A stretch of 64,000 nucleotides of DNA from an uncultured Actinobaculum sp. (GTDB lineage Bacteria > Actinomycetota > Actinomycetes > Actinomycetales > Actinomycetaceae). The notes under the pieces were generated by a model that was not told where the DNA came from, made no database searches, and was given only the letters and a program-made list of their open reading frames with translations. Positions 1-64,000 of the stretch are shown here, piece by piece (within the stretch, counting starts at the first letter, position 1; the number at the start of each line of letters is the position of its first letter). Location: the NCBI GenBank assembly GCA_938020505.1, contig CALIHR010000026.1:15138-79137 (forward strand), read 5' to 3'. The position numbers were made by a program, and so were the translations under genes.

Positions 1-704
<704 letters not shown>

Positions 705-708
<4 letters not shown>

Positions 709-1457
709 GAATCAACCTGGAGTACTGGCGTCAGAACAGCCCGACCGATTCGGGCCACTTCGAGACGCACACGCTTGACAACGTGGACGAGCACGCCTCG
801 TTCCTCGAGATGCTCGACGTCCTCAACGAAGAGCTTTTCGACGAGGGCAAGGAGCCTCTCGCCTTCGATTCGGACTGCCGCGAGGGAATCTGCGGCCAGT
901 GCGGCATCGTCATCAACGGCGACCCGCACGGGCCCAAGCGGACCACGACGTGCCAGCTGCACATGCGCACGTTTGAGGACGGCGACACGATCACCCTCGA
1001 GCCCTGGCGTTCGAAGGGCTTCCCGGTCATCAAGGACCTCGTCGTGGACCGCTCGGCCTTCGACCGCATCGTCCAGGCAGGAGGCTACATCTCGGTCAAC
1101 ACCGGGGCCGCCCCCGAGGCGCATTCGCAGCTCGTCCCGAAGGGCAACGCCGACCGCTCCTTCGAGGCCGCCGCCTGCATCGGCTGCGGCGCCTGCGTGG
1201 CGGCCTGCCCCAACGGCTCGGCCATGCTCTTCACCTCGGCTAAGGTCGTTCACTTGGGCCTCCTCCCGCAGGGGCAGCCCGAGCGCCGCGACAGGGTGGT
1301 CAACATGCTGGCCCAGCAGGACGACGAGGGATTCGGCGGCTGCACGAACGTCGGCGCATGCGCCAGCGTGTGCCCCAAGGAGATCCCCCTCGAGCTCATC
1401 TCCTTGCTCAACCGCGACCTCATCAAGTCCTACGGGCACAAGGCCCGCCAGAGGTAG
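705..1457 (+). CDS. sdhB: Succinate dehydrogenase/fumarate reductase iron-sulfur subunit
   Basis: GTG start overlapping the sdhA stop. Cys motifs [10 protein letters not shown] (2Fe-2S), [12 protein letters not shown] and [12 protein letters not shown] (4Fe-4S/3Fe-4S). Confidence 0.85.
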
Positions 1458-1534
1458 AGAAGACGCACGCGGCCGGATCCCGGCCCACGTCCGGATCCCT
1501 TTCGGCGCGCAGCCGGATCCTTCCAGACACAGTG

Positions 1535-1570
1535 AAAGGGCGGGGCTCTGAAAAAGCCCCGCCCTTTCGC
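1535..1570. terminator. GC-rich hairpin flanked by an A-tract and a T-tract, i.e. a bidirectional intrinsic terminator after sdhB.
   Basis: aaagggcggggc-tctgaaaaa-gccccgcccttt read directly from the sequence. Confidence 0.6.
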
Positions 1571-1674
1571 TCTGCGGTCTTCACTCCGCGGCTTGCGCTG
1601 CGCCACCGCTGCGCGCTCTCGCCGCCGGCCTTCGCCCCTTTCGAGCAGAATGGCGTCCAAGCCCCCTGCTGTCC

Positions 1675-2097
1675 TCAGTCGGTCAGCGGCAGAAGCCCCC
1701 GTTCCGAAAAGACGCGTTTGGCCGTGAGCATCGCGTTCAGGGATCGGGGAAATCCGCAGTAGACGGATGCGTGGAGGATGGCTTCGACGATTTCCTTTGG
1801 CGAAAGGCCCACGTTGAGCGCGGCGCCGACGTGCACTTCAAGCTGCGGCTCGCAGCCCCCGAGGGCCGTGAGCATGCCGAGCGTGACGAGCTGCCGATCC
1901 CTCGGGCGAAGCTCCTCGCGCGAGTAGACGTCGCCGAATCCCCAGGCGACGATGTGGTATCCGAGTTCGGGGCAGACGTCGCGCAGTGAGTCGAGCACAC
2001 GGGCGCCGGCCTCGCCGTCGACCCGGTTGAGCATTCTCATGCCTGCGGCGAAGCGCTCATCGCTTGAGGCCAGGCTCTTGTCAGTCTTCTTGTCCAT
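1675..2097 (-). CDS. Carboxymuconolactone decarboxylase family protein (AhpD-like). Start set at the internal ATG that has a GGAAAGGAAAA ribosome-binding site.
   Basis: CMD-domain sequence (HIVAWGFGDVYSREEL...CEPQLEVHVGAALNVGLSPKEIVEAILHASVYCGFPRS). The upstream part of the ORF is Arg/Ser-rich and unlikely to be coding. Confidence 0.7.
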   Translation of the reverse strand: MDKKTDKSLASSDERFAAGMRMLNRVDGEAGARVLDSLRDVCPELGYHIVAWGFGDVYSREELRPRDRQLVTLGMLTALGGCEPQLEVHVGAALNVGLSPKEIVEAILHASVYCGFPRSLNAMLTAKRVFSERGLLPLTD

Positions 2098-2509
2098 CGT
2101 TTTCCTTTCCGTGGATGTGCGGGATGTGCGTCTGCCCGGAGCCTTCGGCGTCGTCGATCCATTGTCGATAAAGCGCAATCTTGGCGTCCAGGGCGTCCGC
2201 GTGCGTGGAAAGCTCGGCTATGCGGGAACGGACGTCGGCTTCGTAATCGCAAAGGAGCTTCAGACGTTCGCGGAGCGTCGAGGGCCCCGCTTTGCGCAGC
2301 TTCGCATACCGGCGCATGAGCTCTATCGGCATGTTCGCGGCGCGCAGACGCCGGAGGAACCGTATCCAAGAGACGTCCTGGGCGTCGTAAAGCCGCCTTC
2401 CGGCCCCGTCCCGCGCAACCGCGACGAGGCCCTCGCGTTCGTAGTACCTGAGGGTCGACGCCGAAAGGCCCGTTTCTCGAGCGACTTGGCCTATGCGCAT
2501 CCTTTCCAT
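2081..2509 (-). CDS. MerR family transcriptional regulator, co-operonic with the CMD protein (17-bp overlap).
   Basis: N-terminal HTH IGQVARETGLSASTLRYYEREGLV followed by a C-terminal coiled-coil region. Confidence 0.8.
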   Translation of the reverse strand: MERMRIGQVARETGLSASTLRYYEREGLVAVARDGAGRRLYDAQDVSWIRFLRRLRAANMPIELMRRYAKLRKAGPSTLRERLKLLCDYEADVRSRIAELSTHADALDAKIALYRQWIDDAEGSGQTHIPHIHGKENDGQED

Positions 2510-2558
2510 GGAAGGGAGCTTACGAGTTGAAGCGCGCTTGAAGTCAAGAAGCGCCCGG

Positions 2559-3035
2559 TCAGCCCTCGCAGCACTGGTGCGAATCCGTGTCTGAGACGAG
2601 CTCGCGGTAGGCGGTTTCGACGCTCATGATGGACGGGGCGAATCCAATGCCCTTCTCGCCCTTGATGAGGTGAAGCCGGTTCGATCTGCGGCGCCCGCTC
2701 GGGGAGATGACGAATGCGTCTTCGTAAGGGTTGATGTTCCAGTCGTCCACTGTGCCCACCCACGCGTCCGGGTTTTCGCGCAGCTTCCAGCTCGCGAAGG
2801 CTTCGAAGACTTCCGCCTCGGAGGGGGCGGGGTCTCCCGCAGGGGACGAGACGCGGACTTCCGGTTTGGAGACGCGGTCTTCCGTTTTGGGGACGCAGTC
2901 TCGGGGGCTTGGGACGCGGTCTCCGGCCTTCGAAGCGCCGCGGTTATCCCTGTTTGAAGGGAAGCGAGGCTGCATGGAGGAGGTCGTCTGCCCTCTTCTG
3001 CGGCGTCGGGCTGGCGAGTTGTCATCGCTGGTCAT
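2559..3035 (-). CDS. Hypothetical protein with a disordered Arg/Pro-rich N-terminus containing 7-aa repeats and a conserved-looking C-terminal ~90-aa domain (WNINPYEDAFVISPSG...HLIKGEKGIGFAP...CCEG).
   Basis: ATG at 3035 preceded by GAAAGGAA. I recognise no family for it. Confidence 0.5.
   Translation of the reverse strand: MTSDDNSPARRRRRGQTTSSMQPRFPSNRDNRGASKAGDRVPSPRDCVPKTEDRVSKPEVRVSSPAGDPAPSEAEVFEAFASWKLRENPDAWVGTVDDWNINPYEDAFVISPSGRRRSNRLHLIKGEKGIGFAPSIMSVETAYRELVSDTDSHQCCEG
2848..2931. repeat. Four tandem 21-bp units (consensus GAGACGCGGTCTTCCGKTTTG) inside the 2559-3035 CDS. On the coding (minus) strand they give 7-residue repeats of the PxxxDRV/KPEVRVS type.
   Basis: Read directly from the sequence at 2848-2868, 2869-2889, 2890-2910 and 2911-2931. 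Confidence 0.6.
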
Positions 3036-3491
3036 GATGGGTTCCTTTCAGTGGTGCGAATTGTGGGGATGCGTAAACGTGATCGCGGCGGGGCGCCGGG
3101 GCCGCGTCGGCCTCGCGGGGCGACCGGGGGCGGGATCGCGTCGGCCTGACCTCAGCTCGGTCAGCGGATGCGATCCTTGGGAGTCGCGCAGGATGAAGAT
3201 GTGAAGGAAAGGCACGTTCACAGTCGTTTCCTTTGTCGCCGGTTCTTCGTTTCAATTTGCTGTGACGCCGATGCGATGCGGGACGCGTGGAGGGATGGTG
3301 ACCCGGGTTTCATAAACGGCGTGGGTTCGTCGGTAGGAACTTGTTTACACAGTACCCAATCTGACGGGCAAATGAGAGCCAAAATCCGGGGGAGGGGACT
3401 CCAGCGTAGCCATTTTTCCGAGATAAGCCCGTCATTCCGCGGAAAAATACTGCTGGGCCGATGTCTCCGATTTGCCCGCCAAGACGGCGTC

Positions 3492-3579
3492 GGGAGGGGC
3501 TGAACGTTCAAGCGGGAGGGGTTGCGCACTCCGGCGGGAGGGATTGAACGTTCAAGCGGGAGGGGCTGAATGCTCCGGC
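3492..3579. repeat. Tandem array of four 22-bp units (GGGAGGGRNTGAAYGYTCMRGC) in a non-coding region. Units 1 and 3 each carry the perfect 10-bp palindrome TGAACGTTCA.
   Basis: Units at 3492-3513, 3514-3535, 3536-3557 and 3558-3579. The palindromes lie at 3501-3510 and 3545-3554, 44 bp apart. Confidence 0.65.
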
Positions 3580-3916
3580 GGGCGTTGAGGAAGGGGTTGA
3601 GGTCGCCGGGGCTGTCTGACGTTCGACGTCGTCGCGACGGGCGGAGCAGAAGGCGGAGCCCAAAGACGCGGCGGCGCACACGGGCTCGTCAAGCCGGAAC
3701 GGGGCCTCGGGGTCCGCGGGCGCAGCCGCGGGGAGGACCGCCGGGCTTTCAGGCACTAGGATGCTGTATGAGGGCGTTGCTTCCCGCTTCGCTTCAAGCC
3801 TTGGACGATTCGCTCGCCCGGCCGCATGCGATTGACGGTGCGGAAACGGCGCTGCGGCGGCGTCCCCTTCACGTGAGCGGCCGTCGGCCGCGCTTTCCGT
3901 CAGAAAGGAATGTGTT

Positions 3917-4435
3917 ATGGAACTTCCCGAGTTTTCCAGCGGCTTAGAAGGCATTCAAGCTCGGTTGGACGAGCAGCTCGCCGAGGCGCAGAGAAGCATG
4001 CGGCGAGCGGAGGCGTTCGCGGCGCAGGCGCAGGATTTGAAGGCTTTTGCGCGCAGCGAGGGCGGCGAAGTGAGCGTCGAAGTCGACGGGGGAGGCGTGC
4101 CGCTCGCCGTGAACGTGACGGCGAAAGCCTTCTCCCTGACGCCGGAGGCGCTTTCGCAGCTCATCCTCGACGTCGTTCGCCAGGCGCATCGCGAAGCCGT
4201 CCAAAAGTACGAAGACCTGGCGCGTTCGATCTTCGGAGACTCGGCGACGGCGGAGCAGCTCGTCGACCAGGCCCGTCAGCGTCTCAAGGTCAACGGAAGC
4301 GACGCGGGGGAAAACAGATTCGGCAATCGTGAGGCCGGGCGCCCTGAAGCCCGCGGCCCTCAAGCCGGCGGCGTCGAAGCAGGGACCCGCGAAGCCGGCG
4401 CCTCGGACGGCCAGGCCGAATCTCCCACAAGCTGA
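3917..4435 (+). CDS. YbaB/EbfC-like nucleoid-associated protein family member with a ~60-aa disordered Gly/Ala/Glu-rich C-terminal tail.
   Basis: ATG with GAAAGGAA ribosome-binding site. N-terminal coiled coil followed by GGEVSVEVDGGGVPLAVNVTAKAFSLTPEALSQLILDVVRQAHREA, the typical YbaB core. It is not next to recR/dnaX. Confidence 0.6.
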   Translation: MELPEFSSGLEGIQARLDEQLAEAQRSMRRAEAFAAQAQDLKAFARSEGGEVSVEVDGGGVPLAVNVTAKAFSLTPEALSQLILDVVRQAHREAVQKYEDLARSIFGDSATAEQLVDQARQRLKVNGSDAGENRFGNREAGRPEARGPQAGGVEAGTREAGASDGQAESPTS

Positions 4436-4515
4436 ACGGGGCGCACCGTGCCCTCCGCGGGGAGCTCCGTGCCGTCCGGCGCGAGCGCGAAGCCGAGAAG
4501 AATTAACCCGCGCCC

Positions 4516-5580
<1,065 letters not shown>

Positions 5581-5710
5581 CAGCCGTCCGCCCCGACCCG
5601 AGGCCTTTCCGCAGTCGGCCTTCGCTTCGTCCGCGCTCCGTTTGCGGCCGCCCGCGCCTTATCTGAGTCGGCCTGCGCCTTCTCGGCGCGGCCCGCGCTT
5701 CAATTCGCGG

Positions 5711-6970
5711 TCAGCGCCTCCGCCGCGCGACGATCGCCCGATGGCGGCCGAGGACGGGGGAGAAGAGGACGACGCCGGCGTCGCCGCCGCGGCCCGAGAG
5801 CCTCTTCGCCATCGCCGCGACGTCGATCTCCGTTCCGCGTTTCTTGACCTCCGCCCGTCCGATCCCGTGCGCGGCCAAGGACCGCTTGATCCGCTTGGCC
5901 TCCGGGGCGACGACGTCCAGGACCTCGAAGGCCGCGCAATGCGGCGGGGCGGCCTCGCCCGTGAGATAGGCGATGCCCTCCGAGACGGGGGCGAGGCCGT
6001 GTTTCTCGCACAGGCGCGCGATGCCGCCCGATCGGACAATGGCCGGATCGGGTTCGAGCAGCAGGGGGCCGAGGGCGCGCGGGGCGACGAAGACCGCCGG
6101 CTCGTCGGCTGCCTTCGCGCCGGAGTCGAGCCGTTCGCCGTCGACCGTCGCCGCACGCCCCGTTCCCATTCCGAGCCAGACGACGGCTTCGAGCAACTGG
6201 CCGCGCTCGCTGATCCACTCGACGAACGCCCTCGGCGGCAAGGCGTGGTAGGCGATCCCGGGCGCAACTTTGATCCCCGCCAGCGGGAAGTCCCTCGCAA
6301 GGCTCAGAGCCCGCGAGAACGGCGGAGTCCAGCGTTCGGGAGAGGAGATCCTGCGGCCGTCCTCGGCCCTCCTGGCGGGATCGAGCCATATCGCGTCGGC
6401 CTCGGGAAGCTCCGTCGCGAGGCCGTCCGCGCATGTCACTTTCGCCCCCGGCGCATTCGCGGCCGCGTACAGGGCCGCCACGGGGTCCGATTCGATCGCC
6501 GCGACGTCGAGTCCCGCGAGGGTGAACGCGAGCGAGTCGGCGCCGATGCCGCAGCCGAAGTCGACGACCCGTCTCGCTCCCGCCTCGACGAGGCGCGCCG
6601 CGTGCAGCGCGCCGACGCTCAGCCTGGTCGCCTGCTCGTACCCGTCTGCGGTGAAAAACATCGAGCCCGCGCGCTCGCCGAACTTGGCCGCGGCTCGCGT
6701 TCGCAGGCGAGACAGCGTGAGCGCGGCCGCCGCTTGGTCGGCGTCCAGCCCCTCGCGCCTCAGCCGCGCAGTGAGGGCGAAGACGTCGTCGAAACGGTAC
6801 GGGGGAAGCGCGGCCAGAGCGGCCCGTCCGGCCTCGCCGAGGAGCCAGCGGGCGACGGCGAGATCGCGGGATGCGCTCGCGTTTCGGAGAGAATCGGCGT
6901 TAGAGGAGGCGGAATCGGCGTCGGAAGAGGGAGAGTCGGCGGCTCGACGCGCGGAGGGAAAAGCGTCCAC
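5711..6970 (-). CDS. Class I SAM-dependent methyltransferase with a THUMP-like fold, the usual partner gene between tsaD and groES in Actinomycetota.
   Basis: SAM-binding motif VVDFGCGIGADSLAF. The exact start is uncertain because the N-terminus is low-complexity. Confidence 0.75.
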   Translation of the reverse strand: MDAFPSARRAADSPSSDADSASSNADSLRNASASRDLAVARWLLGEAGRAALAALPPYRFDDVFALTARLRREGLDADQAAAALTLSRLRTRAAAKFGERAGSMFFTADGYEQATRLSVGALHAARLVEAGARRVVDFGCGIGADSLAFTLAGLDVAAIESDPVAALYAAANAPGAKVTCADGLATELPEADAIWLDPARRAEDGRRISSPERWTPPFSRALSLARDFPLAGIKVAPGIAYHALPPRAFVEWISERGQLLEAVVWLGMGTGRAATVDGERLDSGAKAADEPAVFVAPRALGPLLLEPDPAIVRSGGIARLCEKHGLAPVSEGIAYLTGEAAPPHCAAFEVLDVVAPEAKRIKRSLAAHGIGRAEVKKRGTEIDVAAMAKRLSGRGGDAGVVLFSPVLGRHRAIVARRRR

Positions 6971-7011
6971 GAATCAAGTCTCGCACGGGGCGCTGCGCCT
7001 ACGGCGAAAAG

Positions 7012-7038
7012 CTGGCACTCATCGCATGCGAGTGCTAA
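7012..7038. promoter_or_regulatory. CIRCE operator (HrcA-binding inverted repeat) upstream of groES
   Basis: CTGGCACTC-atcgcatgc-GAGTGCTAA, to be compared with the consensus TTAGCACTC-N9-GAGTGCTAA. It lies 120 bp upstream of the groES start. Confidence 0.8.
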
Positions 7039-7157
7039 TCTTTCATCAGGCGCAGTGAAAGCTGCGCGTGCCCGGTTCGGGCCCGGCCCCCGCGACGGCG
7101 GGTCCCGCGTCCAGGCTTTCTCAACCAAAGCACGAGTATATAGAAGGGGGATCCGCA

Positions 7158-7454
7158 GTGTCGGTCTCCATCAAGCCGCTTGAGGATCGCATCGTGATCC
7201 AGCAGCTCGAAGCAGAAACCACGACGGCTTCCGGCCTCGTCCTTCCGGACACGGCAAAGGAAAAGCCGCAAGAGGGCAAGGTCTTGGCCGTCGGGCCGGG
7301 CCGCGTCGACGATCAGGGCAATCGCGTGCCCGTCGACGTCAAGGTCGGCGACGTCGTCATTTACTCCAAGTACGGCGGGACCGAGATCAAGTACGGAGCG
7401 GACGAGTACATCATCCTGTCCTCGCGCGACGTGCTCGCGGTCGTCGAGAAGTAA
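7158..7454 (+). CDS. groES: Co-chaperonin GroES (10-kDa chaperonin)
   Basis: GTG start with GAAGGGGG ribosome-binding site. [11 protein letters not shown]...[24 protein letters not shown]. No groEL follows; a terminator follows instead. Confidence 0.9.
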
Positions 7455-7494
7455 TCGAGAGGCGGTCGGCCCCGGGCCGGCGCGCAATCGAATC

Positions 7495-7532
7495 GAAGGG
7501 GCGGCGCTTCTGTCTGAGGCGCCGCCCCTTCG
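7495..7532. terminator. Intrinsic terminator hairpin after groES
   Basis: aaggggcggcgc-ttctgtctgag-gcgccgcccctt. Confidence 0.7.
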
Positions 7533-7696
7533 TCGCGCCTAAAGACACTTTGTCGCGGTCGCAAGAACGCTTGTCGCGGTCGCGAGCGTGTTCGGTCGCC
7601 GGAGGCCGCCCGCAGACTCGGCTTCCCCGGCCTCAGACCCCGGCGGCCTTGTTTCCTCAGCCTCAGACTCCCGCGGGTTTGGCTTTCCGGGAGGGC

Positions 7697-8197
7697 TCAG
7701 CCTTCCGGCCGGACCCAGCTTCCCGACCGCCCGCCGGATTTGGCGACGATCTTCGCTTCGGCCACCACGGCCGAGCGGTCGATTCCCTTGACCATGTCGA
7801 CGACGGCGAGCGCCGCGACCGTCACGGCGGTCAGCGCCTCCATCTCGACGCCCGTCCTGTCCGCCGTTCGCGCCGTCGCGCGAATCGCCACGCCGCCGTC
7901 GGCCAGTTCCACGTCTACTTCGCACCCGTGGAGGCCCACGACGTGGGCGAGAGGAAGCAGCGCGGGCGTCTTCTTGGCGGCCTGGATCCCGGCGACTCTC
8001 GCCACCGCGAACACGTCTCCCTTCGGCACGGAGCCTTCTCTCAGCCGCGCCATGACGGCGTCGGAGCACTCGACGCGGGCCACAGCCGTCGCCATGCGAA
8101 CCGTCGGCTCTTTCGCCGTCACGTCCACCATGCGCGCCGTGCCGTCTGAGCGCAGATGGGCAAGGCCGCCTGGAGAGGCTTCTTCGCGGTCAGCCAT
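7697..8197 (-). CDS. moaC: Cyclic pyranopterin monophosphate synthase MoaC
   Basis: LAHLRSDGTARMVDVTAKEPTVR N-terminus (compare the E. coli MoaC [21 protein letters not shown]) and GVEMEALTAVTVAALAVVDM. Confidence 0.9.
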   Translation of the reverse strand: MADREEASPGGLAHLRSDGTARMVDVTAKEPTVRMATAVARVECSDAVMARLREGSVPKGDVFAVARVAGIQAAKKTPALLPLAHVVGLHGCEVDVELADGGVAIRATARTADRTGVEMEALTAVTVAALAVVDMVKGIDRSAVVAEAKIVAKSGGRSGSWVRPEG

Positions 8198-9530
8198 CGG
8201 CGCCTCCTTCGGTCGGAATGAATCCCAGCGCGTCGCCGGGCCTCACGCGTTCGACGTCGGCCGGCACGACGCCGAGCCCGTCCGCCGAGGGAAGCGAGGC
8301 GACCAGGTGCGAGCGCGAGCCGAGTTCGTGGATGGGGAACGCGCGCCCGCCGTCCAAACGCAGGGGGATGAACTGGACCTTCCCGCGAGGCGAGGCCCAT
8401 TCGGCGCCCGCAACCGCCTGCCCGACCGTCGGTTCGACGGCGTCGGAGCGCCCCGCGAGCACCCGGATCATGCCGGCGACGTACACGTGGAAGCTGACGT
8501 AAACAGACACCGGGTTGCCCGGCAGGCACGCCGCGGGCACGGACCGTCCGCCGACGCGGGCCGTCCCTGCGCCCTGCGGCCCGCCGGGCTGCTGGGCGAC
8601 GGCGTGGAAGCGCATCGAGGGCCCGGAAAGGGCCTGCCGCACCGTCTCGTACGCCCCCGCGGATATTCCCCCCGCGGTGACGAGCAGATCGATCTCCGGC
8701 GCGGACGCCAGAATCGCGAGCAGGTCCTCGGGGTCGTCCGCGCTGCGCCACCTGGCGACGACGTCGCCCCCCGCCTGCGCCGCGAGCCCGGACAGAAGGA
8801 CTCCGTTCGAGTCCGGGATGCGGCCCTCGGCGAGCTCCCCGCCAGGGGCGACGAGTTCGCTCCCCGAGGTGAGGATTCCGATGCGCGGACGAGGCCGGAC
8901 GAAGAGCGTCCCGCAGCCCGCCGACGCCGCCGCCGAGACCGCGGCGGGGGTGAGGACGGCGCCCGCGGGAAGGACGGGCGCGCCCGCATCGAGGTCTTCG
9001 CCCTTGAAGCGCACATTGGCGCCCGGGGTCTGGGGCGCCCGGACCGTCACCGTCGGGGGCGCCTCGCTCACGCCGGCCGCATGGTCTGTGTCTTCCACCC
9101 TGACGACGGTGTCCGCGCCGTCCGGCATCGCCGCCCCCGTCATGATCCGAATCGCCGTCCCCGGCGTGAGCGTGTATTTGCCCGTGTCCCCGGCCGCCAC
9201 GTCGCCGCAGACCGGCAACGTGGCCGGAATGCGGGCGACGTCGGCGTGGCGAACGGCGAAGCCGTCCATCGCGGAGTTTGTGAACGGGGGAACGCTCAGG
9301 CGGGCGACCACGTCCCGCGCCAGCACGAGCCCCGCCGAGCTCGCCGCGACGGGCGGAGCGGAACGGCCCGGCCAGACGGCGCCGGCCGGGCCGGCGATGG
9401 CGCATTCGAGCGGCGGCGCGCCCTCACGGCCGGTCCCGTAGGGCAGGGCGTCGATGGCGCATTCGAGCGGCTCCAACGGTTCGACGAGCCCGTCGAGGAA
9501 TGCCCGATGCTCTGAAACGCTGAATCTCAC
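8190..9530 (-). CDS. moeA: Molybdopterin molybdenumtransferase MoeA. Start set at the GTG that overlaps the moaE stop (GTGA).
   Basis: PFTNSAMDGFAVR and GAAMPDGADTVVRVEDT motifs plus the C-terminal MoeA domain. The N-terminal region contains an internal duplication (see the repeat feature at 9405-9470). Confidence 0.85.
   Translation of the reverse strand: MRFSVSEHRAFLDGLVEPLEPLECAIDALPYGTGREGAPPLECAIAGPAGAVWPGRSAPPVAASSAGLVLARDVVARLSVPPFTNSAMDGFAVRHADVARIPATLPVCGDVAAGDTGKYTLTPGTAIRIMTGAAMPDGADTVVRVEDTDHAAGVSEAPPTVTVRAPQTPGANVRFKGEDLDAGAPVLPAGAVLTPAAVSAAASAGCGTLFVRPRPRIGILTSGSELVAPGGELAEGRIPDSNGVLLSGLAAQAGGDVVARWRSADDPEDLLAILASAPEIDLLVTAGGISAGAYETVRQALSGPSMRFHAVAQQPGGPQGAGTARVGGRSVPAACLPGNPVSVYVSFHVYVAGMIRVLAGRSDAVEPTVGQAVAGAEWASPRGKVQFIPLRLDGGRAFPIHELGSRSHLVASLPSADGLGVVPADVERVRPGDALGFIPTEGGADG
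9405..9470. repeat. Perfect 19-20-bp direct repeat (CGATGGCGCATTCGAGCGG, twice, 47 bp apart) inside the moeA 5' region. It duplicates the peptide PLECAI and lengthens the MoeA N-terminus.
   Basis: Read directly from the sequence at 9405-9423 and 9452-9470. Confidence 0.7.
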
Positions 9531-9955
9531 GCGGACTCCAATCCCGACCAGCTGTGGCTGCCGTCGGCCATGATCTGCTTTTTCCACACAGGCAGGCGAG
9601 CCTTGACTTCGTCCACCATGGCCTCGGCCGCGGCAAAGGCCTGGGACCGGTGCTCGGCGGCCACCGCGACCACCATGAGGACGTCGCCGACGTCCAGCAG
9701 CCCCGTTCGATGCCAGGCCTCGACGCGGTGAACGCCCTGGCGCAGTGTCAGGCCTTCAGCGATCGACCGCAGGATGCGCGCGGCCGAGGGGTGCGCCGTG
9801 TACTCGAGCGCGGCCACGCTCGCGCCGCCCGAATGGCCGCGGACGGTTCCCTGGAACATCGCGACGGCACCGCAGCGCGGATCGTGCGCGTCCTTGCAGA
9901 TTGCGGCGGCGTCCAGCCGCTGGGCCGTGAGCCCGGTGTGAACGACGTCGAGCAT
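9527..9955 (-). CDS. moaE: Molybdopterin synthase catalytic subunit MoaE
   Basis: MLDVVHTGLTA...AMFQGTVRGHSGG...HRVEAWHRTGLLDVGDVLMVVAVAAEHR. The ATG lies 1 nt after the stop of the upstream gene. Confidence 0.85.
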   Translation of the reverse strand: MLDVVHTGLTAQRLDAAAICKDAHDPRCGAVAMFQGTVRGHSGGASVAALEYTAHPSAARILRSIAEGLTLRQGVHRVEAWHRTGLLDVGDVLMVVAVAAEHRSQAFAAAEAMVDEVKARLPVWKKQIMADGSHSWSGLESA

Positions 9956-9956
9956 C

Positions 9957-11000
9957 TCACCCTCCAGCGAAAGGCGGCAGCACCTCGACGACGGCGCCGT
10001 CGCGAAGAGGCGCGTCGGCTCCCGACTCGCGTTCGTCGACGAGGAATGAGGAAATGTCGGCCACCCGCGCGAAATCGGGGAACTCGGCGGCAAGCCCGTC
10101 TATGAGCGCGCGGAGGGTCGCTGGCGCCGAGGAGCGCGGGAACGTCATGCTGTCGGTCTGGACCGCTTCTGCGGCGCCTCCGTAAAAGCGAACGGTCAGC
10201 CGCCTGCTGCCCGCCGTCTGCGGGCCGTCCCGTTCGCACAGCTTCAGCTTCGCGACCACCGGGTTGTCCGGGTCGGCGGCGAATTCGACGTCGACGTCCG
10301 CGCCGCAGGCGGCCTGAACGATCCGCTCGACGGCGCCGCGGCGCAGTTCGAGGGCGAGGGGGTCCGGAAAGGCGGGGTCGGTGTACGGGCACGCGTTGAG
10401 GATGAGGCACGACGGCGAGGTCGGATGCGAGGCCGCCGCAAAGCCCATATTTGTGAGAAAGCGGCGAATGCAGTCGGCGTGGCGCGTGAGGGCGGAGCCT
10501 GGGCGCCCCGAGGCTTTCGGGCCGCCGGCCGGGCCGTCCAGAAGCTCGGCCGACTCGCCGGCGGACACGGCCTGCTCTCCCCACCTTGCGCCGATGTCGT
10601 AGGCCGCCTCGGCCGGATCGGGGGCGTTGTCGCGGAGCCAGGCGAGCGTGGCCGAAACGCTCTGTTCGAGGAGCTGGCCGGCGAAGGCGGCGTTGGCGGG
10701 GGCGAGCGTGAGGTATCCGAGAGCGGGCCTGCCCCGCCCGGAAATCGGGAGCTGCTCGCGGGTGACCAGCCCCGAATTGTAGAGGGCTTCAAGGGTTTCG
10801 CGGACGGACGAGGCGTGCAGGCCGCTTTCCTTGGCCAGCTGGGTGACGGTCACCGGGACGTTGTGGCGTGAGACGGCGGTCAGAAGCGAGTGCTGCGCAG
10901 GGGTCAACCGGGCGATCGCAGACAGCAGATCGCCGAATCGATGGCGCTCGGCGCTCACGAACCCTCCTTTGCAGATTGCGTTTCGCCCTTTGACCGGCAT
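9957..11000 (-). CDS. moaD: Fusion protein: an N-terminal winged-helix transcriptional-regulator-like domain plus a Cys-containing middle domain, joined in frame to a C-terminal MoaD/ThiS-type sulfur-carrier domain that ends in Gly-Gly.
   Basis: Residues ~30-100 read like a wHTH (LLTAVSRHNVPVTVTQLAKESGLHASSVRETLEALYNSGLV). The middle has HADCIRRFL...CLILNACPY. The last ~85 aa read LTVRFYGGAAEA...LRDGAVVEVLPPFAGG, which is MoaD-like with a free C-terminal GG. There is no in-frame ATG or GTG at the MoaD domain boundary. Confidence 0.65.
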   Translation of the reverse strand: MPVKGRNAICKGGFVSAERHRFGDLLSAIARLTPAQHSLLTAVSRHNVPVTVTQLAKESGLHASSVRETLEALYNSGLVTREQLPISGRGRPALGYLTLAPANAAFAGQLLEQSVSATLAWLRDNAPDPAEAAYDIGARWGEQAVSAGESAELLDGPAGGPKASGRPGSALTRHADCIRRFLTNMGFAAASHPTSPSCLILNACPYTDPAFPDPLALELRRGAVERIVQAACGADVDVEFAADPDNPVVAKLKLCERDGPQTAGSRRLTVRFYGGAAEAVQTDSMTFPRSSAPATLRALIDGLAAEFPDFARVADISSFLVDERESGADAPLRDGAVVEVLPPFAGG

Positions 11001-11088
11001 TTTACGCGCGTCGTCGCCGGCCGATTGCGTGCACGCGGCCCCGACCGGCCGCGACTCGGGCTTCGCCGGCCCGGGGCTGTTTGCGAAT

Positions 11089-11808
11089 TCACCAACCGCG
11101 CGGCTTGGAGACGGGCTTGGCGCGGTCGCGCGAACGATAGACCACCTGGGGCCGGGTCAGATATCCGACGGGGGCGGACACCACGTGGACCAGCCGCGTG
11201 AAAGGCCAGATGCAAAAGAGCAGAAGGCCCGCCACGATGTGGAGTTTGAAGGCCACGGGGACGTCGAGCATGAGCTCGGGCTTCGGGCTGAACGCGAAGA
11301 TCGAACGGAACCACGGGCTGATCGTCTCGCGGTAGTTGTACCCCTCGTGCCCGCCGAAGATCTGCGAGCTGACCGTGGCGACCGTCCCCAGGGCGATGGG
11401 GATCGTCAGAAGGACGTAGGTGACGATGTCGTTGCGGGTCGTGGCCAGCCGAACCGATTTGACGACGAAACGCCGGTAGACCAGGCCCGCCAGCCCCACG
11501 ATCGTCATGAGGGCGGCGATGGAACCGAGTACGGTGGCGCCGAGGTGGTACATGTGCTGGGAGACGCCGAAGGCCTCGGTCCACGAGGCCGGCACGGCAA
11601 GGCCGACCACGTGCCCTGCGGCAACGCACAGGACGCCGATGTGAAAGAGAGGGGAGGACCACCGCAAGATGGCCTTCTCGTTCCACTGCGAGGAACGGCT
11701 CGTCCATCCATATTGGTCGCTGCGGTAGCGCCAGAGAAGGCCCGCCACGAGGACGACGAACGACACGTATGGAAGTGCGACCCATAGGAGGGTGTCGAGA
11801 ACGGTCAT
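11089..11808 (-). CDS. narI: Respiratory nitrate reductase gamma subunit NarI (heme b membrane anchor)
   Basis: 239-aa polytopic protein with His ligands in the TM helices (SPLFHIGVL...HVVG...FKLHIVAGLLLFCIWPFTRLVH). ATG verified in the sequence. Confidence 0.9.
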   Translation of the reverse strand: MTVLDTLLWVALPYVSFVVLVAGLLWRYRSDQYGWTSRSSQWNEKAILRWSSPLFHIGVLCVAAGHVVGLAVPASWTEAFGVSQHMYHLGATVLGSIAALMTIVGLAGLVYRRFVVKSVRLATTRNDIVTYVLLTIPIALGTVATVSSQIFGGHEGYNYRETISPWFRSIFAFSPKPELMLDVPVAFKLHIVAGLLLFCIWPFTRLVHVVSAPVGYLTRPQVVYRSRDRAKPVSKPRGW

Positions 11809-12491
11809 GGTTGCAGCCTTTCCTGCGACGTCGGGAAAGGGGCGGCGGTCAGATCGCCTATGCCCACGAGTTCGGTGGGCGGCCCCTGGCTGATGAGCTT
11901 TCGATAGCCTTCGATCGCTTCCGGGCTGGGTTCCGGAAGCGTCAGGACGAGTGCGTTGAGAAGATGGGCGTAAGGCGAATCGGCACTGCGCAGAGCCGTG
12001 CGTAGCACCTCGATTCCCTCCCGGTTCGCCCCCAGCAGGTCCTCGCCGACGCCGGATTCGTCGAGGGCGCAGAACTCCAAAACCACGGGCAGGTGGTCGG
12101 GAAGCTCTTCGCGAGCCGGCTCGAAGCCTGCGCGGGCCATAACCTCCTTGAAAGCGAGGATCGCTTGGCCGCGGCCTCGTGTGTCGCCCTGCGAATAGTA
12201 GGTCAGGGAGAGGGCGCAGCGCCTGCGCTGGTCGAAGGTCTCGACGTAGAGAACCTGAAGCGCGCGCAGCCCCGTCTGTTCTGCCTGCGTGCAGAAGGCC
12301 TCCAGCTCTTCGGCCACCTCGTCCGGCAGAGCGTGCAGCTCCGCCCTGACCGCGGCGATCTCGCTTTCGAGGGCCTCGTCGGGGTAGTCGAGCAGCAGCG
12401 AGCACGCCATGCGTATGATCCGGGCCTGGCCGGCGTCGACCCGTATGCGGCGTTTGCTCGGAATCCTGGGGATTCCCACGAATGTGCTCAT
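11805..12491 (-). CDS. narJ: Nitrate reductase molybdenum cofactor assembly chaperone NarJ
   Basis: CSLLLDYPDEAL...LQVLYVETFD...PDHLPVVLEFCALD. Four-nt overlaps with narH (upstream) and narI (downstream). Confidence 0.9.
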   Translation of the reverse strand: MSTFVGIPRIPSKRRIRVDAGQARIIRMACSLLLDYPDEALESEIAAVRAELHALPDEVAEELEAFCTQAEQTGLRALQVLYVETFDQRRRCALSLTYYSQGDTRGRGQAILAFKEVMARAGFEPAREELPDHLPVVLEFCALDESGVGEDLLGANREGIEVLRTALRSADSPYAHLLNALVLTLPEPSPEAIEGYRKLISQGPPTELVGIGDLTAAPFPTSQERLQP

Positions 12492-14023
12492 CGGAGAACC
12501 TCGAGGGGGAGCATGCGGCGCCCGTCCGAACGGGTGGGGTTCGCACCCGGGCCGACCCCGTGGAACGCTTCGACGTCGTAGGAGACCGGGCAGCCTTCGA
12601 GCTCCGAGATCCCGCGGGGAAGCTCCGGACTGGCCGTGGGTATGACGTACCTTTCGTCGTACTTGGCGATGGCCAGAAGCCTGTACATCTTTTGGACGGT
12701 CGCCCCGTCCATGCCCACCGAGGCGGCGATGCTCTCGTTGCCTTCGCGGCCCATGAACACGTCGCGCATGTAGGAGCGCATGGCCGCCAGGCGCCTGAGC
12801 GAGAGCTCGACGGGGGCGGTGTCGCCCGCGGTGAAGAGCCCGGCCAGATACTCCATGGGAATGCGCATTTGCGAGATCGCCGACAGCAGCACCCTGTGGT
12901 CTTCGCCGTCGTTGCCCGAGGCGGTGACGGCGTCGACGACGGGGCTCAGCGGCGGAACATACCAGACCATGGGAAGCGTGCGGAATTCGGGATGGAGGGG
13001 AAGCGCCACGCCGTAGGCGGAGATGAGGTCCCAGACGGGCGATTCCTGGGCGGCGACGATCCACGAATGCGGCACGCCGTTCATGTGCGCCTGGGCGACC
13101 ACCTCGGGGTCGCGGGGGTCGAGCAGAATCTCCTTCTGCGCCGGAAAAAGGTCGCGCTCGTCTTTCTGCGCGGCGGCCCATGTCACGCGGTCGGCGTCGT
13201 AGAGGAGGACGCCGAGGTAGCGCAGGCGGCCCACGCAGGTCTCCGAGCACACCGTCGGCTGGCCCGCCTCCAGGCGCGGATAGCACAGCGTGCACTTTTC
13301 GGCTTTGCCGGAGTTGTGATTGAAGTAGACCTTCTTGTAGGGGCAGGCCGAGACGCACATGCGCCACCCGCGGCAGGCGTCTTGGTCGACCAGGACGATG
13401 CCGTCCTCCGTCCTCTTGTACATCGCGCCCGAGGGGCAGGCCGAGACGCATGCCGGGTTGAGGCAGTGTTCGCAGATGCGCGGCAGGTAGAACATGAAGG
13501 AGTCTTCGATGTTCTTGGCCACCGAGAGGTTCATCTGCTTGAGGGTCGGATCCGAGTCCAGCGTTTCCATGGAGCCGCCCAGATCGTCGTCCCAGTTCGG
13601 GCCCCACTCGATGGTGTCGATGTTCTCGCCCGTGATGCGCGATTTGGCGCGGGCCACGGGGATGTTCGCCGAGCCGGCGGGGGCGGAGAGCAGCTTGTCG
13701 TACTCGTACGTCCACGGCTCGTAGTAGTCGTCCATGCCGGGCAGCGTCGGATTGGAGAAGATCTTCGCAAGGCTGGCCAGACGCCCGCCTTGGCGCAGCT
13801 GGAGCCTGCCCGACTTCGCCCTGCGCCAGCCGCCCTTCCACGTCTCCTGGTCCTGCCAGGTGCGCGGATAGCCGACGCCGGGCCGCGTCTCGACGTTGTT
13901 GAACCACATGTACTCCGTGCCCTCGCGGTTCGTCCACGCCTGCTTGCAGGTCACCGAGCACGTGTGGCACCCGATGCACTTGTCGAGGTTCATCACCATC
14001 GCGATCTGCGCCATGACCTTCAT
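12488..14023 (-). CDS. narH: Respiratory nitrate reductase beta subunit NarH (Fe-S)
   Basis: MNLDKCIGCHTCSVTCK, CEHCLNPACVSACPSGAMYK, CRGWRMCVSACPYKKVYFN and CTLCYPRLEAGQPTVCSETCVGRLRYLG. AGGAGG ribosome-binding site upstream. Confidence 0.95.
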   Translation of the reverse strand: MKVMAQIAMVMNLDKCIGCHTCSVTCKQAWTNREGTEYMWFNNVETRPGVGYPRTWQDQETWKGGWRRAKSGRLQLRQGGRLASLAKIFSNPTLPGMDDYYEPWTYEYDKLLSAPAGSANIPVARAKSRITGENIDTIEWGPNWDDDLGGSMETLDSDPTLKQMNLSVAKNIEDSFMFYLPRICEHCLNPACVSACPSGAMYKRTEDGIVLVDQDACRGWRMCVSACPYKKVYFNHNSGKAEKCTLCYPRLEAGQPTVCSETCVGRLRYLGVLLYDADRVTWAAAQKDERDLFPAQKEILLDPRDPEVVAQAHMNGVPHSWIVAAQESPVWDLISAYGVALPLHPEFRTLPMVWYVPPLSPVVDAVTASGNDGEDHRVLLSAISQMRIPMEYLAGLFTAGDTAPVELSLRRLAAMRSYMRDVFMGREGNESIAASVGMDGATVQKMYRLLAIAKYDERYVIPTASPELPRGISELEGCPVSYDVEAFHGVGPGANPTRSDGRRMLPLEVLR

Positions 14024-17000
14024 CAGAACTGCACCTCCTGGCTGCGGCGGCGGATCATCGTGACCTCGTCGCGCTGGTTGCCCGTGGGCCCGTAGTAGTT
14101 GAATGCGAAGGAGAGCTGGGCGTACCCGCCGATGAGATGGGTCGGCTTGAGCAGGATGCGCGTCAGCGAATTGTGGGTTCCGCCTCGCCTGCCCGAGCGT
14201 TCGTTGAGCGGAGTGTTCATCGTCCGCTCCTGGGCGTGGTGCATGAACACGGTGCCCTCGGGCATGCGGTGGGAGACGACCGCCCTGGCCGAAACGATGC
14301 CGTTTCGGTTGTAGGCCTCGACCCATTCGTTGTCCTTGACGCCGATCTTCTCCGCGTCCTGGGGGCTCATCCAGATGGCCTGGCCTCCGCGCCCCAACGT
14401 CAACATGTGCGGATTGTCGAAGTACTGGGAGTGGATCGCCCATTTGTTGTGAGGGGTGAGGTAGCGCACCGCGACTTCGGCCGTTCCCTCCGGCGAGACC
14501 CCCGTGGCGCCGAGTTTGACGTCTCCGTACAAATGGTGGAGGTCCAAAGGAGGGCGGAAGATCGGCAGCGTCTCGCCGAGCTCTTGCATCCAATCGTGGT
14601 CGATGTAGAACTGCGGACGCCCGGTCAGCGTGTGCCAGGGCTTGTTCCGCTCGACGTTCTGGACGAAGGCGCTGTACCGGCGCCCGCCGTGCTCGGAGCC
14701 CGACCACTCGGGCGAGGTGATGACGCTCCGCGGCTGGATCCGGGTGTCGTCGAAGCTGATTCTGCGCTCCTCGTCGCCGAGGGCCAAGTCCGCCATCTCG
14801 GTTCCCGTTCGGGCCTCCAGGCGTTTGAACCCCTGGTAGGCCAGCCGCCCGTTGGTCGTGCCGGACAGGCGCAGAACCGCGTCGGCGGCCTTGACGTCGG
14901 CGTCGACGAGCGGGCGCCCTGCCCCGGGCCCGTAGTCTTGCGGAGCCGTTCCGTTCAGTCTGCCGAGGTAGTCGACCTCTTCGTCGGGAGTGAGCAGGAG
15001 CCCTTTGATCGGCATGCCCGCCTTCTCGACGAGGGGGCCGAGGGTGTCGAACTTGTGCCCAATCTGCGTGTAATCGCGTTCTATGCCGACGATCTTCGGC
15101 ATTGTCACGCCGGGGACCCACGGGTTGTCGGGCGGGACCGCCCCGGCGGGGTTGGCGAATTCGTCGGGGGTGTCGTGGCTGAGCGGCGCGGCCAGCGCGT
15201 CGATCTGCGTTCCCAGATGCCTGGAGGCCATGTCGGAGACGAGGTAGGCGAGGGTCTGGAACGTCTCGAAATCGGTGCGGGCCTCCCACGGCGGGTCGAC
15301 CGCCGCGTTGAACGAATGCATGAACGGGTGCATGTCCGTCGACGACAGGTCGTGCTTTTCGTACCAGGTCGCCGCGGGAAGGACGACGTCGGAGTGCAGC
15401 GTGGTCGACGTGTTGCGGAAGTCGGCCGTCCACATGAGGTCGAGCTTGCCGTTGACGGGCTCCCTCCACGTCATCGAGGCCGGGCGCCGATCTCCTTCGA
15501 GCTCCACGGCGTTGACGTCGTTGTCGGCGCCGATGAGGTGGCGAAGGAAGAACTCGGTTCCCTTGGCGGACGAGCCGAGCAGGTTGGTGCGCCAATTGGC
15601 GAGGATGCGCGGCACGTTCTCGGCGGCGTCGGGGTCCTCCACGGCGAAGCGGAGCCTGCCTTCGCGCAGCTCGCGCGAAACGTACTCTCCGGGGGCCAGC
15701 CCGGCCTCTTTCGCCTCCCGGCCCAAAGCGAGCGGGGACTTGTTGAACGTCGGATAGCTCGGCATCCAGCCGCGCTGGGCGGACTCGACCAGGCAGTCGG
15801 CCGTGGTTTTGCCGTTGAGCGCGCCGGCGGCGGTCGGGCTCGCCATGAACTTGACCTGCGCGCCGTCGTAACGCCACTGACTGGTGGAGATGTAATACCA
15901 CCCGGTGGAGATCATCTGCCGCGCGGGGCGCTGCCAGTCCAGGGCGAAGGCGTAGCTCGCCCATCCGGTGATGGGGCGGACCTTCTCCTGGCCGACGTAG
16001 TGCGCCCACCCGCCGCCGTTGACGCCCTGGGTTCCGCACATCGTCGTCAGCGCGAGGAACGTCCGGTAGATCGTGTCGGAATGGAAGTAGTGGTTCGTCC
16101 CCGCGCCCATGAGGATCATTGAGCGTCCGCCGGATTCGAGGGCGTTGGCGGCGAATTCCCGGCCGATCTTGACGGCTGCGCCGGCGGGCACGCCCGTGAG
16201 CTCTTCCTGCCAGGCAGGAGTGCCGGGGGCGGTCGAATCGCCGTAGCCGGAAGGCCACTGGCCCGGCAGCCCCTCGCGCCCCACGCCGTACTGCGCGAGC
16301 AGAAGGTCGAAGACGGTCGTGACCAGGCGGCCGCCGACCCTGCGGGCGGGAACTCCGCGGTACACGACGCCTGCCCCGATCGAGCCCTGGCCCTCTTCGG
16401 CCGGAAGGTCGAATCGCGGCATCGCGACGAGGGCGGGCTCCCAGGCGTCGGTGTCCATGACTGACATCACGGGCTCGACGCCGTCGAGCTTGAGGTTCCA
16501 GTGACCGGCGCCTTCCTCGCCGAAACGGTCGGCCAGCGTGCCGCCCGGATCTTTGAGGGCGCCGTCGGCCTCCATGACGAGCGGGCGGAAGTCGCTGTGC
16601 TCGGTGCGTTCGGCGGTTCCGGCGGGCGCGAGGTTCGCGGTGTAGAACTTGCCCGGAACATAGGCCTCCATGTGCGAGGGGCTCGCGTCGGCCGCGCGGT
16701 CGAGCTGGATGAGGAACGGGCTGTCGGAGTAGCGCTTCATGTAGTCGATGAAGTACTGCTCGCGCCGGGCCAGGAAAAACTCCTTGAGAATGACGTGCCC
16801 CATGGCGATCGCCAGCGCGGCGTCGGTTCCGGGGTGGACTCTCAGCCAGTCGTCGGCGAACTTCGTGTTGTCGGCGAAATCGGGGGAGACCACCACCACT
16901 TTTTGTCCGTGGTAGCGGGCCTCGGCCATGAAATGGGCGTCGGGCGTGCGCGTGAGCGGGACGTTCGACCCCCACATGATGAGGTACTGCGAATTGAACC

Positions 17001-17748
17001 AGTCGCCGGATTCGGGGACGTCCGTCTGGTCGCCGAACATCTGCGGGCTCGCAGGGGGAAGGTCGGCGTACCAGTCGTAGAAGGAGAGCATGGTCGCGCC
17101 GATGAGCTCGTGGAATCGCGAGCCCGCCGCGTAGGAGATCATCGACATCGCGGGGATGACGGAAAATCCTGCGATGCGGTCCGGGCCGAATTCTTTGATC
17201 GTGTGGACGTATGAGGCGGCCACGATCTCCATCGCCTCTTCCCACGTCGTGCGCACCATGCCGCCTGTTCCGCGGGCGGATTTGTAGGCTTTGGCCTTGA
17301 CGGCGTCGCCGACGACGTCGCCCCACGCCAAAACGGGGTCGCCCAGACGGTCTTTGGCCTCGCGGTACATGTCCAACAGCACCCCGCGGACGTAGGGATA
17401 CTTGATGCGCGTGGGCGAGTACTCGTACCAGGAGAACGCGGCGCCGCGGGGGCATCCGCGCGGCTCGTACTCGGGCATGTCGGGGCCGGTGGTCGGGTAG
17501 TCGGTCTGCTGGGACTCCCAGGTGATGATCCCGTCCTTGACGTAGATCTTCCACGAGCACGACCCCGTGCAGTTGACGCCGTGCGTCGAACGAACCACCT
17601 TGTCGTAGCTCCAACGCTGGCGGTAGAAGGAATCCGCCTGGCGTCCGCCCTCGAGGAAGAGCTGGCGGGCGTCGCCGCTCGCCTGGCCTCGCCTGAGCCA
17701 CGAGCCCATCTTCAGGAGGGGGGAGCCGAGTGTCTCTTTGGATGTCAT
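14023..17748 (-). CDS. narG: Respiratory nitrate reductase alpha subunit NarG (Mo-bisMGD)
   Basis: 1241 aa. The N-terminal FS0 motif HGVNCTGSCSWKIYVKDGIITWESQQTDYP is typical of NarG. The stop overlaps the narH ATG. Confidence 0.95.
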   Translation of the reverse strand: MTSKETLGSPLLKMGSWLRRGQASGDARQLFLEGGRQADSFYRQRWSYDKVVRSTHGVNCTGSCSWKIYVKDGIITWESQQTDYPTTGPDMPEYEPRGCPRGAAFSWYEYSPTRIKYPYVRGVLLDMYREAKDRLGDPVLAWGDVVGDAVKAKAYKSARGTGGMVRTTWEEAMEIVAASYVHTIKEFGPDRIAGFSVIPAMSMISYAAGSRFHELIGATMLSFYDWYADLPPASPQMFGDQTDVPESGDWFNSQYLIMWGSNVPLTRTPDAHFMAEARYHGQKVVVVSPDFADNTKFADDWLRVHPGTDAALAIAMGHVILKEFFLARREQYFIDYMKRYSDSPFLIQLDRAADASPSHMEAYVPGKFYTANLAPAGTAERTEHSDFRPLVMEADGALKDPGGTLADRFGEEGAGHWNLKLDGVEPVMSVMDTDAWEPALVAMPRFDLPAEEGQGSIGAGVVYRGVPARRVGGRLVTTVFDLLLAQYGVGREGLPGQWPSGYGDSTAPGTPAWQEELTGVPAGAAVKIGREFAANALESGGRSMILMGAGTNHYFHSDTIYRTFLALTTMCGTQGVNGGGWAHYVGQEKVRPITGWASYAFALDWQRPARQMISTGWYYISTSQWRYDGAQVKFMASPTAAGALNGKTTADCLVESAQRGWMPSYPTFNKSPLALGREAKEAGLAPGEYVSRELREGRLRFAVEDPDAAENVPRILANWRTNLLGSSAKGTEFFLRHLIGADNDVNAVELEGDRRPASMTWREPVNGKLDLMWTADFRNTSTTLHSDVVLPAATWYEKHDLSSTDMHPFMHSFNAAVDPPWEARTDFETFQTLAYLVSDMASRHLGTQIDALAAPLSHDTPDEFANPAGAVPPDNPWVPGVTMPKIVGIERDYTQIGHKFDTLGPLVEKAGMPIKGLLLTPDEEVDYLGRLNGTAPQDYGPGAGRPLVDADVKAADAVLRLSGTTNGRLAYQGFKRLEARTGTEMADLALGDEERRISFDDTRIQPRSVITSPEWSGSEHGGRRYSAFVQNVERNKPWHTLTGRPQFYIDHDWMQELGETLPIFRPPLDLHHLYGDVKLGATGVSPEGTAEVAVRYLTPHNKWAIHSQYFDNPHMLTLGRGGQAIWMSPQDAEKIGVKDNEWVEAYNRNGIVSARAVVSHRMPEGTVFMHHAQERTMNTPLNERSGRRGGTHNSLTRILLKPTHLIGGYAQLSFAFNYYGPTGNQRDEVTMIRRRSQEVQF

Positions 17749-17760
17749 GGAAATCTCCGA

Positions 17761-19068
17761 TCAGCCGGGGAAAGGCGCGCCCGGGCGGGCGTAGCGGACC
17801 CAGCAGAGTGCGGCGCATGCGACGCAATACGCGGCGCACAGCCAGAACCACAGGCTTGCGGACATGGACGAGAGCGCGACGCCGACGATGAAGGGGCCGA
17901 GGCTGGCCACCGCCGCGGTGAAGCCGATCGCCCCGCCCGCCTGGCGTTTGGGCATGATCATCGGCATCTGCTTGAAGGTTCCGGCGTTGCCGATGCCGGA
18001 GAAGAAGAACATGAGGAGCATCGCCGTGAGGAAGACGGGGAACTGGCCGAGGTCATTCGGCTCGAGGAAGAGCGCCGCCCAGCCGAGCGTGACGGCCATG
18101 CCTATTGCCGAGACGAAGGTCCAGATCGCGCCGCCGAATTTGTCGCACAGCGGGCCCCAGGCGAATCTCACGAGGGATCCGATGAGGGGGCCGAGGAAGG
18201 CGTAGCCGGCGCCCGCGGGAAGGCCCTCCATGCCGGCGAAGGCGCTGTCCTTGCCGTAGTGCTGGTTGATGATGAGCGCGAACTGGGCGGCGAACCCGGA
18301 GAAGATTCCGAAAGTCATGACGTACATGGCGGTCATGATCCAGGTGTTGGAGTTGGAGAAGATGTCGAGCTGCTGGCGGATGTTCGCCTTGACCGGGACG
18401 TCTTTGAGAAGCGTGAAGGCGAGGATCGCCGCCACGACGGTCCAGGGGACGAAGAAGATCGCCGCGTTGTGCACGTGGATGGGGCCGTTCGCGCCCGACT
18501 GCGGGGCAACCCACGTCATTCCGAACAGGCCGAAGCCCATGAGGAGCGGGCCGACGAGCTGGATGACCGACATTCCCAGATTGCCGATGCCTGCCTGGAT
18601 GCCGAGGGCCGTTCCCTGCAGGCGCTTGGGGAAGAAGTAGCCTGTGGAGGGCATGTACCCCGAGAAGGAGCCTCCGCCGATTCCGCAGGCGAAAGCCAGG
18701 CCGAGCAGCACCGCGTAGCTCGTGTCCGGATTCTGCACGGCCACGAACCAGCCGAGCATCGGAATGGCGTAGAGCAGCGAGCTGTAGCCGACGAGCTTGC
18801 GCGTGCCCACCAGGGGCGGGAGGAACATGTACGCGAGGCGGATCAGCCCGCAGGAGAGCCCCGGCATCGACGTCAGCCAGTAGAGCTGCCCCTTCGACAG
18901 ATGGAAGCCGATGTCGTTGAGCTTCGGGGCGATGGCGCTGACGAGGAACCACACGCAGAACGCCATGATCATCGAGTAGGTGGTGATCGCGAGGGTTCGC
19001 CAGGCGATCTTCGAGTCCCAGGACTGCGAATCCTCTGGATTCCAGTCGGTGAGAACGGCGGATTTCAT
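17761..19068 (-). CDS. narK: Nitrate/nitrite transporter NarK (MFS)
   Basis: 12-TM MFS protein with NarK-type N-terminus and Gly-rich helices (GIGGGSFSG, GIGNLG). First gene of the nar operon. Confidence 0.9.
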   Translation of the reverse strand: MKSAVLTDWNPEDSQSWDSKIAWRTLAITTYSMIMAFCVWFLVSAIAPKLNDIGFHLSKGQLYWLTSMPGLSCGLIRLAYMFLPPLVGTRKLVGYSSLLYAIPMLGWFVAVQNPDTSYAVLLGLAFACGIGGGSFSGYMPSTGYFFPKRLQGTALGIQAGIGNLGMSVIQLVGPLLMGFGLFGMTWVAPQSGANGPIHVHNAAIFFVPWTVVAAILAFTLLKDVPVKANIRQQLDIFSNSNTWIMTAMYVMTFGIFSGFAAQFALIINQHYGKDSAFAGMEGLPAGAGYAFLGPLIGSLVRFAWGPLCDKFGGAIWTFVSAIGMAVTLGWAALFLEPNDLGQFPVFLTAMLLMFFFSGIGNAGTFKQMPMIMPKRQAGGAIGFTAAVASLGPFIVGVALSSMSASLWFWLCAAYCVACAALCWVRYARPGAPFPG

Positions 19069-19289
19069 AGTGCTCCTCGCGGTCGTCCGTTATGGGAGGT
19101 TTTAAAGATGGGAAAATCCGGTGAATATGGGTAAAGCGTACCAAGTCTGTTGGCCCACGGCGGCGGCGCGTCCTTCGAAGCATCGAACCCCGTGGATCCA
19201 GTTTTCGGACATTTCCTTGAAAATTCGCCGTTTTGCGGAATTGTGAACCGCCGCCTCCGGCCTCGGGGCGGAAATACACGCGAAAAGTC

Positions 19290-19297
19290 TTACGTAA
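19290..19297. promoter_or_regulatory. Perfect 8-bp palindrome TTACGTAA in the AT-rich divergent narK/mobA control region. It is a candidate operator for an unidentified regulator.
   Basis: Read directly from the sequence. The 19069-19344 intergenic region is markedly AT-richer than the coding DNA. Confidence 0.3.
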
Positions 19298-19344
19298 ATA
19301 GAGCGCGGATTGCCAAGCCGACGGCGAGAGTGCATGATCGTCGC

Positions 19345-19986
19345 ATGCCCGCCACCCATTGCATCGTCCTCGCCGGCGGCGAGGGAAGGCGCCTCGGCGG
19401 CGCGTCCAAGGCCGACGTCTCGATCGGCGGCCGCCGCCTGCTCGAGCGCGTCGTGGCCGGCGTCCGCCCGTTCGTCGCCGGACGGATCGTCGCGGTGGCG
19501 CCCGACTCGGTCGATGTTCCGCCCGGAGTGCTCAGGACTTTGGAGGATCCCCCCGCCGGGGGCCCGCTCGCGGGGATCGACGCGGGGCTCACGGCGCTCG
19601 GCGCATCGGCGGCCGCGGGGGAGCCGCCGGCCGCGGAGCGAGACATGGTTTTCGTCTTCGCCGTCGACACGCCGCAGGCGGGGGCCCTGGCGCCGAGGCT
19701 GGCCGCGGCCGCCCGCGGCCGAGACGGCGCCGTCGTCGTCGGCGGGGAGCCTCCCTTTCGCCAGTTTCTTCAGGCGATTTACCGAATCGAAGCCTTGCGG
19801 GCCGCGATCAGGGGGGCCGGACGGCCCAGGAACAGAGGCGTGCGGCGGACGCTGGGCGGCTTGGACCTCGTCGAAGTGCCGGCCTCGGCCGACGAATGCC
19901 GCGACGTCGATACGCCGGAGGACGTGTCCTGGTGGTCGAAGGCCCTCGGCTCGTCCGACTCGGGCGTAGCGCCCCTCGAGCCATAG
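19345..19986 (+). CDS. mobA: Molybdenum cofactor guanylyltransferase MobA
   Basis: CIVLAGGEGRRLGG N-terminal nucleotide-binding motif and FAVDTP. Its product bis-MGD is the cofactor NarG requires. Confidence 0.8.
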   Translation: MPATHCIVLAGGEGRRLGGASKADVSIGGRRLLERVVAGVRPFVAGRIVAVAPDSVDVPPGVLRTLEDPPAGGPLAGIDAGLTALGASAAAGEPPAAERDMVFVFAVDTPQAGALAPRLAAAARGRDGAVVVGGEPPFRQFLQAIYRIEALRAAIRGAGRPRNRGVRRTLGGLDLVEVPASADECRDVDTPEDVSWWSKALGSSDSGVAPLEP

Positions 19987-20121
19987 GCCTGCCGGTCCGT
20001 CGCCGCCTTGGCATGGCTCCCGCAGCCGGTTCCGTCTCGTCGCCTTCGCCTTGCGCCGGCCCGCCAGCCCTTGTCAGCCGGCCCTTCGCGTTGCGCTCTG
20101 AGGCTCGGGGCGCTTCGGGCG

Positions 20122-20625
20122 TCAGGCTTCGTCAAGCTGGGCCAGGATGTGGGGCACGAGAGGTTCGACGACGTCGAGGGTGTCCTGCGCTCCGCCGGAG
20201 GATCCGGGGGAGACGACGATGAGGGCGCCCGTGCGGTTGCGGGCGCTGACTCCGACCACTCCGCGGGACAGCGAGGCGAGAGGCGTCTTGGCCAGCCCGT
20301 GGGCGCGAATCTGCTCGGCGATTCCGGGGATCTCGACGTCGATGAAGGCGCGCGCCGCCTCCGGGGCGTCATTTCCCTCGCGAAACCCGGACCCTCCGAG
20401 AATGAGGACGAGGCGGTCGCCGCGTCGCAAAGACTCGGCTATCTCCCTCTCGATGTCGGATCGGCTCTCCGCGACGACGCGCAGCCGAGGCTCGGGCATG
20501 CCGAGGCCCGCGAGGCGCCGGACGCAGCCGGGCCCGGCTTTGTCCTCTTTCTCGCCTGAGAGGACGCGGTCGCTCACGACGACGACGGTCGAACGGATGC
20601 TCTCGGGACTCCACTCGGGGGACAT
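20122..20625 (-). CDS. mogA: Molybdenum cofactor biosynthesis protein MogA/MoaB (MPT adenylyltransferase)
   Basis: ATG with GAGGAGG ribosome-binding site. STVVVVSDRVLSGEKEDKAGP and LVLILGGSGF motifs. Confidence 0.8.
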   Translation of the reverse strand: MSPEWSPESIRSTVVVVSDRVLSGEKEDKAGPGCVRRLAGLGMPEPRLRVVAESRSDIEREIAESLRRGDRLVLILGGSGFREGNDAPEAARAFIDVEIPGIAEQIRAHGLAKTPLASLSRGVVGVSARNRTGALIVVSPGSSGGAQDTLDVVEPLVPHILAQLDEA

Positions 20626-20893
20626 GAAACCTCCTCGGCTCGACGGCTGTTTGGCGACTGTGGGTCTGCGGCCATCATAGGGCTTCGCAAAATAGGCCTT
20701 CGCGCGCGAAGGCTGCTCGCCCCGCCTGTCAGTTCGGCTGCGTCGCCGATTAGTTTGGCTGCTTTTCGCTGCTTTCAAGCGCTTCTTTGTTTTGTGTGGG
20801 AAAAACCGAATAAAATATTGTGTAGTCTACGCAATAGATTCACAGCCGGATTGAAAGGCATCCGAGACCACACCGATAAGAACGGAGAACAAC

Positions 20894-21712
20894 ATGCATC
20901 GACGCATCGCGGCGGCTTTTGGCGCGGCACTGTTCCTCTTGTCCGCATGCGGCGACGACGCCGTTTCGAATTCGACTGGCTCCCCGTCCGGCGGCGCATC
21001 GGGAAAGGCGGCCAAGGTCAACGTGTTCGCGGCGGCCTCCCTCAAGGAGTCCTTCGGAGAGATGGAGAAGAAGTTCGAATCTGCGCATCCCGACGTCGAC
21101 CTCGTCTTCAACTTCGCAGGCTCTCAGGAACTCGTCGAACAAATCAACTCCGGCGCCCCGGCCGACGTCGTCGCCACGGCCAACACATCGACGATGGACG
21201 CGCTCAAGTCCAAGGGCAAGGTCGCAGACACGAAGGTCTTCGCTTCGAACACCCTCGTCCTCATCACGCCCAAGGGAAACCCCGCGAAGATCACAGGCCT
21301 CGATTCGTCCCTGGACAAGGCCAAGCTCGTCATCTGCACTCCCAAGGCGTCCGCGGGCGGCAAGACGGTGCCGTGCGGAACCGCGACCGCCGCGCTCGTC
21401 AAGAAGCTCGGCGTGAAGCTCAACCCCGTTTCCGAGGAGCAGAAGGTGACAGACGTTCGCAGCAAAGTGATATCGGGCGAGGCCGACGCAGGCATCGTCT
21501 ATCGCACGGACGCCGTCGCCGGCGGCAAAGAGGTCGAGACAATCGAGATTCCCGGCGCCGACACGATTGTCAACAATTACCCGGTCGGAGTGGTCAAGGA
21601 GTCTAAGAATTCGGCCAAAGCCAAGGCCTTCGCCGACTATGTGACATCGCGGGAGGGGCAGGCGACGCTCAAGAAGCACGGCTTCAACGAGGCCGGGGCC
21701 GGTGGGCGATAG
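20894..21712 (+). CDS. modA: Molybdate ABC transporter substrate-binding lipoprotein ModA
   Basis: Signal peptide with LLSAC lipobox. VNVFAAASLKESFGEMEKKFESAHPDVDLVFNFAGSQEL is typical of ModA. Confidence 0.9.
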   Translation: MHRRIAAAFGAALFLLSACGDDAVSNSTGSPSGGASGKAAKVNVFAAASLKESFGEMEKKFESAHPDVDLVFNFAGSQELVEQINSGAPADVVATANTSTMDALKSKGKVADTKVFASNTLVLITPKGNPAKITGLDSSLDKAKLVICTPKASAGGKTVPCGTATAALVKKLGVKLNPVSEEQKVTDVRSKVISGEADAGIVYRTDAVAGGKEVETIEIPGADTIVNNYPVGVVKESKNSAKAKAFADYVTSREGQATLKKHGFNEAGAGGR

Positions 21713-23744
21713 GCGTCCTCGCACCCGGAAGCGGCGTGCGAGGCGCGTGAACGTCTCACCCTTGCCTTGGTGGCTCGTTCTCTTTGCTTCGGCCAGCGCC
21801 GCGTATCTCGTCCTCCCGCTCGTTTTTATGGGATCGAGGGTGCCGTGGGACCAATTCCCCGCGGTGCTTTCGAGCGACGAGGCGGCGGACGCCCTCTCGT
21901 TGAGCCTGAAGACGTGCGCCGCAGCCTTGGCGATCGACCTAGTCCTGGGAGTTCCCCTGGCCGTGGCCCTTTCGAGAGACTGGCGAGGCGTCGGCGTTCT
22001 GCGCGTGCTCGTCGCGCTCCCGCTCGCCCTTCCGCCGGTTGTCGCAGGCATCGCCTTGGTCGCCGCCTTCGGCCGAAGAGGCGTTCTCGGCTCGCAGCTG
22101 GAGGCTTTCGGCGTGACCGTCGCCTTCACAACGGCGGCGGTCGTTCTTGCCCAGGTGTTCGTCTCTCTGCCGTTTTTGGTCGTGACTCTCGAAGCGGCGC
22201 TCAGGTCGCGCCCGCGTGGCTTAGAGGAGACGGCCGCCAGCCTGGGCGCCCGGCCTACGCGTGTGCTTGCGAGCGTCACCCTTCCCATGGTCGTTCCGGG
22301 TGTGGCGCGCGGCGCGGCGCTCGCGTTGGCGCGCTGCCTCGGGGAGTTCGGCGCCACGCTGACTTTCGCCGGATCGCTCCAGGGAATCACGCGCACGCTT
22401 CCGATTCAGGTCTATCTGGCGCGCGAATCGGCGGACAAGACGGATCTGGTCCTCGGCATCATCCTCGTGGGCGTTGCGGCCCTCGTCGTCGCCGCGACCG
22501 AGATGCCCGCCAGAGGCAGGAGGCGCGTGCGCGAGGAGGAAAGCCTCGACGACGGAGGCAACCCCGACGCCGTCGACGCTCCGCAGCCCTCGCAGCCCGT
22601 AGAGAAGACGGCTGTTCCCCTTCGCGTGGAGGGGAGAGTCGTCGAACGCGGATGGGACGTTTCCATCGACGTCGGAGCGGGCGAGGTCCTGGCGGTCATG
22701 GGCCACAACGGGGCGGGAAAGTCGACGCTCGCCGAGGTCCTCTCCGGCTCTCTCGCGCTGGACTCCGGCACGGTGAAAATTGGAGACCTCACCGTGGACG
22801 CCGCCGGAGCCTTCATTCCGCCGCGAGGGCGCGGCGTGGCGATGGTCAGCCAGAATCCCCGGATATTCGAACACATGACAGTGTTGGCGAATGTCGCCTT
22901 CCCTCTCGTGTGCCGCGGATTCCCGCGCGCCCGGGCGCGGCGGCTCGCCCGCGAGCAACTGAGGAAGGTCGGCTGCGAGCGGCTCGCCGCGCGCCGCGGC
23001 GGCCAACTTTCGGGAGGCCAGGCGGCCCGCGTCGCGCTCGCCCGGGCGCTTGTCTTCTCGCCCCGCCTGCTCATTCTCGACGAGCCGACGGCCGCCCTCG
23101 ACGTCGAAGCGAGCTCGCGAGTGGGGGCGATACTCGTCGATCGGCTGAAATCAGACGGGACGACAACCGTTCTCGTGACCCACGACGTGGCCGAGGCCGT
23201 CGAGCTGGGCACGCGCATGATAGTGCTGGAACGCGGAAGGGTCGTCGAGGACGGCTCGCCGGCCGAGATTCTGGCCCGCCCGGTCAGCGCTTTTGGAGCG
23301 AGCCTCGCCGGGCTCAACGCCGTCGCGGGAGTCTTGAAGACCGACGGGGACGGGCTTCCGTCGATCGACGTCGGCGGCGGGCAAGGGCTCACGGCCGCAG
23401 AGGCATCCGGGATCGCCGCCGGGCAGCCTGTGACGTTCATGTTCGCGCCGGAGGCGGTCGCTCTCTCCTCCGGGAAGGTCGTCGGATCGGCGCGGTCGTC
23501 TTTGCCGGCGACGGTCGAAAGGGTGAGCACCGTGGGAGGCCTAGTCACCGTCCGACTTCGCTTTCCAAACGGGGCGCCCTTCAACGCGAGGATCACCCCG
23601 GCGGCGCTCGCCGAACTGGCGCTCACGCCCGGCGACGACGCGGTCGCCACGGTCAAGGCCACGCAGATACGCGCAGTGGGCGCGGGGCGCGGCGTTTCGG
23701 CGGCGGAGGCACGCAATCGCCCCGCGGCGGGCACACTCGCGTGA
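21702..23744 (+). CDS. modBC: Fused molybdate ABC transporter: permease (ModB) plus ATP-binding protein (ModC) with a C-terminal TOBE/Mop domain, in a single 680-aa polypeptide.
   Basis: An N-terminal ~270-aa region with the EAA-like loop (EETAASLGARPTRVLASVTLP) is followed by Walker A GHNGAGKST, LSGGQAARVALARAL, Walker B LLILDEP and a C-terminal Mop-like beta region. The exact start (GTG/ATG near 21702-21740) is uncertain. Confidence 0.85.
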   Translation: MGDRRPRTRKRRARRVNVSPLPWWLVLFASASAAYLVLPLVFMGSRVPWDQFPAVLSSDEAADALSLSLKTCAAALAIDLVLGVPLAVALSRDWRGVGVLRVLVALPLALPPVVAGIALVAAFGRRGVLGSQLEAFGVTVAFTTAAVVLAQVFVSLPFLVVTLEAALRSRPRGLEETAASLGARPTRVLASVTLPMVVPGVARGAALALARCLGEFGATLTFAGSLQGITRTLPIQVYLARESADKTDLVLGIILVGVAALVVAATEMPARGRRRVREEESLDDGGNPDAVDAPQPSQPVEKTAVPLRVEGRVVERGWDVSIDVGAGEVLAVMGHNGAGKSTLAEVLSGSLALDSGTVKIGDLTVDAAGAFIPPRGRGVAMVSQNPRIFEHMTVLANVAFPLVCRGFPRARARRLAREQLRKVGCERLAARRGGQLSGGQAARVALARALVFSPRLLILDEPTAALDVEASSRVGAILVDRLKSDGTTTVLVTHDVAEAVELGTRMIVLERGRVVEDGSPAEILARPVSAFGASLAGLNAVAGVLKTDGDGLPSIDVGGGQGLTAAEASGIAAGQPVTFMFAPEAVALSSGKVVGSARSSLPATVERVSTVGGLVTVRLRFPNGAPFNARITPAALAELALTPGDDAVATVKATQIRAVGAGRGVSAAEARNRPAAGTLA

Positions 23745-23867
23745 AGCGGCGGGCACACGCAGCCGTCCCGCGCGGGGCACGCTCAGGTGAAACGGCATAC
23801 ACGCCCAGGTGAAGCAGTGGACACGCTCACATCGATACGCGGAGCGTCGCATCCTTTCACACCGTAA

Positions 23868-25379
<1,512 letters not shown>

Positions 25380-25392
25380 GAGCCTCGTTCTG

Positions 25393-26115
25393 TCAGCCGC
25401 GCGGCTCGGCGACCGGCCAATCGAAGGAGTCCGTGAACTCACGGCCCCTCTCAGCGGCTTTGCGTGCGAGAAAGGCCATGAAATCGGCGTGCGTCTCGCA
25501 TTCCCTCTCCTGCAGGTCCTCCAATTCGGCGCGCGCGAACTCCGGGAATTTGCGGACTATCGCGGCCAGCAGGCGCAGCGTGGCCAGAACGTCGGCCTCG
25601 GCGTTGTGAAAATGGTCCTCGGCATGGACGCCGTAATGGCGGCAGAGGTCCTCGAGCCGCCTTTTCCCCTTGCGATATCGGTCGGCCGAGCGGTCGAGCA
25701 GGTACGGGTCGACGACGGGGAAGACTTCGCCGCCCAGCCTCTCGGCCAAGGTGGGCAGCCCGTGTCTGTCCAATTCGCTCTCTAGAAGGGTGAAATCGTA
25801 GGTCGCGTTGAAGGCGACCGCCGGATGTCCGCGCCCCATGTGCCCGGCCAGGAGCGCCGCGACTTCTTCGAGGACCTCGTCCGAGGGCCTGCCTTCGGCG
25901 CGCGCCTGCTCCGTCGTGATCCCGTGCACCGCGCTTGCCCGTTCGGGTATCTCGACGCCGGGATCGGCGAGCCAGTAGCGTTTCGACACCCCTTCCTCCG
26001 TCACGGCGACGAGCGAGCAAGTCACGAGGCGGTCCCGCTTCGGATCTATTCCCGTCGTCTCCGTGTCGAAGCCGATCACCGGCGAGGAGGTCCAGATTGC
26101 GTTCTCTTCGTCCAT
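25393..26115 (-). CDS. DEDDh 3'-5' exonuclease (DnaQ / DNA polymerase III epsilon-like)
   Basis: Exo I FDTETTGIDP and Exo III HNAEADVLATLRL motifs. Start set at the internal ATG (MDEEN) because the upstream part of the ORF is Arg-rich junk. Confidence 0.8.
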   Translation of the reverse strand: MDEENAIWTSSPVIGFDTETTGIDPKRDRLVTCSLVAVTEEGVSKRYWLADPGVEIPERASAVHGITTEQARAEGRPSDEVLEEVAALLAGHMGRGHPAVAFNATYDFTLLESELDRHGLPTLAERLGGEVFPVVDPYLLDRSADRYRKGKRRLEDLCRHYGVHAEDHFHNAEADVLATLRLLAAIVRKFPEFARAELEDLQERECETHADFMAFLARKAAERGREFTDSFDWPVAEPRG

Positions 26116-26339
26116 GGCTTCATGGTATCGGCGGGGACCGACGCTTTTCCGTCTCCATTCTCCCGCTCGCCGACGGAGGCCCACAGCTTCGCCGACGGGG
26201 TCGGCCTGCCGCTCCGCGGGCCGGCGTTCGCCACCTGCTTGTCGCGCCCCGTCAGGCGCCGGCCTGCCCGGCGCCTGACGGGTAACACGCGGCCGGGCCG
26301 GACGGCTGACTCGCATAGGCGGCGCGGTAGGCTTGAGGC

Positions 26340-27449
26340 GTGAGCGAGATCGAGATAGGACGGGGAAAGAGGGCGCGTCGCGCCTACACGCTGGACGACG
26401 TCGCCGTCGTCCCAAGAAGGCGCACCCGCGACGCCGACGAAGTCTCCACTTCCTGGCAGTTCGACGCCTACCACTTAGACATCCCGGTTCTTTCGGCCCC
26501 CATGGATTCGGTTTCCTCCCCGGCCACGGCGATCGAGATCGGAAGGCTCGGCGGGGTGGGGGTCCTCGATCTGGAGGGCCTGTGGACGCGTTACGAGGAT
26601 CCTGCGGAGGAGTTCGCCCGAATCGCCCGGGCCGATCCCAAAGAGGCCACCTCCTTGTTTCAACGTCTCTATTCGACGCCCGTCAAACGAGACCTCATTT
26701 TTTCCCGACTGGCAGAAATCCGCTCCGCGGGGGTCCCCGTGGCCGGGGCGCTGTCGCCCGGACGCACGCAGGATCTGTGGAAGACGGTCGTCGATGCGGG
26801 AGTGGACCTTTTCGTCATTCGCGGCACAACGGTTTCCGCCGAGCACGTCTCCGCTTCCCGGGAACCGCTCAATCTCAAGCGTTTCATCTACGAACTGGAG
26901 GTGCCCGTCCTGGTCGGCGGCGCCGTGACCTACACCGGCGCGCTCCATCTCATGCGCACCGGCGCGGCCGGCGTGCTCGCCGGATACGGGGGAGGGGCCG
27001 CCTCCGCGACCCGCCGAACGGTGGGGATAGCCGCCCCCATGGCAACCGCCGTGGCCGACATCGCCGCGGCGCGCCGAGATTACCTCGACGAGTCAGGCGG
27101 ACGCTACGTCCACGTCATCGCCGACGGGTCGGTTTCGACCTCCGGCGACCTCGTGAAGGCGATAGCCTGCGGGGCCGACGCCGTCATGCTCGGCACCGCC
27201 TTGGCCAGGGCTGCGGAAGCTCCCGGCCGCGGATGGCATTGGGGGCCCGAGGCGTGGCATGGCACGCTCCCCAGGGGCGAGCGGGTCAAGGTCGCCACGG
27301 TCGGACGCCTCCGCGACATCCTCAACGGCCCGTCCCACCAGGCCTCCGGGTTCACCAACTTCATGGGGGCGCTGCGCCACGCGATGGCCGCCAACGGATA
27401 CCTCGACCTCAAGGAGTTCCAGCGGGCGGAGCTGGTCGTCACGGCATAG
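26340..27449 (+). CDS. guaB3: GuaB3-type IMP dehydrogenase-related protein (actinobacterial IMPDH paralog without CBS domain)
   Basis: YTLDDVAVVPRRRTRD...VSTSWQFDAY...GGVGVLDLEG is the typical GuaB3 N-terminus, on a TIM-barrel IMPDH fold. Confidence 0.85.
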   Translation: MSEIEIGRGKRARRAYTLDDVAVVPRRRTRDADEVSTSWQFDAYHLDIPVLSAPMDSVSSPATAIEIGRLGGVGVLDLEGLWTRYEDPAEEFARIARADPKEATSLFQRLYSTPVKRDLIFSRLAEIRSAGVPVAGALSPGRTQDLWKTVVDAGVDLFVIRGTTVSAEHVSASREPLNLKRFIYELEVPVLVGGAVTYTGALHLMRTGAAGVLAGYGGGAASATRRTVGIAAPMATAVADIAAARRDYLDESGGRYVHVIADGSVSTSGDLVKAIACGADAVMLGTALARAAEAPGRGWHWGPEAWHGTLPRGERVKVATVGRLRDILNGPSHQASGFTNFMGALRHAMAANGYLDLKEFQRAELVVTA

Positions 27450-27510
27450 CGTCCGAGGCCTGCGACGGCGCAAGCCGACGTCGAGAATCCGAGTTTCCGG
27501 TTCAAACGGC

Positions 27511-27565
27511 GACAAGCCGGCCGCCGAAGGGGCGGCTTTCGCGCGCCTTCGGCGGCCGGCTTGTC
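27511..27565. terminator. Large perfect inverted repeat (19-20-bp arms) between the convergent guaB3 and deacetylase genes, i.e. a bidirectional terminator.
   Basis: gacaagccggccgccgaagg - 16-nt loop - cttcggcggccggcttgtc. Confidence 0.6.
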
Positions 27566-27577
27566 GCAGGCTTCGGC

Positions 27578-29104
27578 CTACTTGACGTTGTGCTGGCTGA
27601 AGATCCTGTGGCCGACGTAGGGAGTCATGTCGTCTCCCATCAGCTGAGGAACCGTCACCAGGGTGTATCCCTTCGCCCGGAGCTGGTCGATCAGCCCGGG
27701 GACGGCGTCGACCGAGCTGGCGTGGATGTCATGCATGAGAATGACCGAACCGGGCCTGGCCCCCGCGAGCGCGCGCTGCGTTGTGACGGCCGCATTCTTG
27801 TTCTTCCAGTCCTCGGTGTCCACGTCCCACCTCGTCTCAGCCATGCCGTTCTCGCCGATGGCCTTGAGCACTGCCGCGTTCGACGAACCGTACGGGGGCC
27901 TCATGAGCACGGGCGCCGGCGCCCCGGCTTGGACGATCGAGTCGGAGGTGTTCTTGAGCTGCTTGTGGAGCTCTTCGGGATTGAGCTTCGTCAACTGAGG
28001 GTGGTTCCACGAATGGTTGCCGACGGAATGGCCCTCGGCGGCCTCCTTCTTGACGATGTCCGGACGGGACTTCACGTTCTTGCCTATGGTGAAGAAGGTC
28101 GCGCGCACGCCCTTTTCCCTCAGCACTGCGAGCAGCCTGTCGGTCTGGTCGCCGGGGCCGTCGTCGAAGGTCAGCGCCACGCAGGAAGCAACCCTGCAAT
28201 CGACGTCGGGCTTCGGAATCGGCTTGTTTTCGGGCTTTGGAATGGGAACGGGATTGGCTTTCTTCATTATTCCCGAGCGGAGCCTCTTTCCGTCCTCGGT
28301 CAGGAGCTTCTCCACGTCGCGGCTTGCCACTCGATAGGAATCGAAGCCGTTCTCTTTGTCGTTGGGCGCCCTAAGCACAAGGGACCCGTCGCTTTGGAAG
28401 AAGACGCCCGCAGAGCTCATGCCGCTTTGAGGATCGGGAGAGGCCGACGGTGTCGGCGCCGACGTCGAAGAGGCCGACGCCGACGGCGTCGCGGTCGGCG
28501 TGGAATCCGAGCTCGGCCTCGCCGTCGGGGAGTCGGAATTCGGCTTCAAAGCGCGCTTTATCGACATACTCACCGACGTCTTGAGCGAAAGGGATTCGAG
28601 GGCGCGGACAACCTTGTTCTTTCCAGATTGGGTGAGCAAATCCTGCGACTGCTTGACGGACTTGTCGCTCATGTCGAGGTACCAAGTCTGGGTCGAAACG
28701 GCCTTCTTGCCCTGCACGTGCTTCGTCGAATCAACGGCGAAGCAGACGATCGTTCCGCTGGCGCCGCAAACTCCGGGCGACATCGTCAAGTATTCCTTGG
28801 ACGAAGGCCGAGACAGCTTCCTTTGCTCCTGCACAGCCCAAAGATTGACCTTTGACGCCAAGACGTCCGGATTCGCCACGTGAACGAGCGAGCTGTGAGG
28901 CGCCGCGGCGCTCTTTTCCGTTCCAACGTCCAACCCTTCGACCGTTTCCGGGCCGTTGAGCGAAATCGGACGCACTTTGGCGATCGAAATGGCCTTTTCT
29001 GTCGGGCGCGTCGTCGCCGAAGCCGCGTGTGTCTGGCTGCTGGCCGCGCACGAAGCGATGGACAGGCACACCAAGCCCACCGCAATGTTTTTATGTGAAC
29101 GCAT
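27578..29104 (-). CDS. Secreted lipoprotein with a C-terminal polysaccharide deacetylase (NodB/CE4) domain and an N-terminal domain joined by Ser/Thr/Pro-rich linkers.
   Basis: ATG with GGAGTGAAG ribosome-binding site. Lipobox LSIASC. NodB motifs ALTFDDGP, HSVGNHSWNHP and ILMHD. Linkers of the type PTATPSASASSTSAPTPSASP and PVPIPKPENKPIPKP. Confidence 0.8.
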   Translation of the reverse strand: MRSHKNIAVGLVCLSIASCAASSQTHAASATTRPTEKAISIAKVRPISLNGPETVEGLDVGTEKSAAAPHSSLVHVANPDVLASKVNLWAVQEQRKLSRPSSKEYLTMSPGVCGASGTIVCFAVDSTKHVQGKKAVSTQTWYLDMSDKSVKQSQDLLTQSGKNKVVRALESLSLKTSVSMSIKRALKPNSDSPTARPSSDSTPTATPSASASSTSAPTPSASPDPQSGMSSAGVFFQSDGSLVLRAPNDKENGFDSYRVASRDVEKLLTEDGKRLRSGIMKKANPVPIPKPENKPIPKPDVDCRVASCVALTFDDGPGDQTDRLLAVLREKGVRATFFTIGKNVKSRPDIVKKEAAEGHSVGNHSWNHPQLTKLNPEELHKQLKNTSDSIVQAGAPAPVLMRPPYGSSNAAVLKAIGENGMAETRWDVDTEDWKNKNAAVTTQRALAGARPGSVILMHDIHASSVDAVPGLIDQLRAKGYTLVTVPQLMGDDMTPYVGHRIFSQHNVK

Positions 29105-29133
29105 CTTCACTCCATTGTCTTCTTTTGATGCTT

Positions 29134-29583
29134 TTAGCCGCCGTAGCGGTAGATATTTGTCTGCCTTGCCGTGAATCCAGATCTCATATAGAGACGGTTT
29201 GCGGCTTCGCGAGACGGACGCGAGGTGAGATCGACGGATTTCGCGCCGATTTGTTTGGCGTGAGCAATGGCAGCCTCGACGAGGGCCCGCCCTGCTCCCT
29301 GCCCGCGGGCGGCGGAATCGACGACGACGTCTTCGATCCACGCGCGCTTGCCCGTGGGGATGATGAATGTGGCGAGGGTGAGCATTCCCAAGATTCGAAG
29401 TGAATCGTCCTCGGCTCCCGTCGGCACGCCTTCATAGACGAACAGATAGGTCGCCGGCTGGGAGAGGAATTCGTCGAGCTGCTCGTCGTTCAGCGGAGGA
29501 GCGGACGAGGACAGCTGCGGGATCAGCCCATTGACTGCCTCCAGCAGGCCAGGTTCTGCCTCGGCCACAAGCTTGACGGGCAT
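29134..29583 (-). CDS. GNAT family N-acetyltransferase
   Basis: Acetyl-CoA binding motif A VDSAARGQGAGRALVEAAIAHAK. Confidence 0.8.
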   Translation of the reverse strand: MPVKLVAEAEPGLLEAVNGLIPQLSSSAPPLNDEQLDEFLSQPATYLFVYEGVPTGAEDDSLRILGMLTLATFIIPTGKRAWIEDVVVDSAARGQGAGRALVEAAIAHAKQIGAKSVDLTSRPSREAANRLYMRSGFTARQTNIYRYGG

Positions 29584-29769
29584 GTGCCTTTCCTTTCGAT
29601 TGTTTCTCTTTCAATGTTTTTGCGCGATAAACGGCTGACTGAGACTTTACGTCAAGGCTGCCCCTAATATCGATATTAGGGGCGGGAGAGTTGCGCATCC
29701 CATTCGGGTAAGGGGAGAAAGCCCCGTCTGCGGCGACTGGCCCCGCCTTCCGTCCTTTTCCGTGCGCCG

Positions 29770-31959
<2,190 letters not shown>

Positions 31960-32062
31960 GGTACAAGTCTGCCAGACGGATCCGACGCAAAAGATCCGAC
32001 GCAGAGTCGAGACGCCGAGTCGGGGCGCTTCCCAAGCGGCCTAAAGCGATTCTCCAGGCGGC

Positions 32063-32956
32063 CTAAAATGGCCAGCTCCTCGGATCTTGGGGAAAAGAGG
32101 GGTCTTCGGGGAGCGTGAGGTCTTCTCGGGGTATCCGCTCCTGGAGCGCCTGGGAGAGCTGCCGGGGCCCCGGTTCGTGCGGGCTCGGCGTCGGCTCGTG
32201 CGGAGGTCGGGCGAGGCTTTGCGGCGGCGTCGGCTCGTGCGAAGGAGGCGGGTTCTGGGCAGAAAATGAGGCGGGCGAAACGGAAGGCGAAGGAGAGAGC
32301 GTCTGCTTCTCGAAAGAGGTCGGCATCGGCGGGACGGAGGACTCGATCGCCGGGAAATCCGGAGGGAAAATCTCAGGCGTGAAGAGGTATTGGAGGCAGA
32401 CGCTGTAGAACGCCGCGGAATCCTCGATCGACGCCGAGGCCACCGGCTCTATGCCGGCGATGTATCGATTGAGGAGGGCGCCTATGATGAGCCCGACGCC
32501 GGAGGCGGCCCGCAGGCGCCTGTCGGGTCCGCCGAGCATCTTGGACACCGGGGTCACCACGGATTCGTCGATCCACGTTCTGAAAACGTACATCGTCTCT
32601 TCCGAGCTAAGAAGCTGATGGATAAGGACCCGTGCGGCGTGATTGGCGTTCGTCTCTTCCCAAAGGTTGAGGATGACTCTGAAAACTCTCGATCCCGCGC
32701 CTTCAAGGGGCGTCATCTCTTTGAGGGCGGCCGCCACAGGATCGGCGGGCAGCGACATCGCTGCGCGCAAAAGGCCCGATTTTCCGCCAAAATAATAGGA
32801 GACGAGGCTGGGATCGACCCCTGCTTCTTCGGCGATGCCCCGCACGGTGACCGAATTGAATTCGCGGGTGGAGAACTGCTCGCGGGCAACTTCCATGAGG
32901 CGCGATCGTATCTCTCCGCGCACTCCTCGAGGTCCTCGAGCTACCCGCCGTGCCAT
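32063..32956 (-). CDS. TetR/AcrR family transcriptional regulator with an unusual ~95-aa Pro-rich disordered C-terminal extension
   Basis: HTH TVRGIAEEAGVDPSLVSYYFGGKSGLL. The tail reads PPMPTSFEKQTLSPSPSVSPASFSAQNPPPSHEPTPPQSLARPPHEPTPSPHEPGP. ATG set at MARRVARG. Confidence 0.75.
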   Translation of the reverse strand: MARRVARGPRGVRGEIRSRLMEVAREQFSTREFNSVTVRGIAEEAGVDPSLVSYYFGGKSGLLRAAMSLPADPVAAALKEMTPLEGAGSRVFRVILNLWEETNANHAARVLIHQLLSSEETMYVFRTWIDESVVTPVSKMLGGPDRRLRAASGVGLIIGALLNRYIAGIEPVASASIEDSAAFYSVCLQYLFTPEIFPPDFPAIESSVPPMPTSFEKQTLSPSPSVSPASFSAQNPPPSHEPTPPQSLARPPHEPTPSPHEPGPRQLSQALQERIPREDLTLPEDPSFPQDPRSWPF

Positions 32957-33261
32957 ACCTTTACTTTGCGTCGTATTTTTACAAAAAGTGAGGGTCGTTA
33001 GTCCTAAATAACGCATTAAGGTGATGAATTTCAAAATTTTGACAGGGGTGTTAAATGACGAAATCTGAATTGCACGCTTATATTTCATCTATAATTAAAA
33101 GCATTTTAACGTTGGTGGAAGCGTTAGTGCGTTTGCCGATGCCTTGAGTTCGTCTCGATCGCATGACGTGCAGAAACAACGCAACGAGGGCGTTGTTGCC
33201 CGGCAACGGCTGGCGTGCTCGACGCCAGCCGAGAAGCCGTGCGTCTGGGCAGCCTCCTTTC

Positions 33262-33297
33262 GGAAAAGAGGCCGCAGCGCCTCTCGGCGCTGCGGCC
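33262..33297 (-). terminator. Intrinsic terminator of the ABC-2 exporter operon (minus strand)
   Basis: ggccgcagcgcc-tctc-ggcgctgcggcc, followed on the minus strand by UCUUUUCC. Confidence 0.5.
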
Positions 33298-33320
33298 CCG
33301 GCGAAACGGCGCGCTCGCGG

Positions 33321-34262
33321 TCAGCGGCGAACCTGGATTCGCCGCATGCACAGCCACGCAACGGCGGCGTAGAAGACGATGGACGCGAGGTCCCAAAGCA
33401 CGCTGTAAAGCGGGAAGCCGCTTGCGCCTATGTGTTTGAAAGGCGCCACGTATATGAGTGAGCCGTTCGAACCCACCGCCTTGAAGGTCCAGTTCAGCGT
33501 GCCCCATGTCGCTGAGACGACGGCGACGGCTATTCCCGCGACATACCAGGGAAGACGGACGAAGGCCATGAAAATCGCGTAGGCGGCTGTGTACGCGCCG
33601 GCTATGGCGACCGTTGCCACGACGGCCAGGAACCAGAGATTGGCCTCGTAAGTGCCGACCGCGCGGCCGGCGTGCGTTCCCGTCACCTTGATGCTGCCGG
33701 AAAAGTCGCCGGCGATTAGCCCGTGGACCGCTGCCCCCGCCAGGGCGAGCGCGCCCGACACGGCGGTTCCGAGGCCAAATGCCTTTGCGTGGGCGAGGAG
33801 AATGGAGCGACGCGGAAATCCCGAGCTGAGGTAGGTCCGTGTCCTGATGGCGGCATACGCCCCCTGGATCACCGCCCCCACCGTCAATGCGACGAGCAGC
33901 ATGGCGGTTACGATGACCGCGTATGAAATGTTTCCAATCTCTGCGGCGAAGCCGCGGATTCTTTCAAGGTTTTCGGGAGAGACGCCGATGTCGATTCGCC
34001 TTCCGTCGATGACGATCTGGTGCCTGCCGCCGTTTTTAAAGATCAGGTAGTCGTATTTCTCGAGAAAGTAGACGGCTGTCGCAGCGAGGGCGCCCAAGAA
34101 CAGGCCGACCCCGATTGTCATCGGCATCATTCGTCCATGGCGTCTCAAAATTAAGCGATTGACGGCGGCCTTCGCCCTTTCGGCTGCGACGTTTTCGTCG
34201 TCGGCCATGGTGGTTGTGTCGGCGTTGCCGGCCATGGTCTGTGCGTTCGCCTTGTCATTCAT
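33321..34262 (-). CDS. ABC-2 type transporter permease (polytopic membrane protein)
   Basis: Six predicted TM helices. It overlaps the ATPase gene by 8 nt. Confidence 0.7.
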   Translation of the reverse strand: MNDKANAQTMAGNADTTTMADDENVAAERAKAAVNRLILRRHGRMMPMTIGVGLFLGALAATAVYFLEKYDYLIFKNGGRHQIVIDGRRIDIGVSPENLERIRGFAAEIGNISYAVIVTAMLLVALTVGAVIQGAYAAIRTRTYLSSGFPRRSILLAHAKAFGLGTAVSGALALAGAAVHGLIAGDFSGSIKVTGTHAGRAVGTYEANLWFLAVVATVAIAGAYTAAYAIFMAFVRLPWYVAGIAVAVVSATWGTLNWTFKAVGSNGSLIYVAPFKHIGASGFPLYSVLWDLASIVFYAAVAWLCMRRIQVRR

Positions 34263-35037
34263 GGTCGCGTCCCTTCTGCAAGATTCTGTATGCGGCTGCG
34301 GTGTTGGAAGAGAGGGCCATCTTCATGAGCACGTCGGTCAGATGGGCCAGTTCGCCCCCGTCGGAGTGCCTGGATCGGACGTCGTCGGCGTCTCCGCTTT
34401 CGACGACTCGCCCGTTGTCCATGAAAATGACCGAGTCGAGGAGGCTTTCGACCTCCTCGATCAGATGCGAGGACAGAACGAGGGTGCGCGGGCGCTTTGT
34501 GTAGTCCGCGAGGAGGCTCGCGTAAAAGATTTCCCGGGCGACGGCGTCCATTCCGAGGTGGACCTCGTCGAATATGGTCACCGGACATCTGGAGGCCAGG
34601 CCCAGCAGTGCGTAGAGGCTTGAAAGCTGGCCGCGGGAGAGCCGCGAGGGCTTCTTTTTCACGTCGATGCGGAACGCCTCGATCAGCTCGTTCGCGTAGT
34701 CGCGGTCCCAGTTGGGGCGCGACGCCTCCCAGAGCTCGAGGGTGCGCCGGGTCTTCTCGTCTTCGAGTATGGGGGTCGAATCGCTGACGTAGCAGACGTT
34801 TGCCATGAGACCGGGGTTCTCGTAGACGTGCTGCCCGTTTGCGCGGACGCTTCCGGAAGTCGGGTAGAGGAGGCCCGCCATGAGCATGGCGAGGGTCGAC
34901 TTGCCGGAGCCGTTCCTGCCGAGGAGGCCGGTGATCGACCCCGGTTCGATTCTGAAAGACGCGTGGTCGACGACGTTTTGCGAGTGACGCTCGTAGTGGA
35001 ACGTCAGGTCGGCGACGTCGATGCCGAGGGGGTTCAT
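34255..35037 (-). CDS. ABC transporter ATP-binding protein
   Basis: Walker A GRNGSGKST, signature LSRGQLSS, Walker B TIFDEVHLGMD. Confidence 0.85.
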   Translation of the reverse strand: MNPLGIDVADLTFHYERHSQNVVDHASFRIEPGSITGLLGRNGSGKSTLAMLMAGLLYPTSGSVRANGQHVYENPGLMANVCYVSDSTPILEDEKTRRTLELWEASRPNWDRDYANELIEAFRIDVKKKPSRLSRGQLSSLYALLGLASRCPVTIFDEVHLGMDAVAREIFYASLLADYTKRPRTLVLSSHLIEEVESLLDSVIFMDNGRVVESGDADDVRSRHSDGGELAHLTDVLMKMALSSNTAAAYRILQKGRDHE

Positions 35038-35414
35038 TGCTTCTCCTTTGTGAGTGTGGCAAGGCTGCTTGCCGCCATGTCGAGGATTTCGGGGGATGAG
35101 AGGCCCAGAGCGACGCCTTCGGCGAGGGCGGGCGTCAGGGTCTCATCGGCGTAGGACTTCTGCCCGGCCTCCTGCAGGCGCTCGTGCGCCCCCTCGGTGA
35201 CGAACATGCCGATTCCCCTTCGCTTTTCGACGAGGTTCTCGTCGACGAGGAGCGCGAAGGCCTTGTTCGCCGTCGCCGGGTTGATGCGATAGGTGGTCGC
35301 GTATTGCGTTGTTGACATGAGCTGGTCTCCCGCCGCGAGAGTCCCCGTGAGGATGCTTCTGCGGATGTCGTTTGCGATCTGCAGGTAGATGGGATGCGAG
35401 TCGGAAAAACGCAT
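35034..35414 (-). CDS. GntR family transcriptional regulator (short YhcF-type), first gene of the GntR-ABC ATPase-ABC-2 permease operon
   Basis: PIYLQIANDIRRSILTGTLAAGDQLMSTTQYATTYRINPATANKAFALLVDENLVEKRRGIGMFV. AAGGAAG ribosome-binding site. Confidence 0.8.
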   Translation of the reverse strand: MRFSDSHPIYLQIANDIRRSILTGTLAAGDQLMSTTQYATTYRINPATANKAFALLVDENLVEKRRGIGMFVTEGAHERLQEAGQKSYADETLTPALAEGVALGLSSPEILDMAASSLATLTKEKQ

Positions 35415-35817
35415 TGCCTCAACTTCCTTAGTTCTGCGGTTCATTACATGACTAATTAACCATAGAACCGAAGGGGTGTCAAGCCCGCTTGGGCTGCGTG
35501 AGTCGATTGGCGGGTTTTCTGCGAGGGCGGCCTCAGCTGGCGGAGCGCCTCGAACCGCGAAGGCGCCTCGGCCCGTGGGAGCGCCTCCAATCGACACGGG
35601 CGCCTCAATCGACGGCCACGCCCCTTTCTGGCCGCCGGCGCTTCGTTTTGCCTGCGGCGGTGGGGTAGCCTTGACGGGCGGCCGCCCTCGCGAGGCCTTC
35701 ACGCACCTCGCAGGGCACGCATCTCGCAAGGCGCGGATCTCGCACGGCGCAAGCCTTGCGAGACGCAAACTTTGCGAGCCGCGCATCTCGCAACGAAGCG
35801 ACACAAGCGAAAGGACA

Positions 35818-36819
35818 ATGTCAATGGCCAAGCCTCGCATCGGTTTGCTCGGCGTCGGGCGCATCGGAATCATGCACGCGCGAATCCTGGCGCCGAAAGT
35901 CGAAAGCCTCGTCGTCGCCGACGTCGTCCCCGAAAGGGCCCAGCGGGCGGCGGACGAACTGGGCGCCCAGGTCCGCTCCGTCGAGGGCTTCTTCGATTCG
36001 GACGATCTCGACGGCGTCGTCCTCGCCACGCCCACCGACGCCCACGCGCGCCACATCGAAGCCGCCGTCGGCCTGGGCGCCCCGATCTTCTGCGAGAAGC
36101 CGGTGGCGCTCGACATCGCTTCGACAGAGAGTGCCAACGCCGCGGCCAAGTCCGCCGGAGTCCCCGTCCACGTCGGCTTCCAGCGCAGATTCGACGCCGC
36201 CTACGCCGCGGCCCGCGAAAGGCTCGCGGCGGGGGAGATCGGGGAGCTGCGGAGGGTCCACATGCACACCCTCGACCAAGCCCCCGCGGCCCGGGAGTTT
36301 CTCGCCGCCAGCGGCGGCATCTTCACCGACTGCCTCATCCACGACTTCGACGCCCTTCGGTGGGTCACGGGCCGCGAAGTCGAAGAGGTCTTCGCCTTCG
36401 GCACGGATTTGGGGCTGCCTGATTTTGCGGACTTCTCCGACGTGTGCGAAACCGTCCTCGCGCTGCGCCTGACCGGCGACGCGCTCGCCACCGCGCACTC
36501 CTCCCGCTTCAACGGCGCCGGGTACGACGTGCGCATGGAAGTGCACGGCACCGAGGGGACGGACGTCGTCGGCATGGACGAGCGCCTTCCCGTGCGATCG
36601 CTCGAACCCGGGGTCGCCTACCCCTCGGGGAAGCCGTGGGTCGACTTCATCGCGCGCTTCGCCGACTGCTACGAGCGAGAGCTCGAGGCCTTCCTCGACG
36701 TGGTCGCCGGAAAGGGCGAGGTCCCGTCCACGATCGACGACGCCGTCGCCTCCCTTCGCGTGGCCGAGGCCTGCGCGGCCTCGCGCAGGGAAGGCCGCCC
36801 GGTCAAGGTCGCGCGTTGA
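35818..36819 (+). CDS. Gfo/Idh/MocA family NAD(P)-dependent oxidoreductase (inositol/sugar dehydrogenase-like)
   Basis: Rossmann motif IGLLGVGRIG and the EKP motif (IFCEKPVALD). Confidence 0.85.
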   Translation: MSMAKPRIGLLGVGRIGIMHARILAPKVESLVVADVVPERAQRAADELGAQVRSVEGFFDSDDLDGVVLATPTDAHARHIEAAVGLGAPIFCEKPVALDIASTESANAAAKSAGVPVHVGFQRRFDAAYAAARERLAAGEIGELRRVHMHTLDQAPAAREFLAASGGIFTDCLIHDFDALRWVTGREVEEVFAFGTDLGLPDFADFSDVCETVLALRLTGDALATAHSSRFNGAGYDVRMEVHGTEGTDVVGMDERLPVRSLEPGVAYPSGKPWVDFIARFADCYERELEAFLDVVAGKGEVPSTIDDAVASLRVAEACAASRREGRPVKVAR

Positions 36820-36916
36820 GCCCCGTTTGCTCCGCGGTCTGCGGCGACGCCGCCCGTTTCGCTGCTACCCTTTTCTCTATGCGTTCCACGGCGGCACGCT
36901 AGAAGGAGATCGGTGA

Positions 36917-38620
36917 ATGGACCTACGGCTCGATGCGACGGCTTTTGACTACTCGTTCGTGGTCGTCTATCTGTTCTTCGTCATCGCCATCGGCGTCGTG
37001 ACGAAACGCAAGGTCCTCACGAGCGAGGACTACTTCCTCTCCGGGCGCTCGCTGCCCGCGTGGATCTGCGCGCTCGCCTTCCTTTCGGCCAACATCGGCG
37101 CTACAGAGCTCATCGGAATGGCGGCCAACGGATCGCAGTACGGCTTGGCGACGGTCCACTACTACTGGATCGGCGCGGTTCCGGCGATGGTCTTCCTCGG
37201 GCTGATCATGATGCCCTTCTACTACGGGTCGAAGGTCCGATCCGTCCCCGAGTACCTCAGGCTCCGCTTCGACCGGCCCACCCACGTCTACCAGTCGGCG
37301 GTTTTCGCCATAGCGACGATCCTCGTGGCCGGCATCAACCTCTTCGCCCTCGCGCTCCTCATCAACGTCCTCATCGGCTGGCCCCTGTGGGCCTCGATCA
37401 TCGCCGCGGCCGGCGTCGTGCTCCTCTACACGACGATGGGCGGGCTGACCGCCACGATGTACAACGAGGTGCTGCAATTCTTCATCATCGTCGCCTTCCT
37501 CGTCCCGCTCACCGTGGGCGGGCTCATCAGGGTCGGCGGCGTCGACGGCCTGCTCGAGACGATCCGCACCCACGAGCTCCTCGGGGAAAACGGGCTGTCC
37601 GTGTGGGGAGGGACGGGGCTCGCCAACACGACCAACCCCTATGGAAACTGGATTGCGCTGCTGCTCGGAATGGGCTTCGTCAACTCCTTCGGATACTGGA
37701 CCACCAACTTCACCGAGGTTCAGCGGGCCCTCTCGGCGAAAGACATGTCGGCCGCCCAGCGCACGCCGATCATCGCCGCGATCCCCAAGATGCTCCTTCC
37801 CGCGATCATCATCATGCCCGGCCTCATCGCCGCGGTCCTCATCCCCGAGCTTTCCAACGGCAAGCTTTCCCACAACGAGGCGCTGCCCGCCCTCATCGGA
37901 AAGGCCATGCCCACGGGGCTCGTGGGGCTCGCGCTGGCGGCGCTCATCGCGGCCTTCATGGCCGGCATGGCGGCAAATGTCTCGTCCTTCAACACGGTGG
38001 TGACCTACGACCTGTGGCAGACCTACATCCGCCCGGGCCGCAAAGACACCTACTACCTCCGCGTGGGCCGCAAACTCACGGTGGCCGGCGTCCTCATCGC
38101 CATCGGCGCAGCCTTCATCGCGGCGGAGTTCAACAACATCCAGGATTACATCCAGCTCCTGCAGTCGATCTTCAGCGCCCCCCTCTTCGCCACCTTCGTC
38201 TTGGGCATGTTCTGGAAGCGCATGAGCGGGCCGGCCGGGCTGTGGGGCCTCGTCGCCGGAGCCGCGGGCGCGGCCGCCGTGCAGATCGGCTACCAAAACG
38301 GCTTCCTGGAGTTCAACTCCCAGCAGGCGGCCTCCTTCACCGGGTCGGGCATGGCCTTCGTGTTCGACGTCGTCGTGTCCGTCCTCGTCACCCTCAGGAC
38401 TTCGCCCAAGCCGGTCGAGGAATTGGACGGGCTCGTGTGGGGCCGCACGAAGATGCCGATCAAGGGAAGCCTTCCGGCGCCGGACCTGCGCAAGGCCGCG
38501 GTCAAGGCCGAGCGCGAGCGCTTGAAAGAAGGGCGCGGGCTTGCCTGGTGGGAGAATCCGTGGCCGCTGGGCGCCGCCGTCACGGCAGTCCTGGTTCTAC
38601 TCAACATTTTCGTGGGATGA
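36917..38620 (+). CDS. Sodium:solute symporter family (SSS) transporter
   Basis: 13-TM SSS architecture with the DYFLSGRSLP N-terminal signature. Confidence 0.9.
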   Translation: MDLRLDATAFDYSFVVVYLFFVIAIGVVTKRKVLTSEDYFLSGRSLPAWICALAFLSANIGATELIGMAANGSQYGLATVHYYWIGAVPAMVFLGLIMMPFYYGSKVRSVPEYLRLRFDRPTHVYQSAVFAIATILVAGINLFALALLINVLIGWPLWASIIAAAGVVLLYTTMGGLTATMYNEVLQFFIIVAFLVPLTVGGLIRVGGVDGLLETIRTHELLGENGLSVWGGTGLANTTNPYGNWIALLLGMGFVNSFGYWTTNFTEVQRALSAKDMSAAQRTPIIAAIPKMLLPAIIIMPGLIAAVLIPELSNGKLSHNEALPALIGKAMPTGLVGLALAALIAAFMAGMAANVSSFNTVVTYDLWQTYIRPGRKDTYYLRVGRKLTVAGVLIAIGAAFIAAEFNNIQDYIQLLQSIFSAPLFATFVLGMFWKRMSGPAGLWGLVAGAAGAAAVQIGYQNGFLEFNSQQAASFTGSGMAFVFDVVVSVLVTLRTSPKPVEELDGLVWGRTKMPIKGSLPAPDLRKAAVKAERERLKEGRGLAWWENPWPLGAAVTAVLVLLNIFVG

Positions 38621-38632
38621 CGGAGGGAAACG

Positions 38633-39058
38633 ATGAGCAAGAAACGCTGTCCCCGTTTTTCGCGCATGGCTCTTTTGGACCTGCGCGCCTGGGTCGCCGC
38701 GATGTTTTTCGTGTTCGGCACGATGCTCGCCGTCTACGGGGCGTTCTTCGCCGACGGCGAGGATCTGGCCAAGGCCGCAGGAACCAACCTCGACCTGTGG
38801 ACCGGCGTAGGAATGATCGTCTTCGCCGCCGCCTTCGCGGTGTGGCTTCTCGCCCGCCCGCCTGAGTTCGACGTCGCCTCCGACGCGGAGGAAGCCGCCG
38901 ACGGCGTCGTCGCCGCGAACGGCGTTGACGGCCTTTTAGCGGAAGCGCCGGGGGCCGAGGGAAGCAAGGCCCAGACAGAAGACGGCGAGGCCCAGACAGA
39001 AGACGGCGAGGCCCAGACAGAAGACGGCGAGGCTCAGACGGAAGGCGCCAGGGGCTAA
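38633..39058 (+). CDS. Small two-TM membrane protein partnered with the SSS transporter. Its C-terminal acidic tail carries AQTEDGE repeats.
   Basis: Two hydrophobic helices (VAAMFFVFGTMLAVYGAFF and GVGMIVFAAAFAVWLLA), then three copies of EAQTEDG. Confidence 0.6.
   Translation: MSKKRCPRFSRMALLDLRAWVAAMFFVFGTMLAVYGAFFADGEDLAKAAGTNLDLWTGVGMIVFAAAFAVWLLARPPEFDVASDAEEAADGVVAANGVDGLLAEAPGAEGSKAQTEDGEAQTEDGEAQTEDGEAQTEGARG
38969..39031. repeat. Three perfect tandem 21-bp units (GCCCAGACAGAAGACGGCGAG) encoding (AQTEDGE)x3
   Basis: Read directly from the sequence. Confidence 0.7.
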
Positions 39059-39691
39059 CGGGCGCCAAAGACTAAGTCGCCAGGGGGTAAGGCCGCTTGG
39101 GAAACTCGCGCAGGGCGCCCGGCGGCGTCGGAAGCGCCTGAAAAAGCTCCGATCATAGAGCATGACATAGAAACTGCGTAAACGGCCGTCGTTGGGACAT
39201 GTGCGATCCTTGACGACCGTTTGTTTCCCTTCCCTGGCGTTTGCTTTGCTTTTCCGAACGGCGCCTCTGGCGTTTCCAAATGACGCCTCCGATTCAGCGC
39301 TCTGTTCCGACGGAGCGTCGAGCTTAGCAACGGCGCCGTCGTCCGTGGGAACGGCCGGGTGCATGCATGGGACCTTTGGACGAAAAGATTCTGTTCGAAT
39401 GCTGTTATTTTTTCTTCATGGTCTGGCGTGACGTGCCGGCCGATCTGGACACTCACAGAAGAATTGAGTCCATTTCTGCCGTTCACCGCCCCCAATGGCG
39501 GGAGACCATAAAACAAAAACCAATTTATGGACGCTCTCCGTCCAAATCACCTCACATTATCTTCCAGTTGAGCACAAGCGACGTTTCTTTCCCATTTTAC
39601 CGACTTGGGGAATTTTGCTTGTTTTTGCGGGGTTTTGGCGTGCCCTGCGCGCTTGCAAGGAAGCTCTCCTTCGATGTCGAAAGGGATATTC

Positions 39692-41083
39692 ATGCCTTCT
39701 ATCACCAGAGGTCTGCGGCGTGCCAGCGATCTCTCCATTTCCCAACGACGCTTCCTTTTGGTGCTCGTTTCCATTGGATCGTCGATCCTCTACACTCCGG
39801 CCTATCTGAAGAACGTCTTCTACGATCCGCTTAAGGAGGCGATCGGCACATCCAATGCGGGAGTGGGCGAGCTGCTCGGCTACTACGCCATCACCGCGAC
39901 GGTCTGCTACTTCCCGTCGGGCGTCGTCGCCGACAAGGTCAGGGTGCGCACGCTGGCGTGGGTCGGATTCACAACCACGGCGATGCTCACCTACCTCTAC
40001 GCCATGCTTCCCTCGTTCGCCGTTCTCAGACTCGTCTTCATCGGCATGGGCGTGACGACCATTCTCATCTGGTGGGGCATCCGGTTCAAGCTCGTCAGGC
40101 TCATCTCGGAGGAAGACGCCTATTCCCGCAACATCGGAATCTCCTACGGACTCTACGGCGCTGCGGGGCTTGTCGTCGGCTTCATCAGCATGAAGATCAT
40201 CGAGTGGTTTGAAGATTCGGCCGCAGTCGGGATTCAGTCTCTCCTCATCTTCCTCGGCACCCTCATTCTCATTCTCGGGATTCTCTCGTTCTTCTTCATT
40301 CCGAAGTTCGAGGGCGAGATCGATCCGACGAAGAAGTCCTTCGACATACGCCAGATTCGCGAGGCATTGAGGAACCCCGTCGTCTGGATTTCGGCCGCAT
40401 GCCTGTTCTGCGTGTACTTCTTCTACACGGGCGTCAACTACACGACCCCGTACCTCAAAAACGTGCTCCTGGCCTCCGCCTCCGTTACGAGCTTCGTTTC
40501 GATCGTCCGCACCTATGGCATCACCCTCGCCTCCGGGCCCGCCTTCGGCTTCCTCGCGAAAGCCACGGGCTCACCCTCGAAGGTCATCTTCGGCGGATCG
40601 ATAGTGTGCGCCGGCGGCCTGTTCGTGTTCACGATTCTTCCGGCCGAGCCGGGCATGGTTCTACTTGTCGCGGGGGTCACCATTGTGCTTGGATTCATCG
40701 CCAACGGCGTCTTCGGAATCGTTTCCTCCCAGTTGACCGAGGGGAAGGTCCCCATCCCGATCTTCGGCACGGCGGCCGGCATTCTCTCGGTCATCGGCTT
40801 CCTTCCGGACACCTTCTCTTCGACGTGGTTCGGAAAGATGATCGACGATCGGCCTAAGGACGCCTACGCCGAGATCTTCCTGATTCTCGCGGGCTTTGCC
40901 GTGGCGGCGGGCGTCCTCGCCCTCATACTCCTGTGGTACGTCAGGCGCACGGGGAAGGCGAAGGCGGCGCCGTCGGAGCCGACGCCGGTTCCGTCTTACG
41001 AGGAAGCCGCTGAGCCGGCGGCCGCGGCGAAGTCGCCTTTCGGTTCGAAGAAGGGCTCGGCTTGGAGCTCGCATGCCGAATAA
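39692..41083 (+). CDS. MFS transporter, first gene of the cai-like operon and a candidate substrate/product exchanger replacing the BCCT antiporter CaiT
   Basis: 12-TM MFS architecture. Start chosen at the ATG with GAAAGGGA ribosome-binding site. It is preceded by a 630-bp AT-richer leader. Confidence 0.8.
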   Translation: MPSITRGLRRASDLSISQRRFLLVLVSIGSSILYTPAYLKNVFYDPLKEAIGTSNAGVGELLGYYAITATVCYFPSGVVADKVRVRTLAWVGFTTTAMLTYLYAMLPSFAVLRLVFIGMGVTTILIWWGIRFKLVRLISEEDAYSRNIGISYGLYGAAGLVVGFISMKIIEWFEDSAAVGIQSLLIFLGTLILILGILSFFFIPKFEGEIDPTKKSFDIRQIREALRNPVVWISAACLFCVYFFYTGVNYTTPYLKNVLLASASVTSFVSIVRTYGITLASGPAFGFLAKATGSPSKVIFGGSIVCAGGLFVFTILPAEPGMVLLVAGVTIVLGFIANGVFGIVSSQLTEGKVPIPIFGTAAGILSVIGFLPDTFSSTWFGKMIDDRPKDAYAEIFLILAGFAVAAGVLALILLWYVRRTGKAKAAPSEPTPVPSYEEAAEPAAAAKSPFGSKKGSAWSSHAE

Positions 41084-42086
41084 ACTCAAGGTTCCCGCGA
41101 TGTGGAGCGAGCAGATGGGCGCCGTCGTCGCCAAGCAGAACGAGCTCGCTGCGGGCGTCTATTCCAGCGGTCAAACCTTCGAGCAGGCGCGCGAGGGGTA
41201 TCGCAAGGAACGGGTTTTCTGGAACGACGGCGGCCCCGTGCCGGCCTCGACGATCGAGAAGGACGTCGCCACCCGGCACGGGCGGGTGCGCGTGCGGATG
41301 CATCGCCCCGACGGCGCCGCCGTCCTCCCCGGGATCGTCTATGTCCACGGGGGCGGATGGGTGCTGGGAGACCTCGACACCCACGATCGAATAACCCGGA
41401 CTCTCGCCGAGAAGACCGGGGCGGCCGTCGTCGCCGTCGATTACAAGCTCTCGCCGGAGGCGCGCTTTCCGCGGGCGCTCGAAGAATGCGTCGACGTCGT
41501 CTCGGCGCTGAAGGCCGACGCCGACAAATGGGGGCTGGATCCCCGGAAACTCGCTTTGGCGGGCGACTCCGGGGGCGCTTCTCTCGCGCTCGGGACGTTC
41601 TTGCACCTGCGGGACGAGGAGAAGGCGGCCGAAGGCGTCGGCGCGCTCTTGCTGTTCTACGGAGCCTTCGGGCTGCGCGACTCGATGTCGATGCGGCTGT
41701 TCGGAGGCGAATGGGACGGTCTGAAGGAGGAGGATTTCGCCTGGTACAAGGACCTCTATCTGGCCGACGCCGCAGACGAGCGCAGCCCCTATTTCGACCT
41801 TCTGGCGAACGATCTGACAGGGCCGATGCCGCCGTGCTACATCGCCGCGGCCGGGCTCGATCCGCTGAGGGACGATTCGCGCACGCTCGCGACAATGCTT
41901 GCGAGCTCCGGGGGCGACGTGGAGAAAGAGGAGTTTCCCGACGTCATCCACGGCTTTTTGCACCATTCCAGAATGCTCGACGCCGCGAGGGACGCCCTCG
42001 CGCATGCGTCGGACTTCTTCCGCTCGCGCGTCGGGAAGGCCCCGGCGACAACTCAACAGACAATCGATATCACAACTGAGGAGTAG
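41073..42086 (+). CDS. Alpha/beta-hydrolase esterase of the hormone-sensitive-lipase family (family IV)
   Basis: Oxyanion-hole motif HGGGW and nucleophile motif GDSGG, plus DPLRDD/HGF catalytic Asp/His context. It overlaps the MFS stop by 11 nt and sits immediately upstream of caiA. Confidence 0.85.
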
Positions 42087-42088
42087 AA

Positions 42089-43222
42089 ATGGATTTCTCA
42101 TTCACCGAGGAACAGCAGCTGATCGTCGACGGCTTCGCCGACGTCATGAATTCGCGCTCATGGGAAAAGTACTTCCATGAGTGCGACGAGACGTCGACCT
42201 ACCCCGTCGAATGGGTGAAGGCTCTGTGCGACGTCGGATTCGACCGCATCCTCCTTCCCGAGGAGCATGACGGGCTCGGCCTCGACTGGGTCACGCTGGC
42301 CGCCGTGTACGAGGTGCTCGGCCGCCTCGGAGGCCCCACGTACATCCTCTACCAGCTGCCCGGCCTCGAAACCGTCGTACGCGAAGGCACCGACGAGCAG
42401 CGGGAGAAGGTCTTCTCCTATCTCGGCACGGGCGAGCAGGTCCTCAACTACGCGATGACCGAGCCGAGCGCGGGATCGTCCTGGAACGACATGCGCACGA
42501 CGTACACGCGGCGCGACGGCAAGGTCTATCTCAACGGGCACAAGACGTTCCAGACGTCCGCGATGCGGGTTCCCTACCTGGTGGTGATGGCCCGCAACGC
42601 CGACGACATGGACGTCTACACCGAATGGTTCGTCGACATGAGCAAGCCGGGCATTGCGAAGGAGCCCCTGCACAAGCTGGGGCTCAGAATGGATTCGTGC
42701 GCCGAGGTCTACTTCGACGACGTCGAACTCGAAGAGTCGGACCTCTTTGGCTCGGAAGGCAACGGCTTCATGCGCGGCGTCGCGGATTTCGACCTCGAGC
42801 GCCTCCTCGTGGCCCTGACGAACTACGGCCAGGCCTACTGCGCCTTCGAAGACGCCGCCAAATACGCCAACCAGCGCGTCCAGGGCGGCCAGGCGATCGC
42901 GCGCCGCCAGCTCATCCAGTTGAAGTTCGCCGACATGCAGGTGCGCCTGACGAATATGCGCAACATGCTTTTCGAGATCGCTTGGAAGCACGACGTCGGC
43001 AAGCTCGGCCGCGGCGACTGCTCGATGGCCAAGTACTACTGTTCGCATGCGGCCTTCGAGGTGGTCGATGACGCCCTGCAGGTCCTCGCCGGCGTCGGAA
43101 TCACCGGCGATCACCGAGTCCAGCGCTTCTACAGGGATTTGCGGGTGGACAGGGTCTCCGGGGGGACCGACGAGATGATGATCCTCACGGCCGGCCGCGC
43201 GGCGCTGAAGAACTACCGCTGA
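42089..43222 (+). CDS. caiA: Crotonobetainyl-CoA reductase/dehydrogenase CaiA (acyl-CoA dehydrogenase family)
   Basis: Near-colinear similarity to E. coli CaiA, recalled from memory. Shared strings include [45 protein letters not shown] and [29 protein letters not shown]. Confidence 0.9.
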
Positions 43223-43289
43223 GCGGAGCCGTGGCAGGCAGGCCCGGCAAAAGCAAACAGACCGAGCACAACAAACAGAAAGGTTAGAC

Positions 43290-44498
43290 ATGGAAACGAC
43301 AAAGCCGTCGTTCGGCCCGCTGGACGACGTCAGAGTCCTCTATTCGGCCGTTGAGATCGCCGCCCCCACCGCGGCCGAGATCATGTCCGAGTGGGGCGCC
43401 GACGTCACGTGGATCGAGAACATGTGGACGGGCGACTCGATGCGGGACACCACGTGGACGAAGGAGATGGAGAGGCGCAACCAGCGCTCGATCTCCATGA
43501 ACCCCTTCACCGACGAAGGCAAGGAGATCCTTCGCCGTTTGGTCAAGGAGACGGACATCTTCATCGAAGCCTCCAAGGGCCCGACGTTCGCCCGCAAGGG
43601 GATCACCGACGAGATGCTGTGGGAGGCCAATCCCTCCCTCGTCATCGTCCACGTTTCGGGGTTCGGCCAGTGGGGCGATCCTGCCGTGGTCAACGCCGCC
43701 GCGTACGATCTCACGGTCGCCGCATACGCCGGAATCATCGCGCAAAACGGCACGCCCGAGCAGCCGACGAACATCGCCCCCTATTCGGGCGACTATTTCA
43801 ACTCGCTCATGATCGTCTCCTCGGCGCTGGCCGCCCTGCACAAGGCCAAGGCGACGGGCAAGGGGGAGAGCATCGATCTGGCGATGTACGAGACGCTCCT
43901 GCGCGTCGGCACGTACTACATGATGGACTACCTCAACGCCGGCATAACCTACCCCCGTCCGGGCGCACGCCACCAGAATCTGTGCGCGATCGGCGAATAC
44001 GCCTGCAAAGACGGGTACATCGGCCTATGCGTCTACGGCGTCCCCCAGAACAAGTACCTTTTGGAGACCATCGGCCTGGGCGATCTGTGGGGGACTCCCG
44101 AGTACCCGGAGGACACGTCCGCGCTGTGGCTGGACGGGCCCAAGGCGGACCTCATCCAGCGCAAGCTCGAAGAGTACCTTGCGGGCCAGCTCAAGGCCGA
44201 CGTCCAAAAGGACTTCGTGGAGCATCGGATCGCGGCCCAAGCGGTCAACGAGTTCGAGGACATCGTGGCCGAGGACCACGTGGCCCGGCGCGAGTGCTTT
44301 ATCGAGTGGGAGAACGCCGAGGGCGCGCCCGTCAAGGGGCTCAACACGTTCCCGAAGTTCGCAAACAACCCCGGGGGCTTCTGGCGTCCGATGCCGCCTC
44401 TCGGCTACGACACCCGCGACGTGCTGACCCGGGCGGGGTTCACGCCGGAGGATCTGGCGCGGTTCGAGGAATCGGGCGCCGTCAGGTTTGGAGACTGA
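43290..44498 (+). CDS. caiB: L-carnitine CoA-transferase CaiB (family III CoA transferase)
   Basis: Similarity to E. coli CaiB, recalled from memory: FGPL...VEIA.P...EWGA.V.WIEN, DIFIEASKGPTFARKGITDEMLWEANP, GESIDLAMYETLLRVGTYYMMDY and KFANNPGGFWR. Confidence 0.9.
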   Translation: METTKPSFGPLDDVRVLYSAVEIAAPTAAEIMSEWGADVTWIENMWTGDSMRDTTWTKEMERRNQRSISMNPFTDEGKEILRRLVKETDIFIEASKGPTFARKGITDEMLWEANPSLVIVHVSGFGQWGDPAVVNAAAYDLTVAAYAGIIAQNGTPEQPTNIAPYSGDYFNSLMIVSSALAALHKAKATGKGESIDLAMYETLLRVGTYYMMDYLNAGITYPRPGARHQNLCAIGEYACKDGYIGLCVYGVPQNKYLLETIGLGDLWGTPEYPEDTSALWLDGPKADLIQRKLEEYLAGQLKADVQKDFVEHRIAAQAVNEFEDIVAEDHVARRECFIEWENAEGAPVKGLNTFPKFANNPGGFWRPMPPLGYDTRDVLTRAGFTPEDLARFEESGAVRFGD

Positions 44499-44543
44499 GG
44501 CGAGGGCGGGCGCTTCGGCGCCCGCCAAGCCCGCTAGGGTGAG

Positions 44544-46070
44544 ATGAATACGCGAGAATACCCCAATGTGCGCGACCTCTGGGAGGAGAGGGCGGCGCTT
44601 TGGGCCGGCCGGGAGTTCCTCGTCCACGAGGACCCGGACACGGCCAAGGTGGAGCGATACACGTACGCTCGCATGGACCGTGAAATGAAGGCCGCGGCCT
44701 CAATGTTCGCCTCCCTCGGCGTCGAGGCGGGCGACCGGGTCGGCCTGCACATGTGCAACCGGCCCGAGTTCGTCGAGTGCTTCCTCGCGCTGGCCGCGAT
44801 CGGCGCCGTCGTCGTGCCGATCGGCCCCGCAAGCACGGCGGCCGAATGCGCCCGCGTCGTCGAGGAGTGCGACATCCGCGTGCTCGTCAGCGAGTTTCCG
44901 GAAGACGCCGGGCGCCTGGAGGGCGTCGCCGTCGTCTGCCTCGACGACGGCGACTACGAGGCCATGAAAGCCGATCGGGCGGGGACGCCCCCTCCGAGGC
45001 CAGCGGTCGGGCCGGGCGACCTGTTGGAGGTCATGTACACCTCGGGCACGACGTCGCGCCCCAAGGGGGTGATGTTCACGCATGCCAACGCCGTGTTCTC
45101 GGGGAAGTACGTCGCATGGGAGCTGGCGCTCAGCGAGGCCGACAGGTACCTGACGACGATGTCCGTCACGCACGTCAACCTCCAGCTCTCGGCCCTCATG
45201 CCCGCCGTTTACGCCGGGGCCGCCCTCGTTCTCGTGCGCCGATACTCGGCCAGCAGGATGTGGTCGCAGGTGCGCAGGCACAGGGCGACGGTGATCCAGG
45301 CGATGGCCATGATCGTCAAAACGCTCATGGCCCAGCCTGTCGCTTCGGGCGAACGCGACCACAGCGTGAGAGCCGTCCACTACTTCCTTCCCCTTCCCAA
45401 AGGGATCAAGGAGGCATTCGAGGAACGCTACGGGGTGCGGCTGCTCAACAACTACGGCTCCTCCGAGACCCTCGTCGGCGTCGTCACCGACCTTCCCGAC
45501 GGGCGGTCCAAGTGGCCGTCCGTCGGTTTGGCCGGTCCGGGCTACGACGTCAGGATCGCCGGGGAAAACGGCTTGGCGCTGCCGCCCGGCGAGCGCGGGG
45601 AGATACAGGTGCGCGGGCAGGCCGGCGTCTCCCTCATGGCCGGATACTGGCGGGACGAGGAATCCACACGGGCGGCATTCACGGCAGACGGCTGGCTCCG
45701 CACGGGAGACTGCGGGTACGCCGACGCCGAGGGTTGGCTCTACTTCGTCGACCGCATGGGCGACATCGTCAAGCGTGCGGGCGAGAACATTTCGGCCTGC
45801 GAGGTGGAGGTCGCCATTCTCGAGCATCCCGACGTCGCCGACGTCGCCGTGCTGGGCATCTCCGATTCCATCCGGGACGAGGCCGTCAAAGCAGTGGTCG
45901 TCCCCAAGCCGGGGCGCCGGCCCACCGCCGAGGACGTGCGGGACTTTCTCTCGCTGCGCCTCTCGTTCTTCAAAATCCCCTCCGTCATCGAATTCCGCGA
46001 CGCGCTGCCGCGCGGAGAGTACGGAAAAGTCCTGAAAAACCAGCTCAAAACACAGAAATCAACAACATAG
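44544..46070 (+). CDS. caiC: Crotonobetaine/carnitine-CoA ligase CaiC (ANL adenylating enzyme)
   Basis: AMP-binding motif YTSGTTSRPKGV. RYSASRMWSQV matches the E. coli CaiC KYSARAFWGQV, and GISDSIRDEAVKAVVV matches GIKDSIRDEAIKAFVV. Confidence 0.85.
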   Translation: MNTREYPNVRDLWEERAALWAGREFLVHEDPDTAKVERYTYARMDREMKAAASMFASLGVEAGDRVGLHMCNRPEFVECFLALAAIGAVVVPIGPASTAAECARVVEECDIRVLVSEFPEDAGRLEGVAVVCLDDGDYEAMKADRAGTPPPRPAVGPGDLLEVMYTSGTTSRPKGVMFTHANAVFSGKYVAWELALSEADRYLTTMSVTHVNLQLSALMPAVYAGAALVLVRRYSASRMWSQVRRHRATVIQAMAMIVKTLMAQPVASGERDHSVRAVHYFLPLPKGIKEAFEERYGVRLLNNYGSSETLVGVVTDLPDGRSKWPSVGLAGPGYDVRIAGENGLALPPGERGEIQVRGQAGVSLMAGYWRDEESTRAAFTADGWLRTGDCGYADAEGWLYFVDRMGDIVKRAGENISACEVEVAILEHPDVADVAVLGISDSIRDEAVKAVVVPKPGRRPTAEDVRDFLSLRLSFFKIPSVIEFRDALPRGEYGKVLKNQLKTQKSTT

Positions 46071-46082
46071 AAAGGCAATGCC

Positions 46083-46958
46083 ATGGCCATCAACACCGAC
46101 ATGGTCGGCCAGACCTTCGGCCCGTTCGTCCGCGACTACACCTTCCGCGACCTCGAGTTGTTCGCACTCGGCTGCGGCGCTGGAATCGACGGCAAGAACG
46201 GCCTGGAGTACCTCAACGAACACGACGAGCGCGATCCGAAGCTCAAGGTTCTTCCCATGTTCGGCGCGATGCTCATCGTCGATTCCGAGGTGACCCGGAC
46301 CATCGACTACGGATACAACTATGCGGGCTCTCTGCACTGGGGCTTCGACATACGCTTCCACCGGCCCATCGTGAAGATGGCCGACCGCCTGGAGACGAAG
46401 GTCAAGCTCGAAGGCCTCTACGACCGCGGCGAGGGCAGGGGGCTGCTCGCCCAGCACATCGGCGACACCTGCGATTCCGAGGGAAATCTGCTGTTCACCA
46501 ACGAATCTTGGGACTGCCTCATCTACGACGGCGGCTGGGGCGGCCCCAAACCGCCGAAGGACATCGTCGAAATGCCCGATCGGCCCGCCGACGTCGAGAC
46601 AACCGAGACGATCCCCGAGAATCAGGCGCTCATCTACCGCCTCTCCGGTGACTACCACCCCCAGCACATCGACTGGGAGTATGCCGCTGAAAACGGCGAG
46701 CCGCGCCCGATTCTCCACGCCATCAGCTACGCGGGGGTCGTCATGCGCCATGCCATCGACGCCTTCGTGCCAGGCGAACCCGAGCGCATCACGCGTTTCA
46801 AGACCCGCATCACCTCGCCGGTCCATCCAGGATCGACGCTTACGACGCGCTTGTGGAAGGTCGCCGACGGCGAACTCCGCTTCGCCCTCGTCGACGCCGA
46901 CGTCGATGAGACCGGCGCCAAGCCCCATCTGAACTGGGGAATCATCGAGTACAAGTAA
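46083..46958 (+). CDS. MaoC-like double hot-dog (R-specific) enoyl-CoA hydratase/dehydratase. It sits where the crotonase-fold CaiD lies in enterobacterial cai operons.
   Basis: Two hot-dog halves; the C-terminal half has the hydratase-2-type motif region (YRLSGDYHPQHIDWEYAAENG). Confidence 0.8.
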   Translation: MAINTDMVGQTFGPFVRDYTFRDLELFALGCGAGIDGKNGLEYLNEHDERDPKLKVLPMFGAMLIVDSEVTRTIDYGYNYAGSLHWGFDIRFHRPIVKMADRLETKVKLEGLYDRGEGRGLLAQHIGDTCDSEGNLLFTNESWDCLIYDGGWGGPKPPKDIVEMPDRPADVETTETIPENQALIYRLSGDYHPQHIDWEYAAENGEPRPILHAISYAGVVMRHAIDAFVPGEPERITRFKTRITSPVHPGSTLTTRLWKVADGELRFALVDADVDETGAKPHLNWGIIEYK

Positions 46959-47088
46959 AGCTCGGGCACAGGCGAGGCCGATAGGCTCGCGGGGCCGGTT
47001 CTCGCGAGCCTGTCGGCCGGCCCGCCGACAGCATGGCCTCAAAACGAGAGCACGGTCCAAGATCTAGAATCGAGAAAGGGAAGCGGCT

Positions 47089-47721
47089 GTGAGAATCGAT
47101 TCCGTCGTCGTCGGAAGCTATCGCGCCAACTGCTACGTTCTGCGCGAAGGGGCGTCGATGATCGTCGTCGACCCGGGAGACGAACCCGCCGAAGTGCTCG
47201 GCCTCATCGGCTCCGCAGGCGAGGCCGGCGCGGCGGACTACGTGCAGATCGTCGCCTCACACTGCCACTGCGACCACATCGGCGCGGTCAACGAGGTGGC
47301 CGAGGCTTGCGCCGCCTCCTTCGCCGTCGGGCGCGAGGACGGGCACGCCGTCGCCGACCCCCGTCTTTCCGGCTTCGACGAAGAGGGGCGCGACTATCGG
47401 GTCGAAAAAGTCGATCGGCTGCTGGACGACGGCGACGAGATCGCCCTCGGCCCCTACCGCTTCCGGGTCATATCGACGCCCGGCCACACTCCGGGGTCCG
47501 TCTGCCTCTACTGCGCCGAACTCAGTCTCATGTTCACCGGCGACACCCTCTTCGCCAACGGTGTCGGGCGCACGGACTTCATCCGCGGCGACGCCGAGGC
47601 GATGCGCCAAACCTGTTCCAAGCTCGGCGCGTATCCCGACTCGACGGTCCTTCTTCCCGGCCACGGCCCCTCCACGCGCCTGGGCGTCGAAAAGGCGCGC
47701 AACCCTCTGCTGCGCGCGTAA
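47089..47721 (+). CDS. MBL-fold metallo-hydrolase (glyoxalase-II-like), last gene of the cai-like operon
   Basis: HCHCDHIG metal-binding motif (HxHxDH), TPGHTPGS and a downstream His. Confidence 0.85.
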   Translation: MRIDSVVVGSYRANCYVLREGASMIVVDPGDEPAEVLGLIGSAGEAGAADYVQIVASHCHCDHIGAVNEVAEACAASFAVGREDGHAVADPRLSGFDEEGRDYRVEKVDRLLDDGDEIALGPYRFRVISTPGHTPGSVCLYCAELSLMFTGDTLFANGVGRTDFIRGDAEAMRQTCSKLGAYPDSTVLLPGHGPSTRLGVEKARNPLLRA

Positions 47722-47775
47722 ATCCGGCCGGGGCGCCTCTTCCCTCCAAGGGCAGAGCCTTTCAGCCTCCGCGCG

Positions 47776-48411
47776 TCAGGAGACCGAGCGCAGAGCCCGC
47801 AGGGGAGAGGCGCCGAGCTGGTCGTTGACTAGGTTTTCCACGTATTCGGGGATTTCGCCGAGGAAACATTCGATGTTCTCCGGCATGAGCGAGAAGGCGC
47901 GCATGAGCACCGAGCCTTCGATGGCGTCCAGAAGGCGTGTGACGGACGTCCCCTCCGGCAGGAGGCCGGCCGATTTGAACTCCCACAGGCGCGCTCGGAT
48001 CGCGGCGATCGGGTCTCGATACGTGTGGATGTAAGCGGCGCGGACCACGGGGTTGACTTCGCATGCCATCTCGACGAAAAGGCGCCTGACAGCCTGCGCA
48101 TGCTCGCCGAGGTACAGCCGCATCCTGTATTCGGCCTCGTTGGACAGCACCTCGTGCGCACTGTCGCCGACCGGCCCGGGCGCGGCCACGACGGTCCGGA
48201 AGGCGTCGATGAACAGTTCCTCGATACTGGCCCATCTCGTGTACATCGACGACTTGCCGACGCCGGCGGCCTTGGCCACCTTCGTCATGTTGAAACCGTG
48301 CCATCCTGCATCGCCATACAGATCCAGGGCGGCTTTGAGTATCTTGCCGTCGGCTTCGACGTTGCGAGGCCGCCCTACGGGGCCGCGCTGGACTGCATGA
48401 ATGTCGACCAC
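47776..48411 (-). CDS. TetR family transcriptional regulator, convergent with the cai operon and divergent from fixABCX
   Basis: GTG start with AAGGAGGAG ribosome-binding site. HTH GFNMTKVAKAAGVGKSSMYTRWAS. Confidence 0.8.
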   Translation of the reverse strand: MVDIHAVQRGPVGRPRNVEADGKILKAALDLYGDAGWHGFNMTKVAKAAGVGKSSMYTRWASIEELFIDAFRTVVAAPGPVGDSAHEVLSNEAEYRMRLYLGEHAQAVRRLFVEMACEVNPVVRAAYIHTYRDPIAAIRARLWEFKSAGLLPEGTSVTRLLDAIEGSVLMRAFSLMPENIECFLGEIPEYVENLVNDQLGASPLRALRSVS

Positions 48412-48624
48412 GAAATCTCCTCCTTGTCCGTTCTGGCTAAGGCCCACGGCTGCGTTGGCGAGGTCAATTATACGCAATGAACCTGGGAACTTGGAGAGAC
48501 GGCTCACAGGCATATGGGCGTGAGAGTCTTTGGTCCTTATTGCAGGAGAAGCAACAGGGTAACATTGACTTCAATCGAACAATCACTGTGTCCACAAAGG
48601 TGCGGAGATTGGGAAAGGCCTTTT

Positions 48625-48647
48625 TTCGGACGTAGAAAGTCCGAAAT
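48625..48647. promoter_or_regulatory. Inverted repeat TTTCGGAC-N7-GTCCGAAA in the TetR/fixA intergenic region. It is a candidate operator.
   Basis: Read directly from the sequence. Confidence 0.35.
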
Positions 48648-48714
48648 CGGCTTCCGGGGTTGCCCGCGAGGCGTCGCAACGCGCGATGTGGGAAACTGGT
48701 GGGGCCGAAGATAC

Positions 48715-48729
48715 GTTTCATCGAAACGC
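48715..48729. promoter_or_regulatory. Palindrome CGTTTC-ATC-GAAACG about 60 bp upstream of the fixA ATG. It is a candidate TetR operator.
   Basis: Read directly from the sequence. Confidence 0.4.
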
Positions 48730-48788
48730 AATCGCTTTCCACAGGGCAGTGGTGCAGCCAGGCCCTCAACAGACAGAGAGAGGCTTCA

Positions 48789-49541
48789 ATGACCGTAGTT
48801 GTCGCTTACAAGTACGCGGCCAATCCACAGGATGCGTCGGTCGGCGCCGACGGCGTCGTCGATTGGTCGCGGGCCAAGTCCGCCGTTTCCGAATACGATC
48901 CCGTGGCAATCCAGCTGGGCCGCAACCTCGCGGACGCCGAGGGCGTTGAGCTCGTCGGCGTCACCGTCGGCAAGAGCGACGTGGCCGGATCGATGGCCAA
49001 GAAGAACGCCATGTCGAAGGGATTCGACAGGGGAGTCGTCGTCGCCGACGACGCGACCGCAGGATGGAACGCCACGAAGACCGCTTCTGCGCTGGCGGAG
49101 CTCGTCAAATCCGTCGAAGGCGCGGACATTCTGCTCGCCGGCGATTCCTCGATCGACGAGGGCACGAAGATCGTGCCGGCACTCGTCGCCGGATTCCTCG
49201 GATGGCCGGCCTTCCAGGGCGTCTCAGCGGTCGTCAAGACCGCCGACGGGTATGAAATCACGCAGAACGTCCCCGGCGGGACCCGCACGATCGCCGTCTC
49301 AGGCCCCGTCGTCGTCTCCGCTTCCTCGGACGCCGTCGCCCCCAAGGTCCCCTCCATGAAGGACATCCTCGCCGCCGGCAAGAAGCCCGTGGAGAAGGCC
49401 GAGGTTCCTTCCGTCGACGTCGAAATCACCGTCGTCGGCCGCTCGAAGCCCGAGCGCAAGGCTCGCAAGAACAAGATTTTCGAGGGCGCGGACGCCCCCG
49501 CCCAGCTCGTTGCCGCCCTGCGTGCCGACGGCGTGCTCTGA
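48789..49541 (+). CDS. fixA: Electron transfer flavoprotein beta subunit FixA
   Basis: Typical ETF-beta N-terminus (VVAYKYAANPQD). GAGAGAGG ribosome-binding site. Confidence 0.9.
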   Translation: MTVVVAYKYAANPQDASVGADGVVDWSRAKSAVSEYDPVAIQLGRNLADAEGVELVGVTVGKSDVAGSMAKKNAMSKGFDRGVVVADDATAGWNATKTASALAELVKSVEGADILLAGDSSIDEGTKIVPALVAGFLGWPAFQGVSAVVKTADGYEITQNVPGGTRTIAVSGPVVVSASSDAVAPKVPSMKDILAAGKKPVEKAEVPSVDVEITVVGRSKPERKARKNKIFEGADAPAQLVAALRADGVL

Positions 49542-49564
49542 GAGTTGAAAGGACACAGACAACA

Positions 49565-50434
49565 ATGGCAAACACCTGGATCATCGCGGTTGACCCGCAG
49601 ATTGCCTCTCTCGTCGAGCAGGGGCGGGCGATCGGCGGCTCGGTCACGGCAGTGACCGTCGGCGGCACGCCCGTCGCGGGAGTCGACAAGGTCATCGACG
49701 TGGCGCTTCCCGAGGGCGTTCCCGCCGAGGCCGCTGCGCCCGCGGTCGCAGCGGCGGTCGCAGCCGAGGCCGGCGACGTCGTCCTCGCCGCCAACAAGCC
49801 CGCCGAGCGGGTTCTCGCCGGCGCCGTCGCGGCCAAACTGAACGCCGCGTTCCTCCCCGGCCTCAAGTCGGCCAAGGCCGGCGCGGCCGAGCTCTCGCGT
49901 TACGGCGGCCTTTCCTTTGAAAGCGTCACCTTTGACTCGCCCGTCGTCGCGGTTCTCGACGGCGGCGCGGAGGCCGAGGGCCAGCCTGTGCCCGCCGAGT
50001 CTGCCGAAGGCTCGGTCTACGAGGCCAAGGTCACCGGCCAGGACAAGACGGAGGTCGTTGCGGTCAACCTGGGGGCGGCCAAGCGCGTCGTCGCAGCGGG
50101 ACGCGGTTTCAAAGCGAAGGAAGACCTCAAACTGGCCGAGGAGCTCGCAGCCGCAATCGGCGCCGAGCTCGCGTGCTCGCGCCCCCTCGCCGAAGGCGCG
50201 GATTGGATGGCCGTCGACCGCTACATCGGCGTCTCCGGCCAGGCCGTCTCGCCCGAGCTCTACATCGCCGTCGGCATCTCCGGTCAGATTCAGCACACGG
50301 TCGGCATGAGCGATTCGAAGGTCGTCGTGGCAGTCAACAGCGATCCGAAGGCGCCGATGTTCGCGGGCGCGGATTACGGAATCGTCGGCGATCTTTACGA
50401 GGTTCTTCCGGCGCTGACGGAGGCTGCTAAGTAG
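49565..50434 (+). CDS. fixB: Electron transfer flavoprotein alpha subunit FixB (short form)
   Basis: The C-terminal FAD-binding region (YIAVGISGQIQHTVGMSDSKVVVAVNSDPKAPMFAGADYGIVGDLYEVLPAL) is the canonical ETF-alpha signature. Confidence 0.9.
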   Translation: MANTWIIAVDPQIASLVEQGRAIGGSVTAVTVGGTPVAGVDKVIDVALPEGVPAEAAAPAVAAAVAAEAGDVVLAANKPAERVLAGAVAAKLNAAFLPGLKSAKAGAAELSRYGGLSFESVTFDSPVVAVLDGGAEAEGQPVPAESAEGSVYEAKVTGQDKTEVVAVNLGAAKRVVAAGRGFKAKEDLKLAEELAAAIGAELACSRPLAEGADWMAVDRYIGVSGQAVSPELYIAVGISGQIQHTVGMSDSKVVVAVNSDPKAPMFAGADYGIVGDLYEVLPALTEAAK

Positions 50435-50439
50435 GAAAC

Positions 50440-51738
50440 ATGGCCGAAGAGAACTACGATTTCGACGTCATCGTCGTCGGCGGGGGAGTGGCGGGTTCAG
50501 TCTGCGCCTGCCTGCTGGCGAAGAAAGGGCGCGAAGTCCTCCTCGTCGAGAGGGGAATGGAGCCGGGGTCGAAGAACCTGTCGGGCGGCGTCTTCTACTG
50601 TCGCGTCATGCAGGAGGTGTTTCCGAACTTCATCGAGGAGGCGCCGATCGAACGGCGCATCACCCGCAACTGCTTGAGCTTCCTCAACCCGACGAACTTC
50701 GTGAACGTCGACTACTGGGACTCGCGGCTGGCCGAGCCGGTCAACGCGGTCACGGTTCTGCGGGCGAAGTTCGATCCGTGGCTCGCGGAGCAGGCGGAGG
50801 AAGCGGGCGTGACGGTCATGCCCGGCGTCAAGGTCGACGGGATCATCCGCGAGGGCGGACGGTTCGTCGGCATCCGCGCGGGCGAGGACGAGCTGAGGGC
50901 CCGCGTCGTCGTCGCGGCCGACGGCGTCAACTCCTTCATTTCCCAGGACGCGGGGATCCGCGGCAAGGAGCCGTTGGAGAACCTGGCGGTGGGTGTGAAG
51001 TCCGTGATTTGCCTCGGCGAGGAGGAGGTCAAGAAGCGCTTCAACCTCGTCGGCGACGAAGGAGCGGCCTACGCCGTCGTCGGAGACTGCACCGAGGGCG
51101 TGGCCGGCGGCGGGTTCATGTACACGAACAAGGAGTCCGTCTCCATCGGCATTGTCGCGCGGCTGGACGATCTGACGAAGAAAGGCAAGTCCTCTTCGGA
51201 TCTGCATGACCATTTCCTCTCGCACCCGGCGATCGCGCCGTTCCTGGAGGGCGGCGAACTTCTCGAGTACGGCTGCCACCTTGTGGCCGAGGGCGGAGAG
51301 AAGATGCAGCACGATCTGGTGCGCAACGGACTCGTCGTGATCGGCGACGCCGCCGGCTTCACCCTCAACACCGGCTTCACGGTTCGGGGGATGGACTTGG
51401 CGGCCGGTTCCGCCGTCGCCGCCGCCACGGCCGTCGATCACGCGCTGGAAACCGGGGACTGCAGCCGCGTGGGGTTGGAACGATACATCGCCGAGTATAA
51501 GAAGTCTTTCGTAGGCAAGGACATGGCGACGTACGCCAAGGCGCCCGACTTCCTCGAGAACGACGAAATGTACGGGGATCTCGGATTGATGCTGGCGGAC
51601 GTGCTGTACGGCGTGTACAACCTCGATCTGACGCCCCGCAAGCACATCCTTCCCACCGCGTTGTCCGCTTTCAAGGCATCCGGTTTGAAGATTCGACGGA
51701 TGGCCAAAATTGGCTTCCAGGCAGTGAGGTCTCTGTGA
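50440..51738 (+). CDS. fixC: FAD-dependent oxidoreductase FixC (ETF-quinone oxidoreductase-like)
   Basis: N-terminal GGGVAGSVCACLLA dinucleotide-binding motif and FixC-type length (432 aa). Confidence 0.9.
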   Translation: MAEENYDFDVIVVGGGVAGSVCACLLAKKGREVLLVERGMEPGSKNLSGGVFYCRVMQEVFPNFIEEAPIERRITRNCLSFLNPTNFVNVDYWDSRLAEPVNAVTVLRAKFDPWLAEQAEEAGVTVMPGVKVDGIIREGGRFVGIRAGEDELRARVVVAADGVNSFISQDAGIRGKEPLENLAVGVKSVICLGEEEVKKRFNLVGDEGAAYAVVGDCTEGVAGGGFMYTNKESVSIGIVARLDDLTKKGKSSSDLHDHFLSHPAIAPFLEGGELLEYGCHLVAEGGEKMQHDLVRNGLVVIGDAAGFTLNTGFTVRGMDLAAGSAVAAATAVDHALETGDCSRVGLERYIAEYKKSFVGKDMATYAKAPDFLENDEMYGDLGLMLADVLYGVYNLDLTPRKHILPTALSAFKASGLKIRRMAKIGFQAVRSL

Positions 51739-52034
51739 TGTCTGATTTTTTCGAAGGCAGCGTTCCTGCCCGCCTGGGCAAGAACGTCTATGAAGTCGAC
51801 GAAGGCAATTCGCATATCGAGGTCAACCAGGAGATAGCGAAGGCTACCGGGGCCGGCAAAGTGCTGGTCAAGGTGTGCCCGGCCCACGTCTACTCCGAGG
51901 AACCCGACGGCACGATCTCCGTAGAGTTCGCCGCATGCCTCGAATGCGGAACGTGCCGTGCCGTTGCGGCTCCGGGACTGCTCAAGTGGCACTATCCCGA
52001 GGGTTCGATGGGCATCATGTTCCGTGAGGGTTGA
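51735..52034 (+). CDS. fixX: Ferredoxin-like protein FixX
   Basis: 99 aa with Cys motif CPAHVYSE...CLECGTC. It overlaps the fixC stop by 4 nt. Confidence 0.85.
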   Translation: MMSDFFEGSVPARLGKNVYEVDEGNSHIEVNQEIAKATGAGKVLVKVCPAHVYSEEPDGTISVEFAACLECGTCRAVAAPGLLKWHYPEGSMGIMFREG

Positions 52035-52056
52035 CCAAAAGGGCGGGTGCTGACGC

Positions 52057-52091
52057 AAACGGGCGGGCGGAGCGATCCGCCCGCCCGTTTT
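52057..52091. terminator. Strong intrinsic terminator after fixX, also positioned to terminate the convergent RCC1 gene
   Basis: aaacgggcgggcgg-agcgatc-cgcccgcccgtttt. Confidence 0.7.
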
Positions 52092-52244
52092 AACCGTTGA
52101 AAAAGTGCGAATCGACGCTCTCGGGTGCGGGATCGGCTGGGGATGCGAGTCCTCGTTGCGGGGAGGCTGTCGGCGTTCCCGCGTGTCGGGGATCGTTTTG
52201 TCCTCCGGTTTTGCCGCCTTTCAGCTTTTAGGCCTTGCTGCCCC

Positions 52245-53393
52245 TCACTCTTGTGCTATTTGGATGGTTTGTTTGTCGGTGTTGAGGCAGTAGGCGGCTC
52301 CGGTGGCGGTGACCCAGCAGTCGATGCCGTGGGGGTGGCCGGAGATGCTGACGACGCGTCCGCGGGCGTCCAGGGGCGTGAGCGCAGCCGGGACGGTGCC
52401 GGTGGCGGGGTTGTAGGGGCCGGGCTCGACGTAGACGAGCCGGCCGGCGGCGGTCAGGGCGATCTTTCCCGACATGTCCTTGATCGCCGTGCTTGTGGCC
52501 AGGCGGGCCGGGCGCCGGGCGTAGGCGCCGTCGGGGGCGCGGATGCCTCCCCAGCAGTAGACCGAGGCGTCGTCTAGGGCCGCGCAGGATGTGGCGGTGC
52601 GCCGGTCGAAGAGTTTGGCCGCCGGGCGCGGCAGGGGGACTTTGACCACCGAGTGGGGGGCGTGGCGTCCGATGTCGGCCGCCACGCCGAGTTCGCCGCG
52701 GCGGTTGGTTCCCCAGCAGTAGACCGATCCGGATGCGCCCCGGGCGCAGCTTGACCCTTCGGAGGCGGTGACCTGGTCGACTGTCTCGGGCAAGGCCACC
52801 GGGCGCGAGTCTTCCGGGTAGACGTCGCCGGCAGGCGAACTGGTGTTGCCGGTGCTCTGGGCGTAGGAATTGCCCGCCCAACACCGCACCTGCCCCTCGA
52901 CAACCGCACACAAATGATCCCCCGCACCGGCAACGTCTGTCACTGCCTCCGGTGAGAAAATATAGGACAAGTGATTGTAATCCGCGTCTCTGGGGAGCTG
53001 TCGTCTGTCGTTGAGGCCGCCGCACTTGAGAGCGTCCACCATGTCGGTTGTGCAGATGTTGTAATTCGCGTAAAAAACAGCTTTAACCTTTTTGTTTAAA
53101 GGCTCTAAAGGAACAATGTTTCCAAGGCTGCGGTGATTGCCCTTTTTAAGATTGGGGAAAAAGCAGTAGACCTCTTGGCCTTTTGTTTTTAGACAAAGGT
53201 GATGTCTGCCTACCGACACCGATGCAAAGTCACTCCGATACGTGTTGAGAGGGGCCAGCTCGGGCGAGGCGCTCCTCGTTGAAGACGCCACAATGCACAC
53301 CACGAGGGCAAACGCTCGAAAGAAACGCTTGACGATCAGAAACTTACGGCTGGGCTGTTGGCTCGCAGATCTACTCGCTTTGACAGTCTTCAT
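52245..53393 (-). CDS. Secreted RCC1-repeat (seven-bladed beta-propeller-like) protein
   Basis: N-terminal signal-like segment KRFFRAFALVVCIVASS. Recurrent RCC1-blade signatures occur (HHLCLKTKGQEVYCF, DHLCAVVEGQVRCWAGNSYAQ, SCARGASGSVYCWGTNRRGELG, SCAALDDASVYCWGG, IDCWVTATGAAYC). The 5' third of the gene is AT-rich and the 3' two-thirds GC-rich. Confidence 0.7.
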   Translation of the reverse strand: MKTVKASRSASQQPSRKFLIVKRFFRAFALVVCIVASSTRSASPELAPLNTYRSDFASVSVGRHHLCLKTKGQEVYCFFPNLKKGNHRSLGNIVPLEPLNKKVKAVFYANYNICTTDMVDALKCGGLNDRRQLPRDADYNHLSYIFSPEAVTDVAGAGDHLCAVVEGQVRCWAGNSYAQSTGNTSSPAGDVYPEDSRPVALPETVDQVTASEGSSCARGASGSVYCWGTNRRGELGVAADIGRHAPHSVVKVPLPRPAAKLFDRRTATSCAALDDASVYCWGGIRAPDGAYARRPARLATSTAIKDMSGKIALTAAGRLVYVEPGPYNPATGTVPAALTPLDARGRVVSISGHPHGIDCWVTATGAAYCLNTDKQTIQIAQE

Positions 53394-53514
53394 TGGCGAA
53401 TCATCTCGTTTTCAGTGTCTGAAGGGACACAACATTGTTTTGCGCCGTTCGGCGCGCCCGTCAAGTGAACCGATAGCCGAAACAGAGTTGGAACGGCTCG
53501 CTTTGCGGGGCGCA

Positions 53515-55578
53515 TTAAGGCTTCCAATCTTTTTTCACGAAGTTAATGTACTGTTGTACGCGGGCGTCGTCCCCTGTGACGACACCAGTTTTGGGGTTGA
53601 TTCCAACCAACCAGTTGCCCTGCTCGTCCATAAAACGTCGATTGCTGTCGGTTACTTTTCTATTGAACTCGATGGCTTGATTCTTATAGCTAGTGTCGTG
53701 TTCGTTGACTATTATGCGAGTCATTGCTTTGACCTCTGCATTGTCGACGTTGGAACTCAACCTCGTTCTCCTTCTTAGGAGCCTTTCACATACTTTAATT
53801 TCATCTTCGTTGCTTTCTGACGAGGCGGGTCCATTGCCGCCCAGTTTCGCGTCTACGAGCATGCCCCCTATCTGGTCCTCAGGGAAAGAGCCTGCTCCTT
53901 GGGTTATAGTTTGCAAGCTTATAATGTTTAAATCGCTTAGCGATCCATCCTCCGTCACGTACAAGTCTGCAGCAAGTGATTCCGTGTCAATCGTATTGAA
54001 TATGTTGATATACTTAGTTTTAAGTATTTTTATTCCATATTTAATATCCTCTGAGGATAACGATCCTTTATTCTTTCGATAAGCTGCTTCTAAGTCCTTT
54101 TCAAATCCCCTCTTCAAAGAGTCTATGAGCGTCGACTTCGCTTTCTTGCTGAAAGCTATGTCTTTGAAGAAGTCGGAGTCCGCTTTATGCATGGACATTG
54201 CTAGGTTCTGAGTCAGCGCTAGATGGTAGTCGCCTTTCTTTCCTGAGCTTCCTTCTGTGGCACCCGCGACTCCTGTCGGACCACTCATTTCGCTGGCGAG
54301 GTCTGATCCGTATTCCTTGAGAATGTCTCCGGATTTCTCTCTCAGGCCACGATTGAAGTAGCCAAAACGGTCCTGCCCCTCGTGTTCGGCGTCCGATTGA
54401 GACAGCCCATCGGTGTAGCCTTGCAGAAACTCTCGAACTACATACGGCGACTGCGGTTGGCGGGTGTCCGAACTCGCTTCGTCGATGATCTCACCGAGAG
54501 CGTTTCCATAGTCCAAGTAGAACATTTCGTTTTCACTTTGATATGGAAGAACGCGTCTGTGTCCAACAAGGTAGCGGACTAAGCTCGTTGGTTGATCGAC
54601 AGTGTTTTTTACAGCAAACGGCGCTTCTGTCGCCAAAAAAGTGCGTGAGGCCGCGGCATTGCCGCCCATCCCGACTAACATGTTCTGGATTGGATCCCAC
54701 GTTTTTGTCAGCGGAGGGCGGTATTCCACATTTGGAGGGGCAAACGGGCCGGGATGCTTGTAGTCCCAGCTGACGATGTCATCCGCTATCGCGTGTTTTC
54801 CGTTGAGAAAAGCATCTCCCAATCCTAAGTGCGCGCAGCTTTTCGCGGCGTCGGCTATCATGCCGCTGATGAGATAATACCCGGGTTTTCCGGGCCCCTT
54901 GGCAGATGCCTCTTTCCCGTTCCAATAGCTCGGGCCTAACTTGTTCAATCCGTCCAGGTACCTTGCCCTTTGTTGTTTCAACGATGTGTCGAAGTCGTAT
55001 TTGATCTCGTCGAGTCCGGCGTTCCAGGCATTCCAAAGATTGCGGCCATCCGCGTCAAGACCGTTTCGAAGGCCTCCGGCGGTGAGTATGAGAGAGCTTC
55101 CAAGGATGGCGCGCACCTCTCTGGCGGAGTCCTCAGAGAAGTGACTGGTTGTGCTGGCAAGCGACGCCAGTCTCAGAGTGTTGTTCGCGCCAAACGTGAG
55201 CCCAAACGCATTGGCGAAGAAAGGATCCTTGGCCATTCTTTCGCCGTATGCAGTCTTGAAATAGTCGAGGTCCTTCTGTTCGATCTTGCTTTTCAGGCGA
55301 CCGTTGGTTGCCATGAAGACTTGGGTCGCCTTTTTGGCGTCGGCTCTGGCGGAGTCCCAACGGGCCTGGGCGGAAACGTCCCCGCTGTGACCGAGAGCGC
55401 GTGGACCGGAGACGTCTCGTTTGGTTGACATGGCGCAAGCCGATCCGCGGGTTGACGACGTCCCGGCAGAGCCGGTTTGACGGCTTTCAGACGGCGCGCA
55501 TCCCGAGACGGCGACGAACAAGGACAGCAAGAAAGCCACGAGTGACCTGCTGTTTCTGAGAGGTTTTCGCGAGTTCAT
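53515..55578 (-). CDS. Large (687 aa) lipoprotein of unknown function, encoded in a compositionally atypical (AT-rich) segment
   Basis: Signal peptide with lipobox VAVSGC. No family recognised. Some stretches are below about 40 % GC, in a genome that is roughly 65-68 % GC. Confidence 0.7.
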   Translation of the reverse strand: MNSRKPLRNSRSLVAFLLSLFVAVSGCAPSESRQTGSAGTSSTRGSACAMSTKRDVSGPRALGHSGDVSAQARWDSARADAKKATQVFMATNGRLKSKIEQKDLDYFKTAYGERMAKDPFFANAFGLTFGANNTLRLASLASTTSHFSEDSAREVRAILGSSLILTAGGLRNGLDADGRNLWNAWNAGLDEIKYDFDTSLKQQRARYLDGLNKLGPSYWNGKEASAKGPGKPGYYLISGMIADAAKSCAHLGLGDAFLNGKHAIADDIVSWDYKHPGPFAPPNVEYRPPLTKTWDPIQNMLVGMGGNAAASRTFLATEAPFAVKNTVDQPTSLVRYLVGHRRVLPYQSENEMFYLDYGNALGEIIDEASSDTRQPQSPYVVREFLQGYTDGLSQSDAEHEGQDRFGYFNRGLREKSGDILKEYGSDLASEMSGPTGVAGATEGSSGKKGDYHLALTQNLAMSMHKADSDFFKDIAFSKKAKSTLIDSLKRGFEKDLEAAYRKNKGSLSSEDIKYGIKILKTKYINIFNTIDTESLAADLYVTEDGSLSDLNIISLQTITQGAGSFPEDQIGGMLVDAKLGGNGPASSESNEDEIKVCERLLRRRTRLSSNVDNAEVKAMTRIIVNEHDTSYKNQAIEFNRKVTDSNRRFMDEQGNWLVGINPKTGVVTGDDARVQQYINFVKKDWKP

Positions 55579-56076
55579 GAGAGTTTCCCACCGGGTGCTG
55601 AAACGCGGAGCTTCTCGGACTCCAACCGTTCTTGCCTGGCCCGTTCACGTACTGCGCGACTTGACGAGAGCTCCGGTGCGGGGGCGCCGCAAAGCCCCGT
55701 TGCCGCGATTCTCGCCCTTACGCGGCCAAAACTGAGATCGCCCATGCGCGCTTCCTTCCAGAAGTTTGACGTGATATGCAAACCTTAGCACTGCACGAAC
55801 GCTCCCGCAGGCTGTTTCAACATGTGAGCCGCCGGCTCAGGCGGCCTGCCTGAGCTGCGCAAAAGCAGAGCGGCACATTAGAAAGGAATCCGACGTCCCT
55901 ACGGAATCGGACATGGTTGAGTCATCAAACATGGCTTGAGGCTGCCCGTTTCAGGCAGCGGCTTGTAGGCTCGGGGTCTGAAAACAACGGCGCCCCAGCC
56001 GTTGGGCGGGGGCGCCGTGCCGAAAAATTGCCTTGGCCGGGGAACAGGATTGCCTTGGCTGAAGGGCGGGAGCGCC

Positions 56077-57831
56077 TCAGTCGGAGAGCTTGAGTCCGCG
56101 GAAGCGGTTGAGCGCCGCTCCGGCGTCGACCCTTCGCGGCCGCACAAGGAAGGCCGGATACTCGCGAGCCCCGAAACGCCTCAAAGTGTCCAGCCCGCCG
56201 CTCGTGAGCATGCGCTCGACCTGATCGAGGGCTTCGCCGACGGTGAGCTCTCCGTAGCAGACGTGCTCCAGCATGCCTCGCACGATCCAGGCGATCGCTT
56301 CGCTTTGGCCGCTTTCAACGATCTGCTCGACGTCGGCGAGGCTGATCGTCTGGTTGTCGAGGATGATGCCGTCCGTCCCGGCGGCCTTCGTCTTCGGGCG
56401 GTCGTTTTGCACATTCTCGGGGAGCGGGCAGCGCTTGGACTCGGAGAGGGGCCAAGGCTCGTCCGTTCGCTTGCGAGGCTGCTCTTCGACCACCTTGCGC
56501 GCCCTGTCGGTCACGTCGTAGCACTTGTAAGTGTCGAGCATGATGACCCTGTCCGCGGCGTCCAGGTAATCGCCGGTTCCGCCGGTGATGATGAGGGTCG
56601 AGACGCCGCCGGTGTCGGCCAGCGCGCGAATGCGATCGACCAGGGGGGTGATGGGCTCGGATTCCACGAGCGTGCGCATGCGGGAGTCGCGCATGAGCAG
56701 GTTCGACGCCGAGGAGTCTTCGTCGATGAGCAGCAGGCGGGTGCCGAGCTCGATGGCCTCCATGATCGAGGCCGCCTGGGAGGTTGAGCCGGAGGCGTTC
56801 TCCGTGGTGAAGCGAGCGGTGTCGGCTCCGCCGGGGAGCTCGGTGATGAGCGGGGAGACGTCGACTCCGGTGACGGCGCGTCCGTCGGCCGCCCGAACCT
56901 TCACCGCGTCGGCGACGGTCGCGACCAATTCGCGCCCGTCGCCGGGGATGTGGGCGTAGACGCCGCGCTGAAGAGCGTTGAGCAACGTCGATTTGCCGTG
57001 GTAGCCGCCGCCGACGATGACCATCACACCGGGTTCGATCGCCATTCCCTTGACGAGGCCGGCGTGGGGGAGTGTGACTTCGCGCCGCAGCGATTCGGGC
57101 GACTCAAAGGCGACGGCGTCCTCCATCGGAAGCTGGGAAACGCCGGAAAGGCGAGCCAGCATCGACCCGTCGGCCACAAAGGCAATCCACCCGTTGTCGG
57201 CCAAAGCTTTTTGCAGCGCGTGGTAATCCTCGTAGGCGTGGACATGGGCGCGCATCGCCTCCAGATCGTCCGCGGCCTCAGAGGACGTGAAGTCGAGGGT
57301 GTTGACGATGGCGTCGGGCACGTCGCGGTCGAAAATCTCGGCCGCCGTGCGCCCCAAGATCATCCTGCCCCGCGCCGGCATCTGCACCTGGAATCGCAGC
57401 TCGATTCGGTCCGCGGACACGGAGCAAGCCGAACGCTCGAGTATTTCCTGGCCGGTCCTGGCGATCTGCACGGCGCCGCGGCCGTGGCTCTGGATCTCGC
57501 GGTCAAAAGTCCTAATGAGGAAGTCGGCGACGGCGATGCGCTGCTCGCGCGTTTCAATGAGGCTCGTGGGAAGCCCCATCTTCTCCGGCGTCGACTGAAC
57601 TCTTAGAAGCGACGGCGGCGCAAACGGGTCGGCCTGGATCCGGTCGATCATGACCTGGAAAGTGCCGTAGTCCCAATCTCCGATGACGGTCTTGTATGCA
57701 CCGTATGTTTTGCCATCGAGTTGCTCCAAGGAGCTGAGAAGGTCCGCGTCAGTTCCGGTGCGACGAGCGGGCGGCTCGTCGTAACGGCGGGTATTCGGAC
57801 GAGGACGTTGGAAATCCGAGCGAGAGCGCAT
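56077..57831 (-). CDS. P-loop NTPase of the 'predicted ATPase of the ABC class' type (COG3044-like), stand-alone
   Basis: Walker A GGGYHGKSTLLNAL and Walker B-like LLLIDEDSSASNL within a ~560-aa soluble protein. The start is uncertain. Confidence 0.65.
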   Translation of the reverse strand: MRSRSDFQRPRPNTRRYDEPPARRTGTDADLLSSLEQLDGKTYGAYKTVIGDWDYGTFQVMIDRIQADPFAPPSLLRVQSTPEKMGLPTSLIETREQRIAVADFLIRTFDREIQSHGRGAVQIARTGQEILERSACSVSADRIELRFQVQMPARGRMILGRTAAEIFDRDVPDAIVNTLDFTSSEAADDLEAMRAHVHAYEDYHALQKALADNGWIAFVADGSMLARLSGVSQLPMEDAVAFESPESLRREVTLPHAGLVKGMAIEPGVMVIVGGGYHGKSTLLNALQRGVYAHIPGDGRELVATVADAVKVRAADGRAVTGVDVSPLITELPGGADTARFTTENASGSTSQAASIMEAIELGTRLLLIDEDSSASNLLMRDSRMRTLVESEPITPLVDRIRALADTGGVSTLIITGGTGDYLDAADRVIMLDTYKCYDVTDRARKVVEEQPRKRTDEPWPLSESKRCPLPENVQNDRPKTKAAGTDGIILDNQTISLADVEQIVESGQSEAIAWIVRGMLEHVCYGELTVGEALDQVERMLTSGGLDTLRRFGAREYPAFLVRPRRVDAGAALNRFRGLKLSD

Positions 57832-58056
57832 AAAACCTAGCTTAAGCTACTAAACCTTTAGACGGTTACGACGACGGGATTAGAAAACCAATCCCAGGAT
57901 GAATACGTCGCCATCTTACGGGAAGAACTCACCACGTTCAACCATCGAACGTTCCGCATGTCGTATGGGTCTTCCTATACCGAAGTAAGGAAACCGTTGG
58001 CGTTCCGCAAGTAAAAGGCCAATCTCCTAGATACTGGAACGAATGCAAACTCGGCT

Positions 58057-58095
58057 AAAAGGTGAGCGATGTCTGTGAGTTTCCGCTCACCTTTT
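58057..58095. terminator. Perfect bidirectional intrinsic terminator (A-tract / hairpin / T-tract) between ackA and the ABC-class ATPase gene
   Basis: aaaaggtgagcg-atgtctgtgagtttc-cgctcacctttt. Confidence 0.65.
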
Positions 58096-58301
58096 AGCCG
58101 TGATTTGCCGTTAGGCGGAGAGCCCCCTTTGCCGAACCCCGCCTTTCGGCGGCCTTTTGCCTTCCGACGGCGCAACTCGCTTTCGCGCTGCGACTCGCGT
58201 TTCGACCGGGACCTGCCTTCTGGCTCCGACCGACCTTCTGGCTCCGGCTTGGCTTGTCGCTGCTCCGACTTGGTTTCAGGCTTCGGTTTGGCTTGTGGCG
58301 G

Positions 58302-59480
58302 TCATTCGACCAGGCTCATCGCCTGGCGGGCGATGGCGAGCTCCTCGTTCGTGGGGACGACGAGCACCGCGACCGTCGAGTCGGGGGTTGAGAGGATTCG
58401 AGGCTCCTTCGAGCGGGCGGCGTTCAGGTCGGCGTTGATTCTCACGCCGAAGCCCGCGAGCCTGCCTATGACGTCGGCCCTCAGGTCGGCGTCGTTCTCG
58501 CCCGCCCCCGCCGTGAAGGTTATCGCGTCGAGGCCTCCCATGACGGCGGCGTACGCGCCGATGTACTTGACGATTCGATGCGCGTAAACCGCCAGCGCCT
58601 CGATCGCGTTCTCGTCTCCCTCAGCCGCAAGGGTGCGCACCGCGCGCATGTCGTTTTGCCCCGTCAGGCCCTTCAGGCCGGAGCCGCGGTTGAAGAGGGC
58701 GTCGAGCTCGTCGATGTCCATGCCCGCTGTGCGCGCAAGGTGGAAGACGACCGCGGGGTCGATGTCGCCGGTGCGGGTTCCCATGACGAGGCCCTCAAGC
58801 GGCGTGAGCCCCATCGACGTCTCCACCGCCGAGCAGTTGACGACCGCCGAGACCGAGGCGCCGTTGCCGATGTGCAGCACGATCTGCCGAAGGTCGTCGC
58901 GTCCGAGGATCTCGGAGACCCGGCCGGAGACGTACTGATGCGACGTCCCGTGGGCGCCGTAGCGGCGAATCTCATATTTCTCCGCGATTTCGCGGTCGAT
59001 GGCGTACGTCGCCGCCTCGCCAGGAAGGGACTGGAAGAAGGCGGTGTCGAAGACGACGACGTGGGGGACGTCCGGCAATAGACGGCGGGCCACCCTGATG
59101 CCGATGAGGTGGGCGGGGTTGTGAAGCGGGCCGAGCGGACACAGCTGCTCGATCCGCGCTTCGACGGCGTCGTCGACCAGGGCCGGGCCGTCGAAGTACT
59201 TTCCGCCCTGGACCACGCGGTGGCCGATGGCCTTGATCGATCCGTCCGTCAGCGACGGGCCGATCTCCTCAAACAGGCTGAGAACGGTTTCCATTCCCAC
59301 CGTGTGATCGGGAACGGGGCCTTCGATCTCGCGGCTCTTTTCGCCGTACTCGTGCTTAATGTGGCCGGTCTCCTCGCCGATGCGCTCGACGAGCCCCGAG
59401 GCGATCTCCTCACCCGAGCTGGGGTTGATCAGCTTGTACTTGATCGACGAGCTGCCGGAGTTGATGACGAGAACTGACAT
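58302..59480 (-). CDS. ackA: Acetate kinase
   Basis: VLVINSGSSSIKY N-terminus and the conserved AckA core. Confidence 0.95.
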   Translation of the reverse strand: MSVLVINSGSSSIKYKLINPSSGEEIASGLVERIGEETGHIKHEYGEKSREIEGPVPDHTVGMETVLSLFEEIGPSLTDGSIKAIGHRVVQGGKYFDGPALVDDAVEARIEQLCPLGPLHNPAHLIGIRVARRLLPDVPHVVVFDTAFFQSLPGEAATYAIDREIAEKYEIRRYGAHGTSHQYVSGRVSEILGRDDLRQIVLHIGNGASVSAVVNCSAVETSMGLTPLEGLVMGTRTGDIDPAVVFHLARTAGMDIDELDALFNRGSGLKGLTGQNDMRAVRTLAAEGDENAIEALAVYAHRIVKYIGAYAAVMGGLDAITFTAGAGENDADLRADVIGRLAGFGVRINADLNAARSKEPRILSTPDSTVAVLVVPTNEELAIARQAMSLVE

Positions 59481-59552
59481 GATGTCCTTACCTGTTTTGC
59501 TTAGGGTTGTTGAGTTTGGGCGATTTGCCGGGCCGGGCTCGCGCCGCTCGGC

Positions 59553-61205
59553 TTAGACGGATTGCCCGGCCTGGGCGGATTGCTGAGCCTGGACGGCCGT
59601 GATTGCGATGGTGTTGACGATGTCCTCGACCAGCGCGCCCCGCGAGAGGTCGTTGACGGGTTTGTTCAGCCCCTGCAGCACCGGGCCCACGGCTATGGCG
59701 CCCGACGTCCGCTGGACCGCCTTGTACCCGATGTTTCCCGCGTTGAGGCTGGGGAAGACAAAGACCGTCGCCCGGCCGGCCACGGGCGAGTTCGGGAGCT
59801 TCTTGGCCGCCGCGGCGGCGTCGACGGCGGCGTCGTACTGGATCGGCCCCTCGATGAGGAGGTCGGGGTTGAGCTCGCGGGCCAGGCGAGTCGCTTCGAC
59901 GACGGCGTCGACGTCGGGGCCCTTGCCCGAATCCCCCGTGGAGTAGGAGAGCATGGCCACCTTCGGGTCCACCCCGAACTCTTCGGCGGTCTTGGCCGAC
60001 GAGACGGCGATGTTCGCCAGCTGCTCCGGGGTCGGATTCGTGTTGACCGCGCAGTCGCCGTAGGCGTGGACGCGGTCGGCCATGAGCATGAGGAACACGG
60101 AAGAGACGATCGAGGTTCCCGGCTTCGTCTTGATGATTTGGAACGAGGGGACAATTGTGTGAGCCGTCGTATGGGCGGCCCCCGAGACCATTCCGTCGGC
60201 GTCGTTCATGTGCACCATCATCGTGCCGAAATAGGAGACGTCCTTGACCGTTTCGAGCGCCTGCTCGTAGGCAACGCCCTTCTTGGCGCGGAGGCGGGCA
60301 AACTCGGTTGCGTACTTGTCCAGCAGCTCTGGATCGTTTGTGGAGACGATTCTTGCGCCGCCCAGGTCGAGGCCGAGCTCCGCCGCGCGCGCATCGACCT
60401 CCTCCTTCTCGCCCAGAATCACGATGTCTGCGATTTCGCGTTCGAGGCATTCGGCTGCGGCGTAGAGGATGCGATCGTCCTCGGATTCGGGAAGGACGAT
60501 GCGCTGTCGGTTCGAGCGCGCTTTCTCGACGAGGGCGAATGTAAAGCTCAGGGGCGTGACGACGTCGGAGCCTTTGGCGATGGCTTCCAGGAGAACGTCT
60601 GCAGCCTCGGGCGTGAGCGTGGGGTCGGCCGCGTCCGGGATGAGAACCACTGGCGAGTCTTTGTAGTCGCTCAAGGCCTGCCGAACTTCGTCGGAGGCGC
60701 CCACCACGACCGTGGCGGCGATGGGCGCGTGCTCTTTTGTGACTTCCGCGGCGGCGAGCGTCGTGACCGCTGCGACCTGTTTGCCCGTGCGCTTGTCGCC
60801 CGAAACGAGCATGACGAGCGAGCAGCCGAGGTGGGCGGCCGCCCGGCCCGCGCGGTCAAGCGAGCCGGGAAGGACCGGGTCTCCCTCGAGGAGGCCCACG
60901 ACGAGGACCGCGTCGAAGTCCCTGGCGTAGTCGCTGTAACGCCGGAGGATCGCGTTCATCGCGTCTTCTTCGTCGACGACGTAGCTTGCGCGCGTCGTCC
61001 CCCAGGCTCGCTCGGCGTCCTCACTCCGCCCGATGGACTGAAGGAGGCCGAGGAAAGCGGCGTCCTCTTCAATGGGGCCGTTTGTGAAGGATCGGAACAC
61101 TCCGACCCTGTCGTAAACCGAACCCAGCGCCTTGAGGTACTCCTTTGCTGCCTCTTGGGTGGGACAATTGGTTTCCGCAGCTGTAAAGTAGACGGTGTAT
61201 GCCAC
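59553..61205 (-). CDS. pta: Phosphate acetyltransferase, long form (N-terminal DRTGG/AAA-like domain plus C-terminal PTA domain)
   Basis: GTG start with GGAAGGAA ribosome-binding site (IVAYTVYF). The C-terminal domain has SGAAHTTAHTIVPSFQIIKTKPG and VFVFPSLNAGNIGYK. The 5' part of the ORF upstream of the GTG is probably not coding. Confidence 0.85.
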   Translation of the reverse strand: MAYTVYFTAAETNCPTQEAAKEYLKALGSVYDRVGVFRSFTNGPIEEDAAFLGLLQSIGRSEDAERAWGTTRASYVVDEEDAMNAILRRYSDYARDFDAVLVVGLLEGDPVLPGSLDRAGRAAAHLGCSLVMLVSGDKRTGKQVAAVTTLAAAEVTKEHAPIAATVVVGASDEVRQALSDYKDSPVVLIPDAADPTLTPEAADVLLEAIAKGSDVVTPLSFTFALVEKARSNRQRIVLPESEDDRILYAAAECLEREIADIVILGEKEEVDARAAELGLDLGGARIVSTNDPELLDKYATEFARLRAKKGVAYEQALETVKDVSYFGTMMVHMNDADGMVSGAAHTTAHTIVPSFQIIKTKPGTSIVSSVFLMLMADRVHAYGDCAVNTNPTPEQLANIAVSSAKTAEEFGVDPKVAMLSYSTGDSGKGPDVDAVVEATRLARELNPDLLIEGPIQYDAAVDAAAAAKKLPNSPVAGRATVFVFPSLNAGNIGYKAVQRTSGAIAVGPVLQGLNKPVNDLSRGALVEDIVNTIAITAVQAQQSAQAGQSV

Positions 61206-61400
61206 GATGCAATTCCTTCCGTTCCGGCAGTGTGCTGGCCGGTGTCTTTTGCCGTGACGATTGTCCCACATCGACAGAGTGTGCCGCCGCCGGAGCCGGA
61301 CATTGGATCGTGAGGCTGAGCACGTTGCTTTCAAAGGGAGGAAAAGTTCACCGCAATTGATGTGCATGTGTATGCAAGTTCGAGCTACTCTGGAAGGGTG

Positions 61401-62324
61401 ATGGACCAGGCGGCGGGCTCTGCTTCTGCTCGGGGCGCCGCGCGCACAAGCTGCTTCCCGAGGGGCGGGCCCACCCGAGACGGCTTGCGGTCCACGGCGA
61501 TTTGCGCCGAAGGCGGCTCCGCTTGGGAGGCCGTCGTCCGAGCGTTCCCGCGCCTGCCCGAGGAGAGCGTCGCATCGGCTTTCTCGGCGGGCGACGTCGT
61601 CGACGCCGACGCGAACCCTCTGGCTCCGCAGCAATCCGTCAAGCGCGGTTCAAACCTTTTCGTTTTCCGGCCGATCCCCGACGAGCCCGACGCGCCGCTC
61701 GAACTCGACGTCGTCGGCGGGACCGATCGTTGGATCGCAGTCGACAAACCGGCCGGCATGGCGACCATGCCCCGCGGCAAACACGTGGCCCAGACCGTCA
61801 TCGTCGCCGCGCGGCGCCAATTCGCCAATCCTGAGATCGTCGCGGCGCACAGGCTCGACGCCGCCACGCGGGGCGTGCTGCTTCTGACGTCGGGCAAGCG
61901 GTGGCGCGCTCCCTACCAAACGCTGTTCGAGCGGCGCGAGGTGAGAAAGACGTACCTGGCCGTCGCCCCGGCCGACGACCGTTTCGTCGAGGCTCAGACG
62001 GTCGCGTTGGCCCTCGCCAAGCCCCGCGGATCGTTGACGGCGCTGGTCGTCGAGGGACAGCCGAATGCGACTACGACTGTGCGGTTGGCCGGCGAGCGCC
62101 AAGGGCTGGGGCTGTATGAAATCGAGCCGAAAACCGGCCGCACGCATCAGATACGCGTCACGATGAGCCACCTCGGAATTCCGATTGTGGGCGATTGGCT
62201 GTACCCCGAGGTGCGCGACGGCGGGGATTTGCAGCTTCTGGCCGCGCGGCTGGAGTTCGTCGATCCGGTGAGCGGATCGGAGGTCGCGTTGAAATCCGCC
62301 CAGGCTCTCGATCGCTGGGAATGA
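61401..62324 (+). CDS. RluA family pseudouridine synthase
   Basis: Motif II AHRLDAATRGVLLLTSG with the catalytic Asp, plus GRTHQIRVTMSHLGIPIVGD. ATG with GGAAGGGTG ribosome-binding site. Confidence 0.8.
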   Translation: MDQAAGSASARGAARTSCFPRGGPTRDGLRSTAICAEGGSAWEAVVRAFPRLPEESVASAFSAGDVVDADANPLAPQQSVKRGSNLFVFRPIPDEPDAPLELDVVGGTDRWIAVDKPAGMATMPRGKHVAQTVIVAARRQFANPEIVAAHRLDAATRGVLLLTSGKRWRAPYQTLFERREVRKTYLAVAPADDRFVEAQTVALALAKPRGSLTALVVEGQPNATTTVRLAGERQGLGLYEIEPKTGRTHQIRVTMSHLGIPIVGDWLYPEVRDGGDLQLLAARLEFVDPVSGSEVALKSAQALDRWE

Positions 62325-62360
62325 GCAGCCTTCGAACGGCGGCGCCGCTATCCTTGATGC

Positions 62361-63929
62361 GTGACTAGCAACCCACGTCCGGTCCTCGTCGTCGACTTTG
62401 GCGCGCAGTATGCCCAGCTCATCGCGCGGCGAGTGCGCGAGGCCAACGTCTATTCCGAAATCGTTCCCCACACGGCCAGTGCGGCCGACATATTCGCCAA
62501 AGATCCTGCGGCGATCGTCCTTTCGGGCGGACCCTCGTCCGTTTACGAGGAGGGGGCGCCCTCGCTCGATCCCGCGATCTTCGACGCCGGGGTGCCGATC
62601 CTCGGCATTTGCTACGGCTTCCAGGCCATGGCTCAGGCACTCGGGGGAGCGGTGGGCCGAACGGGGACCCGCGAGTACGGGCACACCGAGGCGAGCGTGG
62701 CCGAGGGCTCCTGCCTTTTCGACGGAACGCCGGCCGACCAGATTGTGTGGATGAGCCACGGCGACGCCGTCCAGGCGGCACCCGAAGGATTCGAGGTCAC
62801 GGCCTCGACCTTGCAAACCCCCGTCGCGGCCTTTGAGAACCGCGATCGCAAGCTGTTCGGCCTGCAATGGCACCCTGAGGTGGGGCATTCGGCCTTCGGG
62901 CAGGCAGCCCTTGAGAACTTCCTTTACGAAGGCGCGGGGCTCAAGCCCGTATGGACGCCGGGCAACATCGTCGACGAACAGGTTGAGGCGATACGGCGGC
63001 GCGTCGGCGGAGCCCAGGTCATATGCGCGTTGTCGGGAGGCGTCGATTCGTCCGTGGCCGCCGCCCTCGTCCACGCCGCCGTGGGCGATCAACTCACGTG
63101 CTTTTTCATCGACCACGGCCTGCTCCGCGCCGGGGAGCGCGAGCAGGTCGAGCGCGATTACGCGGAGGGAATGGGCATTCGCGTCGTTGCCGTCGACGAG
63201 TCTCAGCGTTTCTTGGACGCCTTGAACGGGGTCAGCGATCCCGAGGCCAAGCGAAAGGCCATCGGGCGCGAGTTCATCCGTTCCTTCGAGGCCGCCCAGG
63301 CGCGGTTGATCGCCGATATCGGCGCCGAAGGAGGCGAGGTCAAGTTCCTCGTCCAGGGGACCCTCTATCCCGACGTCGTCGAGTCCGGCGGCGGGGAAGG
63401 GGCCGCAAACATCAAGAGCCACCACAATGTGGGAGGGCTTCCCGAAGACATGGCCTTCGAGTTGATCGAGCCCCTTCGGGCGCTGTTCAAGGACGAAGTC
63501 CGCGCGGTGGGCCGCGAGCTGGGCGTGCCCGAAAAGATCGTGGCGCGCCAGCCCTTCCCCGGGCCGGGCCTTGGAATCCGCATCGTCGGAGAGGTCACGC
63601 GCGAGCGTTTGGAGACGTTGCGGGCGGCAGACCTCATCGTGCGCGACGAACTGACGGCCGCCGGCTTGGACGAAGAAATCTGGCAGTGCCCCGTTGTCTT
63701 GCTGGCCCACGTGCGCTCCGTGGGCGTCCAGGGAGACGGGCGAACCTACGGACACCCGATCGTTTTGCGGCCCGTCTCCTCCGAGGACGCGATGACCGCC
63801 GATTGGACGCGTCTTCCATATGACGTTCTGGCGCGCATTTCCACGCGCATCACGAATTCCGTTCCCGAGGTCAACAGAGTGGTGCTCGACTGCACGTCCA
63901 AGCCCCCGGGCACGATCGAGTGGGAGTGA
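62361..63929 (+). CDS. guaA: GMP synthase (glutamine-hydrolysing)
   Basis: The class I GATase domain has GICYGFQ and the HPE catalytic motif. The PP-loop is SGGVDSSV. C-terminal dimerisation domain present. Confidence 0.95.
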
Positions 63930-64000
63930 ATGAGAGGCACGGGCCGACGGCGCTCGCGCCTCTTTTGTCCGTTTGCTCTGTGCTCGACGCTCGTTGCGCC

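Follow-up and report, generated by a model that had tools for sequence, protein, structure and literature searches.

A probable carnitine electron-sink locus with a putative acylcarnitine front end in a relative of Peptidiphaga gingivicola

What pathway is encoded by a Gram-positive locus that couples caiABC- and fixABCX-like genes to a transporter, an esterase and a hydratase different from those of the Escherichia coli carnitine system? We analyzed this locus in a 64,000-nucleotide (64 kb) stretch of DNA, hereafter the window, which is ~93-94% identical to the DNA of Peptidiphaga gingivicola, an oral species of the family Actinomycetaceae. All twelve genes that a first-pass annotation had placed at 39692-52034 were recovered at those positions and in that order (Table 1), namely an MFS transporter, an Aes/HSL-type esterase, CaiA, CaiB, CaiC, a double-hot-dog MaoC protein, an MBL hydrolase, a divergent TetR and FixABCX; fixABCX indeed lies downstream of the cai unit (48789-52034), with the tetR gene on the minus strand between the two. 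We consider it likely that the locus specifies a Gram-positive electron-sink pathway that converts carnitine to gamma-butyrobetaine and has an acylcarnitine front end: the 12-gene cluster would probably use as its electron sink carnitine that has been freed from acylcarnitines.

The 3' end of the MFS gene extends 11 nt into the esterase gene, gaps of 2 nt and 12 nt separate esterase from caiA and caiC from the MaoC gene, and fixX begins within the last 4 nt of fixC; these short gaps and overlaps indicate operons. The GC3 of the cluster genes (0.72-0.89) matches that of the remainder of the window, which excludes a recent import from enterobacteria, as had been argued from GC content and codon bias. 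Searches of the 64 kb window with E. coli queries (tblastn) recovered no homologues of CaiT, CaiD, CaiE or CaiF, the lack of CaiE having also been claimed previously.

Table 1. Genes of the cai-fix locus and candidate operator sites, with positions counted from the first letter of the window
Feature	Length (aa)	Coordinates	Strand	Family, profile or sequence
Candidate TetR operator 1		39529..39543	.	palindrome GGACGCTCTCCGTCC, context TTTATGGAC-N7-GTCCAAATC
MFS_1 transporter	463	39692..41083	+	PF07690
Aes/hormone-sensitive-lipase-family esterase	337	41073..42086	+	NF007547, PF07859
CaiA, crotonobetainyl-CoA reductase	377	42089..43222	+	NF002885
CaiB, gamma-butyrobetainyl-CoA:carnitine CoA-transferase	402	43290..44498	+	NF002914
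CaiC-like betaine:CoA ligase	508	44544..46070	+	NF005947
Double-hot-dog MaoC/hydratase-2 protein	291	46083..46958	+	PF22622 + PF01575
MBL-fold hydrolase, GloB-like	210	47089..47721	+	PF00753; weak TIGR03413 match
TetR-family regulator	211	47776..48411 (ORF open to 48513)	-	PF00440
Candidate TetR operator 2		48628..48642	.	GGACGTAGAAAGTCC in 23-nt palindrome TTTCGGAC-N7-GTCCGAAA
FixA, ETF beta-type subunit	250	48789..49541	+	PF01012
FixB, ETF alpha-type subunit	289	49565..50434	+	PF00766
FixC, ETF:quinone-oxidoreductase-like flavoprotein	432	50440..51738	+	NF007450, NF007542
FixX, ferredoxin-like protein	99	51735..52034	+	NF011993

The Cai core and the Fix proteins

In NCBIfam profile comparisons, CaiA scores 709 bits against NF002885 (cut-off 540), as against 438 bits with the YdiO-like ACAD model, below the cut-off of 537 of that model. 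CaiB scores 672 bits against NF002914 (cut-off 413) and no more than 140 bits against other family-III CoA-transferases; its top solved structures are those of E. coli CaiB (1XK6/1XA3/1XVU, E = 3e-109). Since CaiA and CaiB exceed curated equivalog thresholds and score far lower against neighboring families, the core Cai reading of the first-pass annotation is supported, with both proteins falling in the Cai clade. The gene order caiA-caiB-caiC and the colinearity with E. coli that it had put forward are likewise borne out by BLASTP: E. coli K-12 CaiA is 63% identical to the window protein over its full length, the two having in common a C-terminal stretch of 11 residues followed by (T/S)DEM; K-12 CaiB is 44% identical, near full-length and colinear; and E. 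coli CaiC is 40% identical, colinear across residues 8-502. The top NCBIfam match of CaiC is the crotonobetaine/carnitine-CoA ligase family NF005947, at 539 bits, under the cut-off of 651.

The four Fix proteins, too, fall under equivalog cut-offs. The top NCBIfam matches, which belong to the E. coli Fix families and, for FixABC, to the paralogous Ydi models as well, are PRK12342 and PRK03359 (FixA) for FixA, PRK11916 and PRK03363 for FixB, NF007450 (405 bits) and NF007542 (FixC; 352 bits) for FixC, and NF011993 for FixX (76 bits, cut-off 166), with BLASTP identities to the E. coli K-12 proteins, in colinear alignments of near full length, of 33%, 39%, 41% and 42% for FixA, FixB, FixC and FixX, respectively. 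The closest solved homologues of FixA are non-bifurcating ETF beta subunits, and the top structure for FixC is 7KOE_C, the FixC of an EtfABCX complex (E = 2e-65). Of 52 related caiABC loci that had good flanking sequence, 47 contain Fix genes, and the fix and cai genes are interleaved in many genomes, including those of Cellulomonas, Propionibacteriaceae and Bacillota.

These scores bear on whether the substrate might be another acyl or betaine compound, as in a YdiO/YdiQRST-like anaerobic enoyl-CoA reduction or in beta-oxidation, where fatty-acyl compounds would be the substrates of the esterase and MaoC. CaiC and FixABCX being under their equivalog cut-offs would allow it, as would the slightly higher scores of FixA, FixB and FixC on the Ydi-type models PRK12342, PRK11916 and PRK10015 than on the Fix models, and the classical occurrence of MaoC and Aes-type enzymes in fatty-acyl metabolism. 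We nevertheless regard it as very improbable, given the scores that set CaiA and CaiB apart from other families, the specific association of the orthologous cluster of Propionibacterium freudenreichii with carnitine compounds (see below), and the presence of the same MaoC family beside the BCCT transporter CaiT and CaiE in other phyla.

Uptake, deacylation and the dehydration step

Across the 52 caiABC loci, an MFS transporter occurs in 36 and CaiT in 15, and they never co-occur; MaoC is found alone in 44 (with no CaiD within at least 4 kb), CaiD alone in six, and both in one. This mutual exclusivity, with a single exception for MaoC and CaiD, supports the replacement of CaiT by MFS and of CaiD by MaoC, both of which had been suggested from the window by itself. 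We propose the MFS protein as a carnitine/acylcarnitine importer; it is 60% identical to an MFS of P. freudenreichii that is associated with acylcarnitine depletion.

The esterase accompanies the MFS in 33 of the 36 MFS-bearing loci. It scores 394 bits against the acetyl esterase model NF007547 (cut-off 389), its translation displays HGGG and GDSGG motifs, and it is 57% identical to a P. freudenreichii alpha/beta-hydrolase highlighted by Scoary2. Esterases also adjoin cai genes in unrelated lineages, as Abhydrolase_3 proteins in Shewanella and Campylobacter and as a GDSL lipase in Desulfovibrio. The first-pass annotation had an esterase and an MBL hydrolase as additions to the locus; the former is probably more than a loose extra, namely an acylcarnitine hydrolase feeding the pathway.

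The MaoC protein matched no NCBIfam family in the profile comparisons, and its nearest solved structures are 3KHP ('MaoC family protein') and the human MFE-2 hydratase 1S9C. It has in common with these hydratase-2 enzymes the two-domain hot-dog architecture and the motif Asp and His (YRLSGDYHPQHID), with H in place of N and Q in place of L as family-specific changes (GDYHPQH). It differs from them in belonging to a separate, consistently cai-linked family, 57-95% identical across phyla, in which D75, F88, E141, W143, D144, H192, Q194 and Y200, among others, are invariant and are lacking in 1S9C and 3KHP. All four distant homologues whose neighborhoods were inspected lie inside cai clusters, homologues of Enterobacillus, Desulfovibrio and Shewanella being found in such clusters. 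Between actinomycete genera the protein is 80-92% identical, a conservation equal to or greater than that of CaiA and CaiB.

We propose that MaoC acts as a carnitinyl-CoA dehydratase analogous to CaiD. The earlier suggestion to this effect stands as far as the near-exclusive occurrence of the two is concerned, but it overlooked a stereochemical difficulty. Hydratase-2/MaoC enzymes use (3R)-hydroxyacyl-CoA, whereas crotonases use the 3S form; L-carnitine carries the CIP label R, yet is spatially like an (S)/L-3-hydroxyacyl group, i.e. a substrate of the crotonase CaiD, and D-carnitinyl-CoA is the expected substrate of a typical MaoC. The replacement is hence stereochemically non-trivial, the hydratase-2 preference being normally opposite to that needed for L-carnitinyl-CoA: in contrast to a classical R-hydratase, the predicted substrate here would be a quaternary-ammonium acyl-CoA whose natural isomer is of the 'wrong' configuration.

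It is conceivable, though unlikely, that the pathway is for carnitine but that MaoC is not its L-carnitinyl-CoA dehydratase: it could handle the D-isomer together with a crotonase in a racemase-like fashion or do some other job, with the CaiD step performed by a crotonase encoded elsewhere, or with mainly external crotonobetaine being reduced, a reaction which needs no hydratase. Besides the stereochemistry and the family-specific motif changes, this accords with the cluster of Shewanella fidelis, where CaiD and MaoC are side by side and thus not strictly interchangeable, and with the scope of our crotonase search, since the 64 kb of genome in view leaves room for such a gene elsewhere. It is harder to reconcile with MaoC being without CaiD in 44 of the 52 loci, the converse holding in six, with the strong conservation of MaoC across actinomycete genera, and with the P. 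freudenreichii strains bearing the MaoC-type cluster, which appear to convert milk L-carnitine to gamma-butyrobetaine. D-carnitine, moreover, is not known as a bulk substrate in nature.

In the favored carnitine-reducing reading, the MFS protein would take up carnitine and/or O-acylcarnitines, and the translationally coupled Aes-type esterase would strip the acyl group to free L-carnitine. CaiC would prime the cycle by forming betainyl-CoA from ATP and CoA, CaiB would shift CoA from gamma-butyrobetainyl-CoA to incoming carnitine or crotonobetaine, MaoC would dehydrate carnitinyl-CoA to crotonobetainyl-CoA, and CaiA would reduce the latter, gamma-butyrobetaine then being released. The ETF:quinone-oxidoreductase-like FixC and FixX would feed the ETF FixAB, which would pass electrons to CaiA, a direction of flow that we infer, with the menaquinol pool as the simplest electron source for FixC/FixX.

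The same proteins could in principle run oxidatively: gamma-butyrobetaine or crotonobetaine would be activated to its CoA ester, CaiA would act as a dehydrogenase delivering electrons through FixAB/FixCX, as an ordinary ETF and ETF:quinone oxidoreductase, to menaquinone (and on to, e.g., nitrate reductase), and MaoC would hydrate the product to carnitinyl-CoA. The NCBIfam family name 'crotonobetainyl-CoA dehydrogenase', the likeness of FixA to classical non-bifurcating ETF beta and of FixC to ETF:quinone oxidoreductases, and the respiratory nitrate reductase genes in the same window are in line with this. We consider it quite improbable because neither carnitine dehydrogenase nor downstream catabolic genes were found in the locus or the window, the E. 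coli Cai/Fix system runs reductively, and gamma-butyrobetaine is raised where the P. freudenreichii cluster is complete, carnitine accumulating where fixABC has been lost. The nitrate link is also not conserved: none of 79 related loci has a NarG or NarK gene less than 10 kb from caiB. In the window, the nitrate block (narK, narG, narH and others at ~10-19 kb, followed as far as 23.7 kb by Mo-cofactor and modABC genes) is ~16-20 kb from the cai locus, with guaB, NAD synthase, deacetylase, ABC transporter, oxidoreductase and SSS transporter genes in between. Hence, the proximity noted in the first-pass annotation holds loosely, but the alternative-electron-acceptor neighborhood drawn from it lacks support from conservation.

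A TetR regulator and its candidate operators

The tetR gene, which runs towards the cai unit and away from fixA, occupies the same position in 19 Actinomycetaceae loci. Its presence coincides with a palindrome upstream of the MFS gene: an exact GGAC-N7-GTCC occurs within 600 bp upstream in 18 of the 19 TetR-bearing loci, at 2.29 sites/kb versus 0.0155/kb elsewhere (~150-fold enrichment). Inside the window alone, the palindrome count is not significant (three found versus 2.0 expected). The consensus is TTTnnGGAC-N7-GTCCnAAA, which in this lineage is found upstream of fixA too. Candidate operator 1 is located 163 bp 5' of the MFS start codon, and candidate operator 2 between tetR and fixA, 161 bp 5' of fixA; the latter position is also occupied in the three closest relatives (L025, L007 and L008), while no site was found there in other genera. 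TetR would probably repress both the cai and fix units via TTTnnGGAC-N7-GTCCnAAA, with a pathway intermediate presumably lifting the repression.

Many Actinomycetaceae loci retain the MBL gene, as does the P. freudenreichii cluster, but it is missing from most other cai clusters. We see its product as accessory; a CoA-freeing thioester hydrolase would be a guess.

Comparison with known systems

The E. coli caiTABCDE/fixABCX system is described as performing the anaerobic reduction of L-carnitine/crotonobetaine to gamma-butyrobetaine (Walt and Kahn, as cited). The window locus resembles it in the colinear caiABC core and the four Fix proteins (33-42% identity), but has MFS for the BCCT antiporter CaiT, MaoC for the crotonase CaiD, TetR for CaiF, no CaiE, and an extra esterase and MBL hydrolase; furthermore, the E. 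coli fix genes are divergent from cai, whereas here they are downstream on the same strand. The proposed role of the esterase is like that of Pseudomonas aeruginosa HocS, which, in the part of PMC10694575 citing Meadows and Wargo 2013, is a short-chain O-acylcarnitine hydrolase freeing carnitine upstream of a carnitine pathway. The window protein, being of the Aes/HSL family, is likened to HocS by role alone; for its P. freudenreichii orthologue, the association is with acylcarnitines of medium chain length (C8, C10).

The closest parallel is the P. freudenreichii cluster of MFS, alpha/beta-hydrolase, caiABC, 'enoyl-CoA hydratase', second MFS and fixABCX (Roder et al., Scoary2; bioRxiv 10.1101/2023.04.19.537353 / PMC11007987). 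Across 44 yogurts, lower octanoyl-/decanoylcarnitine, higher carnitine and raised, putatively identified, gamma-butyrobetaine accompanied the MFS and esterase genes of this cluster, while a strain with fixABC split off accumulated carnitine (PMC11007987). In addition to the MFS and esterase identities given above (60% and 57%), it shares with the window locus the gene order, the absence of CaiT, CaiD and CaiE, and identities of 78% (CaiA), 71% (CaiB), 51% (CaiC), 85% (MaoC), 51% (MBL), 67% (FixA), 55% (FixB) and 71% (FixC). Given this same architecture, the locus belongs to an already reported type of system and is not a new kind. What is new is the distribution of MaoC/CaiD and MFS/CaiT over 52 loci, together with the palindrome of the TetR-bearing loci. 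The second, Sugar_tr-type MFS, between the MaoC and MBL genes in P. freudenreichii and present in most actinomycete clusters, is missing in the window; conversely, the divergent TetR and conserved palindrome of the window are not part of the P. freudenreichii locus. The hosts also differ, one being a dairy propionibacterium with association data and the other an oral member of the Actinomycetaceae known from its genes.

Composition of the cluster and family assignments

Filtering of the ORFs by GC3 leaves 12 genes in 39692-52034 (see the table), with the coordinates and the order that the first-pass annotation had given for a complete carnitine/crotonobetaine (cai) plus fixABCX locus. Given their spacing, with overlaps of 11 nt between the MFS and esterase genes and 4 nt between fixC and fixX, and gaps of 2 nt between the esterase gene and caiA and 12 nt between caiC and the MaoC gene, we infer that they form two operons.

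Genes of the cai-fix cluster, with strand and the families or motifs behind their assignment
Gene	Coordinates	Strand	Family or motif
MFS_1 transporter	39692-41083	+	
Esterase, Aes/hormone-sensitive-lipase family	41073-42086	+	NF007547; HGGG and GDSGG
caiA	42089-43222	+	NF002885
caiB	43290-44498	+	NF002914, PF02515
caiC (CaiC-like)	44544-46070	+	NF005947 best, below cut-off
MaoC hot-dog	46083-46958	+	PF22622 and PF01575
MBL-fold hydrolase	47089-47721	+	
TetR	47776-48411 (ORF open to 48513)	-	
fixA	48789-49541	+	Fix/Ydi ETF families
fixB	49565-50434	+	Fix/Ydi ETF families
fixC	50440-51738	+	Fix/Ydi ETF families
fixX	51735-52034	+	Fix/Ydi ETF families

Two of the core proteins fall squarely within the Cai clade. 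CaiA scores 709 bits against the crotonobetainyl-CoA dehydrogenase equivalog (cut-off 540), its next-best family being the YdiO-like NF008997 at 438 bits, which is under that family's own cut-off of 537. CaiB reaches 672 bits on the equivalog for L-carnitine CoA-transferase (cut-off 413), with no other CoA-transferase family giving it more than 140 bits; its top PDB matches are E. coli CaiB with the family III CoA-transferase fold (E = 3e-109). The Cai-clade identity previously proposed for these two proteins thus withstands comparison with the paralogous families, which score far lower, while both pass the equivalog cut-offs. CaiC, at 539 bits, is short of the 651-bit cut-off of the crotonobetaine/carnitine-CoA ligase family; that family remains its clear best match, the second reaching only 362 bits, and the protein is best treated as CaiC-like on the strength of its position and best match. 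With the E. coli K-12 cai/fix region as the BLASTP reference for the window proteins, all alignments are colinear and of near full length (CaiA 63% identity over 380 columns, CaiB 44%, CaiC 40%, FixA 33%, FixB 39%, FixC 41%, FixX 42%). The C-terminus of CaiA (43150-43222) reads ...RVSGG(T/S)DEM..., like that of E. coli CaiA. Typical acyl-CoA dehydrogenases have a YEG motif with the catalytic glutamate at this place, and the catalytic base of the Cai clade may be located elsewhere than in those enzymes.

The Fix proteins score below the cut-offs of their respective models: FixA has 115 bits on NF002888/PRK03359 (cut-off 219), FixB 154 on NF002889/PRK03363 (549), FixC 352 on NF007542/PRK10157 (610) and FixX 76 on NF011993/PRK15449 (166). 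All four domain types are present in the order fixA, fixB, fixC, fixX, and the set belongs to the wider Fix/Ydi ETF family rather than to the E. coli-type equivalogs. The closest solved relative of FixC is 7KOE_C, the FixC of an EtfABCX complex, followed by the ETF:ubiquinone oxidoreductase; that of FixA is the classical non-bifurcating ETF beta subunit, with no bifurcating EtfB among its structure matches reaching E = 1e-10. FixB matches both bifurcating and non-bifurcating kinds in the PDB. The structural relatives of FixC and FixA favor a simple chain in which electrons would flow from menaquinol via FixCX and FixAB to CaiA.

The enterobacterial cai operon comes with CaiT, CaiD, CaiE and CaiF, whereas the window lacks all four. 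A tblastn search with the E. coli proteins recovers no match to any of them in the 64-kb window, thereby confirming, within that stretch, the absence of CaiT, CaiD and CaiE noted from the sequence. The place of CaiT is occupied by the MFS_1 gene, the MaoC hot-dog gene comes after caiC, and TetR is the sole regulator. The esterase barely clears the Aes acetyl esterase cut-off (394 against 389 bits), and its translation displays VHGGGW, with the HGGG oxyanion motif, and GDSGG, with the GxSxG nucleophile.

Alternative components across related loci and the proposed role of MaoC

A CaiB scan using one genome per species yielded 79 loci, to which four were added via MaoC and esterase homologues; phmmer and tblastn profiling left 52 caiABC loci flanked on both sides by 4 kb or more. 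In this set, whose proportions are biased to the relatives of the window as the loci were pulled with its own CaiB, MaoC is commoner than CaiD outside Enterobacteriaceae, being found alone in 44/52 loci, as against CaiD alone in six, both in one and neither in one. The MaoC-alone loci span Actinomycetota (Actinomycetaceae, Cellulomonadaceae, Propionibacteriaceae and Bifidobacteriaceae MAGs), Bacillota (e.g. Schinkia, Neobacillus, Sporomusa and Desulfitobacterium), Desulfovibrio, Enterobacillus, Endozoicomonas and some Campylobacterota, while CaiD alone is found in Eggerthellaceae and Campylobacter. The single locus with both hydratases, in Shewanella fidelis, has the order caiT-A-B-C-caiD-MaoC-caiE-esterase. 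The window-type MFS is present in 36 of the 52 loci and the BCCT-type CaiT in 15, and they are never found together; the esterase accompanies the MFS in 33 of those 36. These patterns support the proposed non-orthologous replacement of CaiT by the MFS and of CaiD by MaoC.

Fix genes are found within the locus in 47/52 cases. In many loci of Cellulomonas and Propionibacteriaceae (L028, L030, L034, L045, L051, L054, L064, L071 for the two groups together) and of Bacillota (e.g. L049, L055, L061) they are interleaved in the order caiA-caiB-fixA-fixB-caiC-MaoC-fixC-fixX. The ETF subunits of the interleaved loci are only 27-35% identical to the window FixA, indicating that at least two ETF lineages have been paired with the cai pathway. 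In Desulfovibrio aminophilus (L089, 1432-16772), the cai-MaoC-fix cluster has a divergent TetR-like regulator at its start and a GDSL lipase at its end; here, a TetR and an esterase seem to have been recruited independently.

The MaoC protein combines PF22622 and PF01575 in the two-domain hydratase-2 architecture of MFE-2 and matches no NCBIfam family. Its closest solved structures are 3KHP ('MaoC family protein') and 1S9C (human MFE-2 hydratase 2). Hydratase 2 is characterized by the motif [YF]-x(1,2)-[LVIG]-[STGC]-G-D-x-N-P-[LIV]-H in a hot-dog domain with a catalytic Asp and His. The corresponding motif of the window protein, YRLSGDYHPQHID, retains the Asp and His and, relative to the hydratase 2 motif, shows N->H and L->Q substitutions, which are invariant throughout the cai-linked family. 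This family shows 57-95% identity among the 120 cluster representatives listed, which come from several phyla and bear generic names only; across actinomycete genera the identity is 80-92%, a conservation equal to or greater than that of CaiA and CaiB. Thirteen of its invariant positions (D75, S83, F88, E141, W143, D144, D149, D160, E175, H192, Q194, Y200 and R238) are absent from 3KHP and 1S9C, with several of the acidic or aromatic ones lying in the N-terminal half. In hydratase 2 this half accommodates the acyl tail, and from the location of these residues we infer that the pocket might have been remodelled for the trimethylammonium group, a reading that they would fit.

The most economical reading of these observations is that MaoC represents a probable non-orthologous displacement of CaiD. 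However, hydratase-2 enzymes act on (3R)-hydroxyacyl-CoA, while L-carnitine spatially corresponds to an (S)-3-hydroxyacyl group, i.e. the crotonase configuration (its CIP label flips as CH2N+ outranks CH2COO-). Moreover, Shewanella keeps both enzymes. In that locus (L087, 3305-12697), CaiD and MaoC are adjacent; the cluster also holds CaiE and an esterase of the Abhydrolase_3 type, and its combination of S-type and R-type hydratases suggests a potential epimerase- or racemase-like capacity for carnitine. We see an even chance that the cai-linked MaoC is an independently arisen hot-dog L-carnitinyl-CoA dehydratase, analogous to the crotonase CaiD. If so, its way of binding or attacking the substrate would have to differ from that of all characterized hydratase-2 enzymes. 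Our literature search, which covered few subscription journals, found no characterization of a MaoC-type carnitinyl-CoA dehydratase.

A candidate operator, genomic surroundings and origin

Each of the two intergenic regions contains one candidate palindrome with a GGAC-N7-GTCC core and T-rich/A-rich flanks: one (39529-39543) lies in the 630-bp leader preceding the MFS gene and the other (48628-48642) between tetR and fixA. The core is all that they have in common, with no 14-nt word shared between the two regions when up to two mismatches are allowed. Within the window the core occurs three times against an expected 2.0, which is not significant. Across genomes, 18 of the 19 Actinomycetaceae loci with a TetR gene have one or two exact copies in the 600 bp preceding the MFS gene, at a density of 2.29/kb versus 0.0155/kb elsewhere in the same loci, and the spacer sequences vary between genomes. 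The site is seen in only 3/26 loci that have this MFS and no detected TetR, and there is none in the above-mentioned Desulfovibrio aminophilus locus. Hence, it is this conservation of position across genomes, and not the count within the window, that supports the palindrome, providing good footprint-style evidence for a candidate TetR operator. Upstream of fixA, the site is confined to the Peptidiphaga and 'Actinobaculum oral taxon 183' lineage (L025, L007, L008), and the predicted operator pair would link both transcription units in this organism. Scans of 38900-52600 for sigma-70 promoters (none) and intrinsic terminators (9 terminator-like sites against 10.9 expected) were both uninformative. 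An Rfam scan of the whole window found no RNA family and thus no riboswitch in the MFS leader.

The DNA of the locus is ~93-94% identical to that of Peptidiphaga gingivicola BA112 (CaiB 99%), and an identical CaiB protein is found on many metagenome contigs with shared flanks. A recent transfer from enterobacteria, which had been discounted at first pass, is indeed rejected by the host-like GC3, the 33-63% identity to the E. coli proteins and the conserved flanks in six independent metagenome contigs and P. gingivicola BA112.

The claim that the locus is part of an electron-acceptor neighbourhood is unsupported. The nitrate block, along with Mo-cofactor genes and modABC, is situated at ~10-23.7 kb, with guaB, NAD synthase, deacetylase, ABC transporter, oxidoreductase and SSS transporter genes between it and the cai genes, and the 79 related loci were free of NarG and NarK up to 10 kb from caiB. 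With such housekeeping genes intervening and no such linkage in the related loci, we reject a functional tie to nitrate respiration. The block itself (~10000-23744, minus strand) is that of a respiratory nitrate reductase, with narK (17761-19068), narG (14023-17748) and narH (~14029 down to ~12490), after which come genes for a MoaB-like protein and ModA and one for a 680-aa ModB-ModC fusion, whose permease and ATPase share an ORF (21702-23744).

Two further features border the locus. Just 3' of the SSS transporter gene, an ORF (38633-39058) for a small membrane-like protein contains 3.7 tandem copies of a 21-bp unit (38967-39044) encoding a C-terminal GEAQTED repeat; the protein is 134, 141 or 148 aa long depending on the metagenome contig, indicating that the copy number varies among strains. 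Directly after fixX, the GC content drops to 0.55-0.58 (52000-56000). The minus-strand ORFs in this region (52245-53393 and 53515-55578) specify one protein with RCC1/WD40_RLD repeats and another of 687 aa without an NCBIfam match, both with signal-peptide-like N-termini, and the region may be an acquired island.

Significance and relationship to the published Propionibacterium cluster

Bacterial gamma-butyrobetaine derived from L-carnitine is an intermediate on the anaerobic route to trimethylamine/TMAO (PMC8364193), and at least one catalogue of its producers rests on the enterobacterial caiTABCDE set (PMC11857547). The other parts list, with an MFS for CaiT, MaoC for CaiD, no CaiE and an additional esterase, is widespread and occurs, among others, in human-associated Actinomycetaceae; such screens may well miss it. 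If the reading of MaoC as a carnitinyl-CoA dehydratase is true, caiTABCDE-based screens would miss gamma-butyrobetaine producers including oral Actinomycetaceae, and the latter could feed on host acylcarnitines. The cluster also offers biochemical targets, namely a candidate medium-chain acylcarnitine esterase, a hydratase family with a stereochemical puzzle and a TetR with a candidate operator.

A cluster consisting of an MFS, an alpha/beta-hydrolase, caiABC, an 'enoyl-CoA hydratase', a second MFS and fixABCX has been described in Propionibacterium freudenreichii (Roder et al., Scoary2, PMC11007987). In 44 yogurts, the first MFS and the hydrolase, where present, were associated with depleted octanoyl- and decanoylcarnitine and with increased carnitine and putatively identified gamma-butyrobetaine, and a strain with fixABC split off accumulated carnitine (PMC11007987). 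The best functional reading of the window genes, drawn from that study, is that the 'added' esterase is a predicted acylcarnitine hydrolase and the MFS a predicted acylcarnitine or carnitine importer. It was the only paper that searches covering few subscription journals turned up on acylcarnitine-cleaving members of this esterase family and on Actinomyces or Peptidiphaga as carnitine reducers.

In our survey, the P. freudenreichii locus (L090) has the order MFS_1, Abhydrolase_3, ACAD, CoA_transf_3, AMP-binding, MaoC, Sugar_tr MFS, Lactamase_B, ETF, ETF, FixC, and its proteins are 51-85% identical to their window counterparts. A second MFS (~450-470 aa), of the Sugar_tr type, follows MaoC and precedes the MBL or TetR gene in L011, L012, L014, L018, L033, L058 and L090, from Schaalia, Trueperella, Arcanobacterium, an unclassified Actinomycetaceae (L012), Sanguibacter and P. 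freudenreichii. Most actinomycete cai clusters have this gene; it is cleanly missing from Peptidiphaga and from the genomes nearest to it (L007, L008, L025). In the window, the spacer between the MaoC and MBL genes is 130 bp (46959-47088) and holds no MFS. The two clusters differ in the second MFS, which P. freudenreichii has and the window lacks, and in the TetR regulator, which the window has and the P. freudenreichii locus lacks. The first-pass interpretation is supported in its essentials, with modest novelty given that the cluster type is already reported in Propionibacterium. With an MFS_1 and an alpha/beta-hydrolase directly upstream of caiABC, MaoC behind caiC and fixABCX downstream in both organisms, the window cluster is an orthologous member of the published type, and the result is mostly one of confirmation.

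Follow-up and report, generated by a model that had tools for sequence, protein, structure and literature searches.

A cai-linked MaoC-family hot-dog protein as a candidate non-orthologous carnitinyl-CoA dehydratase

The cai/fix locus and its surroundings

The window, by which we mean the whole stretch of 64,000 nucleotides analyzed here (from an uncultured Actinobaculum sp., an actinobacterium of oral type, GC ~65%), contains a cai/fix carnitine-reduction locus that lacks CaiT, CaiD, and CaiE and runs in the order MFS-esterase-CaiA-CaiB-CaiC-MaoC-MBL / TetR / FixABCX (Table 1). The preliminary description had put a hot-dog gene in the "A-B-C-(D) slot" of this locus, and the placement was accurate: CaiA and CaiB score above their cut-offs, the ligase has CaiC as its best match, FixABCX follow, and no CaiD is present.

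Table 1. Features of the cai/fix locus in the window, with related features of other loci and contigs where a locus or contig is named.
Feature	Position	Strand	Basis
MFS transporter, in place of BCCT antiporter CaiT; start codon uncertain	39605..41083	+	Pfam MFS_1, E 3.5e-19
Aes/HSL-family esterase (Abhydrolase_3), candidate O-acylcarnitine hydrolase	41073..42086	+	NCBIfam NF007547
CaiA, crotonobetainyl-CoA reductase/dehydrogenase	42089..43222	+	NCBIfam NF002885 equivalog, 709 bits, cut-off 540
CaiB, L-carnitine CoA-transferase	43290..44498	+	NCBIfam NF002914 equivalog, 672 bits, cut-off 413
CaiC-like betaine:CoA ligase	44544..46070	+	Best NCBIfam match NF005947, 539 bits, cut-off 651 not reached
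cai-linked MaoC-family gene (P0001), proposed carnitinyl-CoA dehydratase	46083..46958	+	Pfam, homology, tree, model
Variant hydratase-2 motif YRLSGDYHPQHIDWEYA	46635..46685	+	P0001 sequence, family alignment
Codon of catalytic Asp190	46650-46652	+	P0001 sequence
Codon of catalytic His195	46665-46667	+	P0001 sequence
Perfect 19-bp GC-rich stem-loop, no T-tract, directly 3' of the MaoC stop and before the MBL gene	46976..47018	+	RNA fold
Glyoxalase-II-like metallo-beta-lactamase-fold (MBL) hydrolase, possible thioesterase	47089..47721	+	Pfam Lactamase_B; GloB match below cut-off
TetR-family regulator between cai and fix genes	47776..48513	-	Pfam TetR_N
fixA, start uncertain	48660-49541	+	Pfam ETF domains
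fixB	49565-50434	+	Pfam ETF domains
fixC	50440-51738	+	Pfam ETF/ETF-QO domains
fixX	51735-52034	+	Pfam ETF-QO domains
MaoC domain of a 2994-aa ORF, source genome	C25:23858-24121
CaiD and adjoining MaoC gene between caiC and caiE, Shewanella fidelis	L001:9123-10852
CaiD and adjoining MaoC gene between caiC and caiE, Ferrimonas kyonanensis	L088:9106-10858
Asp-less sister-subfamily gene, GIYHHLH, Endozoicomonas	L089:8123-8971
Asp-less sister-subfamily gene, GNYHPLH, Ferrimonas	L097:10886-11737

Because the CaiC-like ligase stays below the equivalog cut-off of NF005947, the crotonobetaine/carnitine-CoA ligase model, its exact betaine substrate is not certain. The longest open reading frame of the esterase starts at 40896, and its match to the NCBIfam acetyl esterase model (394 bits, cut-off 389) begins at residue 60 of this long frame, with the probable start lying at ~41073. 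Pfam matches across fixABCX (48660..52034) comprise ETF, ETF_alpha, ETFQO_UQ-bd, and Fer4_ETF_QO, and NCBIfam matches of the FixA and FixB type are below their cut-offs; the four genes are predicted from these domains to form an ETF and ETF-quinone-oxidoreductase-like electron supply. The MBL protein could act as a non-orthologous thioesterase stand-in for CaiE.

The MaoC-family gene encodes a protein of 291 amino acids (P0001) from an ATG start codon, with the ribosome-binding site GAAAGG 8 nt upstream and a gap of 12 nt from the stop of the CaiC-like gene. Directly behind it, the RNA fold of positions 46955-47090 reaches -63.2 kcal/mol (z = -3.0). The stem-loop found here might serve as a terminator, as an attenuator, or to stabilize an mRNA end between MaoC and the MBL gene. 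Were it to terminate or attenuate the cai transcript, MaoC would be the last obligatory gene. An Rfam scan of 38500-49000 matched no family, stem-loop included, and scans of 39000-49000 for sigma-70 promoters and intrinsic terminators returned none above shuffled expectation.

CaiD was looked for in the cluster and in the whole genome (a 2.65 Mb assembly that is 99.98% complete), and none was found. Since the sole crotonase-fold (ECH_1) gene of the genome is MenB, which scores 518 bits against the DHNA-CoA synthase model, the genome has neither a CaiD nor a beta-oxidation pathway. Other MaoC domains occur only in two large open reading frames of 2994 and 799 amino acids, the former read, by its size alone, as a FAS-I-like protein. 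The source organism is thus without a beta-oxidation hydratase, and the MaoC protein of the cai operon is its only free-standing enoyl-CoA hydratase.

Fold, active-site motif, and phylogeny

Pfam assigns MFE-2_hydrat-2_N to residues 19-142 of P0001 and MaoC_dehydratas to residues 164-266, both above their cut-offs. Both 3khp, a MaoC-family protein of Mycobacterium tuberculosis (E 1.7e-34), and 1s9c, the human MFE-2 hydratase-2 domain (E 2e-31), align with P0001 over its whole length, and its AlphaFold model, built on an alignment of 46 sequences, has a pLDDT of 94.7 and TM scores of 0.86-0.91 against these same two structures. All of this bears out the earlier view of a double hot-dog protein of the hydratase-2 type. 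An NCBIfam profile search of P0001 gave zero matches. The protein is a hot dog without the crotonase fold, it stays short of the CaiD model NF002936 with its 500-bit cut-off, and it is an analogue of CaiD and not a member of the CaiD family.

The hydratase-2 motif has the form [YF]-x(1,2)-[LVIG]-[STGC]-G-D-x-N-P-[LIV]-H-x5-[AS]. When set against it, YRLSGDYHPQHIDWEYA keeps the Asp and His of the catalytic dyad and the final Ala, but has His in place of Asn and Gln in place of Leu/Ile/Val. The family shows no variation at Asp190 and His195, nor at three family-specific residues: His192 (canonically Asn), Gln194 (canonically Leu/Ile/Val), and Trp198 (canonically the Pro that follows HxD). The canonical GDxNPLHxDPxxA dominates 150 representative relatives, and within that set PQH and DW are found in the cai-linked family only. 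Altogether, 23 residues are fixed within the clade but rarely seen elsewhere, among them F88, E141, W143, D144, H192, Q194, W198, Y200, S215, and H223.

A search of 5.8 billion clustered proteins gave at least 120 relatives, with identities of 57-95% among the matches listed and sources in Actinomycetaceae, Propionibacteriaceae, Cellulomonas, Coriobacteriales, Desulfovibrio, Sporomusa, Peptococcaceae, Enterobacillus, Endozoicomonas, Ferrimonas, and Shewanella, and their database names are generic or wrong ("MaoC/PaaZ C-terminal domain-containing protein," "acyl dehydratase," and bile-acid enoyl-CoA hydratase). When 1.84 billion representatives were searched exhaustively, a single 50%-identity cluster at 570 bits took in the whole family; outside it, the next full-length relative scored 202 bits at 43% identity, and the others had at most 38%. 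The contigs of the nearest outside relatives, P0127 and P0138, span just 1.3-1.7 kb and show no informative gene context. Identity is therefore at least 57% inside the cai-linked MaoC family and at most 43% to its nearest outside relative. P0001 belongs to this family by its signature GD[YF]HPQH[IV]DW[ED]YA, its identity of at least 57% to the members, and its place beside caiC. One member, P0028, is carried by a Curtobacterium plasmid, which means that the cluster can be mobile.

Maximum-likelihood phylogeny unites the 23 cai-linked sequences in a single clade whose branches are very short (support 95/89), with two paralogues without the catalytic Asp as sister. Clade and paralogues share a stem of 0.52 (support 100/99), and all other hydratase-2 relatives are placed on long branches apart from the cai-linked group. 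Nesting within fatty-acid or polyketide dehydratase clades in an unrelated context had been named beforehand as an outcome that would speak against the proposal; the family instead forms a clade of its own, not nested in such clades, and its context is not unrelated. Within the tree, the Coriobacteriia sequences are nested in the actinomycete group.

Gene order and conservation among carriers

Scanning one genome per species turned up a relative in 218 genomes, and we kept the 80 best loci, all of them actinobacterial. MaoC stands directly after caiC in 73 of the 73 loci among them that reach upstream of MaoC. Where these loci extend far enough, they follow the order MFS-esterase-CaiA-CaiB-(FixAB)-CaiC-MaoC-(MBL)-(TetR)-Fix, and none contains a CaiD. 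The MFS transporter is kept as the first gene in 64 of the best 80 loci and the esterase in 62, and the MBL gene follows MaoC in 43 and the TetR regulator is kept in 42. CaiE is absent where the MBL gene follows MaoC, and in NCBIfam CaiE scores near its PaaY relative. Loci of the Propionibacteriaceae/Cellulomonas type (L049-L075) carry a fixA-like match between caiB and caiC, with fixB there only in L062, and have fixCX directly after MaoC, a layout unlike that of the window in which MaoC still follows caiC. In Actinomyces marseillensis (L027), the esterase-CaiA pair is tandemly duplicated.

Loci that keep the gene after caiC number more than 85 and represent several phyla, and in every locus examined across these phyla cai genes adjoin the family member. 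Desulfovibrio aminophilus has caiT-A-B-C-MaoC-fixAB…fixCX, Sporomusa rhizae has caiT-A-B-fixABCX-caiC-MaoC, and a Coriobacteriales metagenome-assembled genome has MFS-A-B-fixAB-C-MaoC-MFS-fixCX. Enterobacillus tribolii (fixXCBA / caiT-A-B-C-MaoC) retains the Escherichia coli layout with MaoC instead of caiDE. We tested for CaiD with the NCBIfam equivalog NF002936 at its cut-off of 500 bits: 0 of 45 actinobacterial carrier genomes scored above it (best score 199.9 bits; the E. coli control passes), and the Sporomusa genome had none above it either, while Ferrimonas passes. The present locus is one member of a real and widespread variant with a candidate replacement for CaiD.

Two carriers depart from simple replacement. 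Shewanella fidelis and Ferrimonas kyonanensis have caiT-A-B-C-D-MaoC-E-esterase, and each encodes a true CaiD (549 and 550 bits). This co-occurrence, which simple replacement does not explain, argues against pure redundancy, and the role of MaoC may not be strictly redundant with that of CaiD. Endozoicomonas carries two tandem MaoC paralogues, one of which has the Asp replaced, and Ferrimonas has a second CaiB-MaoC-BCCT-CaiA module ~15 kb from its main cai operon whose MaoC belongs to the Asp-less subfamily. When 301 genomes of the order that surrounds Ferrimonas were searched for the family, the centre genome alone matched.

In comparisons with the proteins of the window, MaoC ranks first in conservation in 65 of 68 actinobacterial loci. 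Its median identity is 85.5%, against 77.7% for CaiA, 70.4% for CaiB, 46.4% for CaiC, and 47% for the MBL gene. This ranking is biased, since similarity to MaoC was the basis on which the loci were selected, and the MaoC figure is partly an ascertainment effect. In seven distant loci chosen for diversity, MaoC (58-65%) is about as conserved as CaiA (61-65%) and exceeds CaiB, CaiC, and the Fix proteins.

Predicted reaction, alternatives, and comparison with known systems

The pathway needs a dehydratase, the genome has no other candidate, the gene takes the CaiD slot across phyla, members of the family were found beside cai genes only, and both residues of the catalytic dyad are present. Together these point to P0001 as a non-orthologous carnitinyl-CoA dehydratase (EC 4.2.1.149), a function we consider reasonably probable. 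Acylcarnitines or carnitine would enter through the MFS transporter, the esterase would strip the acyl group, and CaiC and CaiB would generate L-carnitinyl-CoA. P0001, with its hydratase-2 fold and its Asp190/His195 pair, would then convert L-carnitinyl-CoA to crotonobetainyl-CoA and H2O, after which CaiA would reduce crotonobetainyl-CoA with electrons from FixABCX and CaiB would hand the CoA on to the next carnitine. We infer both substrate and reaction from genomic context, and P0001 would supply the dehydratase step of an anaerobic carnitine-to-gamma-butyrobetaine pathway without CaiD.

Stereochemistry complicates this picture. From trans-2-enoyl-CoA, hydratases 1 and 2 form alcohols of opposite configuration, and the canonical hydratase-2 product is of the D type (3R). 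The preliminary description had held that L-carnitine, being the R acid, is native substrate chemistry for MaoC and hydratase-2 enzymes, and this was wrong. Under the CIP rules, the CH2N+ arm at C3 takes priority over the CH2-CO arm in carnitine, whereas in an ordinary 3-hydroxyacyl-CoA the CH2-CO arm ranks higher, so that the same spatial arrangement is called S in the latter and R in carnitinyl-CoA. L-carnitinyl-CoA therefore has the L-type geometry of a crotonase (hydratase-1) product, which fits CaiD, and the hydratase-2 geometry corresponds to D-carnitinyl-CoA, which counts against the dehydratase reading. What survives of the earlier proposal of an analogous carnitinyl-CoA dehydratase is its support from comparative genomics, namely the slot after caiC, the absence of CaiD in the carriers tested, the separate clade, and the intact dyad. 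The replacement of CaiD is a stereochemical puzzle and not a case of native chemistry.

Given this geometry, P0001, if it is active on L-carnitinyl-CoA, must use the opposite face or the (Z)-enoyl isomer. Crotonase turns cis-2-enoyl-CoA into the D-alcohol, and by analogy a (Z)-enoyl route may be an option for P0001. The invariant changes in the motif are candidates for stereochemical re-tooling: N192H, L194Q, and P198W, with the gained residues E141, W143, D144, F88, and Y200, would likely underlie both an altered stereochemistry and the binding of trimethylammonium, and the acidic and aromatic character of the gained residues would suit such a head group. We see an even chance that the family would be the first hot-dog enzyme to act on a crotonase-type, L-configured 3-hydroxyacyl-CoA, dehydrating L-carnitinyl-CoA through the opposite face or through (Z)-crotonobetainyl-CoA, with a re-tooled GDxHPQH site.

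Other functions were also weighed. The protein could act on another CoA thioester, such as that of a hydroxy-betaine or a sulfonium analogue, or it could be a hot-dog thioesterase or a non-catalytic partner. The score of CaiC below its equivalog cut-off, the second module in Ferrimonas (which suggests more than one substrate for such modules), the co-occurrence of CaiD in two genera, and the existence of Asp-less paralogues would all fit such a role. However, neither the Asp/His dyad nor the hydratase-2 architecture varies within the main clade, the scores of CaiA and CaiB are those of true equivalogs, and the pathway needs a dehydratase for which the genome offers no other candidate, so we regard these roles as unlikely.

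Alternatively, the canonical geometry could be kept, with P0001 interconverting crotonobetainyl-CoA and D-carnitinyl-CoA. Together with CaiD, it would then epimerize carnitinyl-CoA, act as a "carnitine racemase," and open the pathway to D-carnitine. Hydratase-2 geometry does map onto D-carnitinyl-CoA, CaiD and MaoC do adjoin in Shewanella and Ferrimonas, and a cai-associated carnitine racemase activity has long been known in E. coli and Proteus, where its basis is loosely assigned to CaiD (PMC2131755). Most carriers, however, have no CaiD and would thus be left without a route from L-carnitine to crotonobetainyl-CoA, yet they keep CaiA, CaiB, the esterase, and FixABCX. Nor can canonical behavior be assumed for a motif that differs from the canonical form at three invariant positions, and D-carnitine is not a known natural nutrient. 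We consider this explanation quite unlikely. The database names of the relatives might suggest a generic enzyme of fatty-acid or PHA metabolism, an (R)-specific enoyl-CoA hydratase placed beside cai genes by chance. This reading is most improbable and was rejected on the context survey and the phylogeny, given the cai linkage in every locus examined from several phyla, the separate clade, and a genome without a beta-oxidation crotonase.

If a P0001-type enzyme does act on an L-configured substrate, it would break the textbook rule that hydratase 1 gives the L alcohol and hydratase 2 the D alcohol, and the species that carry both CaiD and MaoC would provide a natural side-by-side comparison of the two enzymes. 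Current databases and HMM sets take caiTABCDE as the definition of the pathway, and CaiD-less clusters are consequently missed in oral, gut, skin-associated, and environmental Actinobacteria, as well as in Desulfovibrionaceae, Negativicutes, and Coriobacteriia. A recent gamma-butyrobetaine cluster database, for example, was built strictly on caiTABCDE (PMC11857547). Should the family prove to be the first hot-dog enzyme on an L-configured 3-hydroxyacyl-CoA, surveys based on caiTABCDE would leave about half of nature's carnitine-reduction clusters uncounted.

Full-text searching for literature that joins MaoC or hot-dog proteins with crotonobetainyl-CoA, carnitinyl-CoA, or butyrobetaine found none, and the only hint is a single sentence by the authors of Scoary2 (Genome Biol 2024, PMC11007987), in which an "enoyl-CoA hydratase" between caiABC and fixABCX of Propionibacterium freudenreichii might fill the CaiD gap. 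That report names neither the fold, nor the family, nor the stereochemical problem, and gives no enzymology (PMC11007987). The P. freudenreichii cluster comprises an MFS transporter, an alpha/beta-hydrolase, caiABC, the "enoyl-CoA hydratase," and fixABCX, with no caiD or caiT (PMC11007987). It represents the same gene-content type as the cai/fix locus of the window, and its hydratase may be a member of the cai-linked family. Strains in which the cluster is intact, again with no caiD, alter the carnitine and acylcarnitine content of milk, a strain in which fixABC has been split off accumulates carnitine, and the MFS and hydrolase pair, homologous to that of the window, associates with acylcarnitine levels (PMC11007987). 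A 2020 Propionibacterium paper noted caiABC and fixABCX without the hydratase.

P0001 resembles CaiD of E. coli and Proteus, a member of the crotonase superfamily, in its slot after caiC, in its CaiA, CaiB, CaiC, and FixABCX neighbors, and in the reaction that the pathway requires. It differs from CaiD in having a double hot dog instead of the crotonase fold, in showing no sequence similarity, and in a canonical stereochemical outcome that is the opposite. The catalytic pair of crotonase consists of two Glu residues, as opposed to Asp and His in P0001. With hydratase 2 of MFE-2 (human 1s9c; Candida tropicalis 1pn2/1pn4) and with 3khp, P0001 shares a two-domain hot-dog architecture, a catalytic Asp/His pair in the C-terminal domain, and 28-31% identity over the full length. 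Unlike these proteins, it stands alone and is cai-linked, it reads GDYHPQHIDWEYA in place of GDxNPLHxDPxxA and carries the 23 clade-specific invariants, and its presumed substrate is a short cationic betainyl-CoA rather than a fatty-acid or bile-acid enoyl-CoA.

Follow-up and report, generated by a model that had tools for sequence, protein, structure and literature searches.

A predicted lipoprotein related to type VII (Esx) substrates and its RCC1-like neighbour in Peptidiphaga

The 687-aa protein and the RCC1-like protein encoded next to it are probably, if only just, a derived copy of an effector module specific to Actinomycetaceae, which was rerouted from Esx secretion to Sec and lipoprotein export. 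The ancestral module would have comprised a helical helper of ~113 aa with a C-terminal YxxxE motif, an effector of ~830 aa consisting of a WXG100-like secretion domain (~190 aa) and an all-alpha body of ~640 aa, and at least one exported RCC1-like beta-propeller, either a lipoprotein or N-terminally anchored. In the lineage of the window (the whole 64-kb stretch of DNA analysed, which belongs to Peptidiphaga), most of the helper and the entire secretion domain would have been replaced, and the effector body would now be headed by a lipoprotein signal peptide, apparently from the 5' end of an RCC1a-type gene. Export of the body would switch from Esx to Sec, and lipidation of Cys27 would tether the protein to the membrane on its outer side. 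There, the neighbouring propeller may bind or neutralise it as an immunity-like partner. The role of the module would lie in cell-surface conflict, either as interbacterial antagonism or as defence against Saccharibacteria epibionts, the latter having recently been shown for Esx in Schaalia (PMC13622651).

The gene pair had been described in an earlier note on this DNA as two co-directional genes 121 bp apart, and this was confirmed (55578..53515, 687 aa, and 53393..52245, 382 aa, both on the - strand). The features of the locus are listed in Table 1.

Table 1. Positions of the features of the locus in the window.
Feature	Position	Strand	Remark
687-aa chimeric gene	53515..55578	-	body, residues ~54-687, homologous to the Esx-substrate family
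Predicted lipoprotein signal peptide, codons 1-27	55498..55578	-	MNSRKPLRNSRSLVAFLLSLFVAVSG followed by C; PS51257 pattern matched
Stretch resembling codons 11-52 of the RCC1a lipoprotein gene (paralogous locus), itself codons 11-52	55423..55548	-	blastn, tblastn
303-nt replacement segment	55387..55689	-	between flanking homology blocks
56-codon ORF, putative helper-gene remnant	55575..55745	-	first ~19 codons homologous to helper start
5' leader/promoter region, homologous to sequence 5' of the ~113-aa helper gene in full-length loci	55746..55823	-	blastn
Terminator-like hairpin and T-run, 3' of the ABC-class ATPase gene	55991..56008	-	consensus scan only
RCC1-like gene, 5' half: signal/anchor and N-terminal blades	52821..53393	-	GC 53.6%, allelically variable
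RCC1-like gene, 3' half	52245..52820	-	71% GC, 88-100% identical to second-locus paralogue
Terminator-like hairpin 3' of fixX, convergent with the RCC1 gene	52175..52193	+	consensus scan only

Relationship to Esx substrates

The 687-aa protein has no domain that is detectable by sequence searches in Pfam, NCBIfam or the PDB. In this respect its description as a protein with no recognisable domain holds true, while the label "orphan" is wrong because homologues exist. Only six homologue clusters were found in an index of 5.8 billion proteins, five of them with ~830 aa and an extra N-terminal domain that holds a WxG motif (EGWTGLAA). An exhaustive profile search yielded ~108 cluster representatives in Actinomycetaceae, mostly of 880-960 aa. 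Residues ~54-687 of the window protein correspond to ~197-830 of the full-length homologues. Thus, the protein that could not be placed before is shown by homology to be a truncated member of a family of predicted Esx substrates, whose full-length members carry a WXG100/T7SS-signal domain.

The link to type VII secretion comes from the N-terminal region. A Pfam scan of 53 family members returned T7SS_signal for 16, EspA_EspE for 12 and WXG100 for 12, and the family profile matched EsxA/EsxB chains in the PDB across the whole WXG100 fold (E 5e-4 to 0.05). One member carries the NCBI name "WXG100 family type VII secretion target". For the body region, none of the 63 members scanned had a Pfam match. 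In each of the ten full-length loci whose upstream sequence could be read, a helper gene of ~110-114 aa directly precedes the effector gene. It has a conserved C-terminal motif of the YxxxE type (EFSDACAxLGSG...[YF]DxTE); in L001-L003 a stop divides the gene into 62 + 50 aa.

The full-length relatives share the WXG100-like N-domain with known Esx substrates, namely the mycobacterial EspA/EspE/EspB and PE-PPE pairs, LXG toxins with Lap partners in Bacillota, and, in Schaalia odontolytica, AesA/AesB as well as the distal substrates predicted there (PMC13622651). As in those systems, a ~113-aa YxxxE partner gene is located directly upstream with overlapping stop and start. The protein family is also found in the Actinomycetaceae, for which Esx activity was recently demonstrated in an oral species of the genus Schaalia; there, candidate Esx substrates outside the cluster adjoin small WXG100-like hairpin genes (PMC13622651). 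The ~640-aa body, however, is similar to none of the bodies of known Esx substrates. Unlike AesB (PMC13622651), the window protein has neither GYNVP nor a Gly-rich disordered region (Gly makes up 9% of its residues), and the structure model of its body is all-alpha, compact and ordered (pLDDT 85), with no match among solved structures. The family would seem to be made up of previously undescribed type VII (Esx) substrates of oral Actinomycetaceae. Collinear matches to DUF6571 (PF20211), an uncharacterised actinobacterial family of ~730 aa on which the literature search found no publications, were observed in the body of three family members. They stayed below threshold with 13.8-20.7 bits against a gathering score of 27 bits (2/53 members at E <= 0.1), and the window protein had no match.

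The window protein differs from these Esx systems in that both the secretion domain and the partner are missing. It begins with the signal peptide instead of a WXG100-like N-terminal domain and shows family homology only from residue ~54, and it is thus a derivative of the family and not itself a T7SS-type substrate. A search for a YxxxD/E partner in the window led only to a 19-codon helper remnant, and neither Esx core genes nor further family copies were present among the ten large ORFs scanned there. Identical toxin domains are known to occur with either WXG-type or Sec signals (PMC3482391).

A putative chimeric N-terminus and selection on the 687-aa gene

The lipobox VAVSGC noted earlier was borne out by PROSITE PS51257, which tests for a charged n-region, a hydrophobic h-region and [LVI][ASTVI][GAS]C with the Cys at positions 15-35. 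The sequence LLSLFVAVSGC ends at Cys27, and two K/R residues (R4/K5) are present in the first 7. This assignment presupposes initiation at ATG 55578, the predicted start, which is disputed: given the identical sequence, public gene callers arrive at 687, 674 (GTG at V14) or 638 aa (M50). The signal peptide is the sole hydrophobic segment of the protein, which would be lipidated and located at the surface. L004, L005 and L009 have all kept the lipobox. Its sequence and that of the h-region are invariant in the window, L004 and L005, whereas the linker behind varies.

Upstream, the start of the 56-codon ORF (MGDLSFGRVRARIAAT...) is homologous to the helper start (MSDLSFDRDRAGI...) over ~19 codons (55745-55690). 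Beyond these, no homologue and no similarity to effector 3' ends were detected. The stop of the ORF overlaps the start of the 687-aa gene as ATGA, the same coupling as between helper and effector in the full-length loci. The 56-codon ORF is open in L004 and L005, with too few sites for an estimate of selection. In blastn, 55823..55690 of the window was 80% identical to 9583..9719 of L001, and the values were 81% for L007, 81% for L008 and 73% for L017. Homology blocks at 55819..55690 and 55386..55180 match 9103..9235 and 10142..10351 of L007. Between them, the full-length loci hold ~906 nt at the place of the 303-nt segment, that is, the rest of the helper and ~190 WXG100-like codons. The alignments show that the predicted secretion domain and most of the helper were lost and replaced in the lineage of the window.

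The interior of the 303-nt segment gave no match except to the 5' end of RCC1a. This one match is modest, with an identity of 74.5% over 51 nt in blastn (E 0.004) and 38% over 42 aa in tblastn (E 2.6e-4), and the distance from Met to Cys is equal. A closer donor was sought for the signal-peptide stretch, but none was found. There is moderate support for a derivation of the putative signal peptide from the 5' end of an RCC1a-type gene.

It is rather unlikely that the 687-aa ORF is a decaying, non-functional relic of an Esx effector, beside which the RCC1 gene alone would be useful as an orphan immunity or partner gene, with the lipobox as an accidental remnant of the RCC1a 5' end. The loss of helper and secretion domain and the disagreement of gene callers on the start would fit such a relic, and polymorphic toxin loci commonly keep immunity genes beside orphan toxin fragments (PMC3482391). 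Constraint is relaxed as well: the dN/dS of the gene against L004 and L005 is 0.29-0.46, which is 5-20 times that of the neighbouring genes (0.01-0.15). Moreover, the window lineage has Gly at position 305 where 72/82 members of the family (88%) have Asp, and this D305G exchange could mean a loss of activity.

Decay is at odds with the state of the reading frame. Although 71-79 substitutions have accumulated, the 2,064-nt ORF is free of indels and stops in the window, L004, L005 and L009, and the chimera is intact in three or four independent assemblies; the probability of finding no stop under neutrality is 0.086 (~0.07-0.09 per comparison). Amino-acid changes were well under neutral expectation, with 35 observed compared to ~51 in a neutral simulation (below the 0.1st percentile; binomial p = 1.5e-6 and 2e-3). 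Substitutions avoid the core conserved in the family, in which residues 230-342 have none at all. The invariant h-region and lipobox in front of a variable linker also speak against a relic, as does the retention of both the ancestral 5' region and the ATGA overlap with the preceding ORF. Judged by these codon comparisons, the chimera is shown to be under purifying selection.

Composition, synteny and cassette exchange

The stretch 53001-55000 has the lowest GC content of the window with 47.9-50% in 1-kb windows, compared to a mean of 65.1% (sd 4.2%). GC3 is 59% in the 687-aa gene vs 83-88% in the ABC-ATPase, ackA and fixB/C genes, and the low GC3 of the module was seen in every lineage examined. 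The atypical composition that had been claimed for the gene pair is thus real. The GC drop, which was said to span the interval from the fixX terminator to the ATPase gene, instead stops within the RCC1 gene: its 3' 576 nt (52245-52820) have 71% GC and a GC3 of 86.5%, which is host-like or above. Of the two terminator-like hairpins (Table 1), the one 3' of the ATPase gene may delimit, on the upstream side, a transcription unit that belongs to the module alone, and the one 3' of fixX may mark the module's downstream edge.

Both genes are syntenic in Peptidiphaga gingivicola BA112 with ~94% identity. L017 and L006, from a related species, have a complete module at the same site, in the order ackA, ABC-ATPase, helper, 831-aa effector, RCC1 (388 aa) and fixX. 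Their flanks are 81-86% identical to those of the window, and the module is low in GC there, too. The module therefore appears to be ancestral at this site, which is conserved across species and hence does not represent a recent insertion. This speaks against a horizontally acquired islet if the term denotes an insertion specific to one strain. The earlier note had proposed a synteny check and named syntenic genes of similarly low GC as evidence against its own reading; BA112 and L017/L006 come close to this picture.

What remains of horizontal transfer is that the module content behaves like an exchangeable cassette, as suggested by a dS below that of the flanks, the persistently low GC3 and a swap at a second locus. 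This swap was seen at the paralogous second locus and not at the one in the window. There, L001 and L007 are 97% identical up to codon ~278 of the effector; past this point, the rest of the effector and RCC1a are unalignable, RCC1b is 84% identical, and the identity then returns to 97.7%. L007 has two tandem RCC1 genes (RCC1a and RCC1b). In a small sample, the effector C-termini that are closest to each other lie beside the RCC1 N-halves that are closest to each other, and the RCC1 that diverges most is the neighbour of the effector that diverges most. Such comparisons show the predicted cassettes to be polymorphic and the locus to be syntenic. An adjacent module at the second locus encodes a T7SS-type N-domain with Abhydrolase_8, followed by a DUF4853 lipoprotein, and so follows the same effector-then-lipoprotein logic.

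The cassettes with the effector gene resemble polymorphic toxin/immunity cassettes (Zhang et al. 2012, PMC3482391; T7SSb LXG TelC/TipC, TslA/TilA), in which the N-terminal trafficking part is constant and the rest diverges sharply. As in these, the divergent part and the gene downstream of it are exchanged as a unit between strains that are otherwise nearly identical, additional partner genes follow downstream, and mosaic recombination occurs among partner paralogues (cf. PMC9484751). The partner is predicted to be extracytoplasmic, as for envelope-acting toxins; immunity proteins of the TelC/TipC and TslA/TilA type are membrane-bound or lipoproteins. In contrast to polymorphic toxins, the effector family lacks a recognised toxin domain or fold, with no toxin family in Pfam for the window protein or 63 relatives and no fold match. 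The variable part is ~550 aa long, and its alleles are still homologous (31-80% identity). The effector body may nevertheless be toxic, and the earlier guess of a toxin/immunity-like pair lies in the direction to which the evidence points.

Other functions fit the locus less well. A horizontally acquired adhesin or host-interaction module, the leading idea of the earlier note, is very improbable: export is predicted for both products, the organism inhabits the human mouth and the composition is atypical, but no adhesin, LPXTG, Ig-like or lectin domains were found, the body is modelled as a compact all-alpha protein, its relatives are Esx-type substrates with helpers, and conservation of the site across species argues against recent insertion. 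An anti-phage defence or surface-modification system is more improbable still. Although a variable, low-GC two-gene cassette could suggest one, neither the window proteins nor the full-length relatives had a match in PADLOC or PHROGs, nucleic-acid and NTPase domains are missing, and both products are predicted to be extracytoplasmic.

The RCC1-like propeller as a possible partner

The 382-aa protein was correctly recognised as an RCC1-like propeller with a signal-like N-terminus. Its Pfam scores of 38.0 bits for RCC1_2 and 28.1 bits for RCC1 lie above the respective cut-offs of 22 and 21.7 bits, while the whole-domain model WD40_RLD scored 59.6 bits and thus below its cut-off of 150 bits. The best sequence matches in the PDB were RCC1/SRM1 and UVR8. 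Its N-terminus is signal/anchor-like without a lipobox. Unlike the seven-bladed propellers of eukaryotic RCC1, UVR8 and HERC2, the 382-aa protein is predicted to be extracytoplasmic and membrane-anchored or lipidated, and it has Cys pairs at regular spacing, one per blade in six blades. A GEF-related function is not plausible.

In Streptomyces, the RCC1-fold protein BLIP-II is secreted and inhibits an enzyme to which it binds tightly. It is a precedent for an actinobacterial proteinaceous inhibitor with this fold, although it was absent from the sequence matches of the 382-aa protein. No published report of an RCC1-like propeller as immunity protein was found in the literature search.

An RCC1 gene accompanies the effector-family gene at all loci in the genus of the window, and in Actinobaculum sp. 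313 a membrane-anchored RCC1-like gene adjoins the helper and a 797-aa family member. Beside the genes of remoter members, a 224-aa lipoprotein-like protein, Peripla_BP_2 or a 214-aa protein is encoded instead, so the partnership with RCC1 is not universal. Since a conserved core is common to members with different partners, a simple division into the core as toxin and RCC1 as its immunity protein fits poorly.

These other partners would suit a propeller that acts as a surface receptor, lectin or sensor and aids the effector by docking or by recognition of epibiont or competitor glycans, with N-terminal blades that diversify in an arms race. Such a role is distinctly unlikely, even though the protein is predicted to be anchored at the surface, its C-terminal half is conserved while the N-terminal half varies, and distant RCC1 matches include secreted multidomain proteins with trypsin-like or Ig-like domains. 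In Schaalia, EsrA, a diversifying surface beta-propeller, senses Saccharibacteria and controls Esx (PMC13622651). However, the RCC1 gene closely adjoins the effector gene and swaps with it as one cassette, the tandem of a cognate and an extra copy (RCC1a, RCC1b) resembles immunity arrays, and the protein is anchored on the producer and not released. No signalling domain was found in it. The propeller would rather be an immunity-like partner of the effector body.

In a tentative and somewhat doubtful extension of the rerouted-module reading, capture of the signal peptide would have produced a permanently surface-tethered effector that forms, with the surface RCC1 propeller, a pre-deployed complex for defence or antagonism, for example against Saccharibacteria on oral Actinomycetaceae. 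The all-alpha body would then be a new effector fold, and the propeller the first immunity or partner protein with an RCC1 fold. The high identity of the RCC1 3' halves at the two loci (Table 1) is consistent with gene conversion.

The gene pair and its chromosomal site

The 687-aa gene and the 382-aa RCC1-like gene are separated by 121 bp and flanked by fixABCX and an ABC-class ATPase gene. The 687-aa protein had no sequence match in Pfam, NCBIfam or PDB. Its N-terminus, MNSRKPLRNSRSLVAFLLSLFVAVSGC, meets the PROSITE lipobox rule and is the sole hydrophobic segment of the protein. The 382-aa protein was above the Pfam thresholds for RCC1 and RCC1_2, and its best PDB sequence matches were RCC1/SRM1 and UVR8. 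Its N-terminus resembles a signal or anchor but has no lipobox, and Cys-x8-9-Cys pairs recur in it at regular spacing, six in all with one per blade.

The lowest GC content of the window was measured at the pair, with 1-kb windows down to 47.9% compared to a mean of 65.1% (sd 4.2%). GC3 was 59% in the 687-aa gene and 83–88% in the flanking genes. The composition changes within the RCC1 gene (53.6% GC in the 5' 573 nt and 71% in the 3' 576 nt); thus, the low-GC islet described in the earlier note is real, but smaller than stated there.

The window was collinear with Peptidiphaga gingivicola BA112 (NZ_LVZK01000001) with ~94% identity over the whole region including both genes, and the pair was also present in the metagenome-assembled genome L005 and the metagenome contig L009. 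In a more distant relative (L017/L006), the flanks pta, ackA, ABC-ATPase and fixX/fixC are 81–86% identical to the window, and exactly at the window's site a 113-aa gene, an 831-aa homologue and a 388-aa RCC1-like gene were found. The site is thus an old one common to related lineages, and the proposed horizontally acquired islet did not arise by an insertion specific to one strain. In every lineage, the module is low in GC, with an effector GC3 of 49–59%. dS amounted to 0.07–0.10 in the module versus 0.16–0.34 in the flanks; synonymous divergence from BA112 was 0.08–0.10 in the two genes (53515-55578 and 52245-53393) and 0.16–0.26 in the flanking genes. This lower dS points to a more recent exchange of the module and suggests that it was transferred between lineages after their split.

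Elsewhere, the window is ordinary chromosomal context with IMP dehydrogenase, NAD synthase, a molybdate-type ABC transporter fusion and a region with Pfam matches to molybdopterin oxidoreductase and a nitrate-reductase delta-subunit domain, which probably represents respiratory nitrate reductase genes. For three long ORFs, Pfam gave no match at E ≤ 1e-5; these could be uncharacterised genes or spurious ORFs arising from the high GC content. No Esx core genes were found among the ten large ORFs of the window that were scanned.

Coordinates of features in the window and in compared loci (L004, window-type locus in another assembly; L007 and L001, second Peptidiphaga locus)
Feature	Sequence	Position	Strand	Remark
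687-aa gene	window	55578..53515	-	ORF
382-aa RCC1-like gene	window	53393..52245	-	ORF
56-codon ORF	window	55575-55745	-	starts with first ~19 codons of lost helper
fixABCX	window	end 52034	+	
ABC-class ATPase gene	window	57831..56077		
Homology block 1	window	55823..55690		5' leader and first ~19 helper codons
Interval between blocks	window	55689..55387		303 nt in place of ~906 nt
Homology block 2	window	55386 downstream		effector from ~residue 197
Codon 305	window	54664-54666		
RCC1 mosaic	window	52245-52820 vs 52821-53393		
RCC1 mosaic	L004	12195-13343		
RCC1 mosaic	L007	13430-14596		
Nitrate reductase-type region	window	11805-17748	-	
Long ORF, 840 aa	window	26333-28855	+	
Long ORF, 591 aa	window	7740-9515	+	
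Long ORF, 513 aa	window	5642-7183	+	
Second upstream module	L007	6250-8920		
Split helper	L001	9664-10004		
Split RCC1 gene	L001	12408-13609		65 + 312 aa
Repeated peptide strings	L007	5300-5900		
Repeated peptide strings	L001	5850-6400		

Effector family and its N-terminal domain

A word-indexed search of 5.8 billion proteins yielded six clusters related to the 687-aa protein. One was the identical protein called with a different start, while the other five comprised proteins of ~830 aa with 41–54% identity and ~190 additional N-terminal residues carrying a WxG motif (EGWTGLAA). When 1.84 billion representatives were searched exhaustively with a profile, the family was found to comprise 108 proteins, mostly of 880–960 aa, and the protein is thus not an orphan as had been assumed. 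Profile positions ~1–620 are conserved and those beyond are variable. Named members come from Actinobaculum sp. 313, 352 and oral taxon 183, Flaviflexus massiliensis and Schaalia species; they are annotated as "hypothetical protein" except one, designated "WXG100 family type VII secretion target" by NCBI.

In a Pfam scan of 53 members, T7SS_signal (16/53), EspA_EspE (12/53) and WXG100 (12/53) were matched, always N-terminally, and the family profile matched EsxA/EsxB chains in the PDB over the entire WXG100 fold (E 5e-4 to 0.05). A helper gene of ~110–114 aa lies directly 5' of the effector in 10 out of 10 full-length loci with readable upstream sequence (loci listed for this tally: L001-L003, L006, L007, L011, L012, L014-L018), and its stop overlaps the effector start. 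Its conserved C-terminal motif EFSDACAxLGSG...[YF]DxTE is a YxxxE-type export motif. In L001-L003, the helper is interrupted by a stop (62 + 50 aa). The established bipartite Esx signal consists of WxG on one partner and YxxxD/E on the other, as in EsxA/EsxB, PE/PPE and EspB. Given the Pfam matches, the EsxA/EsxB profile match and the upstream YxxxE helper, the N-terminal domain of the full-length members is, judging from sequence, an Esx targeting domain. The best PDB match of the helper profile was 4lws_B (E 0.099, sub-threshold), which is labelled uncharacterised in the database and which we take to be EsxB of Thermomonospora; this likeness is suggestive only. A relationship of the family to DUF6571, on which no literature was found, was rejected as too weak (2/53 members match).

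AlphaFold with an alignment of 82 sequences produced an all-alpha model for residues ~65–687 (mean pLDDT 84.9, pTM 0.85), with residues 1–63 disordered except for the signal helix. This model was used, as the one from seven sequences was unusable (pLDDT 52). No structural match was found for the confident all-alpha fold of the 687-aa protein. The family-invariant polar residues D295, Y336, R341, D356, Y388, R413 and D473 are kept in the window protein.

Esx effectors of Actinomycetaceae were experimentally unknown before a 2026 preprint, in which Esx was shown experimentally in oral Schaalia to be active in this bacterial family and to limit Saccharibacteria epibionts (PMC13622651). Distal Esx substrates of Schaalia odontolytica, which adjoin small WXG100-like genes, were predicted there from the same WxG and YxxxD/E arrangement (PMC13622651). 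The present locus would define one uncharacterised substrate family of this predicted kind. It is distinguished by a helper of its own, an all-alpha fold that is modelled confidently but has no structural match, cassettes that are polymorphic between strains, and an exported RCC1-like partner that recurs.

Replacement of the N-terminus and constraint on the 687-aa gene

The window shares two blocks of homology with the full-length loci, the first with 73–81% and the second with ~69–74% identity. Within the 303 nt between these blocks, codons 11–52 of the 687-aa ORF match codons 11–52 of RCC1a, a lipoprotein-type RCC1 paralogue that lies 3' of the effector gene in the second locus of Peptidiphaga, by blastn (74.5% over 51 nt, E 0.004) and tblastn (38% over 42 aa, E 2.6e-4), and the distance from Met to Cys is identical. 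The gene is thus an apparent chimera of RCC1a (1–52) and the effector (~197–830). Among RCC1a-type proteins, which include two close clusters, no closer donor for codons 1–52 was found. For the ~110 nt preceding the start (55689-55579), an origin from an effector 3' end by unequal crossover was also considered; local alignments to five such ends scored no higher than shuffled sequences, and the apparent "KLRV" match was discarded accordingly.

The stop of the 56-codon ORF overlaps the start of the 687-aa gene as ATGA, an arrangement resembling the translational coupling of the ancestral module, and the ORF is also open in L004 and L005. It may be translated or serve as a coupling leader. It was rejected as a degraded helper: MAFFT placed its middle on the EFSDA motif, with no support at the DNA level.

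The main rival explanation is that the 687-aa gene is a slowly decaying relic retained beside a useful RCC1 gene. However, it showed neither indels nor stops with 71 substitutions compared to L004 (dN/dS 0.29) and 79 compared to L005 (dN/dS 0.46), and neutral evolution would leave the gene free of stop codons with a probability of 0.086 and 0.067, respectively. Simulation under neutrality gave ~51 and ~56 expected amino-acid changes versus 35 (L004) and 46 (L005) observed, and the binomial p of the non-synonymous deficit was 1.5e-6 and 2e-3. Residues 230–342, the most conserved block of the family, had zero amino-acid changes, and the signal h-region and lipobox were invariant, followed by a variable linker. 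Nevertheless, the constraint is far weaker than on the neighbouring genes (dN/dS 0.01–0.15), which favours the relic reading. Codon 305 also speaks for decay, since all copies of the lineage (window, L004, L005 and L009) encode Gly within M-D-G-N-P, while Asp is found in 72 out of 82 family members and in all five full-length genus homologues. Gly305 may be an attenuating change that accompanied a switch to surface tethering.

The pair is best supported as a derived Esx effector/partner module, in which the effector body, once exported through Esx, would now follow the Sec/lipoprotein route, and the propeller would act as an extracytoplasmic binding or immunity-like partner. The descriptive core of family, truncation and synteny is held with high confidence; chances are about even that the 687-aa protein is a functional lipoprotein, and a toxin/immunity mechanism is a tentative reading, somewhat less probable than that. 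Among the other roles considered in the earlier note, no supporting evidence was obtained for an adhesin, and searches with PADLOC and PHROGs gave no match for phage resistance. Both the exchange of trafficking domains and the polymorphism of cassettes are established principles (PMC3482391), while the effector family, the helper, the RCC1-fold partner and the apparent capture of a partner-type signal peptide appear to be undescribed. The locus may be regarded as a natural experiment, with a lipoprotein signal in place of the secretion domain and the gene still under selection. As this swap points to action at the outer face of the membrane, it offers a handle on the action and the site of action of the effector body, and it bears on the swapping of export routes among conflict proteins. 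The interest would be greater if the lipoprotein is functional at the cell surface; as a relic only, it would be an ordinary orphan fragment by a retained partner gene.

Cassette polymorphism and the RCC1 partner

The second P. gingivicola locus (L007) contains, in this order, a 117-aa gene, a 569-aa gene with a T7SS-type N-domain and Abhydrolase_8, a DUF4853 lipoprotein gene, the helper, an 833-aa effector gene, RCC1a (372 aa, lipoprotein-like) and RCC1b (388 aa). L001, the corresponding locus of a metagenome strain, was 97% identical up to effector codon ~278 and then unalignable to the end of RCC1a, followed by 84% identity in RCC1b and 97.7% beyond. As read from these alignments, such a pattern typifies polymorphic effector/partner cassettes.

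RCC1b genes are mosaics with at least three allelic N-terminal halves on a near-constant C-terminal half. The RCC1 copies at the two loci of BA112 shared 59–71% identity over the first 350 nt and 88–100% over the last 700 nt, which looks like intragenomic gene conversion restricted to the C-terminal blades. Such conversion, possibly GC-biased, would lead to the host-like GC content of the 3' half. In five loci, the closest effector C-termini pair with the closest RCC1 N-halves, and the effector that diverges most adjoins the RCC1 that diverges most; as the pairs are few and mutually non-independent, this is weak evidence for covariation of the two. A membrane-anchored RCC1-like gene also lies next to a helper and a 797-aa member in Actinobaculum sp. 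313, which is outside the genus, and more distant family members have neighbours other than RCC1. For P0002, the contig stops short of the partner gene.

The 117-aa protein, the 569-aa protein with its helical N-domain and Abhydrolase_8, and the DUF4853 lipoprotein, found upstream of the paralogous module in L007 as well as in L001, L015, L016 and L018, probably form another Esx effector/immunity-like set. In L001, the helper is split by the stop and an RCC1 gene by a frameshift, and the RCC1 entries P0065-P0067 and P0069 run into an alternative high-GC frame; such disruptions could reflect either genuine pseudogenisation or errors of assembly. Upstream of the second locus in L007 and L001, peptide strings repeated in all frames (for example ...RRPPAKHQRD... 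and ...GGRLVGVLP...) imply a tandem DNA repeat array with units of roughly 60 bp that separates the RAMA-domain gene from the effector modules.
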